Counted from the stretch's first letter, positions 1 to 64,000 are shown. The stretch: 64,000 nt of DNA from Paragordius varius (GCA_964247055.1 OZ176053.1:13764001-13828000), one strand, 5' to 3'. Translations and numbers: made by a program. The notes: generated by a model from the sequence alone, not told the origin.

Positions 1-1999
1 TAAAATTAATGTATAAAACTAATCGCATCAATACTCAAGTTAAACTTTGTCCTTAAAAATCGGATATTGGTCTCCGGTGAACAAAATTATTTTTTATACA
101 TTCTCTTATTAAGACTACATCAAAATATAGAGATAGTTTGACAAACTCTTTCATATCCGATTTTTACAACGATACTTTGAAAATTAATGTATAAAATTAG
201 TCGCATCAATACTCAAGCTAAACTTTGTCGTTAAAAATGGGGCATTGGTGACCGGTGAACAAAACTATTTTTTATACATTCTCTTAGTAAGACTACATCA
301 AAATATAGAGATAGTTTGACAAACTCTTTCATATCCGATTTTTACAACGATACTTTTAAAATTAATGTATAAAACTAATTGCATCAATACTCAAGTTAAA
401 CTTTGTCCTTAAAAATCGGATATTGGTCTCCGGTGAACAAAATTATTTTTTATACATTCTCTTATTAAGACTACATCAAAATATAGAGATAGTTTAACAA
501 ACTCTTTCATATCCGATTTTTACAACGATACTTTAAAAATTAATGTATCGCATCAATACTCAAGTTAAACTTTGTCAAAAATCGGATATTGGTCACAGGT
601 GAACAAAACTATTTTTTATACATTCTTTTAGTAAGACTACATCAAAATATAGAGATAGTTTGACTAACTCTTTCATATCCGATTTTTACAACGATATTTG
701 AAAAAATTAATGTATAAAACTAGTCGTATCAATACTCAAGTTAAACTTTGTCAAAAATCGGATATTGGTCACCGGTGAACAAAATTATATTTTATACATT
801 CTCTTACTAAGACTACATCAAAATATAGAGATAGTTTGACAAAGTCTTTAATATCTGATTTTTAGAGCGATACTTTAAAAATTAATGTATGATTTAGCAT
901 ACGACAATAAGCAAGTTAAAATTTGTCCTTAAAAATCGGATATTAGTCGCCGGTAAAGAAAATAATTTTTTATACATTCTCTTAGTAGTACTACATCAAA
1001 ATATAGAGATAGTTTGAACTCTTTAATATCTGATTTTTAGAGAGATACTTTAAAAATTAATGTATAATTTAGCATATGACAATATTCAAGTTAAACTTTG
1101 TCCTTAAAAATCGGATATTGGTGACCGGTGAACGAAACTATTTTCTATACATTCTCTTAGAAGGACTACATTAAAATATAGAGATAGTTTGACAAACTCT
1201 TTCATATCCGATTTTTACAACGATACTTTTAAAATTAATGTATAAAACTAATCGCATCAATACTCAAGTTAAACTTTGTCCTTAAAAATCGGATATTGGT
1301 CTCGAACAAAATTATTTTTTATACATTCTCTTATTAAGACTACATCAAAATATAGAGATAGTTTGACAAACTCTTTAATATCTGATTTTTAGAGCGATAC
1401 TTTAAAAATTAATGTATAATTTAGCATACGACAATAAGCAAGTTAAACTTTGTCCTTAAAAATCGGATATTAGTCGCCGGTAAAGAAAATAATTTTTATA
1501 CATTCTCTTAGTAGTACTACATCAAAATATAGAGAGAGTTTGACAAACTCTTTAATATCTGATTTTTAGAGCGATACTTTAAAAATAAATGTATAATTTA
1601 GCATACGACAATAAGCAAGTTAAACTTTGTCCTTAAAAATCGGATATTGGTCTCCGGTGAACAAAACTATTTTTTATACATTCTCTTAGTAAGACTACAT
1701 CAAAATATAGAGATAGTTTGACAAACTCTTTCATATCCGATTTTTGCAACGATACTTTTAAAATTAATGTATAAAACTAATCGCATCAATACTCAAGTTA
1801 AACTTTGTCCTTAAAAATCGGATATTAATCACCGGTTAACAAAATTATTTTTTATACATTCTCTTAGTATGACTACATGAAAATATAGAGATAGTTTGAA
1901 AAACTCTTTCATATCCGATTTTTACAACGATACTTTAAAAATTAATTTAAAAAACTAGTCGTATCAATACTCAAGTTAAACTTTGTCCTTAAAAATCGG

Positions 2000-4900
2000 A
2001 TATTGGTCACCGGTGAACAAAATTATTTTTTATACATTCTCTTATTAAGACTACATCAAAATATAGAGATAGTTTGACAAACTCTTTAATATCTGATTTT
2101 TAGAGCGATACTTTAAAAATTAATGTATAATTTAGCATACGACAATAAGCAAGTTAAACTTTGTCCTTAAAAATCGGATATTAGTCGCCGGTAAAGAAAA
2201 TAATTTTTATACATTCTCTTAGTAGTACTACATCAAAATATAGAGATAGTTTGACAAACTCTTTAATATCTGATTTTTAGAGCGATACTTTAAAAATAAA
2301 TGTATAATTTAGCATACGACAATAAGCAAGTTAAACTTTGTCCTTAAAAATCGGATATTGGTCTCCGGTGAACAAAATTATTTTTTATACATTCTCTTAG
2401 TAGTACTACATCAAAATATAGAGATAGTTTAACAAACTCTTTCATATCCGATTTTTACAACGATACTTTAAAAATTAATGTATCGCATCAATACTCAAGT
2501 TAAACTTTGTCAAAAATCGGATATTGGTCACCGGTGAACAAAACTATTTTTTATACATTCTTTTAGTAAGACTACATCAAAATATAGAGATAGTTTGACA
2601 AACTCTTTCATATCCGATTTTTACAACGATACTTTAAAAATTAATGTATAAAACTAATCGTATCAATACTCAAGTTAAACTTTGTCCTTAAAAATCGGAT
2701 ATTGGTCACCGGTGAACAAAATTATTTTTTATACATTCTCTTAGTAAGACTACATGAAAATATAGAGATAGTTTGACAAACTCTTTCATATCCGATTTTT
2801 ACAACGATACTTTAAAAATTAATTTAAAAAACTAGTCGTATCAATACTCAAATTAAACTTTGTCCTTAAAAATCGGATATTGGTCACCGGTGAACAAAAT
2901 TATTTTTTATACATTCTCTTATTAAGACTACATCAAAATATAGAGATAGTTTGACAAACTCTTTAATATCTGATTTTTAGAGCGATACTTTAAAAATTAA
3001 TGTATAATTTAGCATACGACAATAAGCAAGTTAAACTTTGTCCTTAAAAATCGGATATTGGTCTCCGGTGAACAAAACTATTTTTTATACATTCTCTTAG
3101 TAAGACTACATCAAAATATAGAGATAGTTTGACAAACTCTTTCATATCCGATTTTTGCAACAATACTTTAAAAATTAATGTATAAAACTAGTCGCATCAA
3201 TACTCAAGTTAAACTTTGTCCTTAAAAATCGGATATTAATCACCGGTTAACAAAATTATTTTTTATACATTCTCTTAGTATGACTACATGAAAATATAGA
3301 GATAGTTTGAAAAACTCTTTCATATCCGATTTTTACAACGATACTTTAAAAATTAATTTAAAAAACTAGTCGTATCAATACTCAAGTTAAACTTTGTCCT
3401 TAAAAATCGGATATTGGTCACCGGTGAACAAAATTATTTTTTATACATTCTCTTATTAAGACTACATCAAAATATAGAGATAGTTTGACAAACTCTTTAA
3501 TATCTGATTTTTAGAGCGATACTTTAAAAATTAATGTATAATTTAGCATACGACAATAAGCAAGTTAAACTTTGTCCTTAAAAATCGGATATTAGTCGCC
3601 GGTAAAGAAAATAATTTTTATACATTCTCTTAGTAGTACTACATCAAAATATAGAGATAGTTTGATAAACTCTTTAATATCTGATTTTTAGAGCGATACT
3701 TTAAAAATAAATGTATAATTTAGCATACGACAATAAGCAAGTTAAACTTTGTCCTTAAAAATCGGATATTGGTCTCCGGTGAACAAAATTATTTTTTATA
3801 CATTCTCTTAGTAGTACTACATCAAATTATAGAGATAGTTTGACAAACTCTTTCATATCCGATTTTTACAACGATACTTTAAAAATTAATGTATCGCATC
3901 AATACTCAAGTTAAACTTTGTCAAAAATCGGATATTGGTCACCGGTGAACAAAACTATTTTTTATACATTCTTTTAGTAAGACTACATCAAAATATAGAG
4001 ATAGTTTGACAAACTCTTTCATATCCGATTTTTACAACGATACTTTAAAAATTAATGTATAAAACTAATCGTATCAATACTCAAGTTAAACTTTGTCCTT
4101 AAAAATCGGATATTGGTCACCGGTGAACAAAATTATTTTTTATACATTCTCTTAGTAAGACTACATGAAAATATAGAGATAGTTTGACAAACTCTTTCAT
4201 ATCCGATTTTTACAACGATACTTGAAAAAATTTAATGTATAAAACTAGTCGTATCAATACTCAAGTTAAACTTTGTCCTTAAAAATCGGATATTGATCAC
4301 CGGTGAACAAAATTATTTTTTATACATTCTTTTAGTAAGACTACATCAAAATATAGAGATAGTTTGACTAACTCTTTCATATCCGATTTTTACAACGATA
4401 CTTTTAAAATTAATGTATAAAACTAATCGCATCAATACTCAAGTTAAACTTTGAAAATCGGATATTGGTCTCGAACAAAATTATTTTTTATACATTCTCT
4501 TATTAAGACTACATCAAAATATTGAGATAGTTTGACAAACTCTTTAATATCTGATTTTTAGGGCGATACTTTAAAAATTAATGTAGAATTTAGCATACGA
4601 CAATAAGCAAGTTAAACTTCCTTAAAAATCGGATATTAGTCGCCGGTAGTAGTACTACATCAAAATATAGAGAGAGTTTGACAAACTCTTTAATATCTGA
4701 TTTTTAGAGCGATACTTTAAAAATTAATGTATAATTTAGCATACGACAATAAGCAAGTTAAACTTTGTCCTTAAAAATCGGATATTGGTCTCCGGTGAAC
4801 AAAACTATTTTTTATACATTCTCTTAGTAAGACTACATCAAAATATAGAGATAGTTTGACAAACTCTTTCATATCCGATTTTTGCAACGATACTTTTAAA

Positions 4901-6420
4901 ATTAATGTATAAAACTAATCGCATCAATACTCAAGTTAAACTTTGTCCTTAAAAATCGGATATTGGTCACCGGTGAACAAAATTGTTTTTTATACATTCT
5001 CTTAGTAAGACTACATGAAAATATAGAGATAGTTTGACAAACTCTTTCATATCCGATTTTTACAACGATACTTGAAAAAATTTAATGTATAAAACTAGTC
5101 GTATCAATACTCAAGTTAAACTTTGTCCTTAAAAATCGGATATTGGTCACCGGTGAACAAAATTGTTTTTTATACATTCTCTTAGTAAGACTACATGAAA
5201 ATATAGAGATAGTTTGACAAACTCTTTCATATCCGATTTTTACAACGATACTTTTAAAATTAATGTATCGCATCAATACTCAAGTTAAACTTTGTCAAAA
5301 ATCGGATATTGGTCACCGGTGAACAAAACTATTTTTTCATTCTTTTAGTAAGACTACATCAAAATATAGAGATAGTTTGACAAACTCTTTCATATCCGAT
5401 TTTTACAACGATACTTTAAAAATTAATGTATAAAACTAATCGCATCAATACTCAAGTTAAACTTTGTCCTTAAAAATCGGATATTGGTCACCGGTGAACA
5501 AAATTATTTTTTATACATTCTCTTAGTAAGACTACATGAAAATATAGAGATAGTTTGACAAACTCTTTCATATCCGATTTTTACAACGATACTTGAAAAA
5601 ATTTAATGTATAAAACTAGTCGTATCAATACTCAAGTTAAACTTTGTCCTTAAAAATCGGATATTGATCACCGGTGAACAAAATTATTTTTTATACATTC
5701 TTTTAGTAAGACTACATCAAAATATAGAGATAGTTTGACTAACTCTTTCATATCCGATTTTTACAACGATACTTTTAAAATTAATGTATAAAACTAATCG
5801 CATCAATACTCAAGTTAAACTTTGAAAATCGGATATTGGTCTCGAACAAAATTATTTTTTATACATTCTCTTATTAAGACTACATCAAAATATAGAGATA
5901 GTTTGACAAACTCTTTAATATCTGATTTTTAGGGCGATACTTTAAAAATTAATGTAGAATTTAGCATACGACAATAAGCAAGTTAAACTTCCTTAAAAAT
6001 CGGATATTAGTCGCCGGTAGTAGTACTACATCAAAATATAGAGAGAGTTTGACAAACTCTTTAATATCTGATTTTTAGAGCGATACTTTAAAAATTAATG
6101 TATAATTTAGCATACGACAATAAGCAATTTAAACTTTGTCCTTAAAAATCGGATTGGTCTCCGGTGAACAAAACTATTTTTTATACATTCTCTTAGTAAG
6201 ACTACATCAAAATATAGAGATAGTTTGACAAACTCTTTCATATCCGATTTTTGCAACGATACTTTTAAAATTAATGTATAAAACTAATCGCATCAATACT
6301 CAAGTTAAACTTTGTCCTTAAAAATCGGATATTGGTCACCGGTGAACAAAATTGTTTTTTATACATTCTCTTAGTAAGACTACATGAAAATATAGAGATA
6401 GTTTGACAAACTCTTTCATA
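2000..6420 (+). repeat. Local 8-monomer higher-order repeat (about 1.37-1.41 kb period; edges approximate)
   Basis: The deletion marker atgtatcgcatc recurs at about 2484, 3895 and 5269 (spacings 1411 and 1374). The deletion marker cgccggtagtagtac recurs at 4641 and 6012 (spacing 1371). Confidence 0.85.
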
Positions 6421-7999
6421 TCCGATTTTTACAACGATACTTTAAAAATTAATGTATAAAACTAGTCGTATCAATACTCAAGTTAAACTTTGTCCTTAAA
6501 AATCGGATATTGGTCACCGGTGAACAAAATTATTTTTTATACATTCTCTTATTAAGACTACATCAAAATATAGAGATAGTTTGACAAACTCTTTGATATC
6601 TGATTTTTAGAGCGATACTTTAAAAATTAATGTATAATTTAGCATACGACAATAAGCAAGTTAAACTTTGTCCTTAAAAATCGGATATTAGTCGCCGGTA
6701 AAGAAAATAATTTTTATACATTCTCTTAGTAGTACTACATCAAAATATAGAGATAGTTTGACAAACTCTTTAATATCTGATTTTTAGAGCAGTACTTTAA
6801 AAATAAATGTATAATTTAGCATACGACAATAAGCAAGTTAAACTTTGTCCTTAAAAATCGGATATTGGTCTCCGGTGAACAAAATTATTTTTTATACATT
6901 CTCTTATTAAGACTACATCAAAATATAGAGATAGTTTAACAAACTCTTTCATATCCGATTTTTACAAAGATACTTTAAAAATTAATGTATAAAACTAATC
7001 GCATCAATACTCAAGTTAAACTTTGTCCTTAAAAATCGGATATTGGTCACCGGTGAACAAAATTATTTTTTATACATTCTCTTAGTAAGACTACATGAAA
7101 ATATAGAGATAGTTTGACAAACTCTTTCATATCCGATTTTTACAACGATACTTGAAAAAATTTAATGTATAAAACTAGTCGTATCAATACTCAAGTTAAA
7201 CTTTGTCCTTAAAAATCGGATATTGATCACCGGTGAACAAAACTATTTTTTATACATTCTTTTAGTAAGACTACATCAAAATATAGAGATAGTTTGACTA
7301 AATCTTTCATATCCGATTTTTACAACGATACTTTTAAAATTAATGTATAAAACTAATCGCATCAATACTCAAGTAAAACTTTGTCCTTAAAAATCGGATA
7401 TTGGTCTCGAACAAAATTATTTTTTATACATTCTCTTATTAAGACTACATCAAAATATAGAGATAGTTTGACAAACTCTTTAATATCTGATTTTTAGGGC
7501 GATACTTTAAAAATTAATGTAGAATTTAGCATACGACAATAAGCAAGTTAAACTTCCTTAAAAATCGGATATTAGTCGCCGGTAAAGAAAATAATTTTTT
7601 ATACATTCTCTTAGTAGTACTACATCAAAATATAGAGAGAGTTTGACAAACTCTTTAATATCTGATTTTTAGAGCGATACTTTAAAAATTAATGTATAAT
7701 TTAGCATACGACAATAAGCAAGTTAAACTTTGTCCTTAAAAATCGGATATTGGTCTCCGGTGAACAAAACTATTTTTTATACATTCTCTTAGTAAGACTA
7801 CATCAAAATATAGAGATAGTTTGACAAACTCTTTCATATCCGATTTTTACAACGATACATTTAAAATTAATGTATAAAACTAATCGCATCAATACTCAAG
7901 TTAAACTTTGTCCTTAAAAATCGGATATTGGTCACCGGTGAACAAAATTGTTTTTTATACATTCTCTTAGTAAGACTACATGAAAATATAGAGATAGTT

Positions 8000-9620
8000 T
8001 GACAAACTCTTTCATATCCGATTTTTACAACGATACTTTAAAAATTAATGTATAAAACTAGTCGTATCAATACTCAAGTTAAACTTTGTCCTTAAAAATC
8101 GGATATTGGTAACCGGTGAACAAAATTATTTTTTATACATTCTCTTATTAAGACTACATCAAAATATAGAGATAGTTTGACAAACTCTTTAATATGAGCG
8201 ATACTTTAAAAATTAATGTATAATTTAGCATACGACAATAAGCAAGTTAAACTTTGTCCTTAAAAATCGGATATTAGTCGCCGGTAAAGAAAATAATTTT
8301 TTATACATTCTCTTAGTAGTACTACATCAAAATATAGAGATAGTTTGACAAACTCTTTAATATCTGATTTTTTGAGCGATACTTTAAAAATTAATGTATA
8401 ATTTAGCATACGACAATAAGCAAATTAAACTTTGTCCTTAAAAATCGGATATTGGTCTCCGGTGAACAAAACTATTTTTTATACATTCTCTTAGTAAGAC
8501 TACATCAAAATATAGAGATAGTTTGACAAACTCTTTCATATCCGATTTTTACAACGATACTTTTAAAATTAATGTATAAAACTAATCGCATCAATACTCA
8601 AGTTAAACTTTGTCCTTAAAAATCGGATATTGGTCACCGGTGAACAAAATTATTTTTTATACATTCTCTTATTAAGAGTACATCAAAATATAGAGATAGT
8701 TTGACAAACTCTTTCATATCCGATTTTTACAACGATACTTTAAAAATTAATGTATAATATTAGTCGCATCAATACTCAAGCTAAACTTTGTCCTTAAAAA
8801 TCGGATATTGGTCTCCGGTGAACAAAACTATTTTTTATACATTCTCTTAGTAAGACTACATGAAAATATAGAGATAGTTTGACAAACTCTTTCATATCCG
8901 ATTTTTACAACGATACTTTAAAAATTAATGTATAAAACTAGTCGTATCAATACTCAAGTTAAACTTTGTCCTTAAAAATCGGATATTGGTAACCGGTGAA
9001 CAAAATTATTTTTTATACATTCTCTTATTAAGACTACATCAAAATATAGAGATAGTTTGACAAACTCTTTAATATGAGCGATACTTTAAAAATTAATGTA
9101 TAATTTAGCATACGACAATAAGCAAGTTAAACTTTGTCCTTAAAAATCGGATATTAGTCGCCGGTAAAGAAAATAATTTTTTATACATTCTCTTAGTAGT
9201 ACTACATCAAAATATAGAGATAGTTTGACAAACTCTTTAATATCTGATTTTTAGAGCGATACTTTAAAAATTAATGTATAATTTAGCATACGACAATAAG
9301 CAAATTAAACTTTGTCCTTAAAAATCGGATATTGGTCTCCGGTGAACAAAACTATTTTTTATACATTCTCTTAGTAAGACTACATCAAAATATAGAGATA
9401 GTTTGACAAACTCTTTCATATCCGATTTTTACAACGATACTTTTAAAATTAATGTATAAAACTAATCGCATCAATACTCAAGTTAAACTTTGTCCTTAAA
9501 AATCGGATATTGGTCACCGGTGAACAAAATTATTTTTTATACATTCTCTTATTAAGAGTACATCAAAATATAGAGATAGTTTGACAAACTCTTTAATATC
9601 TGATTTTTAGAGCGATACTT
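8000..9620 (+). repeat. Tandem 5-monomer duplication (880 bp; edges approximate)
   Basis: Three markers are each exactly 880 bp apart: aatatgagcg 8191/9071, ggtaaccgg 8111/8991, attaagagta 8671/9551. Confidence 0.88.
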
Positions 9621-9949
9621 TATTAATGTATAATTTAGCATACGACAATAAGCAAGTTAAACTTTGTCCTTAAAAATCGGATATTAGTCGCCGGTAAAGA
9701 AAATAATTTTTATACATTTTCTTAGTAGTACTACATCAAAATATAGAGATAGTTTGACAAACTCTTTAATATCTGATTTTTAGAGCGATACTTTACAAAT
9801 TAATGTATAATTTAGCATACGACAATAAGCAAGTTAAACTTTGTCCTTAAAAATCGGATATTGGTCTCCGGTGAACAAAATTATTTTTTATACATTCTCT
9901 TATTAAGACTACATCAAAATATAGAGATAGTTTGACAAACTCTTTCATA

Positions 9950-11620
9950 TCCGATTTTTAAAACGATACTTTAAAAATTAATGTATTAAACTAGTCGCAT
10001 CAATACTCAAGTTAAACTTTGTCCTTAAAAAACGGATATTGGGGATCGGTGAACAAAATTATTTTTTATACATTCTCTTATTAAGACTACATCAAAATAT
10101 AGAGATAGTTTGACAAACTCTTTCATATCCGATTTTTACAACGATACTTTTAAAATTAATGTATAAAACTAATCGCATCAATACTCAAGTTAAACTTTGT
10201 CCTTAAAAATCGGATATTGGTCACCGGTAAACAAAATTATTTTTTATACATTCTCTTATTAAGAGTACATCAAAATATAGAGATAGTTTGACAAACTCTT
10301 TAATATCTGATTTTTAGAGCGATACTTTAAAAATTAATGTATAATTTAGCATACGACAATAAGCAAGTTAAACTTTGTCCTTAAAAATCGGATATTAGTC
10401 GCCGGTAAAGAAAATAATTTTTTATACATTCTCTAACTAGTACTACATCAAAATATAGAGATAGTTTGACAAACTCTTTAATATCTGATTTTTAGAGCGA
10501 TACTATAATTTAGCATACGACAATAAGCAAGTTAAACTTTGTCCTTAAAAATCGGATATTAGTCGCCGGTAAAGAAAATAATTTTTATACATTTTCTTAG
10601 TAGTATACATCAAAATATAGAGATAGTTTGACAAATTCTTTAATATCTGATTTTTAGAGCGATACTTTAAAAATTAATGTATAATTTAGCATACGACAAT
10701 AAGCAAGTTAAACTTTGTCCTTAAAAATCGGATATTGGTCTCCGGTGAACAAAATTATTTTTTATACATTCTCTTATTAAGACTACATCAAAATATAGAG
10801 ATAGTTTGACAAACTCTTTCATATCCGATTTTTAAAACGATACTTTAAAAATTAATGTATAAAACTAGTCGCATCAATACTCAAGTTAAACTTTGTCCTT
10901 AAAAATCGGATATTGGTCACCGGTGAACAAAATTATTTTTTTTTATACATTCTCTTAGTAAGACTACATCAAAATATAGAGATAGTTTGATAAACTCTTT
11001 CATATCCGATTTTTACAACGATACTTTAAAAATTAATCCATAAAATTAGTCGTATCAATACTCAAGTTAAACTTTGTCCTTAAAAAACGGATATTGGGGA
11101 TCGGTGAACAAAATTATTTTTTATACATTCTCTTATTAAGACTACATCAAAATATAGAGATAGTTTGACAAACTCTTTCATATCCGATTTTTACACCGAT
11201 ACTTTTAAAATTAATGTATAAAACTAATCGCATCAATACTCAAGTTAAACTTTGTCCTTAAAAATCGGATATTGGTCACCGGTAAACAAAATTATTTTTT
11301 ATACATTCTCTTATTAAGAGTACATCAAAATATAGAGATAGTTTGACAAACTCTTTAATATCTGATTTTTAGAGCGATACTTTAAAAATTAATGTATAAT
11401 TTAGCATACGACAATAAGCAAGTTAAACTTTGTCCTTAAAAATCGGATATTAGTCGCCGGTAAAGAAAATAATTTTTTATACATTCTCTTACTAGTACTA
11501 CATCAAAATATAGAGATAGTTTGACAAACTCTTTAATATCTGATTTTTAGAGCGATACTATAATTTAGCATACGACAATAAGCAAGTTAAACTTTGTCCT
11601 TAAAAATCGGATATTAGTCG
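9950..11620 (+). repeat. Tandem 6-monomer duplication (about 1055 bp; edges approximate)
   Basis: tactataatttag at 10501 and 11556 (spacing 1055). aaaaaacggatattggggatcgg near 10030 and 11085. Confidence 0.8.
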
Positions 11621-13319
11621 CCGGTAAAAAAAATAATTTTTTATACATTCTCTTAGTAGGACTACATCAAAAAATAGAGATAGTTTGACAAACTCTTTCA
11701 TATCCGATTTTTACAACGATACTTATAAAATTAATGTATAAAACTAGTCGCATGAATACTCAATTTAAACTTTGTCCTTAAAAATCGGATATTGTTCACC
11801 GGTGACCAAAATTATTTTTTATACATTCTCTTAGTAAGACTACATCAAAATATAGAGATAGTTTGACAAACTCTTTCATATCCGATTTTTACAACGATAC
11901 TTTAAAAATTAATTATAAAACTAGTCGCATCGATACTCAAGTAAAACTTTGTCCTTAAAAATCGGATATTGGTCACCGGTGAACAAAACTATTTTTTATA
12001 CATTCTTTTAGTAAGTCTACATCAAAATATAGAGATAGTTTGATAAACTCTTTCATATCCGATTTTTATAACGATACTTTAAAAATTGATGTATAAAACT
12101 AGTCGCATCAATACTCAAGTTAAACTTTGTCCTTAAAAATCGGATATTGGTCACCGGTGAACAAAACTATTTTTTATACATTCTTTTAGTAAGACTACAT
12201 CAAAATATAGAGATAGTTTGACAAACTCTTTCATATCCGATTTTTACAACGATACTTTTAAAATTAATGTATAAAACTAATCGCATCAATACTCAAGTTA
12301 AACTTTGTCCTTAAAAATCGGATATTGGTCACCGGTGACCAAAATTATTTTTTATACATTCTCTTAGTAGGAGTACATGAAAATATAGAGATAGTTTGAC
12401 AAACTCTTTCATATCCGATTTTAAAAACGATACTTTAAAAATTAATGTATAAAACTATCGCATCAATACTCAAGTTAAACTTTGTCAAAAATCGGATATT
12501 GGTCACCGGTGAACAAAACTATTTTTTATACATTCTTTTAGTAAGACTACATCAAAATATAGAGATAGTTTGATAAACTCTTTCATATCCGATTTTTATA
12601 ACGATACTTTAAAAATTAATGTATAAAACTAGTCGCATCGATACTCAAGTTAAACTTTGTATTTAAAAATCGGATATTAGTCGCCGGTAAAGAAAATAAT
12701 TTTTTATACATTCTCTTAGTAGTAGTACATCAAAATATAGAGATAGTTTGACAAACTCTTTCATATCCGATTTTTACAACGATACTTTTAAAATTAATGT
12801 ATAAAACTAATCGCATGAATACTCAATTTAAACTTTGTCCTTAAAAATCGGATATTGGTCTCCGGTGAACAAAATTATTTTTTATACATTCTCTTATTAA
12901 GACTACATCAAAATATAGAGATAGTTTAACAAACTCCTTCATATCCGATTTTTACAACGATACTTTAAAAATTAATGTATAAAACTAGTCGCATCAATAC
13001 TCAAGTTAAACTTTGTCCAAAATCGGATATTGGTCACCGGTGAACAAAACTATTTTTTATACATTCTTTTAGTAAGACTACATCAAAATATAGAGATAGT
13101 TTGACAAACTTTTTAATATCTGATTTTTACAACGATACTTTAAAAATTAATGTATAAAACTATCGCATCAATATTCAAGTTATACTTTGTCCTTAAAAAT
13201 CGGATATTGGTGACCGGTGAACGAAACTATTTTCTATACATTCTCTTAGAAGGACTACATTAAAATATAGAGATAGTTTGACAAACTCTTTCATATCCGA
13301 TTTTTACAACGATACTTTA

Positions 13320-14880
13320 AAAATTAATGTATAAAACTAGTCGCATCAATACTCAAGTTAAACTTTGTCCTTAAAAATCAGATATTGGTCACCGGTGAAC
13401 AAAACTATTTTTTATACCTTCTTTGTAAGACTACATCAAAATATAGAGATAGTTTGACTAACTCTTTCTTATCCGATTTTTACAACGATACTTTTTAAAT
13501 TAATGTATAAAACTAATCGCATCAATACTCTAGTTAAAATTCGTCCTTAAAAATCGGATATTGGTCTCCAGTGAACAAAATTATTTTTTATACATTCTCT
13601 TATTAAGACTACATCAAAATATAGAGATAGTTTGACAAACTCTTTCATATCCGATTTTTACAACGATACTTTGAAAATTAATGTATAAAACTAGTCGCAT
13701 CAATACTCAAGTTAAACTTTGTCCTTAAAAATGGGATATTGGTCACCGGTGAACAAAACTATTTTTTATACATTCTCTTAGTAAGACTACATCAAAATAT
13801 AGAGATAGTTTGACAAACTTTTTCATATCCGATTTTTACAACGATACTTTTAAAATAAATGTATAAAACTAATCGCATCAATACTCAAGTTAAACTTTGT
13901 CCTTAAAAATCGGATATTGGTCACCGGTGAACAAAATTATTTTTTATACAATCTCTTAGTAAGACTACATGAAAATATAGAGATAGTTTGACCAACTCTT
14001 TCATATCCGATTTTTACAACGATACTTGAAAAAATTAATGTATAAAACTAGTCGCATCAATACTCAAGTTAAACTTTGTCCTTAAAAATCAGATATTGGT
14101 CACCGGTGAACAAAACTATTTTTTATACCTTCTTTGTAAGACTACATCAAAATATAGAGATAGTTTGACTAACTCTTTCTTATCCGATTTTTACAACGAT
14201 ACTTTTTAAATTAATGTATAAAACTAATCGCATCAATACTCTAGTTAAAATTTGTCCTTAAAAATCGGATATTGGTCTCCAGTGAACAAAATTATTTTTT
14301 ATACATTCTCTTATTAAGACTACATCAAAATATAGAGATAGTTTGACAAACTCTTTCATATCCGATTTTTACAACGATACTTTGAAAATTAATGTATAAA
14401 ACTAGTCGCATCAATACTCAAGTTAAACTTTGTCCTTAAAAATGGGATATTGGTCACCGGTGAACAAAACTATTTTTTATACATTCTCTTAGTAAGACTA
14501 CATCAAAATATAGAGATAGTTTGACAAACTTTTTCATATCCGATTTTTACAACGATACTTTTAAAATAAATGTATAAAACTAATCGCATCAATACTCAAG
14601 TTAAACTTTGTCCTTAAAAATCGGATATTGGTCACCGGTGAACAAAATTATTTTTTATACAATCTCTTAGTAAGACTACATGAAAATATAGAGAAAGTTT
14701 GACCAACTCTTTCATATCCGATTTTTACTACGATACTTGAAAAAATTAATGTATAAAACTAGTCGCATCAATACTCAAGTTAAACTTTGTCCTTAAAAAT
14801 CAGATATTGGTCACCGGTGAACAAAACTATTTTTTATACATTCTTTTAGTAAGACTACATCAAAATATAGAGATAGTTTG
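13320..14880 (+). repeat. Tandem 4-monomer higher-order repeat (711 bp; edges approximate)
   Basis: aaatcagatattgg at 13379, 14090 and 14801. ataccttctttgtaag at 13417 and 14128. Both give a 711-bp spacing. Confidence 0.88.
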
Positions 14881-14899
14881 ACTAACTCTTTCATATCCG

Positions 14900-17800
14900 A
14901 TTTTTACAACGATACTTTTAAAATTAATGTATAAAACTAATCGCATCAATACTCAAGTTAAAATTTGTCCTTAAAAATCGGATATTGGTCTCCGGTGAAC
15001 AAAATTATTTTTTATACATTCTCTTATTTAGGCTACATCAAAATATAGAGATAGTTTGACAAACTCTTTCATATCCGATTTTTACAACGATACTTTAAAA
15101 ATTAATGTATAATATTAGTCGCATCAATACTCAAGCTAAACTTTGTCCTTAAAAATAAGATATTGGTCACCGGTGAACAAAACTATTTTTTATACATTCT
15201 CTTAGTAAGACTACATCAAAATATAGAGATAGTTTGACATCTTTCATATCCGATTTTTACAACGATACTTTTAAAATTAATGTATAAAACTAATCACATC
15301 AATACTCAAGTTAAACTTTGTCCTTAAAAATCGGATATTGGTCACCGGTGAACAAAATTATTTTTTATACAATCTCTTAGTGAGACTACATGAAAATATA
15401 GAGATAGTTTGACAAACTCTTTAATATCTGATTTTTAGAGCGATACTTTAAAAATTAATGTATAATTTAGCATACGACAATAAGCAAGTTAAACTTTATC
15501 CTTAAAAATCGGATATTAGTCGCCGGTAAAGAAAATAATTTTTTATACATTCTCTTAGGAGTACTACATCAAAATATAGAGATAGTTTGACAAACTCTTT
15601 AATATCTGATTTTTAGAGCGATACTTTAAAAATTGATGTATAATTTAGCATACAACAATAAGCAAGTTAAACTTTGTCCTTAAAAATCGGATATTGGTCT
15701 CCGGTGAACAAAATTATTTTTTATACATTCTCTTATTAAGACTACATAGTTAAACAAACTCCTTCATATCCGATTTTTACAACGATACTTTAAAAATTAA
15801 TGTATAAAACTAGTCGCATCAATACTCAAGTTAAACTTTGTCAAAAATCGGATATTGGTCACCGGTGAACAAAACTATTTTTTATACATTAGTAAGACTA
15901 CATCAAAATATAGAGATAGTTTGACAAACTCTTTCATATCCGATTTTTACAACGATACTTTTAAAATTAATGTATAAAACTAATCGCATCAATACTCAAG
16001 TTAAATTTTGTCCTTAAAAATCGGATATTGGTCACCGGTGAACAAAATTATTTTTTATACATTCTCTTAGTAAGACTACATGAAAATATAGAGATAGTTT
16101 GACAAACTCTTTCATATCCGATTTTTACAACGATACTTTAAAAATTAATGTATAAAACTAGTCGTATCAATACTCAAGTTAAACTTTGTCAAAAATTGGA
16201 TATTGGTCACCGGTGAACAAAACTATTTTTTATACATTCTCTTAGTAAGACTACATCAAAATATAGAGATAGTTTGACAAACTCTTTCATATCCGATTTT
16301 TACAACGATACTTTTAAAATTAATGTATAAAACTAATCGCATCAATACTCAAGTTAAACTTTGTCCTTAAAAATCGGATATTGGTCACCGGTGAACAAAA
16401 TTATTTTTTATACATTCATTTAGTAAGACTACATGAAAATATAGAGATAGTTTGACAAACTCTTTCATATCCGATTTTTACAACGATACTTTAAAAATTA
16501 ATGTATAAAACTAGTCGCATCAATACTCAAGTTAAACTTTGTCAAAAATCGGATATTGGTCACCGGTGAACAAAACTATTTTTTATACATTCTCTTAGTA
16601 AGACTACATCAAAATATAGAGATAGTTTGACAAACTCTTTCATATCCGATTTTTACAACGATACTTTTAAAATTAATGTATAAAACTAATCGCATCAATA
16701 CTCAAGTTAAACTTTGTCCTTAAAAATCGGATATTGGTCACCGGTGAACAAAATTATTTTTTATACATTCTCTTAGTAAGACTACATGAAAATATAGAGA
16801 TAGTTTGACAAACTCTTTCATATCCGATTTTTACAACGATACTTTAAAAATTAATGTATAAAACTAGTCGTATCAATACTCAAGTTAAACTTTGTCCTTA
16901 AAAATCGGATATTGGTCACCAGTGAACAAAATTATTTTTTATACATTCTCTTATTAAGACTACATCAAAATATAGAGATAGTTTGACAAACTCTTTAATA
17001 TCTGATTTTTAGAGCGATACTTTAAAAATTAATGTATAAAACTAATCGCATCAATACTCAAGTTAAACTTTGTCCTTAAAAATCGGATATTGGTCTCGAA
17101 CAAAATTATTTTTTATACATTCTCTTATTAAGACTACATCAAAATATAGAGATAGTTGGACAAACTCTTTCATATCCGATTTTTACAACGATACTTAAAC
17201 TAGTCGCATCAATACTCAAGTTAAATGTCAAAAATCGGATATTGGTCACCGGTGAACAAAACTATTTTTTACAAATTCTTTTAGTAAGACTACATCAAAA
17301 TATAGAGATAGTTTGACAAACTCTTTAATATCTGATTTTTACAACGATACTTTAAAAATTAATGTATAATTTAGCATACGACAATAATCAAGTTAAACTT
17401 TGTCCTTAAAAATCGGATATTGGTGACCGGTGAACGAAACTATTTTCTATACATTCTCTTAGAAGGACTACATTAAAATATAGAGATAGTTTGACAAACT
17501 CTTTCATATCCGATTTTTACAACGATACTTTAAAAATTAATGTATAAAACTAGTCGCATCAATACTCAATTTAAACTTTGTCCTTAAAAATCGGATATTG
17601 GTCTCCGGTGAACAAAATTATTTTTTATACATTCTCTTATTAAGACTACATCAAAATATAGAGATAGTTTAACAAACTCCTTCATATCCGATTTTTACAA
17701 CGATACTTTAAAAATTAATGTATAAAACTAGTCGCATCAATACTCAATTTAAACTTTGTCCTTAAAAATCGGATATTGGTCTCGAACAAAATTATTTTTT

Positions 17801-20800
17801 ATACATTCTCTTATTAAGACTACATCAAAATATAGAGATAGTTGGACAAACTCTTTCATATCCGATTTTTACAACGATACTTTAAAAATTAATGTATGAA
17901 ACTAGTCGCATCAATACTCAAGTTAAACTTTGTCAAAAATCGGATATTGGTCACCGGTGAACAAAACTATTTTTTATACATTCTCTTAGTAAGACTACAT
18001 CAAAATATAGAGATAGTTTGACAAACTCTTTCATATCCGATTTTTACAACGATACTTTTAAAATTAATGTATAAAACTAATCGCATCAATACTCAAGTTA
18101 AACTTTGTCCTTAAAAATCGGATATTGGTCACCGGTGAACAAAATTATTTTTTATACATTCTCTTAGTAAGACTACATGAAAATATAGAGATAGTTTGAC
18201 AAACTCTTTCATATCCGATTTTTACAACGATACTTTTAAAATTAATGTATAAAACTAATCGCATCAATACTCAAGTTAAAATTTGTCCTTAAAAATCGGA
18301 TATTGGTCTCCGGTGAACAAAATTATTTTTTATACATTCTCTTATTTAGGCTACATCAAAATATAGAGATAGTTTGACAAACTCTTTCATATCCGATTTT
18401 TACAACGATACTTTAAAAATTAATGTATAATATTAGTCGCATCAATACTCAAGCTAAACTTTGTCCTTAAAAATAAGATATTGGTCACCGGTGAACAAAA
18501 CTATTTTTTATACATTCTCTTAGTAAGACTACATCAAAATATAGAGATAGTTTGACATCTTTCATATCCGATTTTTACAACGATACTTTTAAAATTAATG
18601 TATAAAACTAATCACATCAATACTCAAGTTAAACTTTGTCCTTAAAAATCGGATATTGGTCACCGGTGAACAAAATTATTTTTTATACAATCTCTTAGTG
18701 AGACTACATGAAAATATAGAGATAGTTTGACAAACTCTTTAATATCTGATTTTTAGAGCGATACTTTAAAAATTAATGTATAATTTAGCATACGACAATA
18801 AGCAAGTTAAACTTTATCCTTAAAAATCGGATATTAGTCGCCGGTAAAGAAAATAATTTTTTATACATTCTCTTAGGAGTACTACATCAAAATATAGAGA
18901 TAGTTTGACAAACTCTTTAATATCTGATTTTTAGAGCGATACTTTAAAAATTAATGTATAATTTAGCATACGACAATAAGCAAGTTAAACTTTGTCCTTA
19001 AAAATCGGATATTGGTCTCCGGTGAACAAAATTATTTTTTATACATTCTCTTATTAAGACTACATAGTTAAACAAACTCCTTCATATCCGATTTTTACAA
19101 CGATACTTTAAAAATTAATGTATAAAACTAGTCGCATCAATACTCAAGTTAAACTTTGTCAAAAATCGGATATTGGTCACCGGTGAACAAAACTATTTTT
19201 TATACATTATCTTAGTAAGACTACATCAAAATATAGAGATAGTTTGACAAACTCTTTCATATCCGATTTTTACAACGATACTTTTAAAATTAATGTATAA
19301 AACTAATCGCATCAATACTCAAGTTAAACTTTGTCCTTAAAAATCGGATATTGGTCACCGGTGAACAAAATTATTTTTTATACATTCTCTTAGTAAGACT
19401 ACATGAAAATATAGAGATAGTTTGACAAACTCTTTCATATCCGATTTTTACAACGATACTTTAAAAATTAATGTATAAAACTAGTCGTATCAATACTCAA
19501 GTTAAACTTTGTTAAAAATTGGATATTGGTCACCGGTGAACAAAACTATTTTTTATACATTCTCTTAGTAAGACTACATCAAAATATAGAGATAGTTTGA
19601 CAAACTCTTTCATATCCGATTTTTACAACGATACTTTTAAAATTAATGTATAAAACTAATCGCATCAATACGCAAGTTAAACTTTGTCCTTAAAAATCGG
19701 ATATTGGTCACCGGTGAACAAAATTATTTTTTATACATTTTCTTAGTAAGACTACATGAAAATATAGAGATAGTTTGACAAACTCTTTCATATCCGATTT
19801 TTACAACGATACTTTTAAAATTAATGTATAATTTAGCATACGACAATAATCAAGTTAAACTTTGTCCTTAAAAATCGGATATTGGTGACCGGTGAACGAA
19901 ACTATTTTCTATACATTCTCTTAGAAGGACTACATTAAAATATAGAGATAGTTTGACAAACTCTTTCATATCCGATTTTTACAACGATACTTTAAAAATT
20001 AATGTATAAAACTAGTCGCATCAATACTCAAGTTAAACTTTGTCCTTAAAAATCAGATATTGGTCACCGGTGAACAAAACTATTTTTTATACATTCTTTT
20101 AGTAACACTACATCAAAATATAGAAATAGTTTGACTAACTCTTTCATATCCGATTTTTACAACGATACTTTGAAAATTAATGTATAAAACTAATCGCATC
20201 AATACTCAAGTTAAACTTTGTCCTTAAAAATCGGATATTGGTCTCGAACAAAATTATTTTTTATACATTCTCTTATTAAGACTACATCAAAATATAGAGA
20301 TAGTTGGACAAACTCTTTCATATCCGATTTTTACAACGATACTTTAAAAATTAATGTATGAAACTAGTCGCATCAATACTCAAGTTAAACTTTGTCAAAA
20401 ATCGGATATTGGTCACCGGTGAACAAAACTATTTTTTATACATTCTCTTAGTAAGACTACATCAAAATATAGAGATAGTTTGACAAACTCTTTCATATCC
20501 GATTTTTACAACGATACTTTTAAAATTAATGTATAAAACTAATCGCATCAATACTCAAGTTAAACTTTGTCCTTAAAAATCGGATATTGGTCACCGGTGA
20601 ACAAAATTATTTTTTATACATTCTCTTAGTAAGACTACATGAAAATATAGAGATAGTTTGACAAACTCTTTCATATCCGATTTTTACAACGATACTTTTA
20701 AAATTAATGTATAAAACTAATCGCATCAATACTCAAGTTAAAATTTGTCCTTAAAAATCGGATATTGGTCTCCGGTGAACAAAATTATTTTTTATACATT

Positions 20801-23800
20801 CTCTTATTTAGGCTACATCAAAATATAGAGATAGTTTGACAAACTCTTTCATATCCGATTTTTACAACGATACTTTAAAAATTAATGTATAATATTAGTC
20901 GCATCAATACTCAAGCTAAACTTTGTCCTTAAAAATAAGATATTGGTCACCGGTGAACAAAACTATTTTTTATACATTCTCTTAGTAAGACTACATCAAA
21001 ATATAGAGATAGTTTGACATCTTTCATATCCGATTTTTACAACGATACTTTTAAAATTAATGTATAAAACTAATCACATCAATACTCAAGTTAAACTTTG
21101 TCCTTAAAAATCGGATATTGGTCACCGGTGAACAAAATTATTTTTTATACAATCTCTTAGTGAGACTACATGAAAATATAGAGATAGTTTGATAAACTCT
21201 TTAATATCTGATTTTTAGAGCGATACTTTAAAAATTAATGTATAATTTAGCATACGACAATAAGCAAGTTAAACTTTATCCTTAAAAATCGGATATTAGT
21301 CGCCGGTAAAGAAAATAATTTTTTATACATTCTCTTAGGAGTACTACATCAAAATATAGAGATAGTTTGACAAACTCTTTAATATCTGATTTTTAGAGCG
21401 ATACTTTAAAAATTAATGTATAATTTAGCATACGACAATAAGCAAGTTAAACTTTGTCCTTAAAAATCGGATATTGGTCTCCGGTGAACAAAATTATTTT
21501 TTATACATTCTCTTATTAAGACTACATAGTTAAACAAACTCCTTCATATCCGATTTTTACAACGATACTTTAAAAATTAATGTATAAAACTAGTCGCATC
21601 AATACTCAAGTTAAACTTTGTCAAAAATCGGATATTGGTCACCGGTGAACAAAACTATTTTTTATACATTATCTTAGTAAGACTACATCAAAATATAGAG
21701 ATAGTTTGACAAACTCTTTCATATCCGATTTTTACAACGATACTTTTAAAATTAATGTATAAAACTAATCGCATCAATACTCAAGTTAAACTTTGTCCTT
21801 AAAAATCGGATATTGGTCACCGGTGAACAAAATTATTTTTTATACATTCTCTTAGTAAGACTACATGAAAATATAGAGATAGTTTGACAAACTCTTTCAT
21901 ATCCGATTTTTACAACGATACTTTAAAAATTAATGTATAAAACTAGTCGTATCAATACTCAAGTTAAACTTTGTTAAAAATTGGATATTGGTCACCGGTG
22001 AACAAAACTATTTTTTATACATTCTCTTAGTAAGACTACATCAAAATATAGAGATAGTTTGACAAACTCTTTCATATCCGATTTTTACAACGATACTTTT
22101 AAAATTAATGTATAAAACTAATCGCATCAATACGCAAGTTAAACTTTGTCCTTAAAAATCGGATATTGGTCACCGGTGAACAAAATTATTTTTTATACAT
22201 TTTCTTAGTAAGACTACATGAAAATATAGAGATAGTTTGACAAACTCTTTCATATCCGATTTTTACAACGATACTTTTAAAATTAATGTATAAAACTAAT
22301 CGCATCAATACTCAAGTTAAAATTTGTCCTTAAAAATCGGATATTGGTCTCCGGTGAACAAAATTATTTTTTATACATTCTCTTATTTAGGCTACATCAA
22401 AATATAGAGATAGTTTGACAAACTCTTTCATATCCGATTTTTACAACGATACTTTAAAAATTAATGTATAATATTAGTCGCATCAATACTCAAGCTAAAC
22501 TTTGTCCTTAAAAATAAGATATTGGTCACCGGTGAACAAAACTATTTTTTATACATTCTCTTAGTAAGACTACATCAAAATATAGAGATAGTTTGACATC
22601 TTTCATATCCGATTTTTACAACGATACTTTTAAAATTAATGTATAAAACTAATCACATCAATACTCAAGTTAAACTTTGTCCTTAAAAATCGGATATTGG
22701 TCACCGGTGAACAAAATTATTTTTTATACAATCTCTTAGTGAGACTACATGAAAATATAGAGATAGTTTGACAAACTCTTTAATATCTGATTTTTAGAGC
22801 GATACTTTAAAAATTAATGTATAATTTAGCATACGACAATAAGCAAGTTAAACTTTATCCTTAAAAATCGGATATTAGTCGCCGGTAAAGAAAATAATTT
22901 TTTATACATTCTCTTAGGAGTACTACATCAAAATATAGAGATAGTTTGACAAACTCTTTAATATCTGATTTTTAGAGCGATACTTTAAAAATTAATGTAT
23001 AAATTAGCATACGACAATAAGCAAGTTAAACTTTGTCCTTAAAAATCGGATATTGGTCTCCGGTGAACAAAATTATTTTTTATACATTCTCTTATTAAGA
23101 CTACATAGTTAAACAAACTCCTTCATATCCGATTTTTACAACGATACTTTAAAAATTAATGTATAAAACTAGTCGCATCAATACTCAAGTTAAACTTTGT
23201 CAAAAATCGGATATTGGTCACCGGTGAACAAAACTATTTTTTATACATTATCTTAGTAAGACTACATCAAAATATAGAGATAGTTTGACAAACTCTTTCA
23301 TATCCGATTTTTACAACGATACTTTTAAAATTAATGTATAAAACTAATCGCATCAATACTCAAGTTAAACTTTGTCCTTAAAAATCGGATATTGGTCACC
23401 GGTGAACAAAATTATTTTTTATACATTCTCTTAGTAAGACTACATGAAAATATAGAGATAGTTTGACAAACTCTTTCATATCCGATTTTTACAACGATAC
23501 TTTAAAAATTAATGTATAAAACTAGTCGTATCAATACTCAAGTTAAACTTTGTTAAAAATTGGATATTGGTCACCGGTGAACAAAACTATTTTTTATACA
23601 TTCTCTTAGTAAGACTACATCAAAATATAGAGATAGTTTGAAAAACTCTTTCATATCCGATTTTTACAACGATACTTTTAAAATTAATGTATAAAACTAA
23701 TCGCATCAATACTCAAGTTAAACTTTGTCCTTAAAAATCGGATATTGGTCACCGGTGAACAAAATTATTTTTTATACATTCATTTAGTAAGACTACATGA

Positions 23801-26800
23801 AAATATAGAGATAGTTTGACAAACTCTTTCATATCCGATTTTTACAACGATACTTTAAAAATTAATGTATAAAACTAGTCGTATCAATACTCAAGTTAAA
23901 CTTTGTCGTTAAAAATCGGATATTGGTCACCGGTGAACAAAATTATTTTTTATACATTCTCTTATTAAGACTACATCAAAATAGAGAGATAGTTTGACAA
24001 ACTCTTTAATATCTGATTTTTAGAGCGATACTTTAAAAATTAATGTATAATTTAGCATACGACAATAAGCAAGTTAAACTTCCTTTAAAATCGGATATTA
24101 GTCGCCGGTAAAGAAAATAATTTTTTATACATTCTCTTAGTAGTACTACATCAAAATATAGAGATAGTTTGACAAACTCTTTAATATCTGATTTTTAGAG
24201 CGATACTTTAAAAATTAATGTATAATTTAGCATACGACAATAAGCAAGTTAAACTCTGTCCTTAAAAATCGGATATTGGTCTCCGATGAACAAACCTATT
24301 TTTTATACATTCTCTTAGTAAGACTACATCAAAATATAGAGATAGTTTGACAAACTCTTTCATATCCGATTTTTACAACGATACTTTTAAAATTAATGTA
24401 TAAAACTAATCGCATCAATACTCAAGTTAAACTTTGTCCTTAAAAATCGGATATTGGACACCGGTGAACAAAATTATTTTTATACATTCTCTTAGTAAGA
24501 CTACATGAAAATATAGAGATAGTTTGACAAACTCTTTCATATCCGATTTTTACAACGATACTTTAAAAATTAATGTATAAAACTAGTCGTATCAATACTC
24601 AAGTTAAATTGTCCTTAAAAATCGGATATTGGTCACCAGTGAACAAAATTATTTTTTATACATTCTCTTATTAAGACTACATCAAAATATAGAGATAGTT
24701 TGACAAACTCTTTAATATCTGATTTTTAGAGCGATACTTTAAAAATTAATGTATAAAACTAATCGCATCAATACTCAAGTTAAACTTTGTCCTTAAAAAT
24801 CGGATATTGGTCTCGAACAAAATTATTTTTTATACATTCTCTTATTAAGACTACATCAAAATATAGAGATAGTTGGACAAACTCTTTCATATCCGATTTT
24901 TACAACGATACTTAAACTAGTCGCATCAATACTCAAGTTAAATGTCAAAAATCGGATATTGGTCACCGGTGAACAAAACTATTTTTTACAAATTCTTTTA
25001 GTAAGACTACATCAAAATATAGAGATAGTTTGACAAACTCTTTAATATCTGATTTTTACAACGATACTTTAAAAATTAATGTATAATTTAGCATACGACA
25101 ATAATCAAGTTAAACTTTGTCCTTAAAAATCGGATATTGGTGACCGGTGAACGAAACTATTTTCTATACATTCTCTTAGAAGGACTACATTAAAATATAG
25201 AGATAGTTTGACAAACTCTTTCATATCCGATTTTTACAACGATACTTTAAAAATTAATGTATAAAACTAGTCGCATCAATACTCAAGTTAAACTTTGTCC
25301 TTAAAAATCGGATATTGGTCTCGAACAAAATTATTTTTTATACATTCTCTTATTAAGACTACATCAAAATATAGAGATAGTTGGACAAACTCTTTCATAT
25401 CCGATTTTTACAACGATACTTTAAAAATTAATGTATAAAACTAGTCGCATCAATACTCAAGTTAAACTTTGTCAAAAATCGGATATTGGTCACCGGTGAA
25501 CAAAACTATTTTTTATACATTCTCTTAGTAAGACTACATCAAAATATAGAGATAGTTTGACAAACTCTTTCATATCCGATTTTTACAACGATACTTTAAA
25601 AATTAATGTATAAAACTAGTCGTATCAATACTCAAGTTAAACTTTGTCGTTAAAAATCGGATATTGGTCACCGGTGAACAAAATTATTTTTTATACATTC
25701 TCTTATTAAGACTACATCAAAATATCGAGATAGTTTGACAAACTCTTTAATATCTGATTTTTAGAGCGATACTTTAAAAATTAATGTATAATTTAGCATA
25801 CGACAATAAGCAAGTTAAACTTCCTTAAAAATCGGATATTAGTCGCCGGTAAATAAAATAATTTTTTATACATTCTCTTAGTAGTACTACATCAAAATAT
25901 AGAGATAGTTTGACAAACTCTTTAATATCTGATTTTTAGAGCGATAATTTAAAAATTAATGTATATTTTAGCATACGACAATAAGCAAGTTAAACTTTGT
26001 CCTTAAAAATCGGATATTGGTCTCCGATGAACAAACCTATTTTTTATACATTCTCTTAGTAAGACTACATCAAAATATAGAGATAGTTTGACAAACTCTT
26101 TCATATCCGATTTTTACAACGATACTTTTAAAATTAATGTATAAAACTAATCGCATCAATACTCAAGTTAAACTTTGTCCTTAAAAATCGGATATTGGAC
26201 ACCGGTGAACAAAATTATTTTTATACATTCTCTTAGTAAGACTACATGAAAATATAGAGATAGTTTGACAAACTCTTTCATATCCGATTTTTACAACGAT
26301 ACTTTAAAAATTAATGTATAAAACTAGTCGTATCAATACTCAAGTTAAACTTTGTCCTTAAAAATCGGATATTGGTCACCAGTGAACAAAATTATTTTTT
26401 ATACATTCTCTTATTAAGACTACATCAAAATATAGAGATAGTTTGACAAACTCTTTAATATCTGATTTTTAGAGCGATACTTTAAAAATTAATGTATAAT
26501 TTAGCATACGACAATAAGCAAGTTAAACTTCCTTAAAAATCGGATATTAGTCGCCGGTAAAGAAAATAATTTTTTATACATTCTCTTAGTAGTACTACAT
26601 CAAAATATAGAGATAGTTTGACAAACTCTTTAATATCTGATTTTTAGAGCGATACTTTAAAATTAATGTATAATTTAGCATACGACAATAAGCAAGTTAA
26701 ACATTGTCCTTAAAAATCGGATATTGGTCTCCGTGAACAAAACTATTTTTTATACATTCTCTTAGTAAGACTACATCAAAATATAGAGATAGTTTGACAA

Positions 26801-28500
26801 ACTCTTTCATATCCGATTTTTACAACGATACTTTTAAAATTAATGTATAAAACTAATCGCATCAATACTCAAGTTAAACTTTGTCCTTAAAAATCGGATA
26901 TTGGTCACCGGTGAACAAAATTATTTTTTATACATTCTCTTAGTAAGACTACATGAAAATATAGAGATAGTTTGACAAACTCTTTCATATCCGATTTTTA
27001 CAACGATACTTTAAAAATTAATGTATAAAACTAGTCGTATCAATACTCAAGTTAAACTTTGTTAAAAATTGGATATTGGTCACCGGTGAACAAAACTATT
27101 TTTTATACATTCTCTTAGTAAGACTGCATCAAAATATAGAGATAGTTTGACAAACTCTTTCATATCCGATTTTTACAACGATACTTTTAAAATTAATGTA
27201 TAAAACTAATCGCATCAATACGCAAGTTAAACTTTGTCCTTAAAAATCGGATATTGGTCACCGGTGAACAAAATTATTTTTTATACATTTTCTTAGTAAG
27301 ACTACATGAAAATATAGAGATAGTTTGACAAACTCTTTCATATCCGATTTTTACAACGATACTTTTAAAATTAATGTATAAAACTAATCGCATCAATACT
27401 CAAGTTAAAATTTGTCCTTAAAAATCGGATATTGGTCTCCGGTGAACAAAATTATTTTTTATACATTCTCTTATTTAGGCTACATCAAAATATAGAGATA
27501 GTTTGACAAACTCTTTCATATCCGATTTTTACAACGATACTTTAAAAATTAATGTATAATATTAGTCGCATCAATACTCAAGCTAAACTTTGTCCTTAAA
27601 AATAAGATATTGGTCACCGGTGAACAAAACTATTTTTTATACATTCTCTTAGTAAGACTACATCAAAATATAGAGATAGTTTGACATCTTTCATATCCGA
27701 TTTTTACAACGATACTTTTAAAATTAATGTATAAAACTAATCACATCAATACTCAAGTTAAACTTTGTCCTTAAAAATCGGATATTGGTCACCGGTGAAC
27801 AAAATTATTTTTTATACAATCTCTTAGTGAGACTACATGAAAATATAGAGATAGTTTGACAAACTCTTTAATATCTGATTTTTAGAGCGATACTTTAAAA
27901 ATTAATGTATAATTTAGCATACGACAATAAGCAAGTTAAACTTTATCCTTAAAAATCGGATATTAGTCGCCGGTAAAGAAAATAATTTTTTATACATTCT
28001 CTTAGGAGTACTACATCAAAATATAGAGATAGTTTGACAAACTCTTTAATTTCTGATTTTTAGAGCGATACTTTAAAAATTAATGTATAATTTAGCATAC
28101 GACAATAAGCAAGTTAAACTTTGTCCTTAAAAATCGGATATGGGTCTCCGGTGAACAAAATTATTTTTTATACATTCTCTTATTAAGACTACATAGTTAA
28201 ACAAACTCCTTCATATCCGATTTTTACAACGATACTTTAAAAATTAATGTATAAAACTAGTCGCATCAATACTCAAGTTAAACTTTGTCAAAAATCGGAT
28301 ATTGGTCACCGGTGAACAAAACTATTTTTTATACATTATCTTAGTAAGACTACATCAAAATATAGAGATAGTTTGACAAACTCTTTCATATCCGATTTTT
28401 ACAACGATACTTTTAAAATTAATGTATAAAACTAATCGCATCAATACTCAAGTTAAACTTTGTCCTTAAAAATCGGATATTGGTCACCGGTGAACAAAAT
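14900..28500 (+). repeat. Region holding five copies of a 9-monomer cassette (1579 bp where directly tandem)
   Basis: The marker aaaaataagatattgg sits at 15156, 18474, 20936, 22515 and 27603. Each time it is followed by gacatctttc, aatcacatc, atacaatctcttagtgag, ctttatcc, ttaggagtac and actacatagttaaac. 20936 to 22515 is 1579 bp. Confidence 0.85.
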
Positions 28501-31500
28501 TATTTTTTATACATTCATTTAGTAAGACTACATGAAAATATAGAGATAGTTTGACAAACTCTTTCATATCCGATTTTTACAACGATACTTTAAAAATTAA
28601 TGTATAAAACTAGTCGTATCAATACTCAAGTTAAACTTTGTCGTTAAAAATCGGATATTGGTCACCGGTGAACAAAATTATTTTTTATACATTCTCTTAT
28701 TAAGACTACATAAAAATATAGAGATAGTTTGACAAACTCTTTAATATCTGATTTTTAGAGCGATACTTTAAAAATTAATGTATAATTTAGCATACGACAA
28801 TAAGCAAGTTAAACTTCCTTAAAAATCGGATATTAGTCGCCGGTAAAGAAAATAATTTTTTATACATTCTCTTAGTAGTACTACATCAAAATATAGAGAT
28901 GTTTGACAAACTCTTTAATATCTGATTTTTAGAGCGATACTTTAAAAATTAATGTATAATTAGCATACGACAATAAGCAGGTTAAACTTTGTCCTTAAAA
29001 ATCGAATATTGGTCTCCGGTGAACAAAATTATTTTTTATACATTCTCTTATTAAGACTACATCAAAATATAGAGATAGTTTGACAAACTCTTTCATATCC
29101 GATTTTTACAACGATACTTTAAAAATTAATGTATAAAACTAGTCGCATCAATACTCAAGTTAAACTTTGTCCTTAAAAATCGGATATTGGTCACCGGTGA
29201 ACAAAATTATTTTTTATACATTCTCTTAGTAAGACTACATCAAAATATAGAGATAGTCTGATAAACTCTTTCATATCCGATTTTTACAACGATACTTTAA
29301 AAATTAATGCATAAAACTAGTCGTATCAATACTCAAGTTAAACTTTGTCCTTAAAAAACGGATATTGGGGATCGGTGAACAAAATTATTTTTTATACATT
29401 CTCTTATTAAGACTACATCAAAATATAGAGATAGTTTGACAAACTCTATAATATCTGATTTTTAGAGCGATACTTTAAAAATTAATGTATAATTTAGCAT
29501 ACGACAATAAGCAAGTTAAACTTTGTCCTTAAAAATCGGATATTAGTCGCCGGTAAGAAAATAATTTTTTATACATTCTCTTAGTAGTACTACATCAAAA
29601 TATAGAGATAGTTTGACAAACTCTTTAATATCTGATTTTTAGAGCGATACTTTAAAAATTAATGTATAATTTAGCATACGACAATAAGCAAGTTAAACTT
29701 TGTCCTTAAAAATCGGATATTGGTCTCCGGTGAACAAAATTATTTTTATACATTCTCTTATTAAGACTACATCAAAATATAGAGATAGTTTGACAAACTC
29801 TTTCATATCCGATTTTTACAACGATACTTTAAAAATTAATGTATAAAACTAGTCGCATCAATACTCAAGTTAAGTCCTTAAAAATCGGATATTGGTCACC
29901 GGTGAACAAAATTATTTTTTATACATTCTCTTAGTAAGACTACATGAAAATATAGAGATAGTTTGACAAACTCTTTCATATCCGATTTTTACAACGATAC
30001 TTTAAAAATTAATGTATAAAACTAGTCGCATCAATACTCAAGTTAAACTTTGTCAAAAATCGGATATTGGTCACCGGTGAACAAAACTATTTTTTATACA
30101 TTCTTTTAGTAAGACTACATCAAAATATAGAGATTGTTTGACAAACTCTTTAATATCTGATTTTTACGAGCGATACTTTAAAAATTAATGTATAATTTAG
30201 CATACGACAATAAGCAAGTTAAACTTTGTCCTTAAAAATCGGATATTAGTCGCCGGTAAAGAAAATAATTTTTAATACATTCTCTTACTAGTACTACATC
30301 AAAATATACAGATAGTTTGACAAACTCTTTAATATCTGATTTTTAGAGCGATACTATAATTTAGCATACGACAATAAGCAAGTTAAACTTTGTCCTTAAA
30401 AATCGGATATTAGTCGCCGGTAAAGAAAATAATTTTTTATACTTTTTCTTAGTAGGACTACATCAAAAAATAGAGATAGTTTGACAAACTCTTTCATATC
30501 CGATTTTTACAAAGATACTTTTAAAATTAATGTATAAAACTAATCGCATGAATACTCAAGTTAAACGTTGTCCTTAAAAATCGGATATTGTTCACCGGTG
30601 ACCTAAATTATTTTTTATACATTCATTTAGTAAGACTACATGAAAATATAGAGATAGTTTGACAAACTCTTTCATATCCGATTTTTACAACGATACTTTA
30701 AAAATTAATGTATAAAACTAGTCGCATCAATACTCAAGTTAAACTTTGTCAAAAATCGGATATTGGTCACCGGTGAACAAAACTATTTTTTATACATTCT
30801 TTTAGTAAGACTACATCAAAATATAGAGATTGTTTGACAAACTCTTTAATATCTGATTTTTACGAGCGATACTTTAAAAATTAATGTATAATTTAGCATA
30901 CGACAATAAGCAAGTTAAACTTTGTCCTTAAAAATCGGATATTAGTCGCCGGTAAAGAAAATAATTTTTAATACATTCTCTTACTAGTACTACATCAAAA
31001 TATACAGATAGTTTGACAAACTCTTTAATATCTGATTTTTAGAGCGATACTATAATTTAGCATACGACAATAAGCAAGTTAAACTTTGTCCTTAAAAATC
31101 GGATATTAGTCGCCGGTAAAGAAAATAATTTTTTATACTTTTTCTTAGTAGGACTACATCAAAAAATAGAGATAGTTTGACAAACTCTTTCATATCCGAT
31201 TTTTACAAAGATACTTTTAAAATTAATGTATAAAACTAATCGCATGAATACTCAAGTTAAACGTTGTCCTTAAAAATCGGATATTGTTCACCGGTGACCT
31301 AAATTATTTTTTATACATTCATTTAGTAAGACTACATGAAAATATAGAGATAGTTTGACAAACTCTTTCATATCCGATTTTTACAACGATACTTTAAAAA
31401 TTAATGTATAAAACTAGTCGTATCAATACTCAAGTTAAACTTTGTCGTTAAAAATCGGATATTGGTCACCGGTGAACAAAATTATTTTTTATACATTCTC

Positions 31501-33250
31501 TTATTAAGACTACATAAAAATATAGAGATAGTTTGACAAACTCTTTAATATCTGATTTTTAGAGCGATACTTTAAAAATTAATGTATAATTTAGCATACG
31601 ACAATAAGCAAGTTAAACTTCCTTAAAAATCGGATATTAGTCGCCGGTAAAGAAAATAATTTTTTATACATTCTCTTAGTAGTACTACATCAAAATATAG
31701 AGATGTTTGACAAACTCTTTAATATCTGATTTTTAGAGCGATACTTTAAAAATTAATGTATAATTAGCATACGACAATAAGCAGGTTAAACTTTGTCCTT
31801 AAAAATCGAATATTGGTCTCCGGTGAACAAAATTATTTTTTATACATTCTCTTATTAAGACTACATCAAAATATAGAGATAGTTTGACAAACTCTTTCAT
31901 ATCCGATTTTTACAACGATACTTTAAAAATTAATGTATAAAACTAGTCGCATCAATACTCAAGTTAAACTTTGTCCTTAAAAATCGGATATTGGTCACCG
32001 GTGAACAAAATTATTTTTTATACATTCTCTTAGTAAGACTACATCAAAATATAGAGATAGTCTGATAAACTCTTTCATATCCGATTTTTACAACGATACT
32101 TTAAAAATTAATGCATAAAACTAGTCGTATCAATACTCAAGTTAAACTTTGTCCTTAAAAAACGGATATTGGGGATCGGTGAACAAAATTATTTTTTATA
32201 CATTCTCTTATTAAGACTACATCAAAATATAGAGATAGTTTGACAAACTCTATAATATCTGATTTTTAGAGCGATACTTTAAAAATTAATGTATAATTTA
32301 GCATACGACAATAAGCAAGTTAAACTTTGTCCTTAAAAATCGGATATTAGTCGCCGGTAAGAAAATAATTTTTTATACATTCTCTTAGTAGTACTACATC
32401 AAAAGAGATAGTTTGACAAACTCTTTAATATCTGATTTTTAGAGCGATACTTTAAAAATTAATGTATAATTTAGCATACGACAATAAGCAAGTTAAACTT
32501 TGTCCTTAAAAATCGGATATTGGTCTCCGGTGAACAAAATTATTTTTATACATTCTCTTATTAAGACTACATCAAAATATAGAGATAGTTTGACAAACTC
32601 TTTCATATCCGATTTTTACAACGATACTTTAAAAATTAATGTATAAAACTAGTCGCATCAATACTCAAGTTAAGTCCTTAAAAATCGGATATTGGTCACC
32701 GGTGAACAAAATTATTTTTTATACATTCTCTTAGTAAGACTACATGAAAATATAGAGATAGTTTGACAAACTCTTTCATATCCGATTTTTACAACGATAC
32801 TTTAAAAATTAATGTATAAAACTAGTCGCATCAATACTCAAGTTAAACTTTGTCAAAAATCGGATATTGGTCACCGGTGAACAAAACTATTTTTTATACA
32901 TTCTTTTAGTAAGACTACATCAAAATATAGAGATTGTTTGACAAACTCTTTAATATCTGATTTTTACGAGCGATACTTTAAAAATTAATATATAATTTAG
33001 CATACGACAATAAGCAAGTTAAACTTTGTCCTTAAAAATCGGATATTAGTCGCCGGTAAAGAAAATAATTTTTAATACATTCTCTTACTAGTACTACATC
33101 AAAATATACAGATAGTTTGACAAACTCTTTAATATCTGATTTTTAGAGCGATACTATAATTTAGCATACGACAATAAGCAAGTTAAACTTTGTCCTTAAA
33201 AATCGGATATTGTTCACCGGTGACCTAAATTATTTTTTATACATTCTCTT
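28500..33250 (+). repeat. About 2.8-kb (about 16-monomer) tandem duplication with a nested 696-bp 4-monomer duplication
   Basis: gatagtctg 29258/32062, taagtcctta 29871/32671 and agattgtttg 30134/32934 give 2800-2804 bp. An extra agattgtttg at 30830 is 696 bp from 30134. Confidence 0.82.
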
Positions 33251-36200
33251 AGTAAGACTACATGAAAATATAGAGATAGTTTGACAAACTCTTTCATATC
33301 CGATTTTTACAACGATACTTTAAAAATTAATGTATAATTTAGCATACGACAATAAGCAAGTTAAACTTTGTCCTTAAAAATTGGATTTTGGTCTCCGATA
33401 AACAAAATTATTTTTTATACATTCTCTTATTAAGACTACATCAAAATATAGAGATAGTTTGACAAACTCTTTCATATCCGATTTTTACAACGATACTTTA
33501 AAAATTAATGTATAAAACTAGTCGCATCAATACTCAAGTTAAACTTTGTCCTTAAAAATCGGATATTGGTCACCGGTGAACAAAACTATTTTTTATACAT
33601 TCTTTTAGTAAGACTACATGAAAATATAGAGATAGTTTGACAAACTCTTTAATATCTGATTTTTACAACGATACTTTAAAAATTAATGTATAATTTAGCA
33701 TACGATAATAAGCAAGTTAAACTTTGTCCTTAAAAATCGGATATTAGTCGCCGGTAAAGAAAATAATTTTTTATACATTCTCTTAGTAGGACTACATCAA
33801 AAAATAGAGATAGTTTGACAAACTCTTTCATATCCGATTTTTACAACGATACTTTTAAAATTAATGTATAAAACTAATCGCATGAATACTCAAGTTAAAC
33901 TTTGTCCTTAAAAATCGGATATTGGTCACCGGTAAAGAAAATAATTTTTTATACATTCTCTTAGTAGTACTACATCAAAATATAGAGATAGTTTGACAAA
34001 CTCTTTAATATCTGATTTTATAGCGATACTTTTAAAATTAATGTATAAAACTAGTCGCATCAATACTCAAGTTAAACTTTGTCCTTAAAAATCGGATATT
34101 GGTCACCGGTGAACAAAATTATTTTTTATACATTCTCTTAGTAAGACTACATGAAAATATAGAGATAGTTTGACAAACTCTTTCATATCCGATTTTTACA
34201 ACGATACTTTAAAAATTAATGTATAAAACTAGTCGCATCAATACTCAAGTTAAACTTTGTCAAAAATCGGATATTGGTCACCGGTGAACAAAACTATTTT
34301 TTATACATTCTTTTAGTAAGACTACATCAAAATATAGAGATAGTTTGACAAACTCGTTAGTATCTGATTTTTACGAGCGATACTTTAAAAATTAATGTAT
34401 AATTTAGCATACGACAGTAAGCAAGTTAAACTTTGTCCTTAAAAATCGGATATTAGTCGCCGGTAAAGAAAATAATTTTTTATACATTCTCTTACTAGTA
34501 CTACATCAAAATATAGAGATAGTTTGACAAACTCTTTAATATCTGATTTTTAGAGCGATACTATAATTTAGCATACGACAATAAGCAAGTTAAACTTTGT
34601 CCTTAAAAATCGGATATTAGTCGCCGGTAAAGAAAATAATTTTTTATACTTTCTCTTAGTAGGACTACATCATAAAATAGAGATAGTTTGACAAAGTCTT
34701 TCATATCCGATTTTTACAAAGATACTTTTAAAATTAATGTATAAAACTAATCGCATGAATACTCAAGTTAAACTTTGTCCTTAAAAATCGGATATTGGTC
34801 ACCGGTGACCTAAATTATTTTTTATACATTCTCTTAGTAAGACTACATGAAAATATAGAGATAGTTTGACAAACTCTTTCATATCCGATTTTTACAACGA
34901 TACTTTAAAAATTAATGTATAATTTAGCATACGACAATAAGCAAGTTAAACTTTGTCCTTAAAAATTGGATTTTGGTCTCCGATAAACAAAATTATTTTT
35001 TGTACATTCTCTTATTAAGACTACATCAAAATATAGAGATAGTTTGACAAACTCTTTCATATCCGATTTTTACAACGATACTTTTAAAATTAATGTATAA
35101 AACTAATCGCATGAATACTCAAGTTAAACTTTGTCCTTAAAAATCGGATATTGGTCACCGGTAAAGAAAATAATTTTTTATACATTCTCTTACTAGTACT
35201 ACATCAAAATATAGAGATAGTTTTACAAACTCTTTAATATCTGATTTTTAGAGCGATACTATAATTTAGCATACGACAATAAGCAAGTTAAACTTTGTCC
35301 TTAAAAATCGGATATTAGTCGCCGGTAAAGAAAATAATTTTTTATACTTTTTCTTAGTAGGACTACATCAAAAAATAGAGATAGTTTGACAAACTCTTTC
35401 ATATCCGATTTTTACAAAGATACTTTTAAAATTAATGTATAAAACTAGTCGCATCAATACTCAAGTTAAACTTTGTCCTTAAAAATCGGATATTGGTCAC
35501 CGGTGAACAAAACTATTTTTTATACATTCTTTTAGTAAGACTACATGAAAATATAGAGATAGTTTGACAAACTCTTTAATATCTGATTTTTACAACGATA
35601 CTTTAAAAATTAATGTATAATTTAGCATACGACAATAAGCAAGTTAAACTTTGTCCTTAAAAATCGGATATTAGTCGCCGGTAAAGAAAATAATTTTTTA
35701 TACATTCTCTTAGTAGGACTACATCAAAAAATAGAGATAGTTTGACAAACTCTTTCATATCCGATTTTTACAACGATACTTTTAAAATTAATGTATAAAA
35801 CTAATCGCATGAATACTCAAGTTAAACTTTGTCCTTAAAAATCGGATATTGGTCACCGGTAAAGAAAATAATTTTTTATACATTCTCTTAGTAGTACTAC
35901 ATCAAAATATAGAGATAGTTTGACAAACTCTTTAATATCTGATTATTATAACGATACTTTAAAAATTAATGTATAAAACTAGTCGCATCAACACTCAAGT
36001 TAAACTTTGTCCTTAAAAATCGGATATTGGTCACCGGTGAACAAAACTATTTTTTATACATTCTAGTAAGACTACATCAAAATATAGAGATAGTTTGACA
36101 AACTCTTTCATATACGATTTTTACAACGATGCTTTAAAAATTAATGTATAAAACTAGTCGCATCAATACTCAAGTTAAACTTTGTCCTTAAAAATCAGAT

Positions 36201-39200
36201 ATTGGTCACCGGTGAACAAAACTATTTTTAATATATTCTTTTAGTAAGACTACATCAAAATATAGAGATAGTTTGACAAACTCTTTAATATCTGATTTTT
36301 ACAACGATACTTTAAAAATTTATGTATAGTTTAGCATACGACAATAAGCAAGTTAATACTTTGTCCTTAAAAATCGGATATTAGTCACCGGTGAACAAAA
36401 CTATTTTTTATACATTCTTTTAGTAAGACTACATCAAAATATAGATATAGTTTGATAAACTCTTTCATATCCGATTTTTATAACGATACTTTAAAAATTA
36501 ATGTATAAAACTAGTCGCATCAATACTCAAGCTAAACTTTATCCTTAAAAATCGGATATTGGTCACCGGTGAACAAAACTATTTTTTATACATTCTAGTA
36601 AGACTACATCAAAATATAGAGATAGTTTGACAAACTCTTTCATATCCGATTTTTACAACGATACTTTAAAAATTAATGTATAAAACTAGTCGCATCAATA
36701 TTCAAGTTAAACTTTGTCCTTAAAAATCGGATATTAGTCGCCGGTAAAAAAAATCATTTTTTATACATTCTCTTAGTAGTACTACATCAAAATATAGAGA
36801 TAGTTTGACAAACTCTTTAATATCTGATTTTTAGAGCGATAATTTAAAAATTAATGTATATTTTAGCATACGACAATAAGCAAGTTAAACTTTGTCCTTA
36901 AAAATCGGATATTGGTCTCCGATGAACAAACCTATTTTTTATACATTCTCTTAGTAAGACTACATCAAAATATAGAGATAGTTTGACAAACTCTTTCATA
37001 TCCGATTTTTACAACGATACTTTTAAAATTAATGTATAAAACTAATCGCATCAATACTCAAGTTAAACTTTGTCCTTAAAAATCGGATATTGGACACCGG
37101 TGAACAAAATTATTTTTATACATTCTCTTAGTAAGACTACATGAAAATATAGAGATAGTTTGACAAACTCTTTCATATCCGATTTTTACAACGATACTTT
37201 AAAAATTAATGTATAAAACTAGTCGCATCAATATTCAAGTTAAACTTTGTCCTTAAAAATCGGATATTAGTCGCCGGTAAAGAAAATAATTTTTTATACA
37301 TTCTCTTAGTAAGACTACATCAAAATATAGAGATAGTTTGACAAACTCTTTATCTGATTTTTAGAGCGATACTTTAAAAATTAATGTATAATTTAGCATA
37401 CGACAATAAGCAAGTTAAACTTTTTCCTTAAAAATCGGATATTAGTCGCCAGTAAAGAAAATAATTTTTTATACATTTTCTTAGTAGGATTACATCAAAA
37501 AATAGAGATAGTTTGACAAACTCTTTCATATCCGATTTTTACAACGATACTTTTAAAATTATGTATAAAACTAATCGCATGAATACTCAAGTTAAACTTT
37601 GTCCTTAATAATCGGATATTGGTCACCGGTGACCAAAATTATTTTTTATACATTCTCTTAGTAAGACTACATGAAAGTATAGAGATAGTTTGACAAACTC
37701 TTTCATATCCGATTTTTACAACGATACTTTATAAATTAATGTATAAAACTAGTCGCATCAATACTCAAGTTAAACTTTGTCAAAAATCGGATATTGGTCA
37801 CCGGTGAACAAAACTATTTTTTATATATTCTTTTAGTAAGACTACATCAAAATATAGATATAGTTTCACAAACTCTTTAATATCTGATTTTCACAACGAT
37901 ACTTTAAAAATTAATGTATAATTTAGCATACGACAATATTCAAGTTAAACTTTGTCCTTAAAAATCGGATATTTGTCACCGGTGAACGAAACTATTTTCT
38001 ATACATTCTCTTAGAAGGACTACATCAAAATATAGAGATAGTTTGACAAACTCTTTCATATCCGATTTCTACAACGATACTTTAAAAATTAATGTATAAA
38101 ACTAGTCGCATCAATACTCAAGTTAACCTTTGTCCTTAAAAATCGGATATTGGTCACCGGTGAATAAAATTATTTTTTATACATTCTCTTAGTAAGACTG
38201 CATCAAAATATAGACATAGTTTGACAAACTCTTTCATATCCGATTTTTACAACGATACTTTAAAAATTAATGTATAAAACTAGTCGCATCAATATTCAAG
38301 TTAAACTTTGTCCTTAAAAATCGGATATTGGTCACCGGTGAACAAAATTATTTTTTATACTTCTTTTAGTAAGACTACATCAAAATATAGAGATAGTTTG
38401 ATAAACTCTTTCATATCCAATTTTTACAACGATACTTTAAAAATTAATGTAAAAAACTAGTCGGATCAATACTCAAGTTAACCTTTGTCCTTAAAAATCG
38501 GATATTGGTCACCGGTGAATAAAATTATTTTTTATACATTCTCTTAGTAAGACTACATCAAAATATAGAGATAGTTTGACAAACTCTTTCATATCCGATT
38601 TTTACAACGATACTTTTAAAATTAATGTATAAAACTAATCGCATCAATACTCAAGTTAAACTTTGTCCTTAAAAATCGGATATTGGTCACCGGTGAACAA
38701 AACTATTTTTTATGGACTCTCTTAGCAAGACTACATCAAAATATAGAGATAGTTTGACAAACTCTTTCATATCCGATTTTTACAACGATACTTTAAAAAT
38801 TAATGTATAAAACTAATCCGATCAATACTCAAGTTAAACTTTGTCCTTAAAAATCGGATATTGGTCACCGGTGAACAAAATTATTTTTTATATATTCTCT
38901 TAGTAAGACTACATCAAAATATAGAGATAGTTTGACAAACTCTTTCATATCCGATTTTTAGAGCGATACTTTAAAAATTAATGTATAATTTAGCATACGA
39001 CAATATGCAAGTTAAACTTTGTCCTTAAAAATCGGATATTGGTCGCCGGTAAAAAAAATAATTTTGAATACATTCTCTTAGTAGGACTACATCAAAAAGT
39101 AGAGATAGTTTGACAAATTTTTTCATATCCGATTTTTACAACGATACTTTAAAAATTAATGTATAAAACGAGTCGCATCAATACTCAAGTTAAACTTTGT

Positions 39201-42200
39201 ACTTAAAAATCGAATATTGGTCACCGGTGAACAAAATTATTTTTTATACATTCTCTTAGTAGGACTAATCAAAATATAGAGATAGTTTGACGAACTCTTT
39301 CATATCCGATTTTTACAACGATACTTTAAATATTAATGTATAAAACTAATCGCATCAATACTCAAGTTAAACTTTGTCCTTAAAAATCGGATTTTGGTCA
39401 CCGGTGAACAAAACTATTTTTTGTACATTCATTTAGTAAGACTACATCAAAATATAGAGATAGTTTGACAAACTCTTTCATATCCGATTTTTACAACGAT
39501 ACTTTTAAAATTAATGTATAAAACTAATCGCATCAATACTCAAGTTAAACTTTGTCCTTAAAAATCGGATATTGGACACCGGTGAACAAAATTATTTTTA
39601 TACATTCTCTTAGTAAGACTACATGAAAATATAGAGATAGTTTGACAAACTCTTTCATATCCGATTTTTACAACGATACTTTAAAAATTAATGTATAAAA
39701 CTAGTCGCATCAATATTCAAGTTAAACTTTGTCCTTAAAAATCGTATATTAGTCGCCGGTAAAGAAAATAATTTTGAATACATTCTCTTAGTAGGACTAC
39801 ATCAAAAAGTAGAGATAGTTTGACAAACTCTTTCATATCCGATTTTTACAACGATACTTTAAAAATTAATGTATAAAACTAATCGCATCAATACTCAAGT
39901 TAAACTTTGTCCTTAAAAATCGGATATTTGTCACCAGTGAACGAAACTATTTTCTATACATTCTCTTAGAAGGACTACATCAAAATATAGAGATAGTTTG
40001 ACAAACTCTTTCATATCCGATTTTTACAACGATACTTTTAAAATTAATGTATAAAAATCGCATGAATACTCAAGTTAAACTTTGTCCTTAAAAATCGGAT
40101 ATTGGTCACCGGTGACCAAAATTATTTTTTATACATTCTCTTAGTAAGACTACATGAAAATATAGAGATAGTTTGACAAACTCTTTCATATCCGATTTTT
40201 ACAACGATACTTTAAAAATTAATGTATAATTTAGCATACGACAATAAGCAAGTTATTAAAAATTGGATTTTGGTCTCCGGTAAACAAAATTATTTTTTAT
40301 ACATTCTCTTATTAAGACTACATCAAAATATAGAGATAGTTTGACAAACTCTTTCATATCCGATTTTTACAACGATACTTTAAAAATTAATGTATAAAAC
40401 TTGTCGCATCAATACTCAAGTTAAACTTTGTCCTTAAAAATCGGATATTGGTCACCAGTGAACAAAACTATTTTTTATGGATTCTCTTAGTAGGACTACA
40501 TCAAAATATAGACATAGTTTGACAAACTCTTTCATATCCGATTTTTACAACGATACTTTAAAAATTTATGTATAAAACTAGTCGCATCAACACTCAAGTT
40601 AAACTTTGTCCTTAAAAATCGGATATTGGTCATCGGTGACCAAAATTATTTTTTATACATTCTCTTAGTAAGACTACATGAAAATATAGAGATAGTTTGA
40701 CAAACTCTTTCATATCCGATTTTTACAACGATACTTTAAAAATTAAGGTATATTTTAGCATACGACAATAAGCAAGTTAAACTTTGTCCTTAAAAATTGG
40801 ATTTTGGTCTCCGGTAAACAAAATTATTTTTTATACATTCTCTTATTAAGACTACATCAAAATATAGAGATAGTTTGACAAACTCTTTCATATCCGATTT
40901 TTACAACGATACTTTTAAAATTAATGTATAAAACTAATCGCATCAATACTCAAGTTAAACTTTGTCCTTAAAAATCGGATATTGGTCACCGGTGAACAAA
41001 ACTATTTTTTATGGACTCTCTTAGTAAGACTACATCAAAATATAGAGATAGTTTGACAAACTCTTTCATATCCGATTTTTACAACGATACTTTAAAAATT
41101 AATGTATAAAACTAATCCCATCAATACTCAAGTAAAACTTTGTCCTTAAAAATCGGATATTGGTCACCGGTGAACAAAATTATTTTTTATATATTCTCTT
41201 AGTAAGACTACATCAAAATATAGAGATAGTTTGACAAACTCTTTCATATCCGATTTTTACAACGATACTTTTAAAAATGTATAAAACTAATCGCATCAAT
41301 ACTCAAGTTAAACTTTGTTTTTAAAAATCGGATATTAGTCGCCGGTAAAGAAAATAATTTTTTATACATTCTCTTAGTTAGACTACATCAAAATATGAGA
41401 TAGTTTGACAAACTCTTTAATATCTGATTTTTAGAGCGATACTTTAAAAATTAATGTATAATTTAGCATACGACAATATGCAAGTTAAACTCTGTCCTTA
41501 AAAATCGGATATTAGTCGCCGGTAAAGAAAATAATTTTGAATACATTCTCTTAGTAGGACTACATCAAAAAGTAGAGATAGTTTGACAAATTTTTTCATA
41601 TCCGATTTTTACAACGATACTTTAAAAATTAATGTATAAAACTAGTCGCATCAATACTCAAGTTAAACTTTGTACTTAAAAATCGAATATTGGTCACCGG
41701 TGAACAAAATTATTTTTTATATATTCTCTTAGTAGGACTAATCAAAATATAGAGATAGTTTGACAAACTCTTTCATATCCGATTTTTACAACGATACTTT
41801 AAAAATTAATGTATAAAACTAATTGCATCAATACTCAAGTTAAACTTTGTCCTTAAAAATCGGATTTTGGTCACCGGTGAACAAAACTATTTTTTGTACA
41901 TTCATTTAGTAAGACTACATCAAAATATAAAGATAGTTTAACAAACTCTTTCATATCCGATTTTTACAACGACACTTTTAAAAATGTATAAAACTAATCG
42001 CATCAATACTCAAGTTAAACTTTGTCCTTAAAAATCGGATATTAGTCGCCGGTAAAGAAAATAATTTTTTATACATTCATTAAGTAAGACTACATCAAAA
42101 TATAAAGATAGTTTGACAAACTCTTTCATATCCGATTTTTACAACGATACTTTTAAAATTAATGTATAAAAATCGCATGAATACTCAAGTTAAACTTTGT

Positions 42201-45200
42201 CCTTAAAAATCGGATATTAGTCACCGGTGACCAAAATTATTTTTTATACATTCTCTTAGTAAGACTACATGAAAATATAGAGATAGTTTGACAAACTCTT
42301 TCATATCCGATTTTTACAACGATACTTTAAAAATTAATGTATAATTTAGCATACGACAATATGCAAGTTAAACTTTGTCCTTAAAAATCGGATATTAGTC
42401 GCCGGTAAAGAAAATAATTTTGAATACATTCTCTTAGTAGGACTACATCAAAAAGTAGAGATAGTTTGACAAACTCTTTCATATCCGATTTTTACAACGA
42501 TACTTTAAAAATTAATGTATAAAACTAATCGCATCAATACTCAAGTTAAACTTTGTCCTTAAAAATCGGATTTTGGTCACCGGTGAACAAAACTATTTTT
42601 TGTACATTCATTTAGTAAGACTACATCAAAATATAAAGATAGTTTGACAAACTCTTTCATATCCGATTTTTATAACGACACTTTTAAAAATGTATAAAAC
42701 TAATCGCATCAATACTCAAGTTAAACTTTGTCCTTAAAAATCGGATATTTGTCACCAGTGAACGAAACTATTTTCTATACATTCTCTTAGAAGGACTACA
42801 TCAAAATATAGAGATAGTTTGACAAACTCTTTCATATCCGATTTTTACAACGATACTTTTAAAATTAATGTATAAAAATCGCATGAATACTCAAGTTAAA
42901 CTTTGTCCTTAAAAATCGGATATTAGTCACCGGTGACCAAAATTAATTTTTATACATTCTCTTAGTAAGACTACATGAAAATATAGAGATAGTTTGACAA
43001 ACTCTTTCATATCCGATTTTTACAACGATACTTTAAAAATTAGTGTATAATTTAGCATACGACAATAAGCAAGTTAAACTTTGTCCTTAAAAATTGGATT
43101 TTGGTCTCCGGTAAACAAAATTATTTTTTATACATTCTCTTATTAAGACTACATCAAAATATAGAGATAGTTTGACAAACTCTTTCATATCCGATTTTTA
43201 CAACGATACTTTAAAAATTAATGTATAAAACTAGTCGCATCAATACTCAAGTTAAACTTTGTCCTTAAAAATCGGATATTGGTCACCGGTGAACAAAACT
43301 ATTTTTTATGGATTCTCTTAGTAAGACTACATCAAAATATAGACATAGTTTGACAAACTCTTTCATATCCGATTTTTACAACGATACTTTTAAAATTAAT
43401 GTATAAAACTAATCGCATCAATACTCAAGTTAAACTTTGTCCTTAAAAATCGGATATTGGTCACCGGTGAACAAAATTATTTTTTATACATTCTCTTAGT
43501 AAGACTACATGAAAATATAGAGATAGTTTGACAAACTCTTTCATATCCGATTTTTACAACGATACTTTAAAAATTAATGTATAAAACTAGTCGTATAATA
43601 CTCAAGTTAAACTTTGTCGTTAAAAATCGGATATTGGTCACCGGTGAACAAAATTATTTTTTATACATTCTCTTATTAAGACTACATCAAAATATCGAGA
43701 TAGTTTGACAAACTCTTTAATATCTGATTTTTAGAGCGATACTTTAAAAATTAATGTATAATTTAGCATACGACAATAAGCAAGTTAAACTTCCTTAAAA
43801 ATCGGATATTAGTCGCCGGTAAAGAAAATAATTTTTTATACATTCTCTTAGTAGTACTACATCAAAATATAGAGATAGTTTGACAAACTCTTTAATATCT
43901 GATTTTTAGAGTGATACTACTTAAATTAATGTATAATTTAGCATACGACAATAAGCAAGTTAAACATTGTCCTTACAAATCGGATATTGGTCTCCGTGAA
44001 CAAAACTATTTTTTATACATTCTCTTAGTAAGACTACATCAAAATATAGAGATAGTTTGACAAACTCTTTCATATCCGATTTTTACAACGATACTTTTAA
44101 AATTAATGTATAAAACTAATCGCATCAATACTCAAGTTAAACTTTGTCCTTAAAAATCGGATATTGGTCACCGGTGAACAAAATTATTTTTTATACATTC
44201 TCTTAGTAGGACTATATGAAAATATAGAGATAGTTTGACAAACTCTTTCATATCCGATTTTTACAACGATACTTTAAAAATTAATGTATAAAACTAGTCG
44301 TATCAATACTCAAGTTAAACTTTGTCCTTAAAAATCGGATATTGGTAACCAGTGAACAAAATTATTTTTTATACATTCTCTTATTAAGACTACATCAAAA
44401 TATAGAGATAGTTTGACAAACTCTTTAATATCTGATTTTTAGAGCGATACTTTAAAAATTAATGTATAATTTAGCATACGACAATAAGCAAGTTAAACTT
44501 CCTTAAAAATCGGATATTAGTCGCCGGTAAAGAAAATAATTTTTTATACATTCTCTTAGTAGTACTACATCAAAATATAGAGATAGTTTGACAAACTCTT
44601 TAATATCTGATTTTTAGAGCGATACTTTAAAATTAATGTATAATTTAGCATACGACAATAAGCAAGTTAAACTTTGTCCTTAAAAATCGGATATTGGTCT
44701 CCGTGAACAAAACTATTTTTTATACATTCTCTTAGTAAGACTACATCAAAATATAGAGATAGTTTGACAAACTCTTTCATATCCGATTTTTACAACGATA
44801 CTTTTAAAATTAATGTATAAAACTAATCGCATCAATACTCAAGTTAAACTTTGTCCTTAAAAATCGGATATTGGTCACCGGTGAACAAAATTATTTTTTA
44901 TACATTCTCTTAGTAAGACTACATGAAAATATAGAGATAGTTTGACAAACTCTTTCATATCCGATTTTTACAACGATACTTTAAAAATTAATGTATAATA
45001 CTAGTCGTATCAATACTCAAGTTAAATTTTGTCCTTAAAAATCGGATATTGGTCACCGGTGAACAAAATTATTTTTTATACATTCTCTTATTAAGACTAC
45101 ATCAAAATATAGAGATAGTTGACAAACTCTTTAATATCTGATTTTTAGAGCGATACTTTAAAAATTAATGTATAATTTACCATACGACAATAGGCAAGTT

Positions 45201-45481
45201 AAACTTTGTCCTTAAAAATCGGATATTAGTCGCCGGTAAAGAAAATAATTTTTATACATTCTCTAAGTAGTACTACATCAAAATATAGAGATAGTTTGAC
45301 AAACTCTTTAATATCTGATTTTTAGAGCGATACTTTAAAAATTAATGTATAAGTAGCATACGACAATAAGCAGGTTAAACTTTGTCCTTAAAAATCGAAT
45401 ATTGGTCTCCGGTGAACAAAATTATTTTTTATACATTCTCTTATTAAGACTACATCAAAATATAGAGATAGTTTGACAAAC

Positions 45482-46770
45482 CCGGCGACTAATATCCGAT
45501 TTTTAAGGAAGTTTAACTTGCTTATTGTCGTATGCTAAATTATACATTAATTTTTAAAGTATCGCTCTAAAAATCAGATATTAAAGAGTTTGTCAAACTA
45601 TCTCGATATTTTGATGTAGTCTTAATAAGAGAATGTATAAAAAATAATTTTGTTCACCAGTGACCAATATCCGATTTTTAACGACAAAGTTTAACTTGAG
45701 TATTGATACGACTAGTTTTATACATTAATTTTTAAAGTATCGTTGTAAAAATCGGATATGAAAGAGTTTGTCAAACTATCTCTATATTTTCATGTAGTCT
45801 TACTAAGAGAATGTATAAAAAATAATTTTGTTCACCGGTGACCAATATCCGATTTTTAAGGACAAAGTTTATGAGTATTGATGCGATTAGTTTTATACAT
45901 TAATTTTAAAAGTATCGTTGTAAAAATCGGATATGAAAGAGTTTGTCAAACTATCTCTATATTTTGATGTAGTCTTACTAAGAGAATGTATAAAAAATAG
46001 TTTTGTTCACCGGTGACCAATATCCGATTTTTGACAAAGTTTAACTTGAGTATTGATGCGACTAGTTTTATACATTAATTTTTAAAGTATCGTTGTAAAA
46101 ATCGGATATGAAAGAGTTTGTCCAACTATCTCTATATTTTGATGTAGTCTTAATAAGAGAATGTATAAAAAATAATTTTGTTCGAGACCAATATCCGATT
46201 TTTAAGGACAAAGTTTAACTTGAGTATTGATGCGATTAGTTTTATACATTAATTTTCAAAGTATCGTTGTAAAAATCGGATATGAAAGAGTTAGTCAAAC
46301 TATTTCTATATTTTGATGTAGTGTTACTAAAAGAATGTATAAAAATAATTTTGTTCACCGGAGACCAATATCCGATTTTTAAGGACAAAGTTTAACTTGC
46401 TTATTGTCGTATGCTAAATTATACATTAATTTTTAAAGTATCGCTCTAAAAATCAGATATTATAGAGTTTGTCAAACTATCTCTATATTTTGATGTAGTC
46501 TTAATAAGAGAATGTATAAAAAATAATTTTGTTCACCGATCCCCAATATCCGTTTTTTAAGGACAAAGTTTAACTTGAGTATTGATACGACTAGTTTTAT
46601 GCATTAATTTTTAAAGTATCGTTGTAAAAATCGGATATGAAAGAGTTTATCAAACTATCTCTATATTTTGATGTAGTCTTACTAAGAGAATGTATAAAAA
46701 ATAATTTTGTTCACCGGTGACCAATATCCGATTTTTAAGGACAAAGTTTAACTTGAGTATTGATGCGACT
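45482..46770 (-). repeat. Inverted satellite, about 7 monomers of the domain-A family (domain B; right edge approximate)
   Basis: The sequence from 45482 (ccggcgactaatatccg...) is the reverse complement of the monomer. It includes class-b monomers (ttattgtcgtatgctaaa near 45522 and 46401) and markers otherwise seen only in domain A. Confidence 0.9.
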
Positions 46771-49700
46771 AGTTTAATACATTAATTTTTAAAGTATCGT
46801 TGTAAAAATCGGATATGAAAGAGTTTGGCAAACTATTTCTATATTTTGATGTAGTCTTACTAAGAGAATGTATAAAAAATTATTTTGTTCACCGGTGACC
46901 AATATCCGATTTTTAAGGACAAAGTTTAACTTGAATATTGATGCGACTAGTTTAATACATTAATTTTTAAAGTATCGTTGTAAAAATCGGATATGAAAGA
47001 GTTTGTCAAACTATCTCTATATTTTGATGTAGTCTTGCTAAGAGAATGTATAAAAAATAATTTTGTTCACCGGTGACCAATATCAGATTTTTAAGGACAA
47101 AGTTTAACTTGAGTATTGATGCGACTAGTTTAATACATTAATTTTTAAAGTATCGTTGTAAAAATCGGATATGAAAGAGTTTGTCAAACTATCTCTATAT
47201 TTTGATGTAGTCTTGCTAAGAGAATATATAAAAAATAATTTTGTTCACCGGTGACCAATATCCGATATTTAAGGACAAAGTTTAATTTGAGTATTGATGC
47301 GACTAGTTTAATACATTAATTTTTAAAGTATCGTTGTAAAAATCGGATATGAAAGAGTTTGTCAAACTATCTCTATTTTGATGTAGTCTTACTAAGAGAA
47401 TGTATAAAAAATTATTTTGTTCACCGGTGACCAATATCCGATTTTTAAGGACAAAGTTAACTTGAGTATTGATGCGACTAGTTTAATACATTAATTTTTA
47501 AAGTATCGTTGTAAAAATCGGATATGAAAGAGTTTGTCAAACTATCTCTATATTTTGATGTGGTCCTACTAAGAGAATGTATAAAAAATAATTTTGTTCA
47601 CCGGTGACCAATATTCGATTTTTAAGGACAAAGTTTAACTTGAGTATTGAAAGGATTTATTGATACAACTAGTTTTATACATTAATTTTTAAAGTATCGT
47701 TGTAAAAATCGGATATGAAAGAGTTTGTCAAACTATCTCTATATTTTGATGTATTCTTGTGAAGAGAATATATAAAAAATAATTTTGTTCACCGGTGACC
47801 AATATCCGATTTTTAAGGACAAAGTTTAATTTGAGTATTGATGCGACTAGTTTAATACATTAATTTTTAAAGTATCGTTGTAAAAATCGGATATGAAAGA
47901 GTTTGTCAAACTATTTCTATATTTTGATGTAGTCTTACTAAGAGAATGTATAAAAAATTATTTTGTTCACCGGTGAACAATATCCGATTTTTAAGGACAA
48001 ATATTAACTTGAGTATTGATGCGACTGGTGTAATACCATAATTTTTAAAGTATCGTTGTAAAAATCGGATATGAAAGAGTTTGTCAAACTATCTCTATAT
48101 TTTGATGTAGTCTTACTAAGAGAATGTATAAAAAATTATTTTGTTTACCGGTGACCAATATCCGATTTTTAAGGACAAAGTTTAACTAGAGTATTGATGC
48201 GACTTATTGATTCGACTAGTTTTATACATTAATTTATAAAGTATCGTTGTAAAAATCGGATATGAAAGAGTTTGTCAAACTATCTCTATATTTTGATGTA
48301 GTCTTGCTAAGAGAATGTATAAAAAATAATTTTGTTCACCGGTGACCAATATCAGATTTTTAAGGACAAAGTTTAACTTGAGTATTGATGCGATTAGTTT
48401 AATACATTAATTTTTAAAGTATCGTTGTAAAAATCGGATATGAAAGAGTTTGTCAAACTATCTCTATATTTTGATGTAGTCTTGCTAAGAGAATATATAA
48501 AAAATAATTTTGTTCACCGGTGACCAATATCCGATATTTAAGGACAAAGTTTAATTTGAGTATTGATGCGACTAGTTTAATACATTAATTTTTAAAGTAT
48601 CGTTGTAAAAATCGGATATGAAAGAGTTTGTCAAACTATCTCTATGTTTTGATGTAGTCTTGCTAAGAGAATGTATAAAAAATAATTTTGTTCACCGGTG
48701 ACCAATATCAGATTTTTAAGGACAAAGTTTAACTTGAGTATTGATGCGACTAGTTTAATACATTAATTTTTAAAGTATCGTTGTAAAAATCGGATATGAA
48801 AGAGTTTGTCAAACTATCTCTATATTTTGATGTAGTCTTGCTAAGAGAATGTATAAAAAATAATTTTGTTCACCGGTGACCAATATCAGATTTTTAAGGA
48901 CAAAGTTTAACTTGAGTATTGATGCGACTAGTTTAATACATTAATTTTTAAAGTATCGTTGTAAAAATCGGATATGAAAGAGTTTGTCAAACTATCTCTA
49001 TATTTTGATGTAGTCTTGCTAAGAGAATATATAAAAAATAATTTTGTTCACCGGTGACCAATATCCGATATTTAAGGACAAAGTTTAATTTGAGTATTGA
49101 TGCGACTAGTTTAATACATTAATTTTTAAAGTATCGTTGTAAAAATCGGATATGAAAGAGTTTGTCAAACTATCTCTATTTTGATGTAGTCTTACTAAGA
49201 GAATGTATAAAAAATTATTTTGTTCACCGGTGACCAATATCCGATTTTTAAGGACAAAGTTTAACTAGAGTATTGATGCGACTTATTGATACGACTAGTT
49301 TTATACATTAATTTATAAAGTATCGTTGTAAAAATCGGATATGAAAGAGTTTGTGAAACTATCTCTATATTTTGATGTAGTCTTGCTAATGTATAAAAAA
49401 TAATTTTGTTCACCGGTGACCAATATCCGATTTTTAAGGACAAAGTTTAACTTGAGTATTGATGCGACTAGTTTAATACATTAATTTTTAAAGTATCGTT
49501 GTAAAAATCGGATATGAAAGAGTTTGGCAAACTATTTCTATATTTTGATGTAGTCTTACTAAGAGAATGTATAAAAAATTATTTTGTTCACCGGTGACCA
49601 ATATCCGATTTTTAAGGACAAAGTTTAACTTGAATATTGATGCGACTAGTTTAATACATTAATTTTTAAAGTATCGTTGTAAAAATCGGATATGAAAGAG

Positions 49701-52700
49701 TTTGTCAAACTATCTCTATATTTTGATGTAGTCTTGCGAAGAGAATGTATAAAAAATAATTTTGTTCACCGGTGACCAATATCCGATTTTTAAGGACAAA
49801 GTTTAACTTGAGTATTGATGCGACTAGTTTAATACATTAATTTTTAAAGTATCGTTGTAAAAACCGGATATGAAAGAGTTTGTCAAACTATCTCTATATT
49901 TTGATGTAGTCTTACTAAGAGAATGTATAAAAAATTATTTTGTTCACCGGTGACCAATATCCGATTTTTAAGGACAAAGTTAACTTGAGTATTGATGCGA
50001 CTAGTTTAATACATTAATTTTTAAAGTATCGTTGTAAAAATCGGATATGAAAGAGTTTGTCAAACTATCTCTATATTTTGATGTGGTCTTACTAAGAGAA
50101 TGTATAAAAAATAATTTTGTTCACCGGTGACCAATATTCGATTTTTAAGGACAAAGTTTAACTTGAGTATTGAAGCGATTTATTGATACAACTAGTTTTA
50201 TACATTAATTTTTAAAGTATCGTTGTAAAAATCGGATATGAAAGAGTTTGTCAAACTATCTCTATATTTTGATGTAGTAATGTGAAGAGAATATATAAAA
50301 AATAATTTTGTTCACCGGTGACCAATATCCGATTTTTAAGGACAAAGTTTAATTTGAGTATTGATGCGACTAGTTTAATACATTAATTTTTAAAGTATCG
50401 TTGTAAAAATCGGATATGAAAGAGTTTGTCAAACTATTTCTATATTTTGATGTAGTCTTACTAAGAGAATGTATAAAAAATTATTTTGTTCACCGGTGAA
50501 CAATATCCGATTTTTAAGGACAAAGTTTAACTTGAGTATTGATGCGACTGGTTTAATACCATAATTTTTAAAGTATCGTTGTAAAAATCGGATATGAAAG
50601 AGTTTGTCAAACTATCTCTATATTTTGATGTAGTCTTACTAAGAGAATGTATAAAAAATTATTTTGTTCACCGGTGTCCAATATCCGATTTTTAAGGACA
50701 AAGTTTACCTTGAGTATTGATGCGACTGGTTTAATACCATAATTTTTAAAGTATCGTTGTAAAAATCGGATATGAAAGAGTTTGTCAAACTATCTCTATA
50801 TTTTGATGTAGTCTTACTAAGAGAATGTATAAAAAATTATTTTGTTCACCGGTGACCAATATCCGATTTTTAAGGACAAAGTTTAACTAGAGTATTGATG
50901 CGACTTATTGATTCGACTAGTTTTATACATTAATTTATAAAGTATCGTTGTAAAAATCGGATATGAAAGAGTTTGTCAAACTATCTCTATATTTTGATGT
51001 AGTCTTAATAAGAGAATGTATAAAAAATTATTTTGTTCACCGGTGACCAATATCCGATTTTTAAGGACAAAGTTTAACTAGAGTATTGATGCGACTTATT
51101 GATACGACTAGTTTTATACATTAATTTATAAAGTATCGTTGTAAAAATCGGATATGAAAGAGTTTGTCAAACTATCTCTATATTTTGATGTAGTCTTACT
51201 AAGAGAATGTATAAAAAATTATTTTGTTCACCGATGACCAATATCCGATTTTTAAGGACAAAGTTTACCTTGAGTATTGATGCGACTGGTTTAATACCAT
51301 AATTTTTAAAGTATCGTTGTAAAAATCGGATATGAAAGAGTTTGTCAAACTATCTCCATATTTTGATGTAGTCTTACTAAGAGAATGTATAAAAAATTAT
51401 TTTGTTCACCGGTGACCAATATCCGATTTTTAAGGACAAAGTTTAACTAGAGAATTGATGCGACTTATTGATTCGACTAGTTTTATACATTAATTTATAA
51501 AGTATCGTTGTAAAAATCGGATATGAAAGAGTTTGTCAAACTATCTCTATATTTTGATGTAGTCTTGCTAAGAGAATGTATAAAAAATAATTTTGTTCAC
51601 CGGTGACCAATATCCGATTTTTAAGGACAAAGTTTAACTTGAGTATTGATGCGACTAGTTTAATACATTAATTTTTAAAGTATCGTTGTAAAAATCGGAT
51701 ATGAAAGAGTTTGTCAAACTATCTCTATATTTTGATGTGGTCTTACTAAGAGAATGTATAAAAAATAATTTTGTTCACCGGTGACGAATATTCGATTTTT
51801 AAGGACAAAGTTTAACTTGAGTATTGAAGCGATTTATTGATACGACTAGTTTTATACATTAATTTTTTAAAGTATCGTTTTAAAAATCGGATATGAAAGA
51901 GTTTGTCAAACTATCTCTATATTTTGTAGTCTTGCTAAGAGAATGTATAAAAAATAATTTTGTTCACCGGTGACCAATATCCGATTTTTAAGGACAAAGT
52001 TTAACTTGAGTATTGATGCGACTAGTTTAATACATTAATTTTTAAAGTATCGTTGTAAAAATCGGATATGAAAGAGTTTGCCAAACTATCTCTATATTTT
52101 GATGTAGTCCTACTAAGAGAATGTATAAAAAATAATTTGGTTCACCAGTGACCAATATCCGATTTTTAAGGACAAAGTTTAACTTGAGTATTGATGCGAT
52201 TTATTGATACGACTAGTTTTTTACATTAATTTTTAAAGTATCGTTGTAAAAATCGGATATGAAAGAGTTTGTCAAACTATCTCTATATTTTGATGTAGTC
52301 TTGCTAAGAGAATGTATATAAAATAATTTTGTTCAGCGGTGACCAAAATCCGATTTTTAAGGACAAAGTTTAACTTGAGTATTGATGCGACTAGTTTAAC
52401 ACATGAATTTTTAAAGTATCGTTGTAAAAATCAAATATGAAAGAGTTTGTCAAACTATCTCTATATTTTGATGTAGTCTTACTAAGAAAATGTATAAAAA
52501 ATAATTTTGTTCACCGGTGACCAATATTCGATTTTTAACGACAAAGTTTAACTTGAGTATTGATGCGACTAGTTTAACACATTAATTTTTAAAATATCGT
52601 TGTAAAAATCGGATATGAAAGAGTTTGTCAAACTATTTCTATATTTTGATGTAGTCTTACTAAGAGAATGTATAAAAAATTATTTTGTTCACCGGTGACC

Positions 52701-53949
52701 AATATCCGATTTTTAAGGACAAAGTTTAACTTGAGTATTGATGCGACTAGTTTAATACATTAATTTTTAAAGTATCGTTGTAAAAATCGGATATGAAAGA
52801 GTTTGTCAAACTATCTATATATTTTGATGTAGTCTTACTAAGAGAATGTATAAAAAATAATTTTGTTCACCGGTGACCAATATCCGATTTTTAAGGACAA
52901 AGTTTAACTTGAGTATTGATGCGACTTGTTTAACACATTAATTTTTAAAATATCGTTGTAAAAATCGGATATGAAAGAGTTTGTCAAACTATATCTATAT
53001 TTTGATGTAGTCTTACTAAGAAAATGTATAAAAAATAATTTTGTTCACCTGTGACCAATATTCGATTTTTAAGGACAAAGTTTAACTTGAGTATTGATGC
53101 GACTAGTTTTATACATTAATTTTTAAGTATCGTTGTAAAAATCGGATATGAAAGAGTTTGCCAAACTATCTCTATATTTTGATATAGTCCTACTAAGAGA
53201 ATGTATAAAAAATAATTTTGTTCACCGGTGACCAATATCCGATTTTTAAGGACAAAGTTTAACTTGAGTATTGATGCGATTTATTGATACGACTAGTTTT
53301 ATACATTAATTTTTAAAGTATCGTTGTAAAAATCGGATATGAAAGAGTTTGTCAAACTATCTCTATATTTTGATGTAGTCTTGCTAAGAGAATGTATAAA
53401 AAATAATTTTGTTCACCGGTGACCAATATCCGATTTTTAAGGACAAAGTTTAACTTGAGTATTGATGCGACTAGTTTAATACATTAATTTTTAAAGTATC
53501 GTTGTAAAAACCGGATATGAAAGAGTTTGTCAAACTATCTCTATATTTTGAAGTCTTGCTAAGAGAATATATAAAAAATAATTTTGTTCACCGGTGACCA
53601 ATATCCGATTTTTAAGGACAAAGTTTAATTTGAGTATTGATGCGACTAGTTTAATACATTAATTTTTAAAGTATCGTTGTAAAAATCGGATATGAAAGAG
53701 TTTGTCAAACTATTTCTATATTTTGATGTAGTCTTACTAAGAGAATGTATAAAAAATTATTTTGTTCACCGGTGACCAATATCCGATTTTTAAGGACAAA
53801 GTTTAACTTGAGTATTGATGCGACTGGTTTTATACCATAATTTTTAAAGTATCGTTGTAAAAATCGGATATGAAAGAGTTTGTCAAATTATCTCTATATT
53901 TTGATGTAGTCTTACTAAGAGAATGTATAAAAAATTATTTTGTTCACCG

Positions 53950-55300
53950 GTGACCAATATCCGATTTTTAAGGACAAAGTTTAACTAGAGTATTGATGCG
54001 ACTTATTGATTCGACTAGTTTTATACATTAATTTATAAAGTATCGTTGTAAAAATTGGATATGAAAGAGTTTGTCAAACTATCTCTATATATTGATGTAG
54101 TCTTGCTAAGAGAATGTATAAAAAATAATTTTGTTCACCGGTGACCAATATCCGATATTTAAGGACAAAGTTTAATTTGAGTATTGATGCGACTAGTTTA
54201 ATACATTAATTTTTAAAGTATCGTTGTAAAAATCGGATATGAAAGAGTTTGTCAAACTATCTCTATATTTTGATGTAGTCTTGCTAAGAGAATATATAAA
54301 AAATAATTTTGTTCACCGGTGACCAATATCCGATATTTAAGGACAAAGATTAATTTGAGTATTGATGCGACTAGTTTAATACATTAATTTTTAAAGTATC
54401 GTTGTAAAAATCGGATATGAAAGAGTTTGTCAAACTATCTCTATTTTGATATAGTCTTACTAAGAGAATGTATAAAAAATTATTTTGTTCACCGGTGACC
54501 AATATCCGATTTTTAAGGACAAAGTTTAACTAGAGTATTGATGCGACTTATTGATTCGACTAGTTTTATACATTAATTTATAAAGTATCGTTGTAAAAAT
54601 TGGATATGAAAGAGTTTGTCAAACTATCTCTATATATTGATGTAGTCTTGCTAAGAGAATGTATAAAAAATAATTTTGTTCACCGGTGACCAATATCCGA
54701 TATTTAAGGACAAAGTTTAATTTGAGTATTGATGCGACTAGTTTAATACATTAATTTTTAAAGTATCGTTGTAAAAATCGGATATGAAAGAGTTTGTCAA
54801 ACTATCTCTATATTTTGATGTAGTCTTGCTAAGAGAATATATAAAAAATAATTTTGTTCACCGGTGACCAATATCCGATATTTAAGGACAAAGATTAATT
54901 TGAGTATTGATGCGACTAGTTTAATACATTAATTTTTAAAGTATCGTTGTAAAAATCGGATATGAAAGAGTTTGTCAAACTATCTCTATTTTGATATAGT
55001 CTTACTAAGAGAATGTATAAAAAATTATTTTGTTCACCGGTGACCAATATCCGATTTTTAAGGACAAAGTTTAACTAGAGTATTGATGCGACTTATTGAT
55101 TCGACTAGTTTTATACATTAATTTATAAAGTATCGTTGTAAAAATCGGATATGAAAGAGTTTGTCAAACTATCTCTATATATTGATGTAGTCTTGCTAAG
55201 AGAATGTATAAAAAATAATTTTGTTCACCGGTGACCAATATCCGATTTTTAAGGACAAAGTTTAATTTGAGTATTGATGCGACTAGTTTAATACATTAAT
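53950..55300 (-). repeat. Local 3-monomer higher-order repeat (545 bp; edges approximate)
   Basis: aaaattggat at 54056 and 54601 (spacing 545). ctatatattgatg at 54091 and 55181 (spacing 1090). 545 = 3x178 + 13 - 2. Confidence 0.85.
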
Positions 55301-58300
55301 TTTTAAAGTATCGCTGTAAAAATCGGATATGAAAGAGTTTGTCAAACTATCTCTATATTTTGATGTAGTCTTGCTAAGAGAACATATAAAAAATAATTTT
55401 GTTCACCGGTGACCAATATCCGATATTTAAGGACAAAGTTTAATTTGAGTATTGATGCGACTAGTTTAATACATTAATTTTTAAAGTATCGTTGTAAAAA
55501 TCGGATATGAAAGAGTTTGTCAAACTATCTCTATTTTGATGTAGTCTTACTAAGAGAATGTATAAAAAATTATTTTGTTCACCGGTGACCAATATCCGAT
55601 TTTTAAGGACAAAGTTTAACTAGAGTATTGATGCGACTTATTGATACGACTAGTTTTATACATTAATTTATAAAGTATCGTTGTAAAAATCGGATATGAA
55701 AGAGTTTGTCAAACTATCTCTATATTTTGATGTAGTCTTGCTAAGAGAATGTAAAAAAAATAATTTTGTTCACCGGTGACCAATATCCGATTTTTAAGGA
55801 CAAAGTTTAACTTGAGTATTGATGCGACTAGTTTAATACATTAATTTTTAAAGTATCGTTGTAAAAATCGGATATGAAAGAGTTTGGCAAACTATTTCTA
55901 TATTTTGATGTAGTCTTACTAAGAGAATGTATAAAAAATTATTTTGTTCACCGGTGACCAATATCCGATTTTTAAGTACAAAGTTTAACTTGAATATTGA
56001 TGCGACTAGTTTAATACATTTTTTAAAGTATCGTTGTAAAAATCGGATATGAAAGAGTTTGTCAAACTATCTCTATATTTTGATGTAGTCTTGCTAAGAG
56101 AATGTATAAAAAATAATTTTGTTCACCGGTGACCAATATCCGGTTTTTAAGGACAAAGTTTAACTTGAGTATTGATGCGACTAGTTTAATACATTAATTT
56201 TTAAAGTATCGTTGTAAAAACCGGATATGAAAGAGTTTGTCAAACTATCTCTATATTTTGATGTAGTCTTACTAAGAGAATGTATAAAAAATTATTTTGT
56301 TCACCGGTGACCAATATCCGATTTTTAAGGACAAAGTTAACTTGAGTATTGATGCGACTAGTTTAATACATTAATTTTTAAAGTATCGTTGAAAAATCGG
56401 ATATGAAAGAGTTTGTCAAACTATCTCTATATTTTGATGTAGTCTTACTAAGAGAATGTATAAAAAATAATTTTGTTCACCGGTGACCAATATCCGATAT
56501 TTAAGGACAAAGTTTAATTTGAATATTGATGCGACTAGTTTAATACATTAATTTTTAAAGTATCGTTGTAAAAATCGGATATGAAAGAGTTTGTCAAACT
56601 ATCTCTATTTTGATGTAGTCTTACTAAGAGAATGTATAAAAAATTATTTTGTTCACCGGTGACCAATATCCGATTTTTAAGGACAAAGTTTAACTAGAGT
56701 ATTGATGCGACTTATTGATACGACTAGTTTTATACATTAATTTAGAAAGTATCGTTGTAAAAATCGGATATGAAAGAGTTTGTCAAACTATCTCTATATT
56801 TTGATGTAGTCTTGCTAAGAGAATGTATAAAAAATAATTTTGTTCACCGGTGACCAATATCCGATTTTTAAGGACAAAGTTTAACTTGAGTATTGATGCG
56901 ACTAGTTTAATACATTAATTTTTAAAGTATCGTTGTAAAAATCGGATATGAAAGAGTTTGGCAAACTATTTCTATATTTTGATGTAGTCTTACTAAGAGA
57001 ATGTATAAAAAATTATTTTGTTCACCGGTGACCAATATCCGATTTTTAAGGACAAAGTTTAACTTGAATATTGATGCGACTATTTTAATACATTAATTTT
57101 TAAAGTATCGTTGTAAAAATCGGATATGAAAGAGTTTGTCAAACTATCTCTATATTTTGATGTAGTCTTGCTAAGAGAATGTATAAAAAATAATTTTGTT
57201 CACCGGTGACCAATATCCGATTTTTAAGGACAAAGTTTAACTTGAGTATTGATGCGACTAGTTTAATACATTAATTTTTAAAGTATCGTTGTAAAAATCG
57301 GATATGAAAGAGTTTGTCAAACTATTTCTATATTTTGATGTAGTCTTACTAAGAGAATGTATAAAAAATAATTTTGTTCACCGGTGACCAATATCAGATT
57401 TTTAAGGACAAAGTTTAACTTGAGTATTGATGCGACTAGTTTAATACATTAATTTTTAAAGTATCGTAGTAAAAATCGGATATGAAAGAGTTTGTCAAAC
57501 TATCTCTATGTTTTGATGTAGTCTTGCTAAGAGAATATATAAAAAATAATTTTGTTCACCGGTGACCAATATCCGATATTTAAGGACAAAGTTTAATTTG
57601 AGTATTGAGGCGACTAGTTTAATACATTAATTTTTAAAGTATCGTTGTAAAAATCGGATATGAAAGAGTTTGTCAAACTATCTCTATTTTGATGTAGTCT
57701 TGCTAAGAGAATGTATAAAAAATAATTTTGTTCACCGGTGACCAATATCCGATTTTTAAGGACAAAGTTTAACTTGAGTATTGATGCGACTAGTTTAATA
57801 CATTAATTTTTAAAGATCGTTGTAAAAATCGGATATGAAAGAGTTTGGCAAACTATTTCTATATTTTGATGTAGTCTTACTAAGAGAATGTATAAAAAAT
57901 TATTTTGTTCACCGGTGACCAATATCCGATTTTTAAGGACAAAGTTTAACTTGAGTATTGATGCGACTAGTTTAATTTAAAGTATCGTTGTAAAAATCGG
58001 ATATGAAAGAGTTTGTCAAACTATCTCTATATTTTGATGTAGTCTTGCTAAGAGAATGTATAAAAAATAATTTTGTTCACCGGTGACCAATATCCGATTT
58101 TTAAGGACAAAGTTTAACTTGAGTATAGATGCGACTAGTTTAATACATTAATTTTTAAAGTGTCGTTGTAAAAACCGGATATGAAAGAGTTTGTCAAACT
58201 ATCTCTATATTTTGATGTAGTCTTACTAAGAGAATGTATAAAAAATTATTTTGTTCACCGGTGACCAATATCCGATTTTTAAGGACAAAGTTAACTTGAG

Positions 58301-58705
58301 TATTGATGCGACTAGTTTAATACATTAATTTTTAAAGTATCGTTGTAAAAATCGGATATGAAAGAGTTTGTCAAACTATCTCTATATTTTGATGTGGTCT
58401 TACTAAGAGAATGTATAAAATATAATTTTGTTCACCGGTGACCAATATTCGATTTTTAAGGACAAAGTTTAACTTGAGTATTGAAGCGATTTATTGATAC
58501 GACTAGTTTTATACATTAATTTTTAAAGTATCGTTGTAAAAATCGGATATAAAAGAGTTTGTCAAACTATCTCTATATTTTGATGTAGTCTTGCTAAGAG
58601 AATATATAAAAAATAATTTTGTTCACCGGTGACCAATATCCGATTTTTAAGGACAAAGTTTAATTTGAGTATTGATGCGACTAGTTTAATACATTAATTT
58701 TTAAA

Positions 58706-58710
58706 GTATC
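58706..58710. other. Left target-site duplication GTATC
   Basis: GTATC immediately precedes the 5' LTR and recurs at 63381-63385. Removing the element and one copy restores the satellite sequence ttaaagtatcgttgtaaaaatcgg. Confidence 0.97.
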
Positions 58711-58840
58711 TGTTATGTATAATAACTTATTTGTTTTTGTTAACTTAACTCAATTAATCTTATTTTAGTTACCATTGAAAATATAATTTGTGCATAATAC
58801 ACCTTTATACTTGTTACGCTAAAAATGTATATTATCTTGG

Positions 58841-58950
58841 TTGTGAATGCTTTTACCTAAATAATGTAATATTGAACCTTATGCAAATATATAACTTGTG
58901 AATGCTTTCATCTAAATATTGAAATATTTAACCTTATGCAAAAATGCAAC
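58841..58950 (+). repeat. Two diverged 55-bp tandem copies in the LTR (also at 63195-63304)
   Basis: 58841-58895 versus 58896-58950 match at 47/55 positions. Both begin ttgtgaatgcttt and contain aaccttatgcaaa. Confidence 0.9.
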
Positions 58951-58963
58951 CTCGCTCTAAAAC

Positions 58964-58972
58964 TATATATAA
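58964..58972 (+). promoter_or_regulatory. Candidate TATA box of the LTR promoter
   Basis: TATATATAA lies just downstream of the 55-bp repeats and about 55 bp from the LTR end. The AT-rich background lowers specificity. Confidence 0.5.
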
Positions 58973-59028
58973 TGGAACATAGTTTTTTTATGATATAGAA
59001 TAAATTCCTTTTTTCCACTTATTACATT

Positions 59029-59040
59029 TGACGCGGTCGA
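59029..59040 (+). promoter_or_regulatory. Putative primer-binding site, non-canonical (TGACGCGGTCGA)
   Basis: GC-rich 12-mer 2 nt after the 5' LTR. It resembles tRNA-Ser-type PBS sequences (TGGCGCAGTCGG) but starts TGA rather than TGG. Confidence 0.5.
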
Positions 59041-59074
59041 TTTTTGTTTTTTGTATTACGCTGTATTCATTATT

Positions 59075-62000
59075 ATGGAAAAAATAAGTATTGAAAGTTA
59101 TAAAATCAATAATAATTTTACGGAATATATTAAATATTTACGAAGAAATTTAGTAATTAAAGGAATACAGGATAATAATGAAAATATTAAAGCCATCTTT
59201 CTTGCCCAATCCGGTATTGATAACATTTCTAAAATGGAACAATTCTTTTACCCCGTTAATATTGAAAACATATCTTGGGAGGAGATTTATGAAGCTGGGG
59301 TGAAAATATTTCAGCCAACCAAAAATACTTTTTTATCCCGATTCGAATTTTTTAGAGCGGAACGATTAGCGGGTGAAGGATTCTTGGAATTTTTTATAAG
59401 ACTCAAAAATATGGCCGCTGCATGCGAATTCAAAGGAAACGTTGACGAATTAATACGGGACGTGTTTATATGTGGGTTGAAGGAGAAAAAACTAGAGACT
59501 GAACTGCTGAACAGGTACCCAAAGGCATTAGACAACGACATACCAGTGGGATTAAATAAGGTTCTAAATCTGGCATTAGCGTATGAAAATTCTCACCTGG
59601 AAGTGAACTCAGTGAGAGCAATATATAATAATGAAAGTAAAAATAATGGTAATAATAATGGTATTACTAATGGTAATAATAATGAAACTTTTAATGATGG
59701 TAGTATTAATAATAATGAAATATATCAGGTAAGACGCAAACCTGTCGTAAAATCGTGTTTTAAATGCGGTCGCGCCCACAAATACGGATGCTGCCCAGCA
59801 TTTGGGAAGGTATGTTTCAAATGTCAGGGTAGAAATCATTTCGGAAGCCAATGCCAAAACAAATATGCTGGCAATAACAGGTATGTGAATAATATCGTAA
59901 ATAAACCTAAAATAAATGTAAAAATAAACTCAACCCACGTCGAAATGTTATTCGACACGGGGGCCGACATATCTTTAATAAATTTTAGCACGTGGGTTAA
60001 AATAGGAAAGCCTAAAATAAAACCCATTTATTTTAACATAAACACTTATGATAATAATCCTTTACACATAATAGGAGAGACAACTGTAACTCTTGAATTA
60101 AATAAATTAAAAAAGATAACAAAATGCTTTATTACGAAGAGACATCTTCCTCTAATATTTGGCATGGATTGGATCCAGCTATTCAATATCTCATTGCCTA
60201 ACGAATTATATATTAATAAATTATATCACACAAATGATATTTACAATAAATTTAAGTCTTTATTTGATAACAAATTGGGTTGTTGGAAAGGGGAACCCAT
60301 AAAGATATTTTTAGAAAACAATAGTAGGGGACGGGTATTTCCGGCTAGAAGGGTTCCCTTGGCCTTACAAGAGAAATTAAGTGAAGAGATCAAAAGGCTA
60401 GTATCCTTAAAAATTATTGAACCAGTAGACCCCAAGCAATCTAAAATTTGTTGGTCCAGTCCTATAGTAAACGTATTAAAGTCAAATAATGAATTAAGAA
60501 TATGCGCAGATTTTAAAGTGTCCATAAACAAATACATTAAAACACCTCAATATATAATACCCACATTTGATGATTTGATTTCCAAAATTTCACATGGTAA
60601 GACGTTTTCAACATTAGATTTAAAAGATGCTTATCTTCAGATTCCAGTGCATCCGGAATCTCAAAATCTTCTCACAATATCCACACCTCTTGGGTTTTTT
60701 AAATATACTAGGCTCCCTTTTGGTCTGTCGTGCGCACCTAGTTTTTTCCAACAAATCATGGATGAGCTATTAGGAGATTGTAAGGGAACAGCGGTCTATT
60801 TAGATGATGTAATTGTTACGGGGGAAACGGATGAGGAGCATTATAGAAACCTAACACAAGTATTTGAAAGATTAGAACGAATGGGTCTTAAATTAAAAAA
60901 AGATAAAATAAAGCTTTTTCAACAGGAAGTAGAATATTTGGGGTTTACTATATCAGAAAAAAGTATAAAACCAGCGTGCAGTAAGATTAAAGCCATTCGC
61001 GAGTGTCCAGCCCCTAAAGATAAAACAAGTCTCCGTTCGTTTTTGGGCCTTTTAAACTTTCATTCACGATTTATACCTTCTCTAAATACAATTGTTAACG
61101 AACTCCATCAGCTAGCTGGTTCCAAAAAGAAATGGTGTTGGACCGAGGTACACCAAAATATTTTTGAAAGGGCGAAGCTATTAATAGGGAATAACAGCCG
61201 CCTCTTCCCTTTTAACCCCAGACTTCCCCTTATTCTAGAAACGGATGCATCTGGGGAGGGGTTTGGGGCCATTTTGTCGCACAGAACGTCGGAAGGTAAA
61301 CGACCCATTGCATATTTTTCAAAAAAATGTTCCCCGGCAGAAAAAAATTATTCGGTTATAGAAAAAGAGGCAAAAGCCATTGTATTGGCCCTAGAGAAAT
61401 TTAAAACATTTTTATATGGCAGAAAATTTGAGATTAGAACAGATCATAAACCTCTTATCAAATTATTCGGGCAGCAACGTGTATTAAGCGAGCTAAACAA
61501 TAGTAAATTGCTAAGATGGATTTCAAAAACATCCATTTTCGACTTCAACATAATGTACTACCCAGGAACCGAAAATCTAGCAGATTCACTATCAAGACTA
61601 CCAACTGAGATAACTGAAGAATGTGACAATGACGAGGATATAGCGCAGGAGGTCCGGTTGCTATGGTGTCAGGAGTTAAACTTAAACAAGGAGAGGGTGC
61701 TTAAGGAAACTATGAGCGATGAGACGTGTAAACAGATTAAAGCAGCACGAAAGACTAATGATTGGTCTCATCCGGGGGTGCAGTCCTATAAACCACTGAG
61801 GAATGATATCGAAGAATCATACGGCCTTCTATATTTAGGTGACCGCCTTATTGTGCCTCAAAGCATGAGGGTTGATGTTCTTAACTATCTTCATAAAGGT
61901 CACCCGGGTATACAGTCCATGAAAGCGTTAGGTAAGAGTGGTGTGTTTTGGCCGAATATGAACCAGGAAATCGAAAAATGGGTGCAAGGCTGCTCAAATT

Positions 62001-63049
62001 GTCAAAAGTCACGGTTTAACATTGCAGTAAGCCCGACGTATAAATGGAACCCGAACACCACCGTTTGGGAGCGATTGCATCTCGATATAGCGGGGCCCGT
62101 AGATAACCTTTACTGGGTCATACTTATAGATCACTGCACCCGTTGGGTGGAAGTAGCACAGCTTAAAACAGTGAACTCGATCAGTATTTTGAAAGTTTTA
62201 GAAGGTTGGTTTGCACGATATGGCACCCCAGAGATGATCGTAACTGATAATGCGTCGTATTTTAAGTCCGGTGATTTTGAAAGAATATTAAGTTCCTCTA
62301 ATATCAAGCATGTAACCTCTGCGCCATACCACCCTCGGACAAATGGTTTAGTGGAAAGAGTCATTCAAACATTGAAAACGCACTATTATATGTGTTCTGA
62401 AGTAGCAGATCCAGAACGCCGGTTAAACCAGGTACTGTGGGCTTACAGATCAGCACATCACAATGGTATAAATGAGACACCTGCACGACTATTCCTAAAA
62501 CGAAATATACCGACTCCGCTGTCTTGGATGAAAGGCAAACCAAAGGATTATATCGATGGTACCTCAGATATTATACGTGAGTTCGTTCCAGGTGAGAAAG
62601 TGTTTATAAAAAATGAGTTGGAAGCCGGTTGGCGAGAGGGAAAAGTTGTAGAGCGGACTGGATTATTGTCCTACAATATCGAAGATAGAGGTAGGGTTTT
62701 ACGAAAGCATACGGATCAATTAAGAAGGCGAAAAGAAGGTCCCGATGAACTTAAGCTAGACGACCCGAAAGAATTGGATAAGCTAGACGACCCGAAAGAA
62801 TTGGAATCGGAACAACAGAATAATAATGATAATATCATAGCCACCCCATTGCATGGTCCTCCTATTGATGACAATATTAATAATGATGATACCAATCCTT
62901 CCCCGGATATTTGTCAAGATTTCCACAATAATCAGCAAAGTCCCAACGGCGATAAGATTGCAGAACCCCCAAGCTTTGAAGTACCAGTGGAGAGACGCTA
63001 TCCTACCAGAAACCGAAAAGCCCCTGACAGATATACAAATCACTTTTAA
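59075..63049 (+). CDS. Gag-Pol polyprotein, 1324 aa from the first ATG (capsid-like region, two zinc knuckles, aspartic protease, RT, RNase H, integrase)
   Basis: Uninterrupted ORF. The track start at 59051 is a TTG; the first ATG is at 59075 and the TAA is at 63047-63049. Motifs: LFDTGAD, LDLKDAYLQ, RLPFG, YLDD, YLG, TDAS, TDHKPL, HKGH...CSNC and D-D-35-E. Confidence 0.96.
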   Translation: MEKISIESYKINNNFTEYIKYLRRNLVIKGIQDNNENIKAIFLAQSGIDNISKMEQFFYPVNIENISWEEIYEAGVKIFQPTKNTFLSRFEFFRAERLAGEGFLEFFIRLKNMAAACEFKGNVDELIRDVFICGLKEKKLETELLNRYPKALDNDIPVGLNKVLNLALAYENSHLEVNSVRAIYNNESKNNGNNNGITNGNNNETFNDGSINNNEIYQVRRKPVVKSCFKCGRAHKYGCCPAFGKVCFKCQGRNHFGSQCQNKYAGNNRYVNNIVNKPKINVKINSTHVEMLFDTGADISLINFSTWVKIGKPKIKPIYFNINTYDNNPLHIIGETTVTLELNKLKKITKCFITKRHLPLIFGMDWIQLFNISLPNELYINKLYHTNDIYNKFKSLFDNKLGCWKGEPIKIFLENNSRGRVFPARRVPLALQEKLSEEIKRLVSLKIIEPVDPKQSKICWSSPIVNVLKSNNELRICADFKVSINKYIKTPQYIIPTFDDLISKISHGKTFSTLDLKDAYLQIPVHPESQNLLTISTPLGFFKYTRLPFGLSCAPSFFQQIMDELLGDCKGTAVYLDDVIVTGETDEEHYRNLTQVFERLERMGLKLKKDKIKLFQQEVEYLGFTISEKSIKPACSKIKAIRECPAPKDKTSLRSFLGLLNFHSRFIPSLNTIVNELHQLAGSKKKWCWTEVHQNIFERAKLLIGNNSRLFPFNPRLPLILETDASGEGFGAILSHRTSEGKRPIAYFSKKCSPAEKNYSVIEKEAKAIVLALEKFKTFLYGRKFEIRTDHKPLIKLFGQQRVLSELNNSKLLRWISKTSIFDFNIMYYPGTENLADSLSRLPTEITEECDNDEDIAQEVRLLWCQELNLNKERVLKETMSDETCKQIKAARKTNDWSHPGVQSYKPLRNDIEESYGLLYLGDRLIVPQSMRVDVLNYLHKGHPGIQSMKALGKSGVFWPNMNQEIEKWVQGCSNCQKSRFNIAVSPTYKWNPNTTVWERLHLDIAGPVDNLYWVILIDHCTRWVEVAQLKTVNSISILKVLEGWFARYGTPEMIVTDNASYFKSGDFERILSSSNIKHVTSAPYHPRTNGLVERVIQTLKTHYYMCSEVADPERRLNQVLWAYRSAHHNGINETPARLFLKRNIPTPLSWMKGKPKDYIDGTSDIIREFVPGEKVFIKNELEAGWREGKVVERTGLLSYNIEDRGRVLRKHTDQLRRRKEGPDELKLDDPKELDKLDDPKELESEQQNNNDNIIATPLHGPPIDDNINNDDTNPSPDICQDFHNNQQSPNGDKIAEPPSFEVPVERRYPTRNRKAPDRYTNHF
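59756..59854 (+). other. Gag nucleocapsid: twin zinc knuckles
   Basis: CFKCGRAHKYGCC (CX2CX3HX4C) followed by CFKCQGRNHFGSQC (CX2CX4HX4C). Confidence 0.92.
59905..60186 (+). other. Retropepsin (aspartic protease) domain, span approximate
   Basis: Catalytic DTG at 59954-59962 in LFDTGADIS, and a C-terminal IFGMDW motif. Confidence 0.9.
60283..60970 (+). other. Reverse transcriptase domain, span approximate
   Basis: WSSPIVNVLK, RICADFK, LDLKDAYLQ, RLPFGLSCAP, YLDD (60797-60808) and VEYLGF. Confidence 0.95.
61226..61600 (+). other. RNase H domain, span approximate
   Basis: ETDAS (TDAS at 61241-61252), YSVIEKE, RTDHKPL and NLADSLSR. Confidence 0.93.
61826..62731 (+). other. Integrase (HHCC zinc finger, DDE core, C-terminal domain), span approximate
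   Basis: H at 61892 and 61901, CSNC at 61991-62002. D at 62084 (HLDIAGP), D at 62246 (VTDN) and E at 62354 (VERV) give D-X35-E spacing. Confidence 0.95.
62752..62805 (+). repeat. Perfect in-frame 27-bp tandem duplication in the integrase tail
   Basis: taagctagacgacccgaaagaattgga occurs twice, encoding KLDDPKEL(D/E) twice. Confidence 0.95.
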
Positions 63050-63052
63050 ATT

Positions 63053-63064
63053 AGATAGGAGATA
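63053..63064 (+). promoter_or_regulatory. Polypurine tract (imperfect)
   Basis: AGATAGGAGATA (10/12 purines) abuts the 3' LTR start. Confidence 0.75.
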
Positions 63065-63380
63065 TGTTATGTATAATAACTTATTTGTTTTTGTTAACTT
63101 AACTCAATTAATCTTATTTTAGTTACCATTGAAAATATAATTTGTGCATAATACACCTTTATACTTGTTACGCTAAAAATGTATATTATCTTGGTTGTGA
63201 ATGCTTTTACCTAAATAATGTAATATTGAACCTTATGCAAATATATAACTTGTGAATGCTTTCATCTAAATATTGAAATATTTAACCTTATGCAAAAATG
63301 CAACCTCGCTCTAAAACTATATATAATGGAACATAGTTTTTTTATGATATAGAATAAATTCCTTTTTTCCACTTATTACA
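63065..63380 (+). repeat. 3' LTR, 316 bp
   Basis: Direct repeat of 58711-59026 at an offset of 4354; TG...CA ends. Confidence 0.97.
63353..63358 (+). terminator. Candidate polyadenylation signal AATAAA in the 3' LTR
   Basis: AATAAA lies 22 nt before the LTR end; its counterpart is at 58999-59004. Confidence 0.55.
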
Positions 63381-63385
63381 GTATC
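63381..63385. other. Right target-site duplication GTATC
   Basis: Follows the 3' LTR CA and matches 58706-58710. Confidence 0.97.
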
Positions 63386-64000
63386 GTTGTAAAAATCGGA
63401 TATGAAAGAGTTTGTCAAACTATTTCTATATTTTGATGTAGTCTTACTAAGAGAATGTATAAAAAATTATTCTGTTCACCGGTGAACAATATCCGATTTT
63501 TAAGGACAAAGTTTAACTTGAGTATTGATGCGACTGGTTTAATACCATAATTTTTAAAGTATCGTTGTAAAAATCGGATATGAAAGAGTTTGTCAAAATA
63601 TCTCTATATTTTGATGTAGTCTTACTAAGAGAATGTATAAAAAATTATTTTGTTCACCGGTGACCAATATCCGATTTTTAAGGACAAAGTTTAACTAAAG
63701 TATTGATGCGACTTATTGATACGACTACTTTTATACATTAATTTATAAAGTATCGTTGTAAAAATCGGATATGAAAGAGTTTGTCAAACTATCTCTATAT
63801 TTTGATGTAGTCTTGCTAAGAGAATGTATAGAAAATAATTTTGTTCACCGGTGACCAATATCCGATTTTTAAGGACAAAGTTTAACTTGAGTATTGATGC
63901 GACTAGTTTAATACATTAATTTTTAAAGTATCGTTGTAAAAATCGGATATGAAAGAGTTTGTCAAACTATCTCTATATTTTGATGTAGTCTTGCTATGAG
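63381..64000 (-). repeat. Domain-C satellite resumes in register (about 3.5 monomers, open at the right edge)
   Basis: gtatcgttgtaaaaatcggatatgaaagag... carries domain-C markers, including gcgactggtttaataccat and the 13-bp insertion near 63710. Confidence 0.97.

What the first reader, a model, noticed from the sequence alone, without database searches (positions are those of the whole stretch)
58711..63380. Very young, coding-intact Mag-like Ty3/Gypsy element inside a 178-bp satellite: candidate satellite- or centromere-seeking family
Seen: 316/316 LTR identity by eye, perfect TSD, no stops or frameshifts, all catalytic motifs present, 85% of the element coding, and the only non-satellite DNA in 64 kb. 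Established: identical LTRs indicate recent insertion, and centromere-associated LTR families are known in plants (CRM chromoviruses, ATHILA). Inference: this could be an analogous system in a lineage typical of animals that lacks a chromodomain. One insertion cannot show targeting, because satellite DNA may simply be a large neutral target.
Basis: partly seen in the sequence, partly recalled or inferred. Interest (0 to 1): 0.75.

Follow-up and report, generated by a model that had tools for sequence, protein, structure and literature searches.

The report
Young jumping gene in satellite DNA
An intact, recently inserted gypsy-type jumping gene does sit inside a 178-letter satellite array, but its roughly 30 sister copies land in satellite DNA only about as often as chance predicts, so it looks like an ordinary insertion and not a satellite- or centromere-seeking family.

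Summary
At 58711-63380 there is a 4,670-bp Ty3/gypsy LTR retrotransposon with:
- two 316-bp LTRs that are 316/316 identical;
- a 5-bp target-site duplication, GTATC;
- one uninterrupted gag-pol reading frame of 1,324 aa from the ATG, 85% of the element;
- a tRNA-Ser primer site and a polypurine tract.

It is the only non-satellite DNA in the window.

The Mag-like label is reasonable. The best database relatives are "K02A2.6-like" animal polyproteins at 31-41% identity. The element has two zinc knuckles, a single ORF and no chromodomain. I built no reference phylogeny.

The 178-bp satellite makes up about 3.1-3.6% of the 110.6-Mb assembly. A second, unrelated 173-bp satellite makes up about 3.1-3.3%. 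Of about 32 independent insertions of this family, one is in the first satellite (this copy) and one is in the second. That is 6.3% observed against 6.2-6.9% expected.

One caveat remains. In the youngest cohort, 2 of 4 copies are in satellite (nominal p about 0.02, chosen post hoc), so a mild bias hidden by array turnover is not excluded.

The CENP-C-like arginine tail of the integrase occurs across the whole lineage. Whether the arrays are centromeric cannot be tested here. Other first-reader notes from this scan cover the same stretch for other features.

The parts
2..45481 (-). 178-bp satellite array (satellite A), reverse orientation
   Evidence: TRF period 178/356; monomer 24-mer matches on the reverse strand at 40-45375
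45482..58710 (+). 178-bp satellite array, forward orientation, up to the insertion site
   Evidence: TRF period 178, 91% matches
58706..58710 (+). left copy of the 5-bp target-site duplication GTATC
   Evidence: empty-site reconstruction colinear with the satellite
58711..59026 (+). 5' LTR, 316 bp, TG...CA; TATA-like sites at 58888 and 58964, AATAAA at 58999
   Evidence: 316/316 identical to the 3' LTR; signals read from sequence
59029..59040 (+). primer-binding site TGACGCGGTCGA; 11 of 12 bases complementary to the 3' end (with CCA) of tRNA-Ser(AGA)
   Evidence: older copies carry TGGCGCGGTCGA, a perfect 12-nt complement; the tRNA-Ser(AGA) genes end in TCGACCGCG
59075..63049 (+). single gag-pol ORF, 1,324 aa plus stop
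59756..59854 (+). two CCHC zinc knuckles of the nucleocapsid
   Evidence: weak zf-CCHC Pfam hit
59954..59965 (+). protease active site DTGA
60797..60808 (+). reverse transcriptase YLDD
61241..61252 (+). RNase H TDAS motif
62075..62359 (+). integrase catalytic core (D in LHLDI, D in VTDN, E in GLVER)
   Evidence: rve Pfam hit; motif positions
62993..63034 (+). C-terminal arginine-rich tail RRYPTRNRKAPDRY
   Evidence: identical in the six youngest copies, with substitutions in four older ones and a frameshift in the oldest; a similar motif at the C-end of at least 66 of 120 homologues
63053..63064 (+). polypurine tract AGATAGGAGATA abutting the 3' LTR
   Evidence: conserved in all copies
63065..63380 (+). 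3' LTR
63381..63385 (+). right copy of the target-site duplication GTATC
63381..64000 (+). 178-bp satellite resumes; it ends 3.9 kb past the window, where a 173-bp satellite begins

Best explanation
This is a recent, ordinary integration of an autonomous Ty3/gypsy LTR retrotransposon of the animal Mag lineage. The family is low-copy and has been in this genome for a long time. Inferred life cycle, from established LTR-retrotransposon biology: the 5' LTR drives a full-length RNA. One Gag-Pol polyprotein (capsid, two-knuckle nucleocapsid, protease, RT, RNase H, integrase) is made and cleaved by its own protease. tRNA-Ser(AGA) primes minus-strand DNA at the site 2 nt after the LTR, and the polypurine tract primes the plus strand. 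Integrase joins the DNA across a 5-bp stagger. This copy landed in a satellite because the two terminal satellites are a sizeable neutral target, about 6-7% of the assembly, where insertions do no harm. It did not land there because the family aims at them. Shown: the anatomy, the youth, the primer tRNA and the genome-wide distribution. Inferred: the expression and replication steps.
For: The family spans a range of ages: LTR-pair identity runs from 91.8% to 100%, and the window copy differs from its nearest sister by 11 substitutions in 4,670 bp. The 5-bp duplications of ten copies share no consensus: GTATC, AAAAA, GGTAG, ATGGT, CCCCT/CCGCT, CTCAC, CATAC, AACAT, ATATA and ATATA. Only 1 of 30 family loci has satellite A in its flanks. 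Junction searches find only this copy next to satellite A and only the C3 copy next to satellite B. Satellite A has 19,000 monomer hits at 85% detection, or 3.1-3.6% of the assembly. Satellite B has 19,723 hits at 94% detection, or 3.1-3.3%. About 32 independent 5' or solo LTR starts exist, so 2 of 32 is 6.3%, and the binomial P(>=2) is about 0.6. Many other copies lie next to interspersed repeats shared between flanks. That fits survival in gene-poor DNA.
Against: In the youngest cohort, the four insertions whose LTR start is identical to this one, 2 of 4 lie in satellite. The nominal binomial p is about 0.02, but the cohort was chosen post hoc. With the eight insertions whose LTR pairs are at least 99.2% identical, the count is 2 of 8 and p is about 0.09. 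Satellite arrays purge insertions by turnover (stated for Arabidopsis in PMC11735389), so older array insertions may have been lost. Satellite share was estimated from one 24-mer per satellite, and other tandem repeats were not counted. The own-genome search scored only the best candidates.
Confidence: 0.8

Rival explanations
1. The family has a real but moderate integration preference for the terminal satellite heterochromatin, possibly centromeric chromatin. The preference would be mediated by the integrase C-terminal arginine tail. Older array insertions have been erased by satellite turnover, so only the youngest cohort shows the bias.
For: In the youngest cohort, 2 of 4 insertions are in two different satellites. 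The tail RRYPTRNRKAPDRY is identical in the six youngest copies. From my own recall, it resembles arginine-anchor nucleosome binders such as HMGN and the CENP-C motif. In Arabidopsis the integrase C-terminal region sets centromere preference, and centromeric arrays purge insertions (PMC11735389).
Against: Overall, 2 of about 32 insertions matches the genome share. The same tail motif sits at the C-end of most homologues from arthropods, fish and many unnamed sources, so it is not special to this family or to satellites. The two satellites are unrelated in sequence. The cohort was chosen after seeing the data. No centromere mark is available.
Confidence: 0.13
2. The family targets repeat-rich, gene-poor chromatin in general through a chromatin tether, and does not simply survive there by selection.
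For: Flanks of at least seven full-length copies share interspersed repeats with the flanks of other copies in a sample of only about 90 kb. Two further copies are in satellites.
Against: The same pattern is expected from purifying selection in a compact 110-Mb genome. No chromodomain or other known heterochromatin reader is present. The repeat share of the genome was not measured.
Confidence: 0.15
3. The junctions are an assembly artefact: a mis-join of a retrotransposon read into a satellite array.
For: Satellite arrays are hard to assemble.
Against: The 5-bp duplication is perfect, and the reconstructed empty site is colinear with neighbouring monomers. There are no Ns in the window.
Confidence: 0.02

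Closest known systems
Mag lineage of Ty3/gypsy elements, C-clade (SURL, Steamer and the many proteins labelled K02A2.6-like)
   Same: The best database hits are K02A2.6-like polyproteins of animals at 31-41% identity over RT to IN. PMC8905726 relates that label to the C-clade. Gag and pol are in a single ORF, as in Steamer (PMC8905726). There are two CCHC arrays, as is usual for Mag elements (PMC2577118). There is no chromodomain and no env.
   Different: Only 31-41% identical to anything in the database, so this is a new family. I built no RT/RNase H tree with reference elements, so the clade within Mag is not fixed.
Centrophilic LTR retrotransposons of plants (CRM chromoviruses, ATHILA, Tal1)
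   Same: An LTR element inside a tandem-repeat array near a chromosome end. It has a variable integrase C-terminal tail, the region that sets centromere preference in Tal1/EVD (PMC11735389).
   Different: Those families are strongly enriched in centromeric arrays or CENH3 chromatin. Here 1 of about 32 insertions is in this satellite and 2 of about 32 in any of the two satellites, equal to the genome share. There is no chromodomain or CR motif. Centromere identity is unknown.
Ty3 of budding yeast
   Same: Same superfamily, the same PR-RT-RH-IN order, tRNA priming and a 5-bp duplication.
   Different: Ty3 targets Pol III start sites and has separate gag and pol frames (my own recall). This element has one frame and no visible site preference.

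Membership tests
Ty3/gypsy (Metaviridae) LTR retrotransposon | Direct LTRs with TG...CA ends flanked by a short target-site duplication | tested here: met
   316-bp identical LTRs and a 5-bp GTATC duplication
Ty3/gypsy (Metaviridae) LTR retrotransposon | Domain order protease, RT, RNase H, integrase | tested here: met
   Pfam RVP 284-315, RVT_1 493-634, RT_RNaseH 723-826, Integrase_H2C2 935-987, rve 1016-1095
Ty3/gypsy (Metaviridae) LTR retrotransposon | tRNA primer-binding site after the 5' LTR and polypurine tract before the 3' LTR | tested here: met
   The PBS complements tRNA-Ser(AGA): 12/12 in older copies and 11/12 in this one. The PPT is conserved.
Mag lineage (A/B/C clades) | RT/RNase H groups with Mag, SURL and related reference elements in a phylogeny | not tested
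   No named reference sequences could be fetched. The only indirect support is that the best hits carry the K02A2.6-like label, which PMC8905726 relates to the C-clade.
Mag lineage (A/B/C clades) | Nucleocapsid with two CCHC arrays | tested here: met
   Two knuckles at residues 228-240 and 247-260; feature stated in PMC2577118
Mag lineage (A/B/C clades) | No chromodomain and no env gene | tested here: met
   No Pfam family in the last 194 residues even at E up to 5. No second ORF of 100 aa or more.
Centromere- or satellite-targeting retrotransposon family | Family copies enriched in the satellite above its genome share | tested here: not met
   Satellite A: 1 of about 32 insertions against a 3.1-3.6% share. 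Satellites A+B: 2 of about 32 against 6.2-6.9%.
Centromere- or satellite-targeting retrotransposon family | Host array bound by CENH3 | not testable with these tools
   No chromatin data. The arrays lie in the last 1.2 Mb of C4 and near one end of C1, C2 and C5.
Centromere- or satellite-targeting retrotransposon family | Family-specific targeting module in the integrase C-terminus | tested here: not met
   The arginine tail is shared by at least 66 of 120 homologues from many animals, so it is not specific to this family.

The most novel reading that the evidence does not exclude
The newest insertions of this family (2 of 4 in two unrelated terminal satellites) reflect a real chromatin-guided preference for the satellite domain at chromosome ends. 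The preference would work through the lineage-wide integrase tail (RR[SY]..R.R.PP.R[YFL]), which would act as a nucleosome-binding arginine anchor. Array turnover has erased the older evidence. If true, this would be an animal, chromodomain-less counterpart of plant centrophilic elements. It would also assign a function to a tail motif conserved across Mag-lineage integrases.
Probability: 0.1. Interest if true: 0.6.

Novelty: new member of a known kind. Interest (0 to 1): 0.2.

Why it matters
As it stands, this is a clean reference example of a recently active Mag-lineage retrotransposon in a very AT-rich animal genome. It is useful for annotation and for dating satellite turnover, but it is not a new mechanism.

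Its main value is negative. An intact young element alone in 64 kb of satellite looks like targeting. A count across the genome shows it is what random insertion into a 3-7% target would give.

The lineage-wide integrase tail motif and the two-satellite architecture of the chromosome ends are the by-products most worth a further look.

Tried and rejected
The flanks of about 15 solo-LTR places could therefore not be read. I replaced that step with junction-pattern searches.
- **** used a pattern I mistyped. It missed even the window copy and is void; one search repeats it correctly.
- **Own-genome searches** are exhausted (12 of 12). Other tandem repeats, total repeat share and the other chromosome lengths were not measured.
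- **RT phylogeny** against GyDB or Repbase references was not possible.
- **NCBIfam** gave only sub-threshold transposase and RT similarities.
- **Literature searches** for an acidic-patch or CENP-C-motif role of retrotransposon integrase tails found no paper on this motif.
- **Self-priming or a non-tRNA primer** was considered for the odd TGAC start of the primer site. I rejected it once older copies showed TGGC and the tRNA-Ser match.
- **The big representative protein search** and structure prediction were not used. The family scans and the word search left nothing open.

Full report
**1. The observation**

The window is G000:C4:13764001-13828000 of a 110.6-Mb assembly in 44 contigs. C4 is 14,197,898 bp long, so the window lies about 370 kb from its right end.

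TRF finds one 178-bp satellite (here "A") in three stretches:
- 2-45481, reverse orientation;
- 45482-58710, forward;
- 63376-64000, forward.

The only other DNA is a 4,670-bp element at 58711-63380.
- Its LTRs (58711-59026 and 63065-63380) are 316/316 identical and run TG...CA.
- GTATC is duplicated on both sides.
- With the element and one GTATC removed, the site is colinear with neighbouring monomers.
- One frame is open from 59051 to 63049, with the ATG at 59075. It gives 1,324 aa and covers 85.1% of the element.
- Pfam finds protease, RT, RNase H, the integrase zinc domain and the integrase core, in that order.
- DTGA, YLDD, TDAS, the integrase D, D, E context and two CCHC knuckles are all present.

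**2. Further anatomy**

*Primer site.* Two bases after the 5' LTR comes the 12-nt primer-binding site. Older copies of the family read TGGCGCGGTCGA. The window copy and its closest relatives read TGACGCGGTCGA.

A pattern search for the complement next to a T-loop found three exact sites. ARAGORN, run on two of those three, called both tRNA-Ser(AGA) genes ending in TCGACCGCG, followed by a T run. With the added CCA this is a perfect 12-nt match to the older form and an 11/12 match to the window copy. The family is therefore primed by tRNA-Ser(AGA).

*Other signals.*
- The polypurine tract AGATAGGAGATA abuts the 3' LTR and is conserved in all copies.
- The LTR holds TATA-like sites and one AATAAA.
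- The last 194 residues match no Pfam family even at E up to 5, so there is no chromodomain.
- Gag is recognisable only weakly: Retrotrans_gag at E 0.22 and zf-CCHC at E 0.012.

**3. Classification**

The word search found 3,363 relatives. The best are 31-41% identical over RT to integrase. Wherever they are named, they are "K02A2.6-like" proteins of animals: a pseudoscorpion, a leafhopper, a kissing bug and fishes. The window's own protein is not in that collection.

The literature supports a Mag-lineage reading:
- PMC8905726 reports that this label marks Steamer-like elements and seems to correspond to the C-clade of Gypsy.
- PMC6238403 places the A, B and C clades in the Mag lineage, with SURL in the C-clade.
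- PMC8905726 also reports a single gag-pol ORF for Steamer elements.
- PMC2577118 reports two CCHC arrays as usual for Mag elements.

All of this fits, so "Mag-like" is a fair label. I could not build a tree with reference elements, so membership of a particular clade remains untested.

**4. The family in this genome**

A DNA search of the whole assembly returned 57 matched pieces at 30 loci. For fifteen copies with both LTRs I measured LTR-pair identity, duplications and open frames.
- LTR pairs range from 91.8% to 100% identical.
- The window copy differs from its nearest sister (on C4 at 6.68 Mb) by 11 substitutions, and from the next (on C3 at 13.98 Mb) by 21.
- Two copies have the full frame open. 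The others carry stops or frameshifts.
- One copy on C10 is an internally deleted derivative with identical LTRs.

The family is an old resident with recent activity, not a newcomer. The 5-bp duplications of ten copies show no shared sequence.

**5. The targeting test**

*Satellite A.* Only the window copy has satellite A within 1.5 kb of either end. The own-genome search scores only the best candidates. I therefore also searched the whole assembly for an LTR start or an LTR end lying within 190 bp of the palindromic core of the monomer (TCACCGGTGA). Each search found only the window copy. One search was a mistyped pattern and is void.

*A second satellite.* Comparing left and right flanks showed that the C3 copy sits in an unrelated 173-bp satellite (here "B"). 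The same junction test for satellite B, in both orientations, found only that copy.

*Genome share.*

| Satellite | 24-mer hits (up to 2 mismatches) | Detection rate | Share of assembly |
|---|---|---|---|
| A (178 bp) | 19,000 | 85% in the window | 3.1-3.6% |
| B (173 bp) | 19,723 | 94% in sampled arrays | 3.1-3.3% |

*Counts.* From the list of LTR starts I count about 32 independent 5' or solo LTRs that the junction pattern could have caught.
- One in satellite A is 3.1%, against 3.1-3.6% expected.
- Two in A or B is 6.3%, against 6.2-6.9% expected. The binomial P of two or more is about 0.6.

**6. What keeps the door slightly open**

The four insertions whose LTR start is identical to the window copy are the youngest. 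Two of them are in satellite, a nominal p of about 0.02. That cohort was defined after seeing the data.

With the eight insertions whose LTR pairs are at least 99.2% identical, the count is 2 of 8 and p is about 0.09.

[quoted passage not shown] If that applies here, older array insertions could have been lost. I therefore leave about 10-13% for a moderate real bias.

Many of the non-satellite copies lie beside interspersed repeats that recur among the flanks of other copies. That fits survival in gene-poor DNA of a compact genome, and it does not require targeting.

**7. The integrase tail**

Another first-reader note (s1-239974) pointed to the C-terminal peptide RRYPTRNRKAPDRY as CENP-C-like.
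- It is identical in the six youngest copies. Four older copies carry substitutions, and the oldest is frameshifted there.
- More telling, a motif of the same form (RR[SY]..R.R.PP.R[YFL]) sits at the extreme C-end of at least 66 of the 120 best homologues.

It is therefore a trait of the whole lineage, not an adaptation of this family to satellites.

From my own recall, it resembles arginine-anchor peptides that bind the nucleosome acidic patch, such as HMGN and the CENP-C motif. A general nucleosome tether is a reasonable guess. Two literature searches found no paper on it, and nothing here tests it.

**8. Is the array centromeric?**

This cannot be tested here. What can be said is positional.
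- On C4, satellite A was present at five of six points sampled between 13.0 and 13.7 Mb and runs through the window to 13.832 Mb. Satellite B was found at the sixth point (13.5 Mb). Satellite B then continues from 13.832 Mb to at least 14.10 Mb of 14.198 Mb.
- Satellite A also lies at 1.06-1.6 Mb of C1, 0.53 Mb of C2 and 0.58 Mb of C5.
- Satellite B lies nearer the ends, at 0.32 Mb of C1 and 0.01 Mb of C2.
- An unchecked note (s1-368188) reports an 8-kb block between satellite and telomere on one end of six chromosomes.

This layout would suit telocentric chromosomes or plain subtelomeric heterochromatin.

**9. Verdict**

Satellite or centromere seeking is not supported. This is a new family of a well-known kind.

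The one experiment that would need the element to be mobilised is referred.

Noticed in passing
L003 (G000:C3:13974446-13982117); L031:3901-10000; L032, L033, L038: A second satellite of 173 bp, unrelated in sequence to the 178-bp one, has about 19,700 monomer hits (about 3.1-3.3% of the assembly). On C4 it abuts the 178-bp array 3.9 kb past the window and fills the stretch towards the chromosome end. On C1 and C2 it lies nearer the end than the 178-bp satellite.
   Followed up: partly
window 59029-59040 and the same site in L002-L015: The most recently active copies carry TGAC instead of TGGC at the start of the primer-binding site. That is a mismatch to the CCA end of tRNA-Ser(AGA). Older copies have the perfect match. 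It is unclear why the mismatch persists in the active lineage.
   Followed up: partly
window 62993-63034; proteins P0014-P0119: An arginine-rich motif of the form RR[SY]..R.R.PP.R[YFL] ends the integrase of most K02A2.6-like (Mag-lineage) polyproteins from many animals. I found no paper describing it. It looks like a nucleosome acidic-patch anchor, but that is untested.
   Followed up: partly
window 45481/45482: The 178-bp satellite switches orientation here, and the GC skew changes sign at about the same place. Another note of the scan (s1-273744) covers the junction.
   Followed up: no
L009 and L010 (G000:C7:2.897 and 2.948 Mb); L013 and L014 (G000:C7:5.66 and 6.09 Mb): Two pairs of family copies share their flanks: 99.6-99.9% identity for the first pair and 91-94% for the second. 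They are segmental duplications that carried an element along, not separate insertions.
   Followed up: partly
L024 (G000:C10:2566359-2568566): This is a 2.2-kb derivative of the family that lacks gag, protease and half of RT. It has 317/317 identical LTRs and an ATATA duplication. Either a defective copy was moved recently in trans, or the deletion came after insertion.
   Followed up: no
L007:6694-7692 (right flank): A 78-bp tandem repeat of about 12.6 copies starts 500 bp downstream of the C5:10.13 Mb copy.
   Followed up: no
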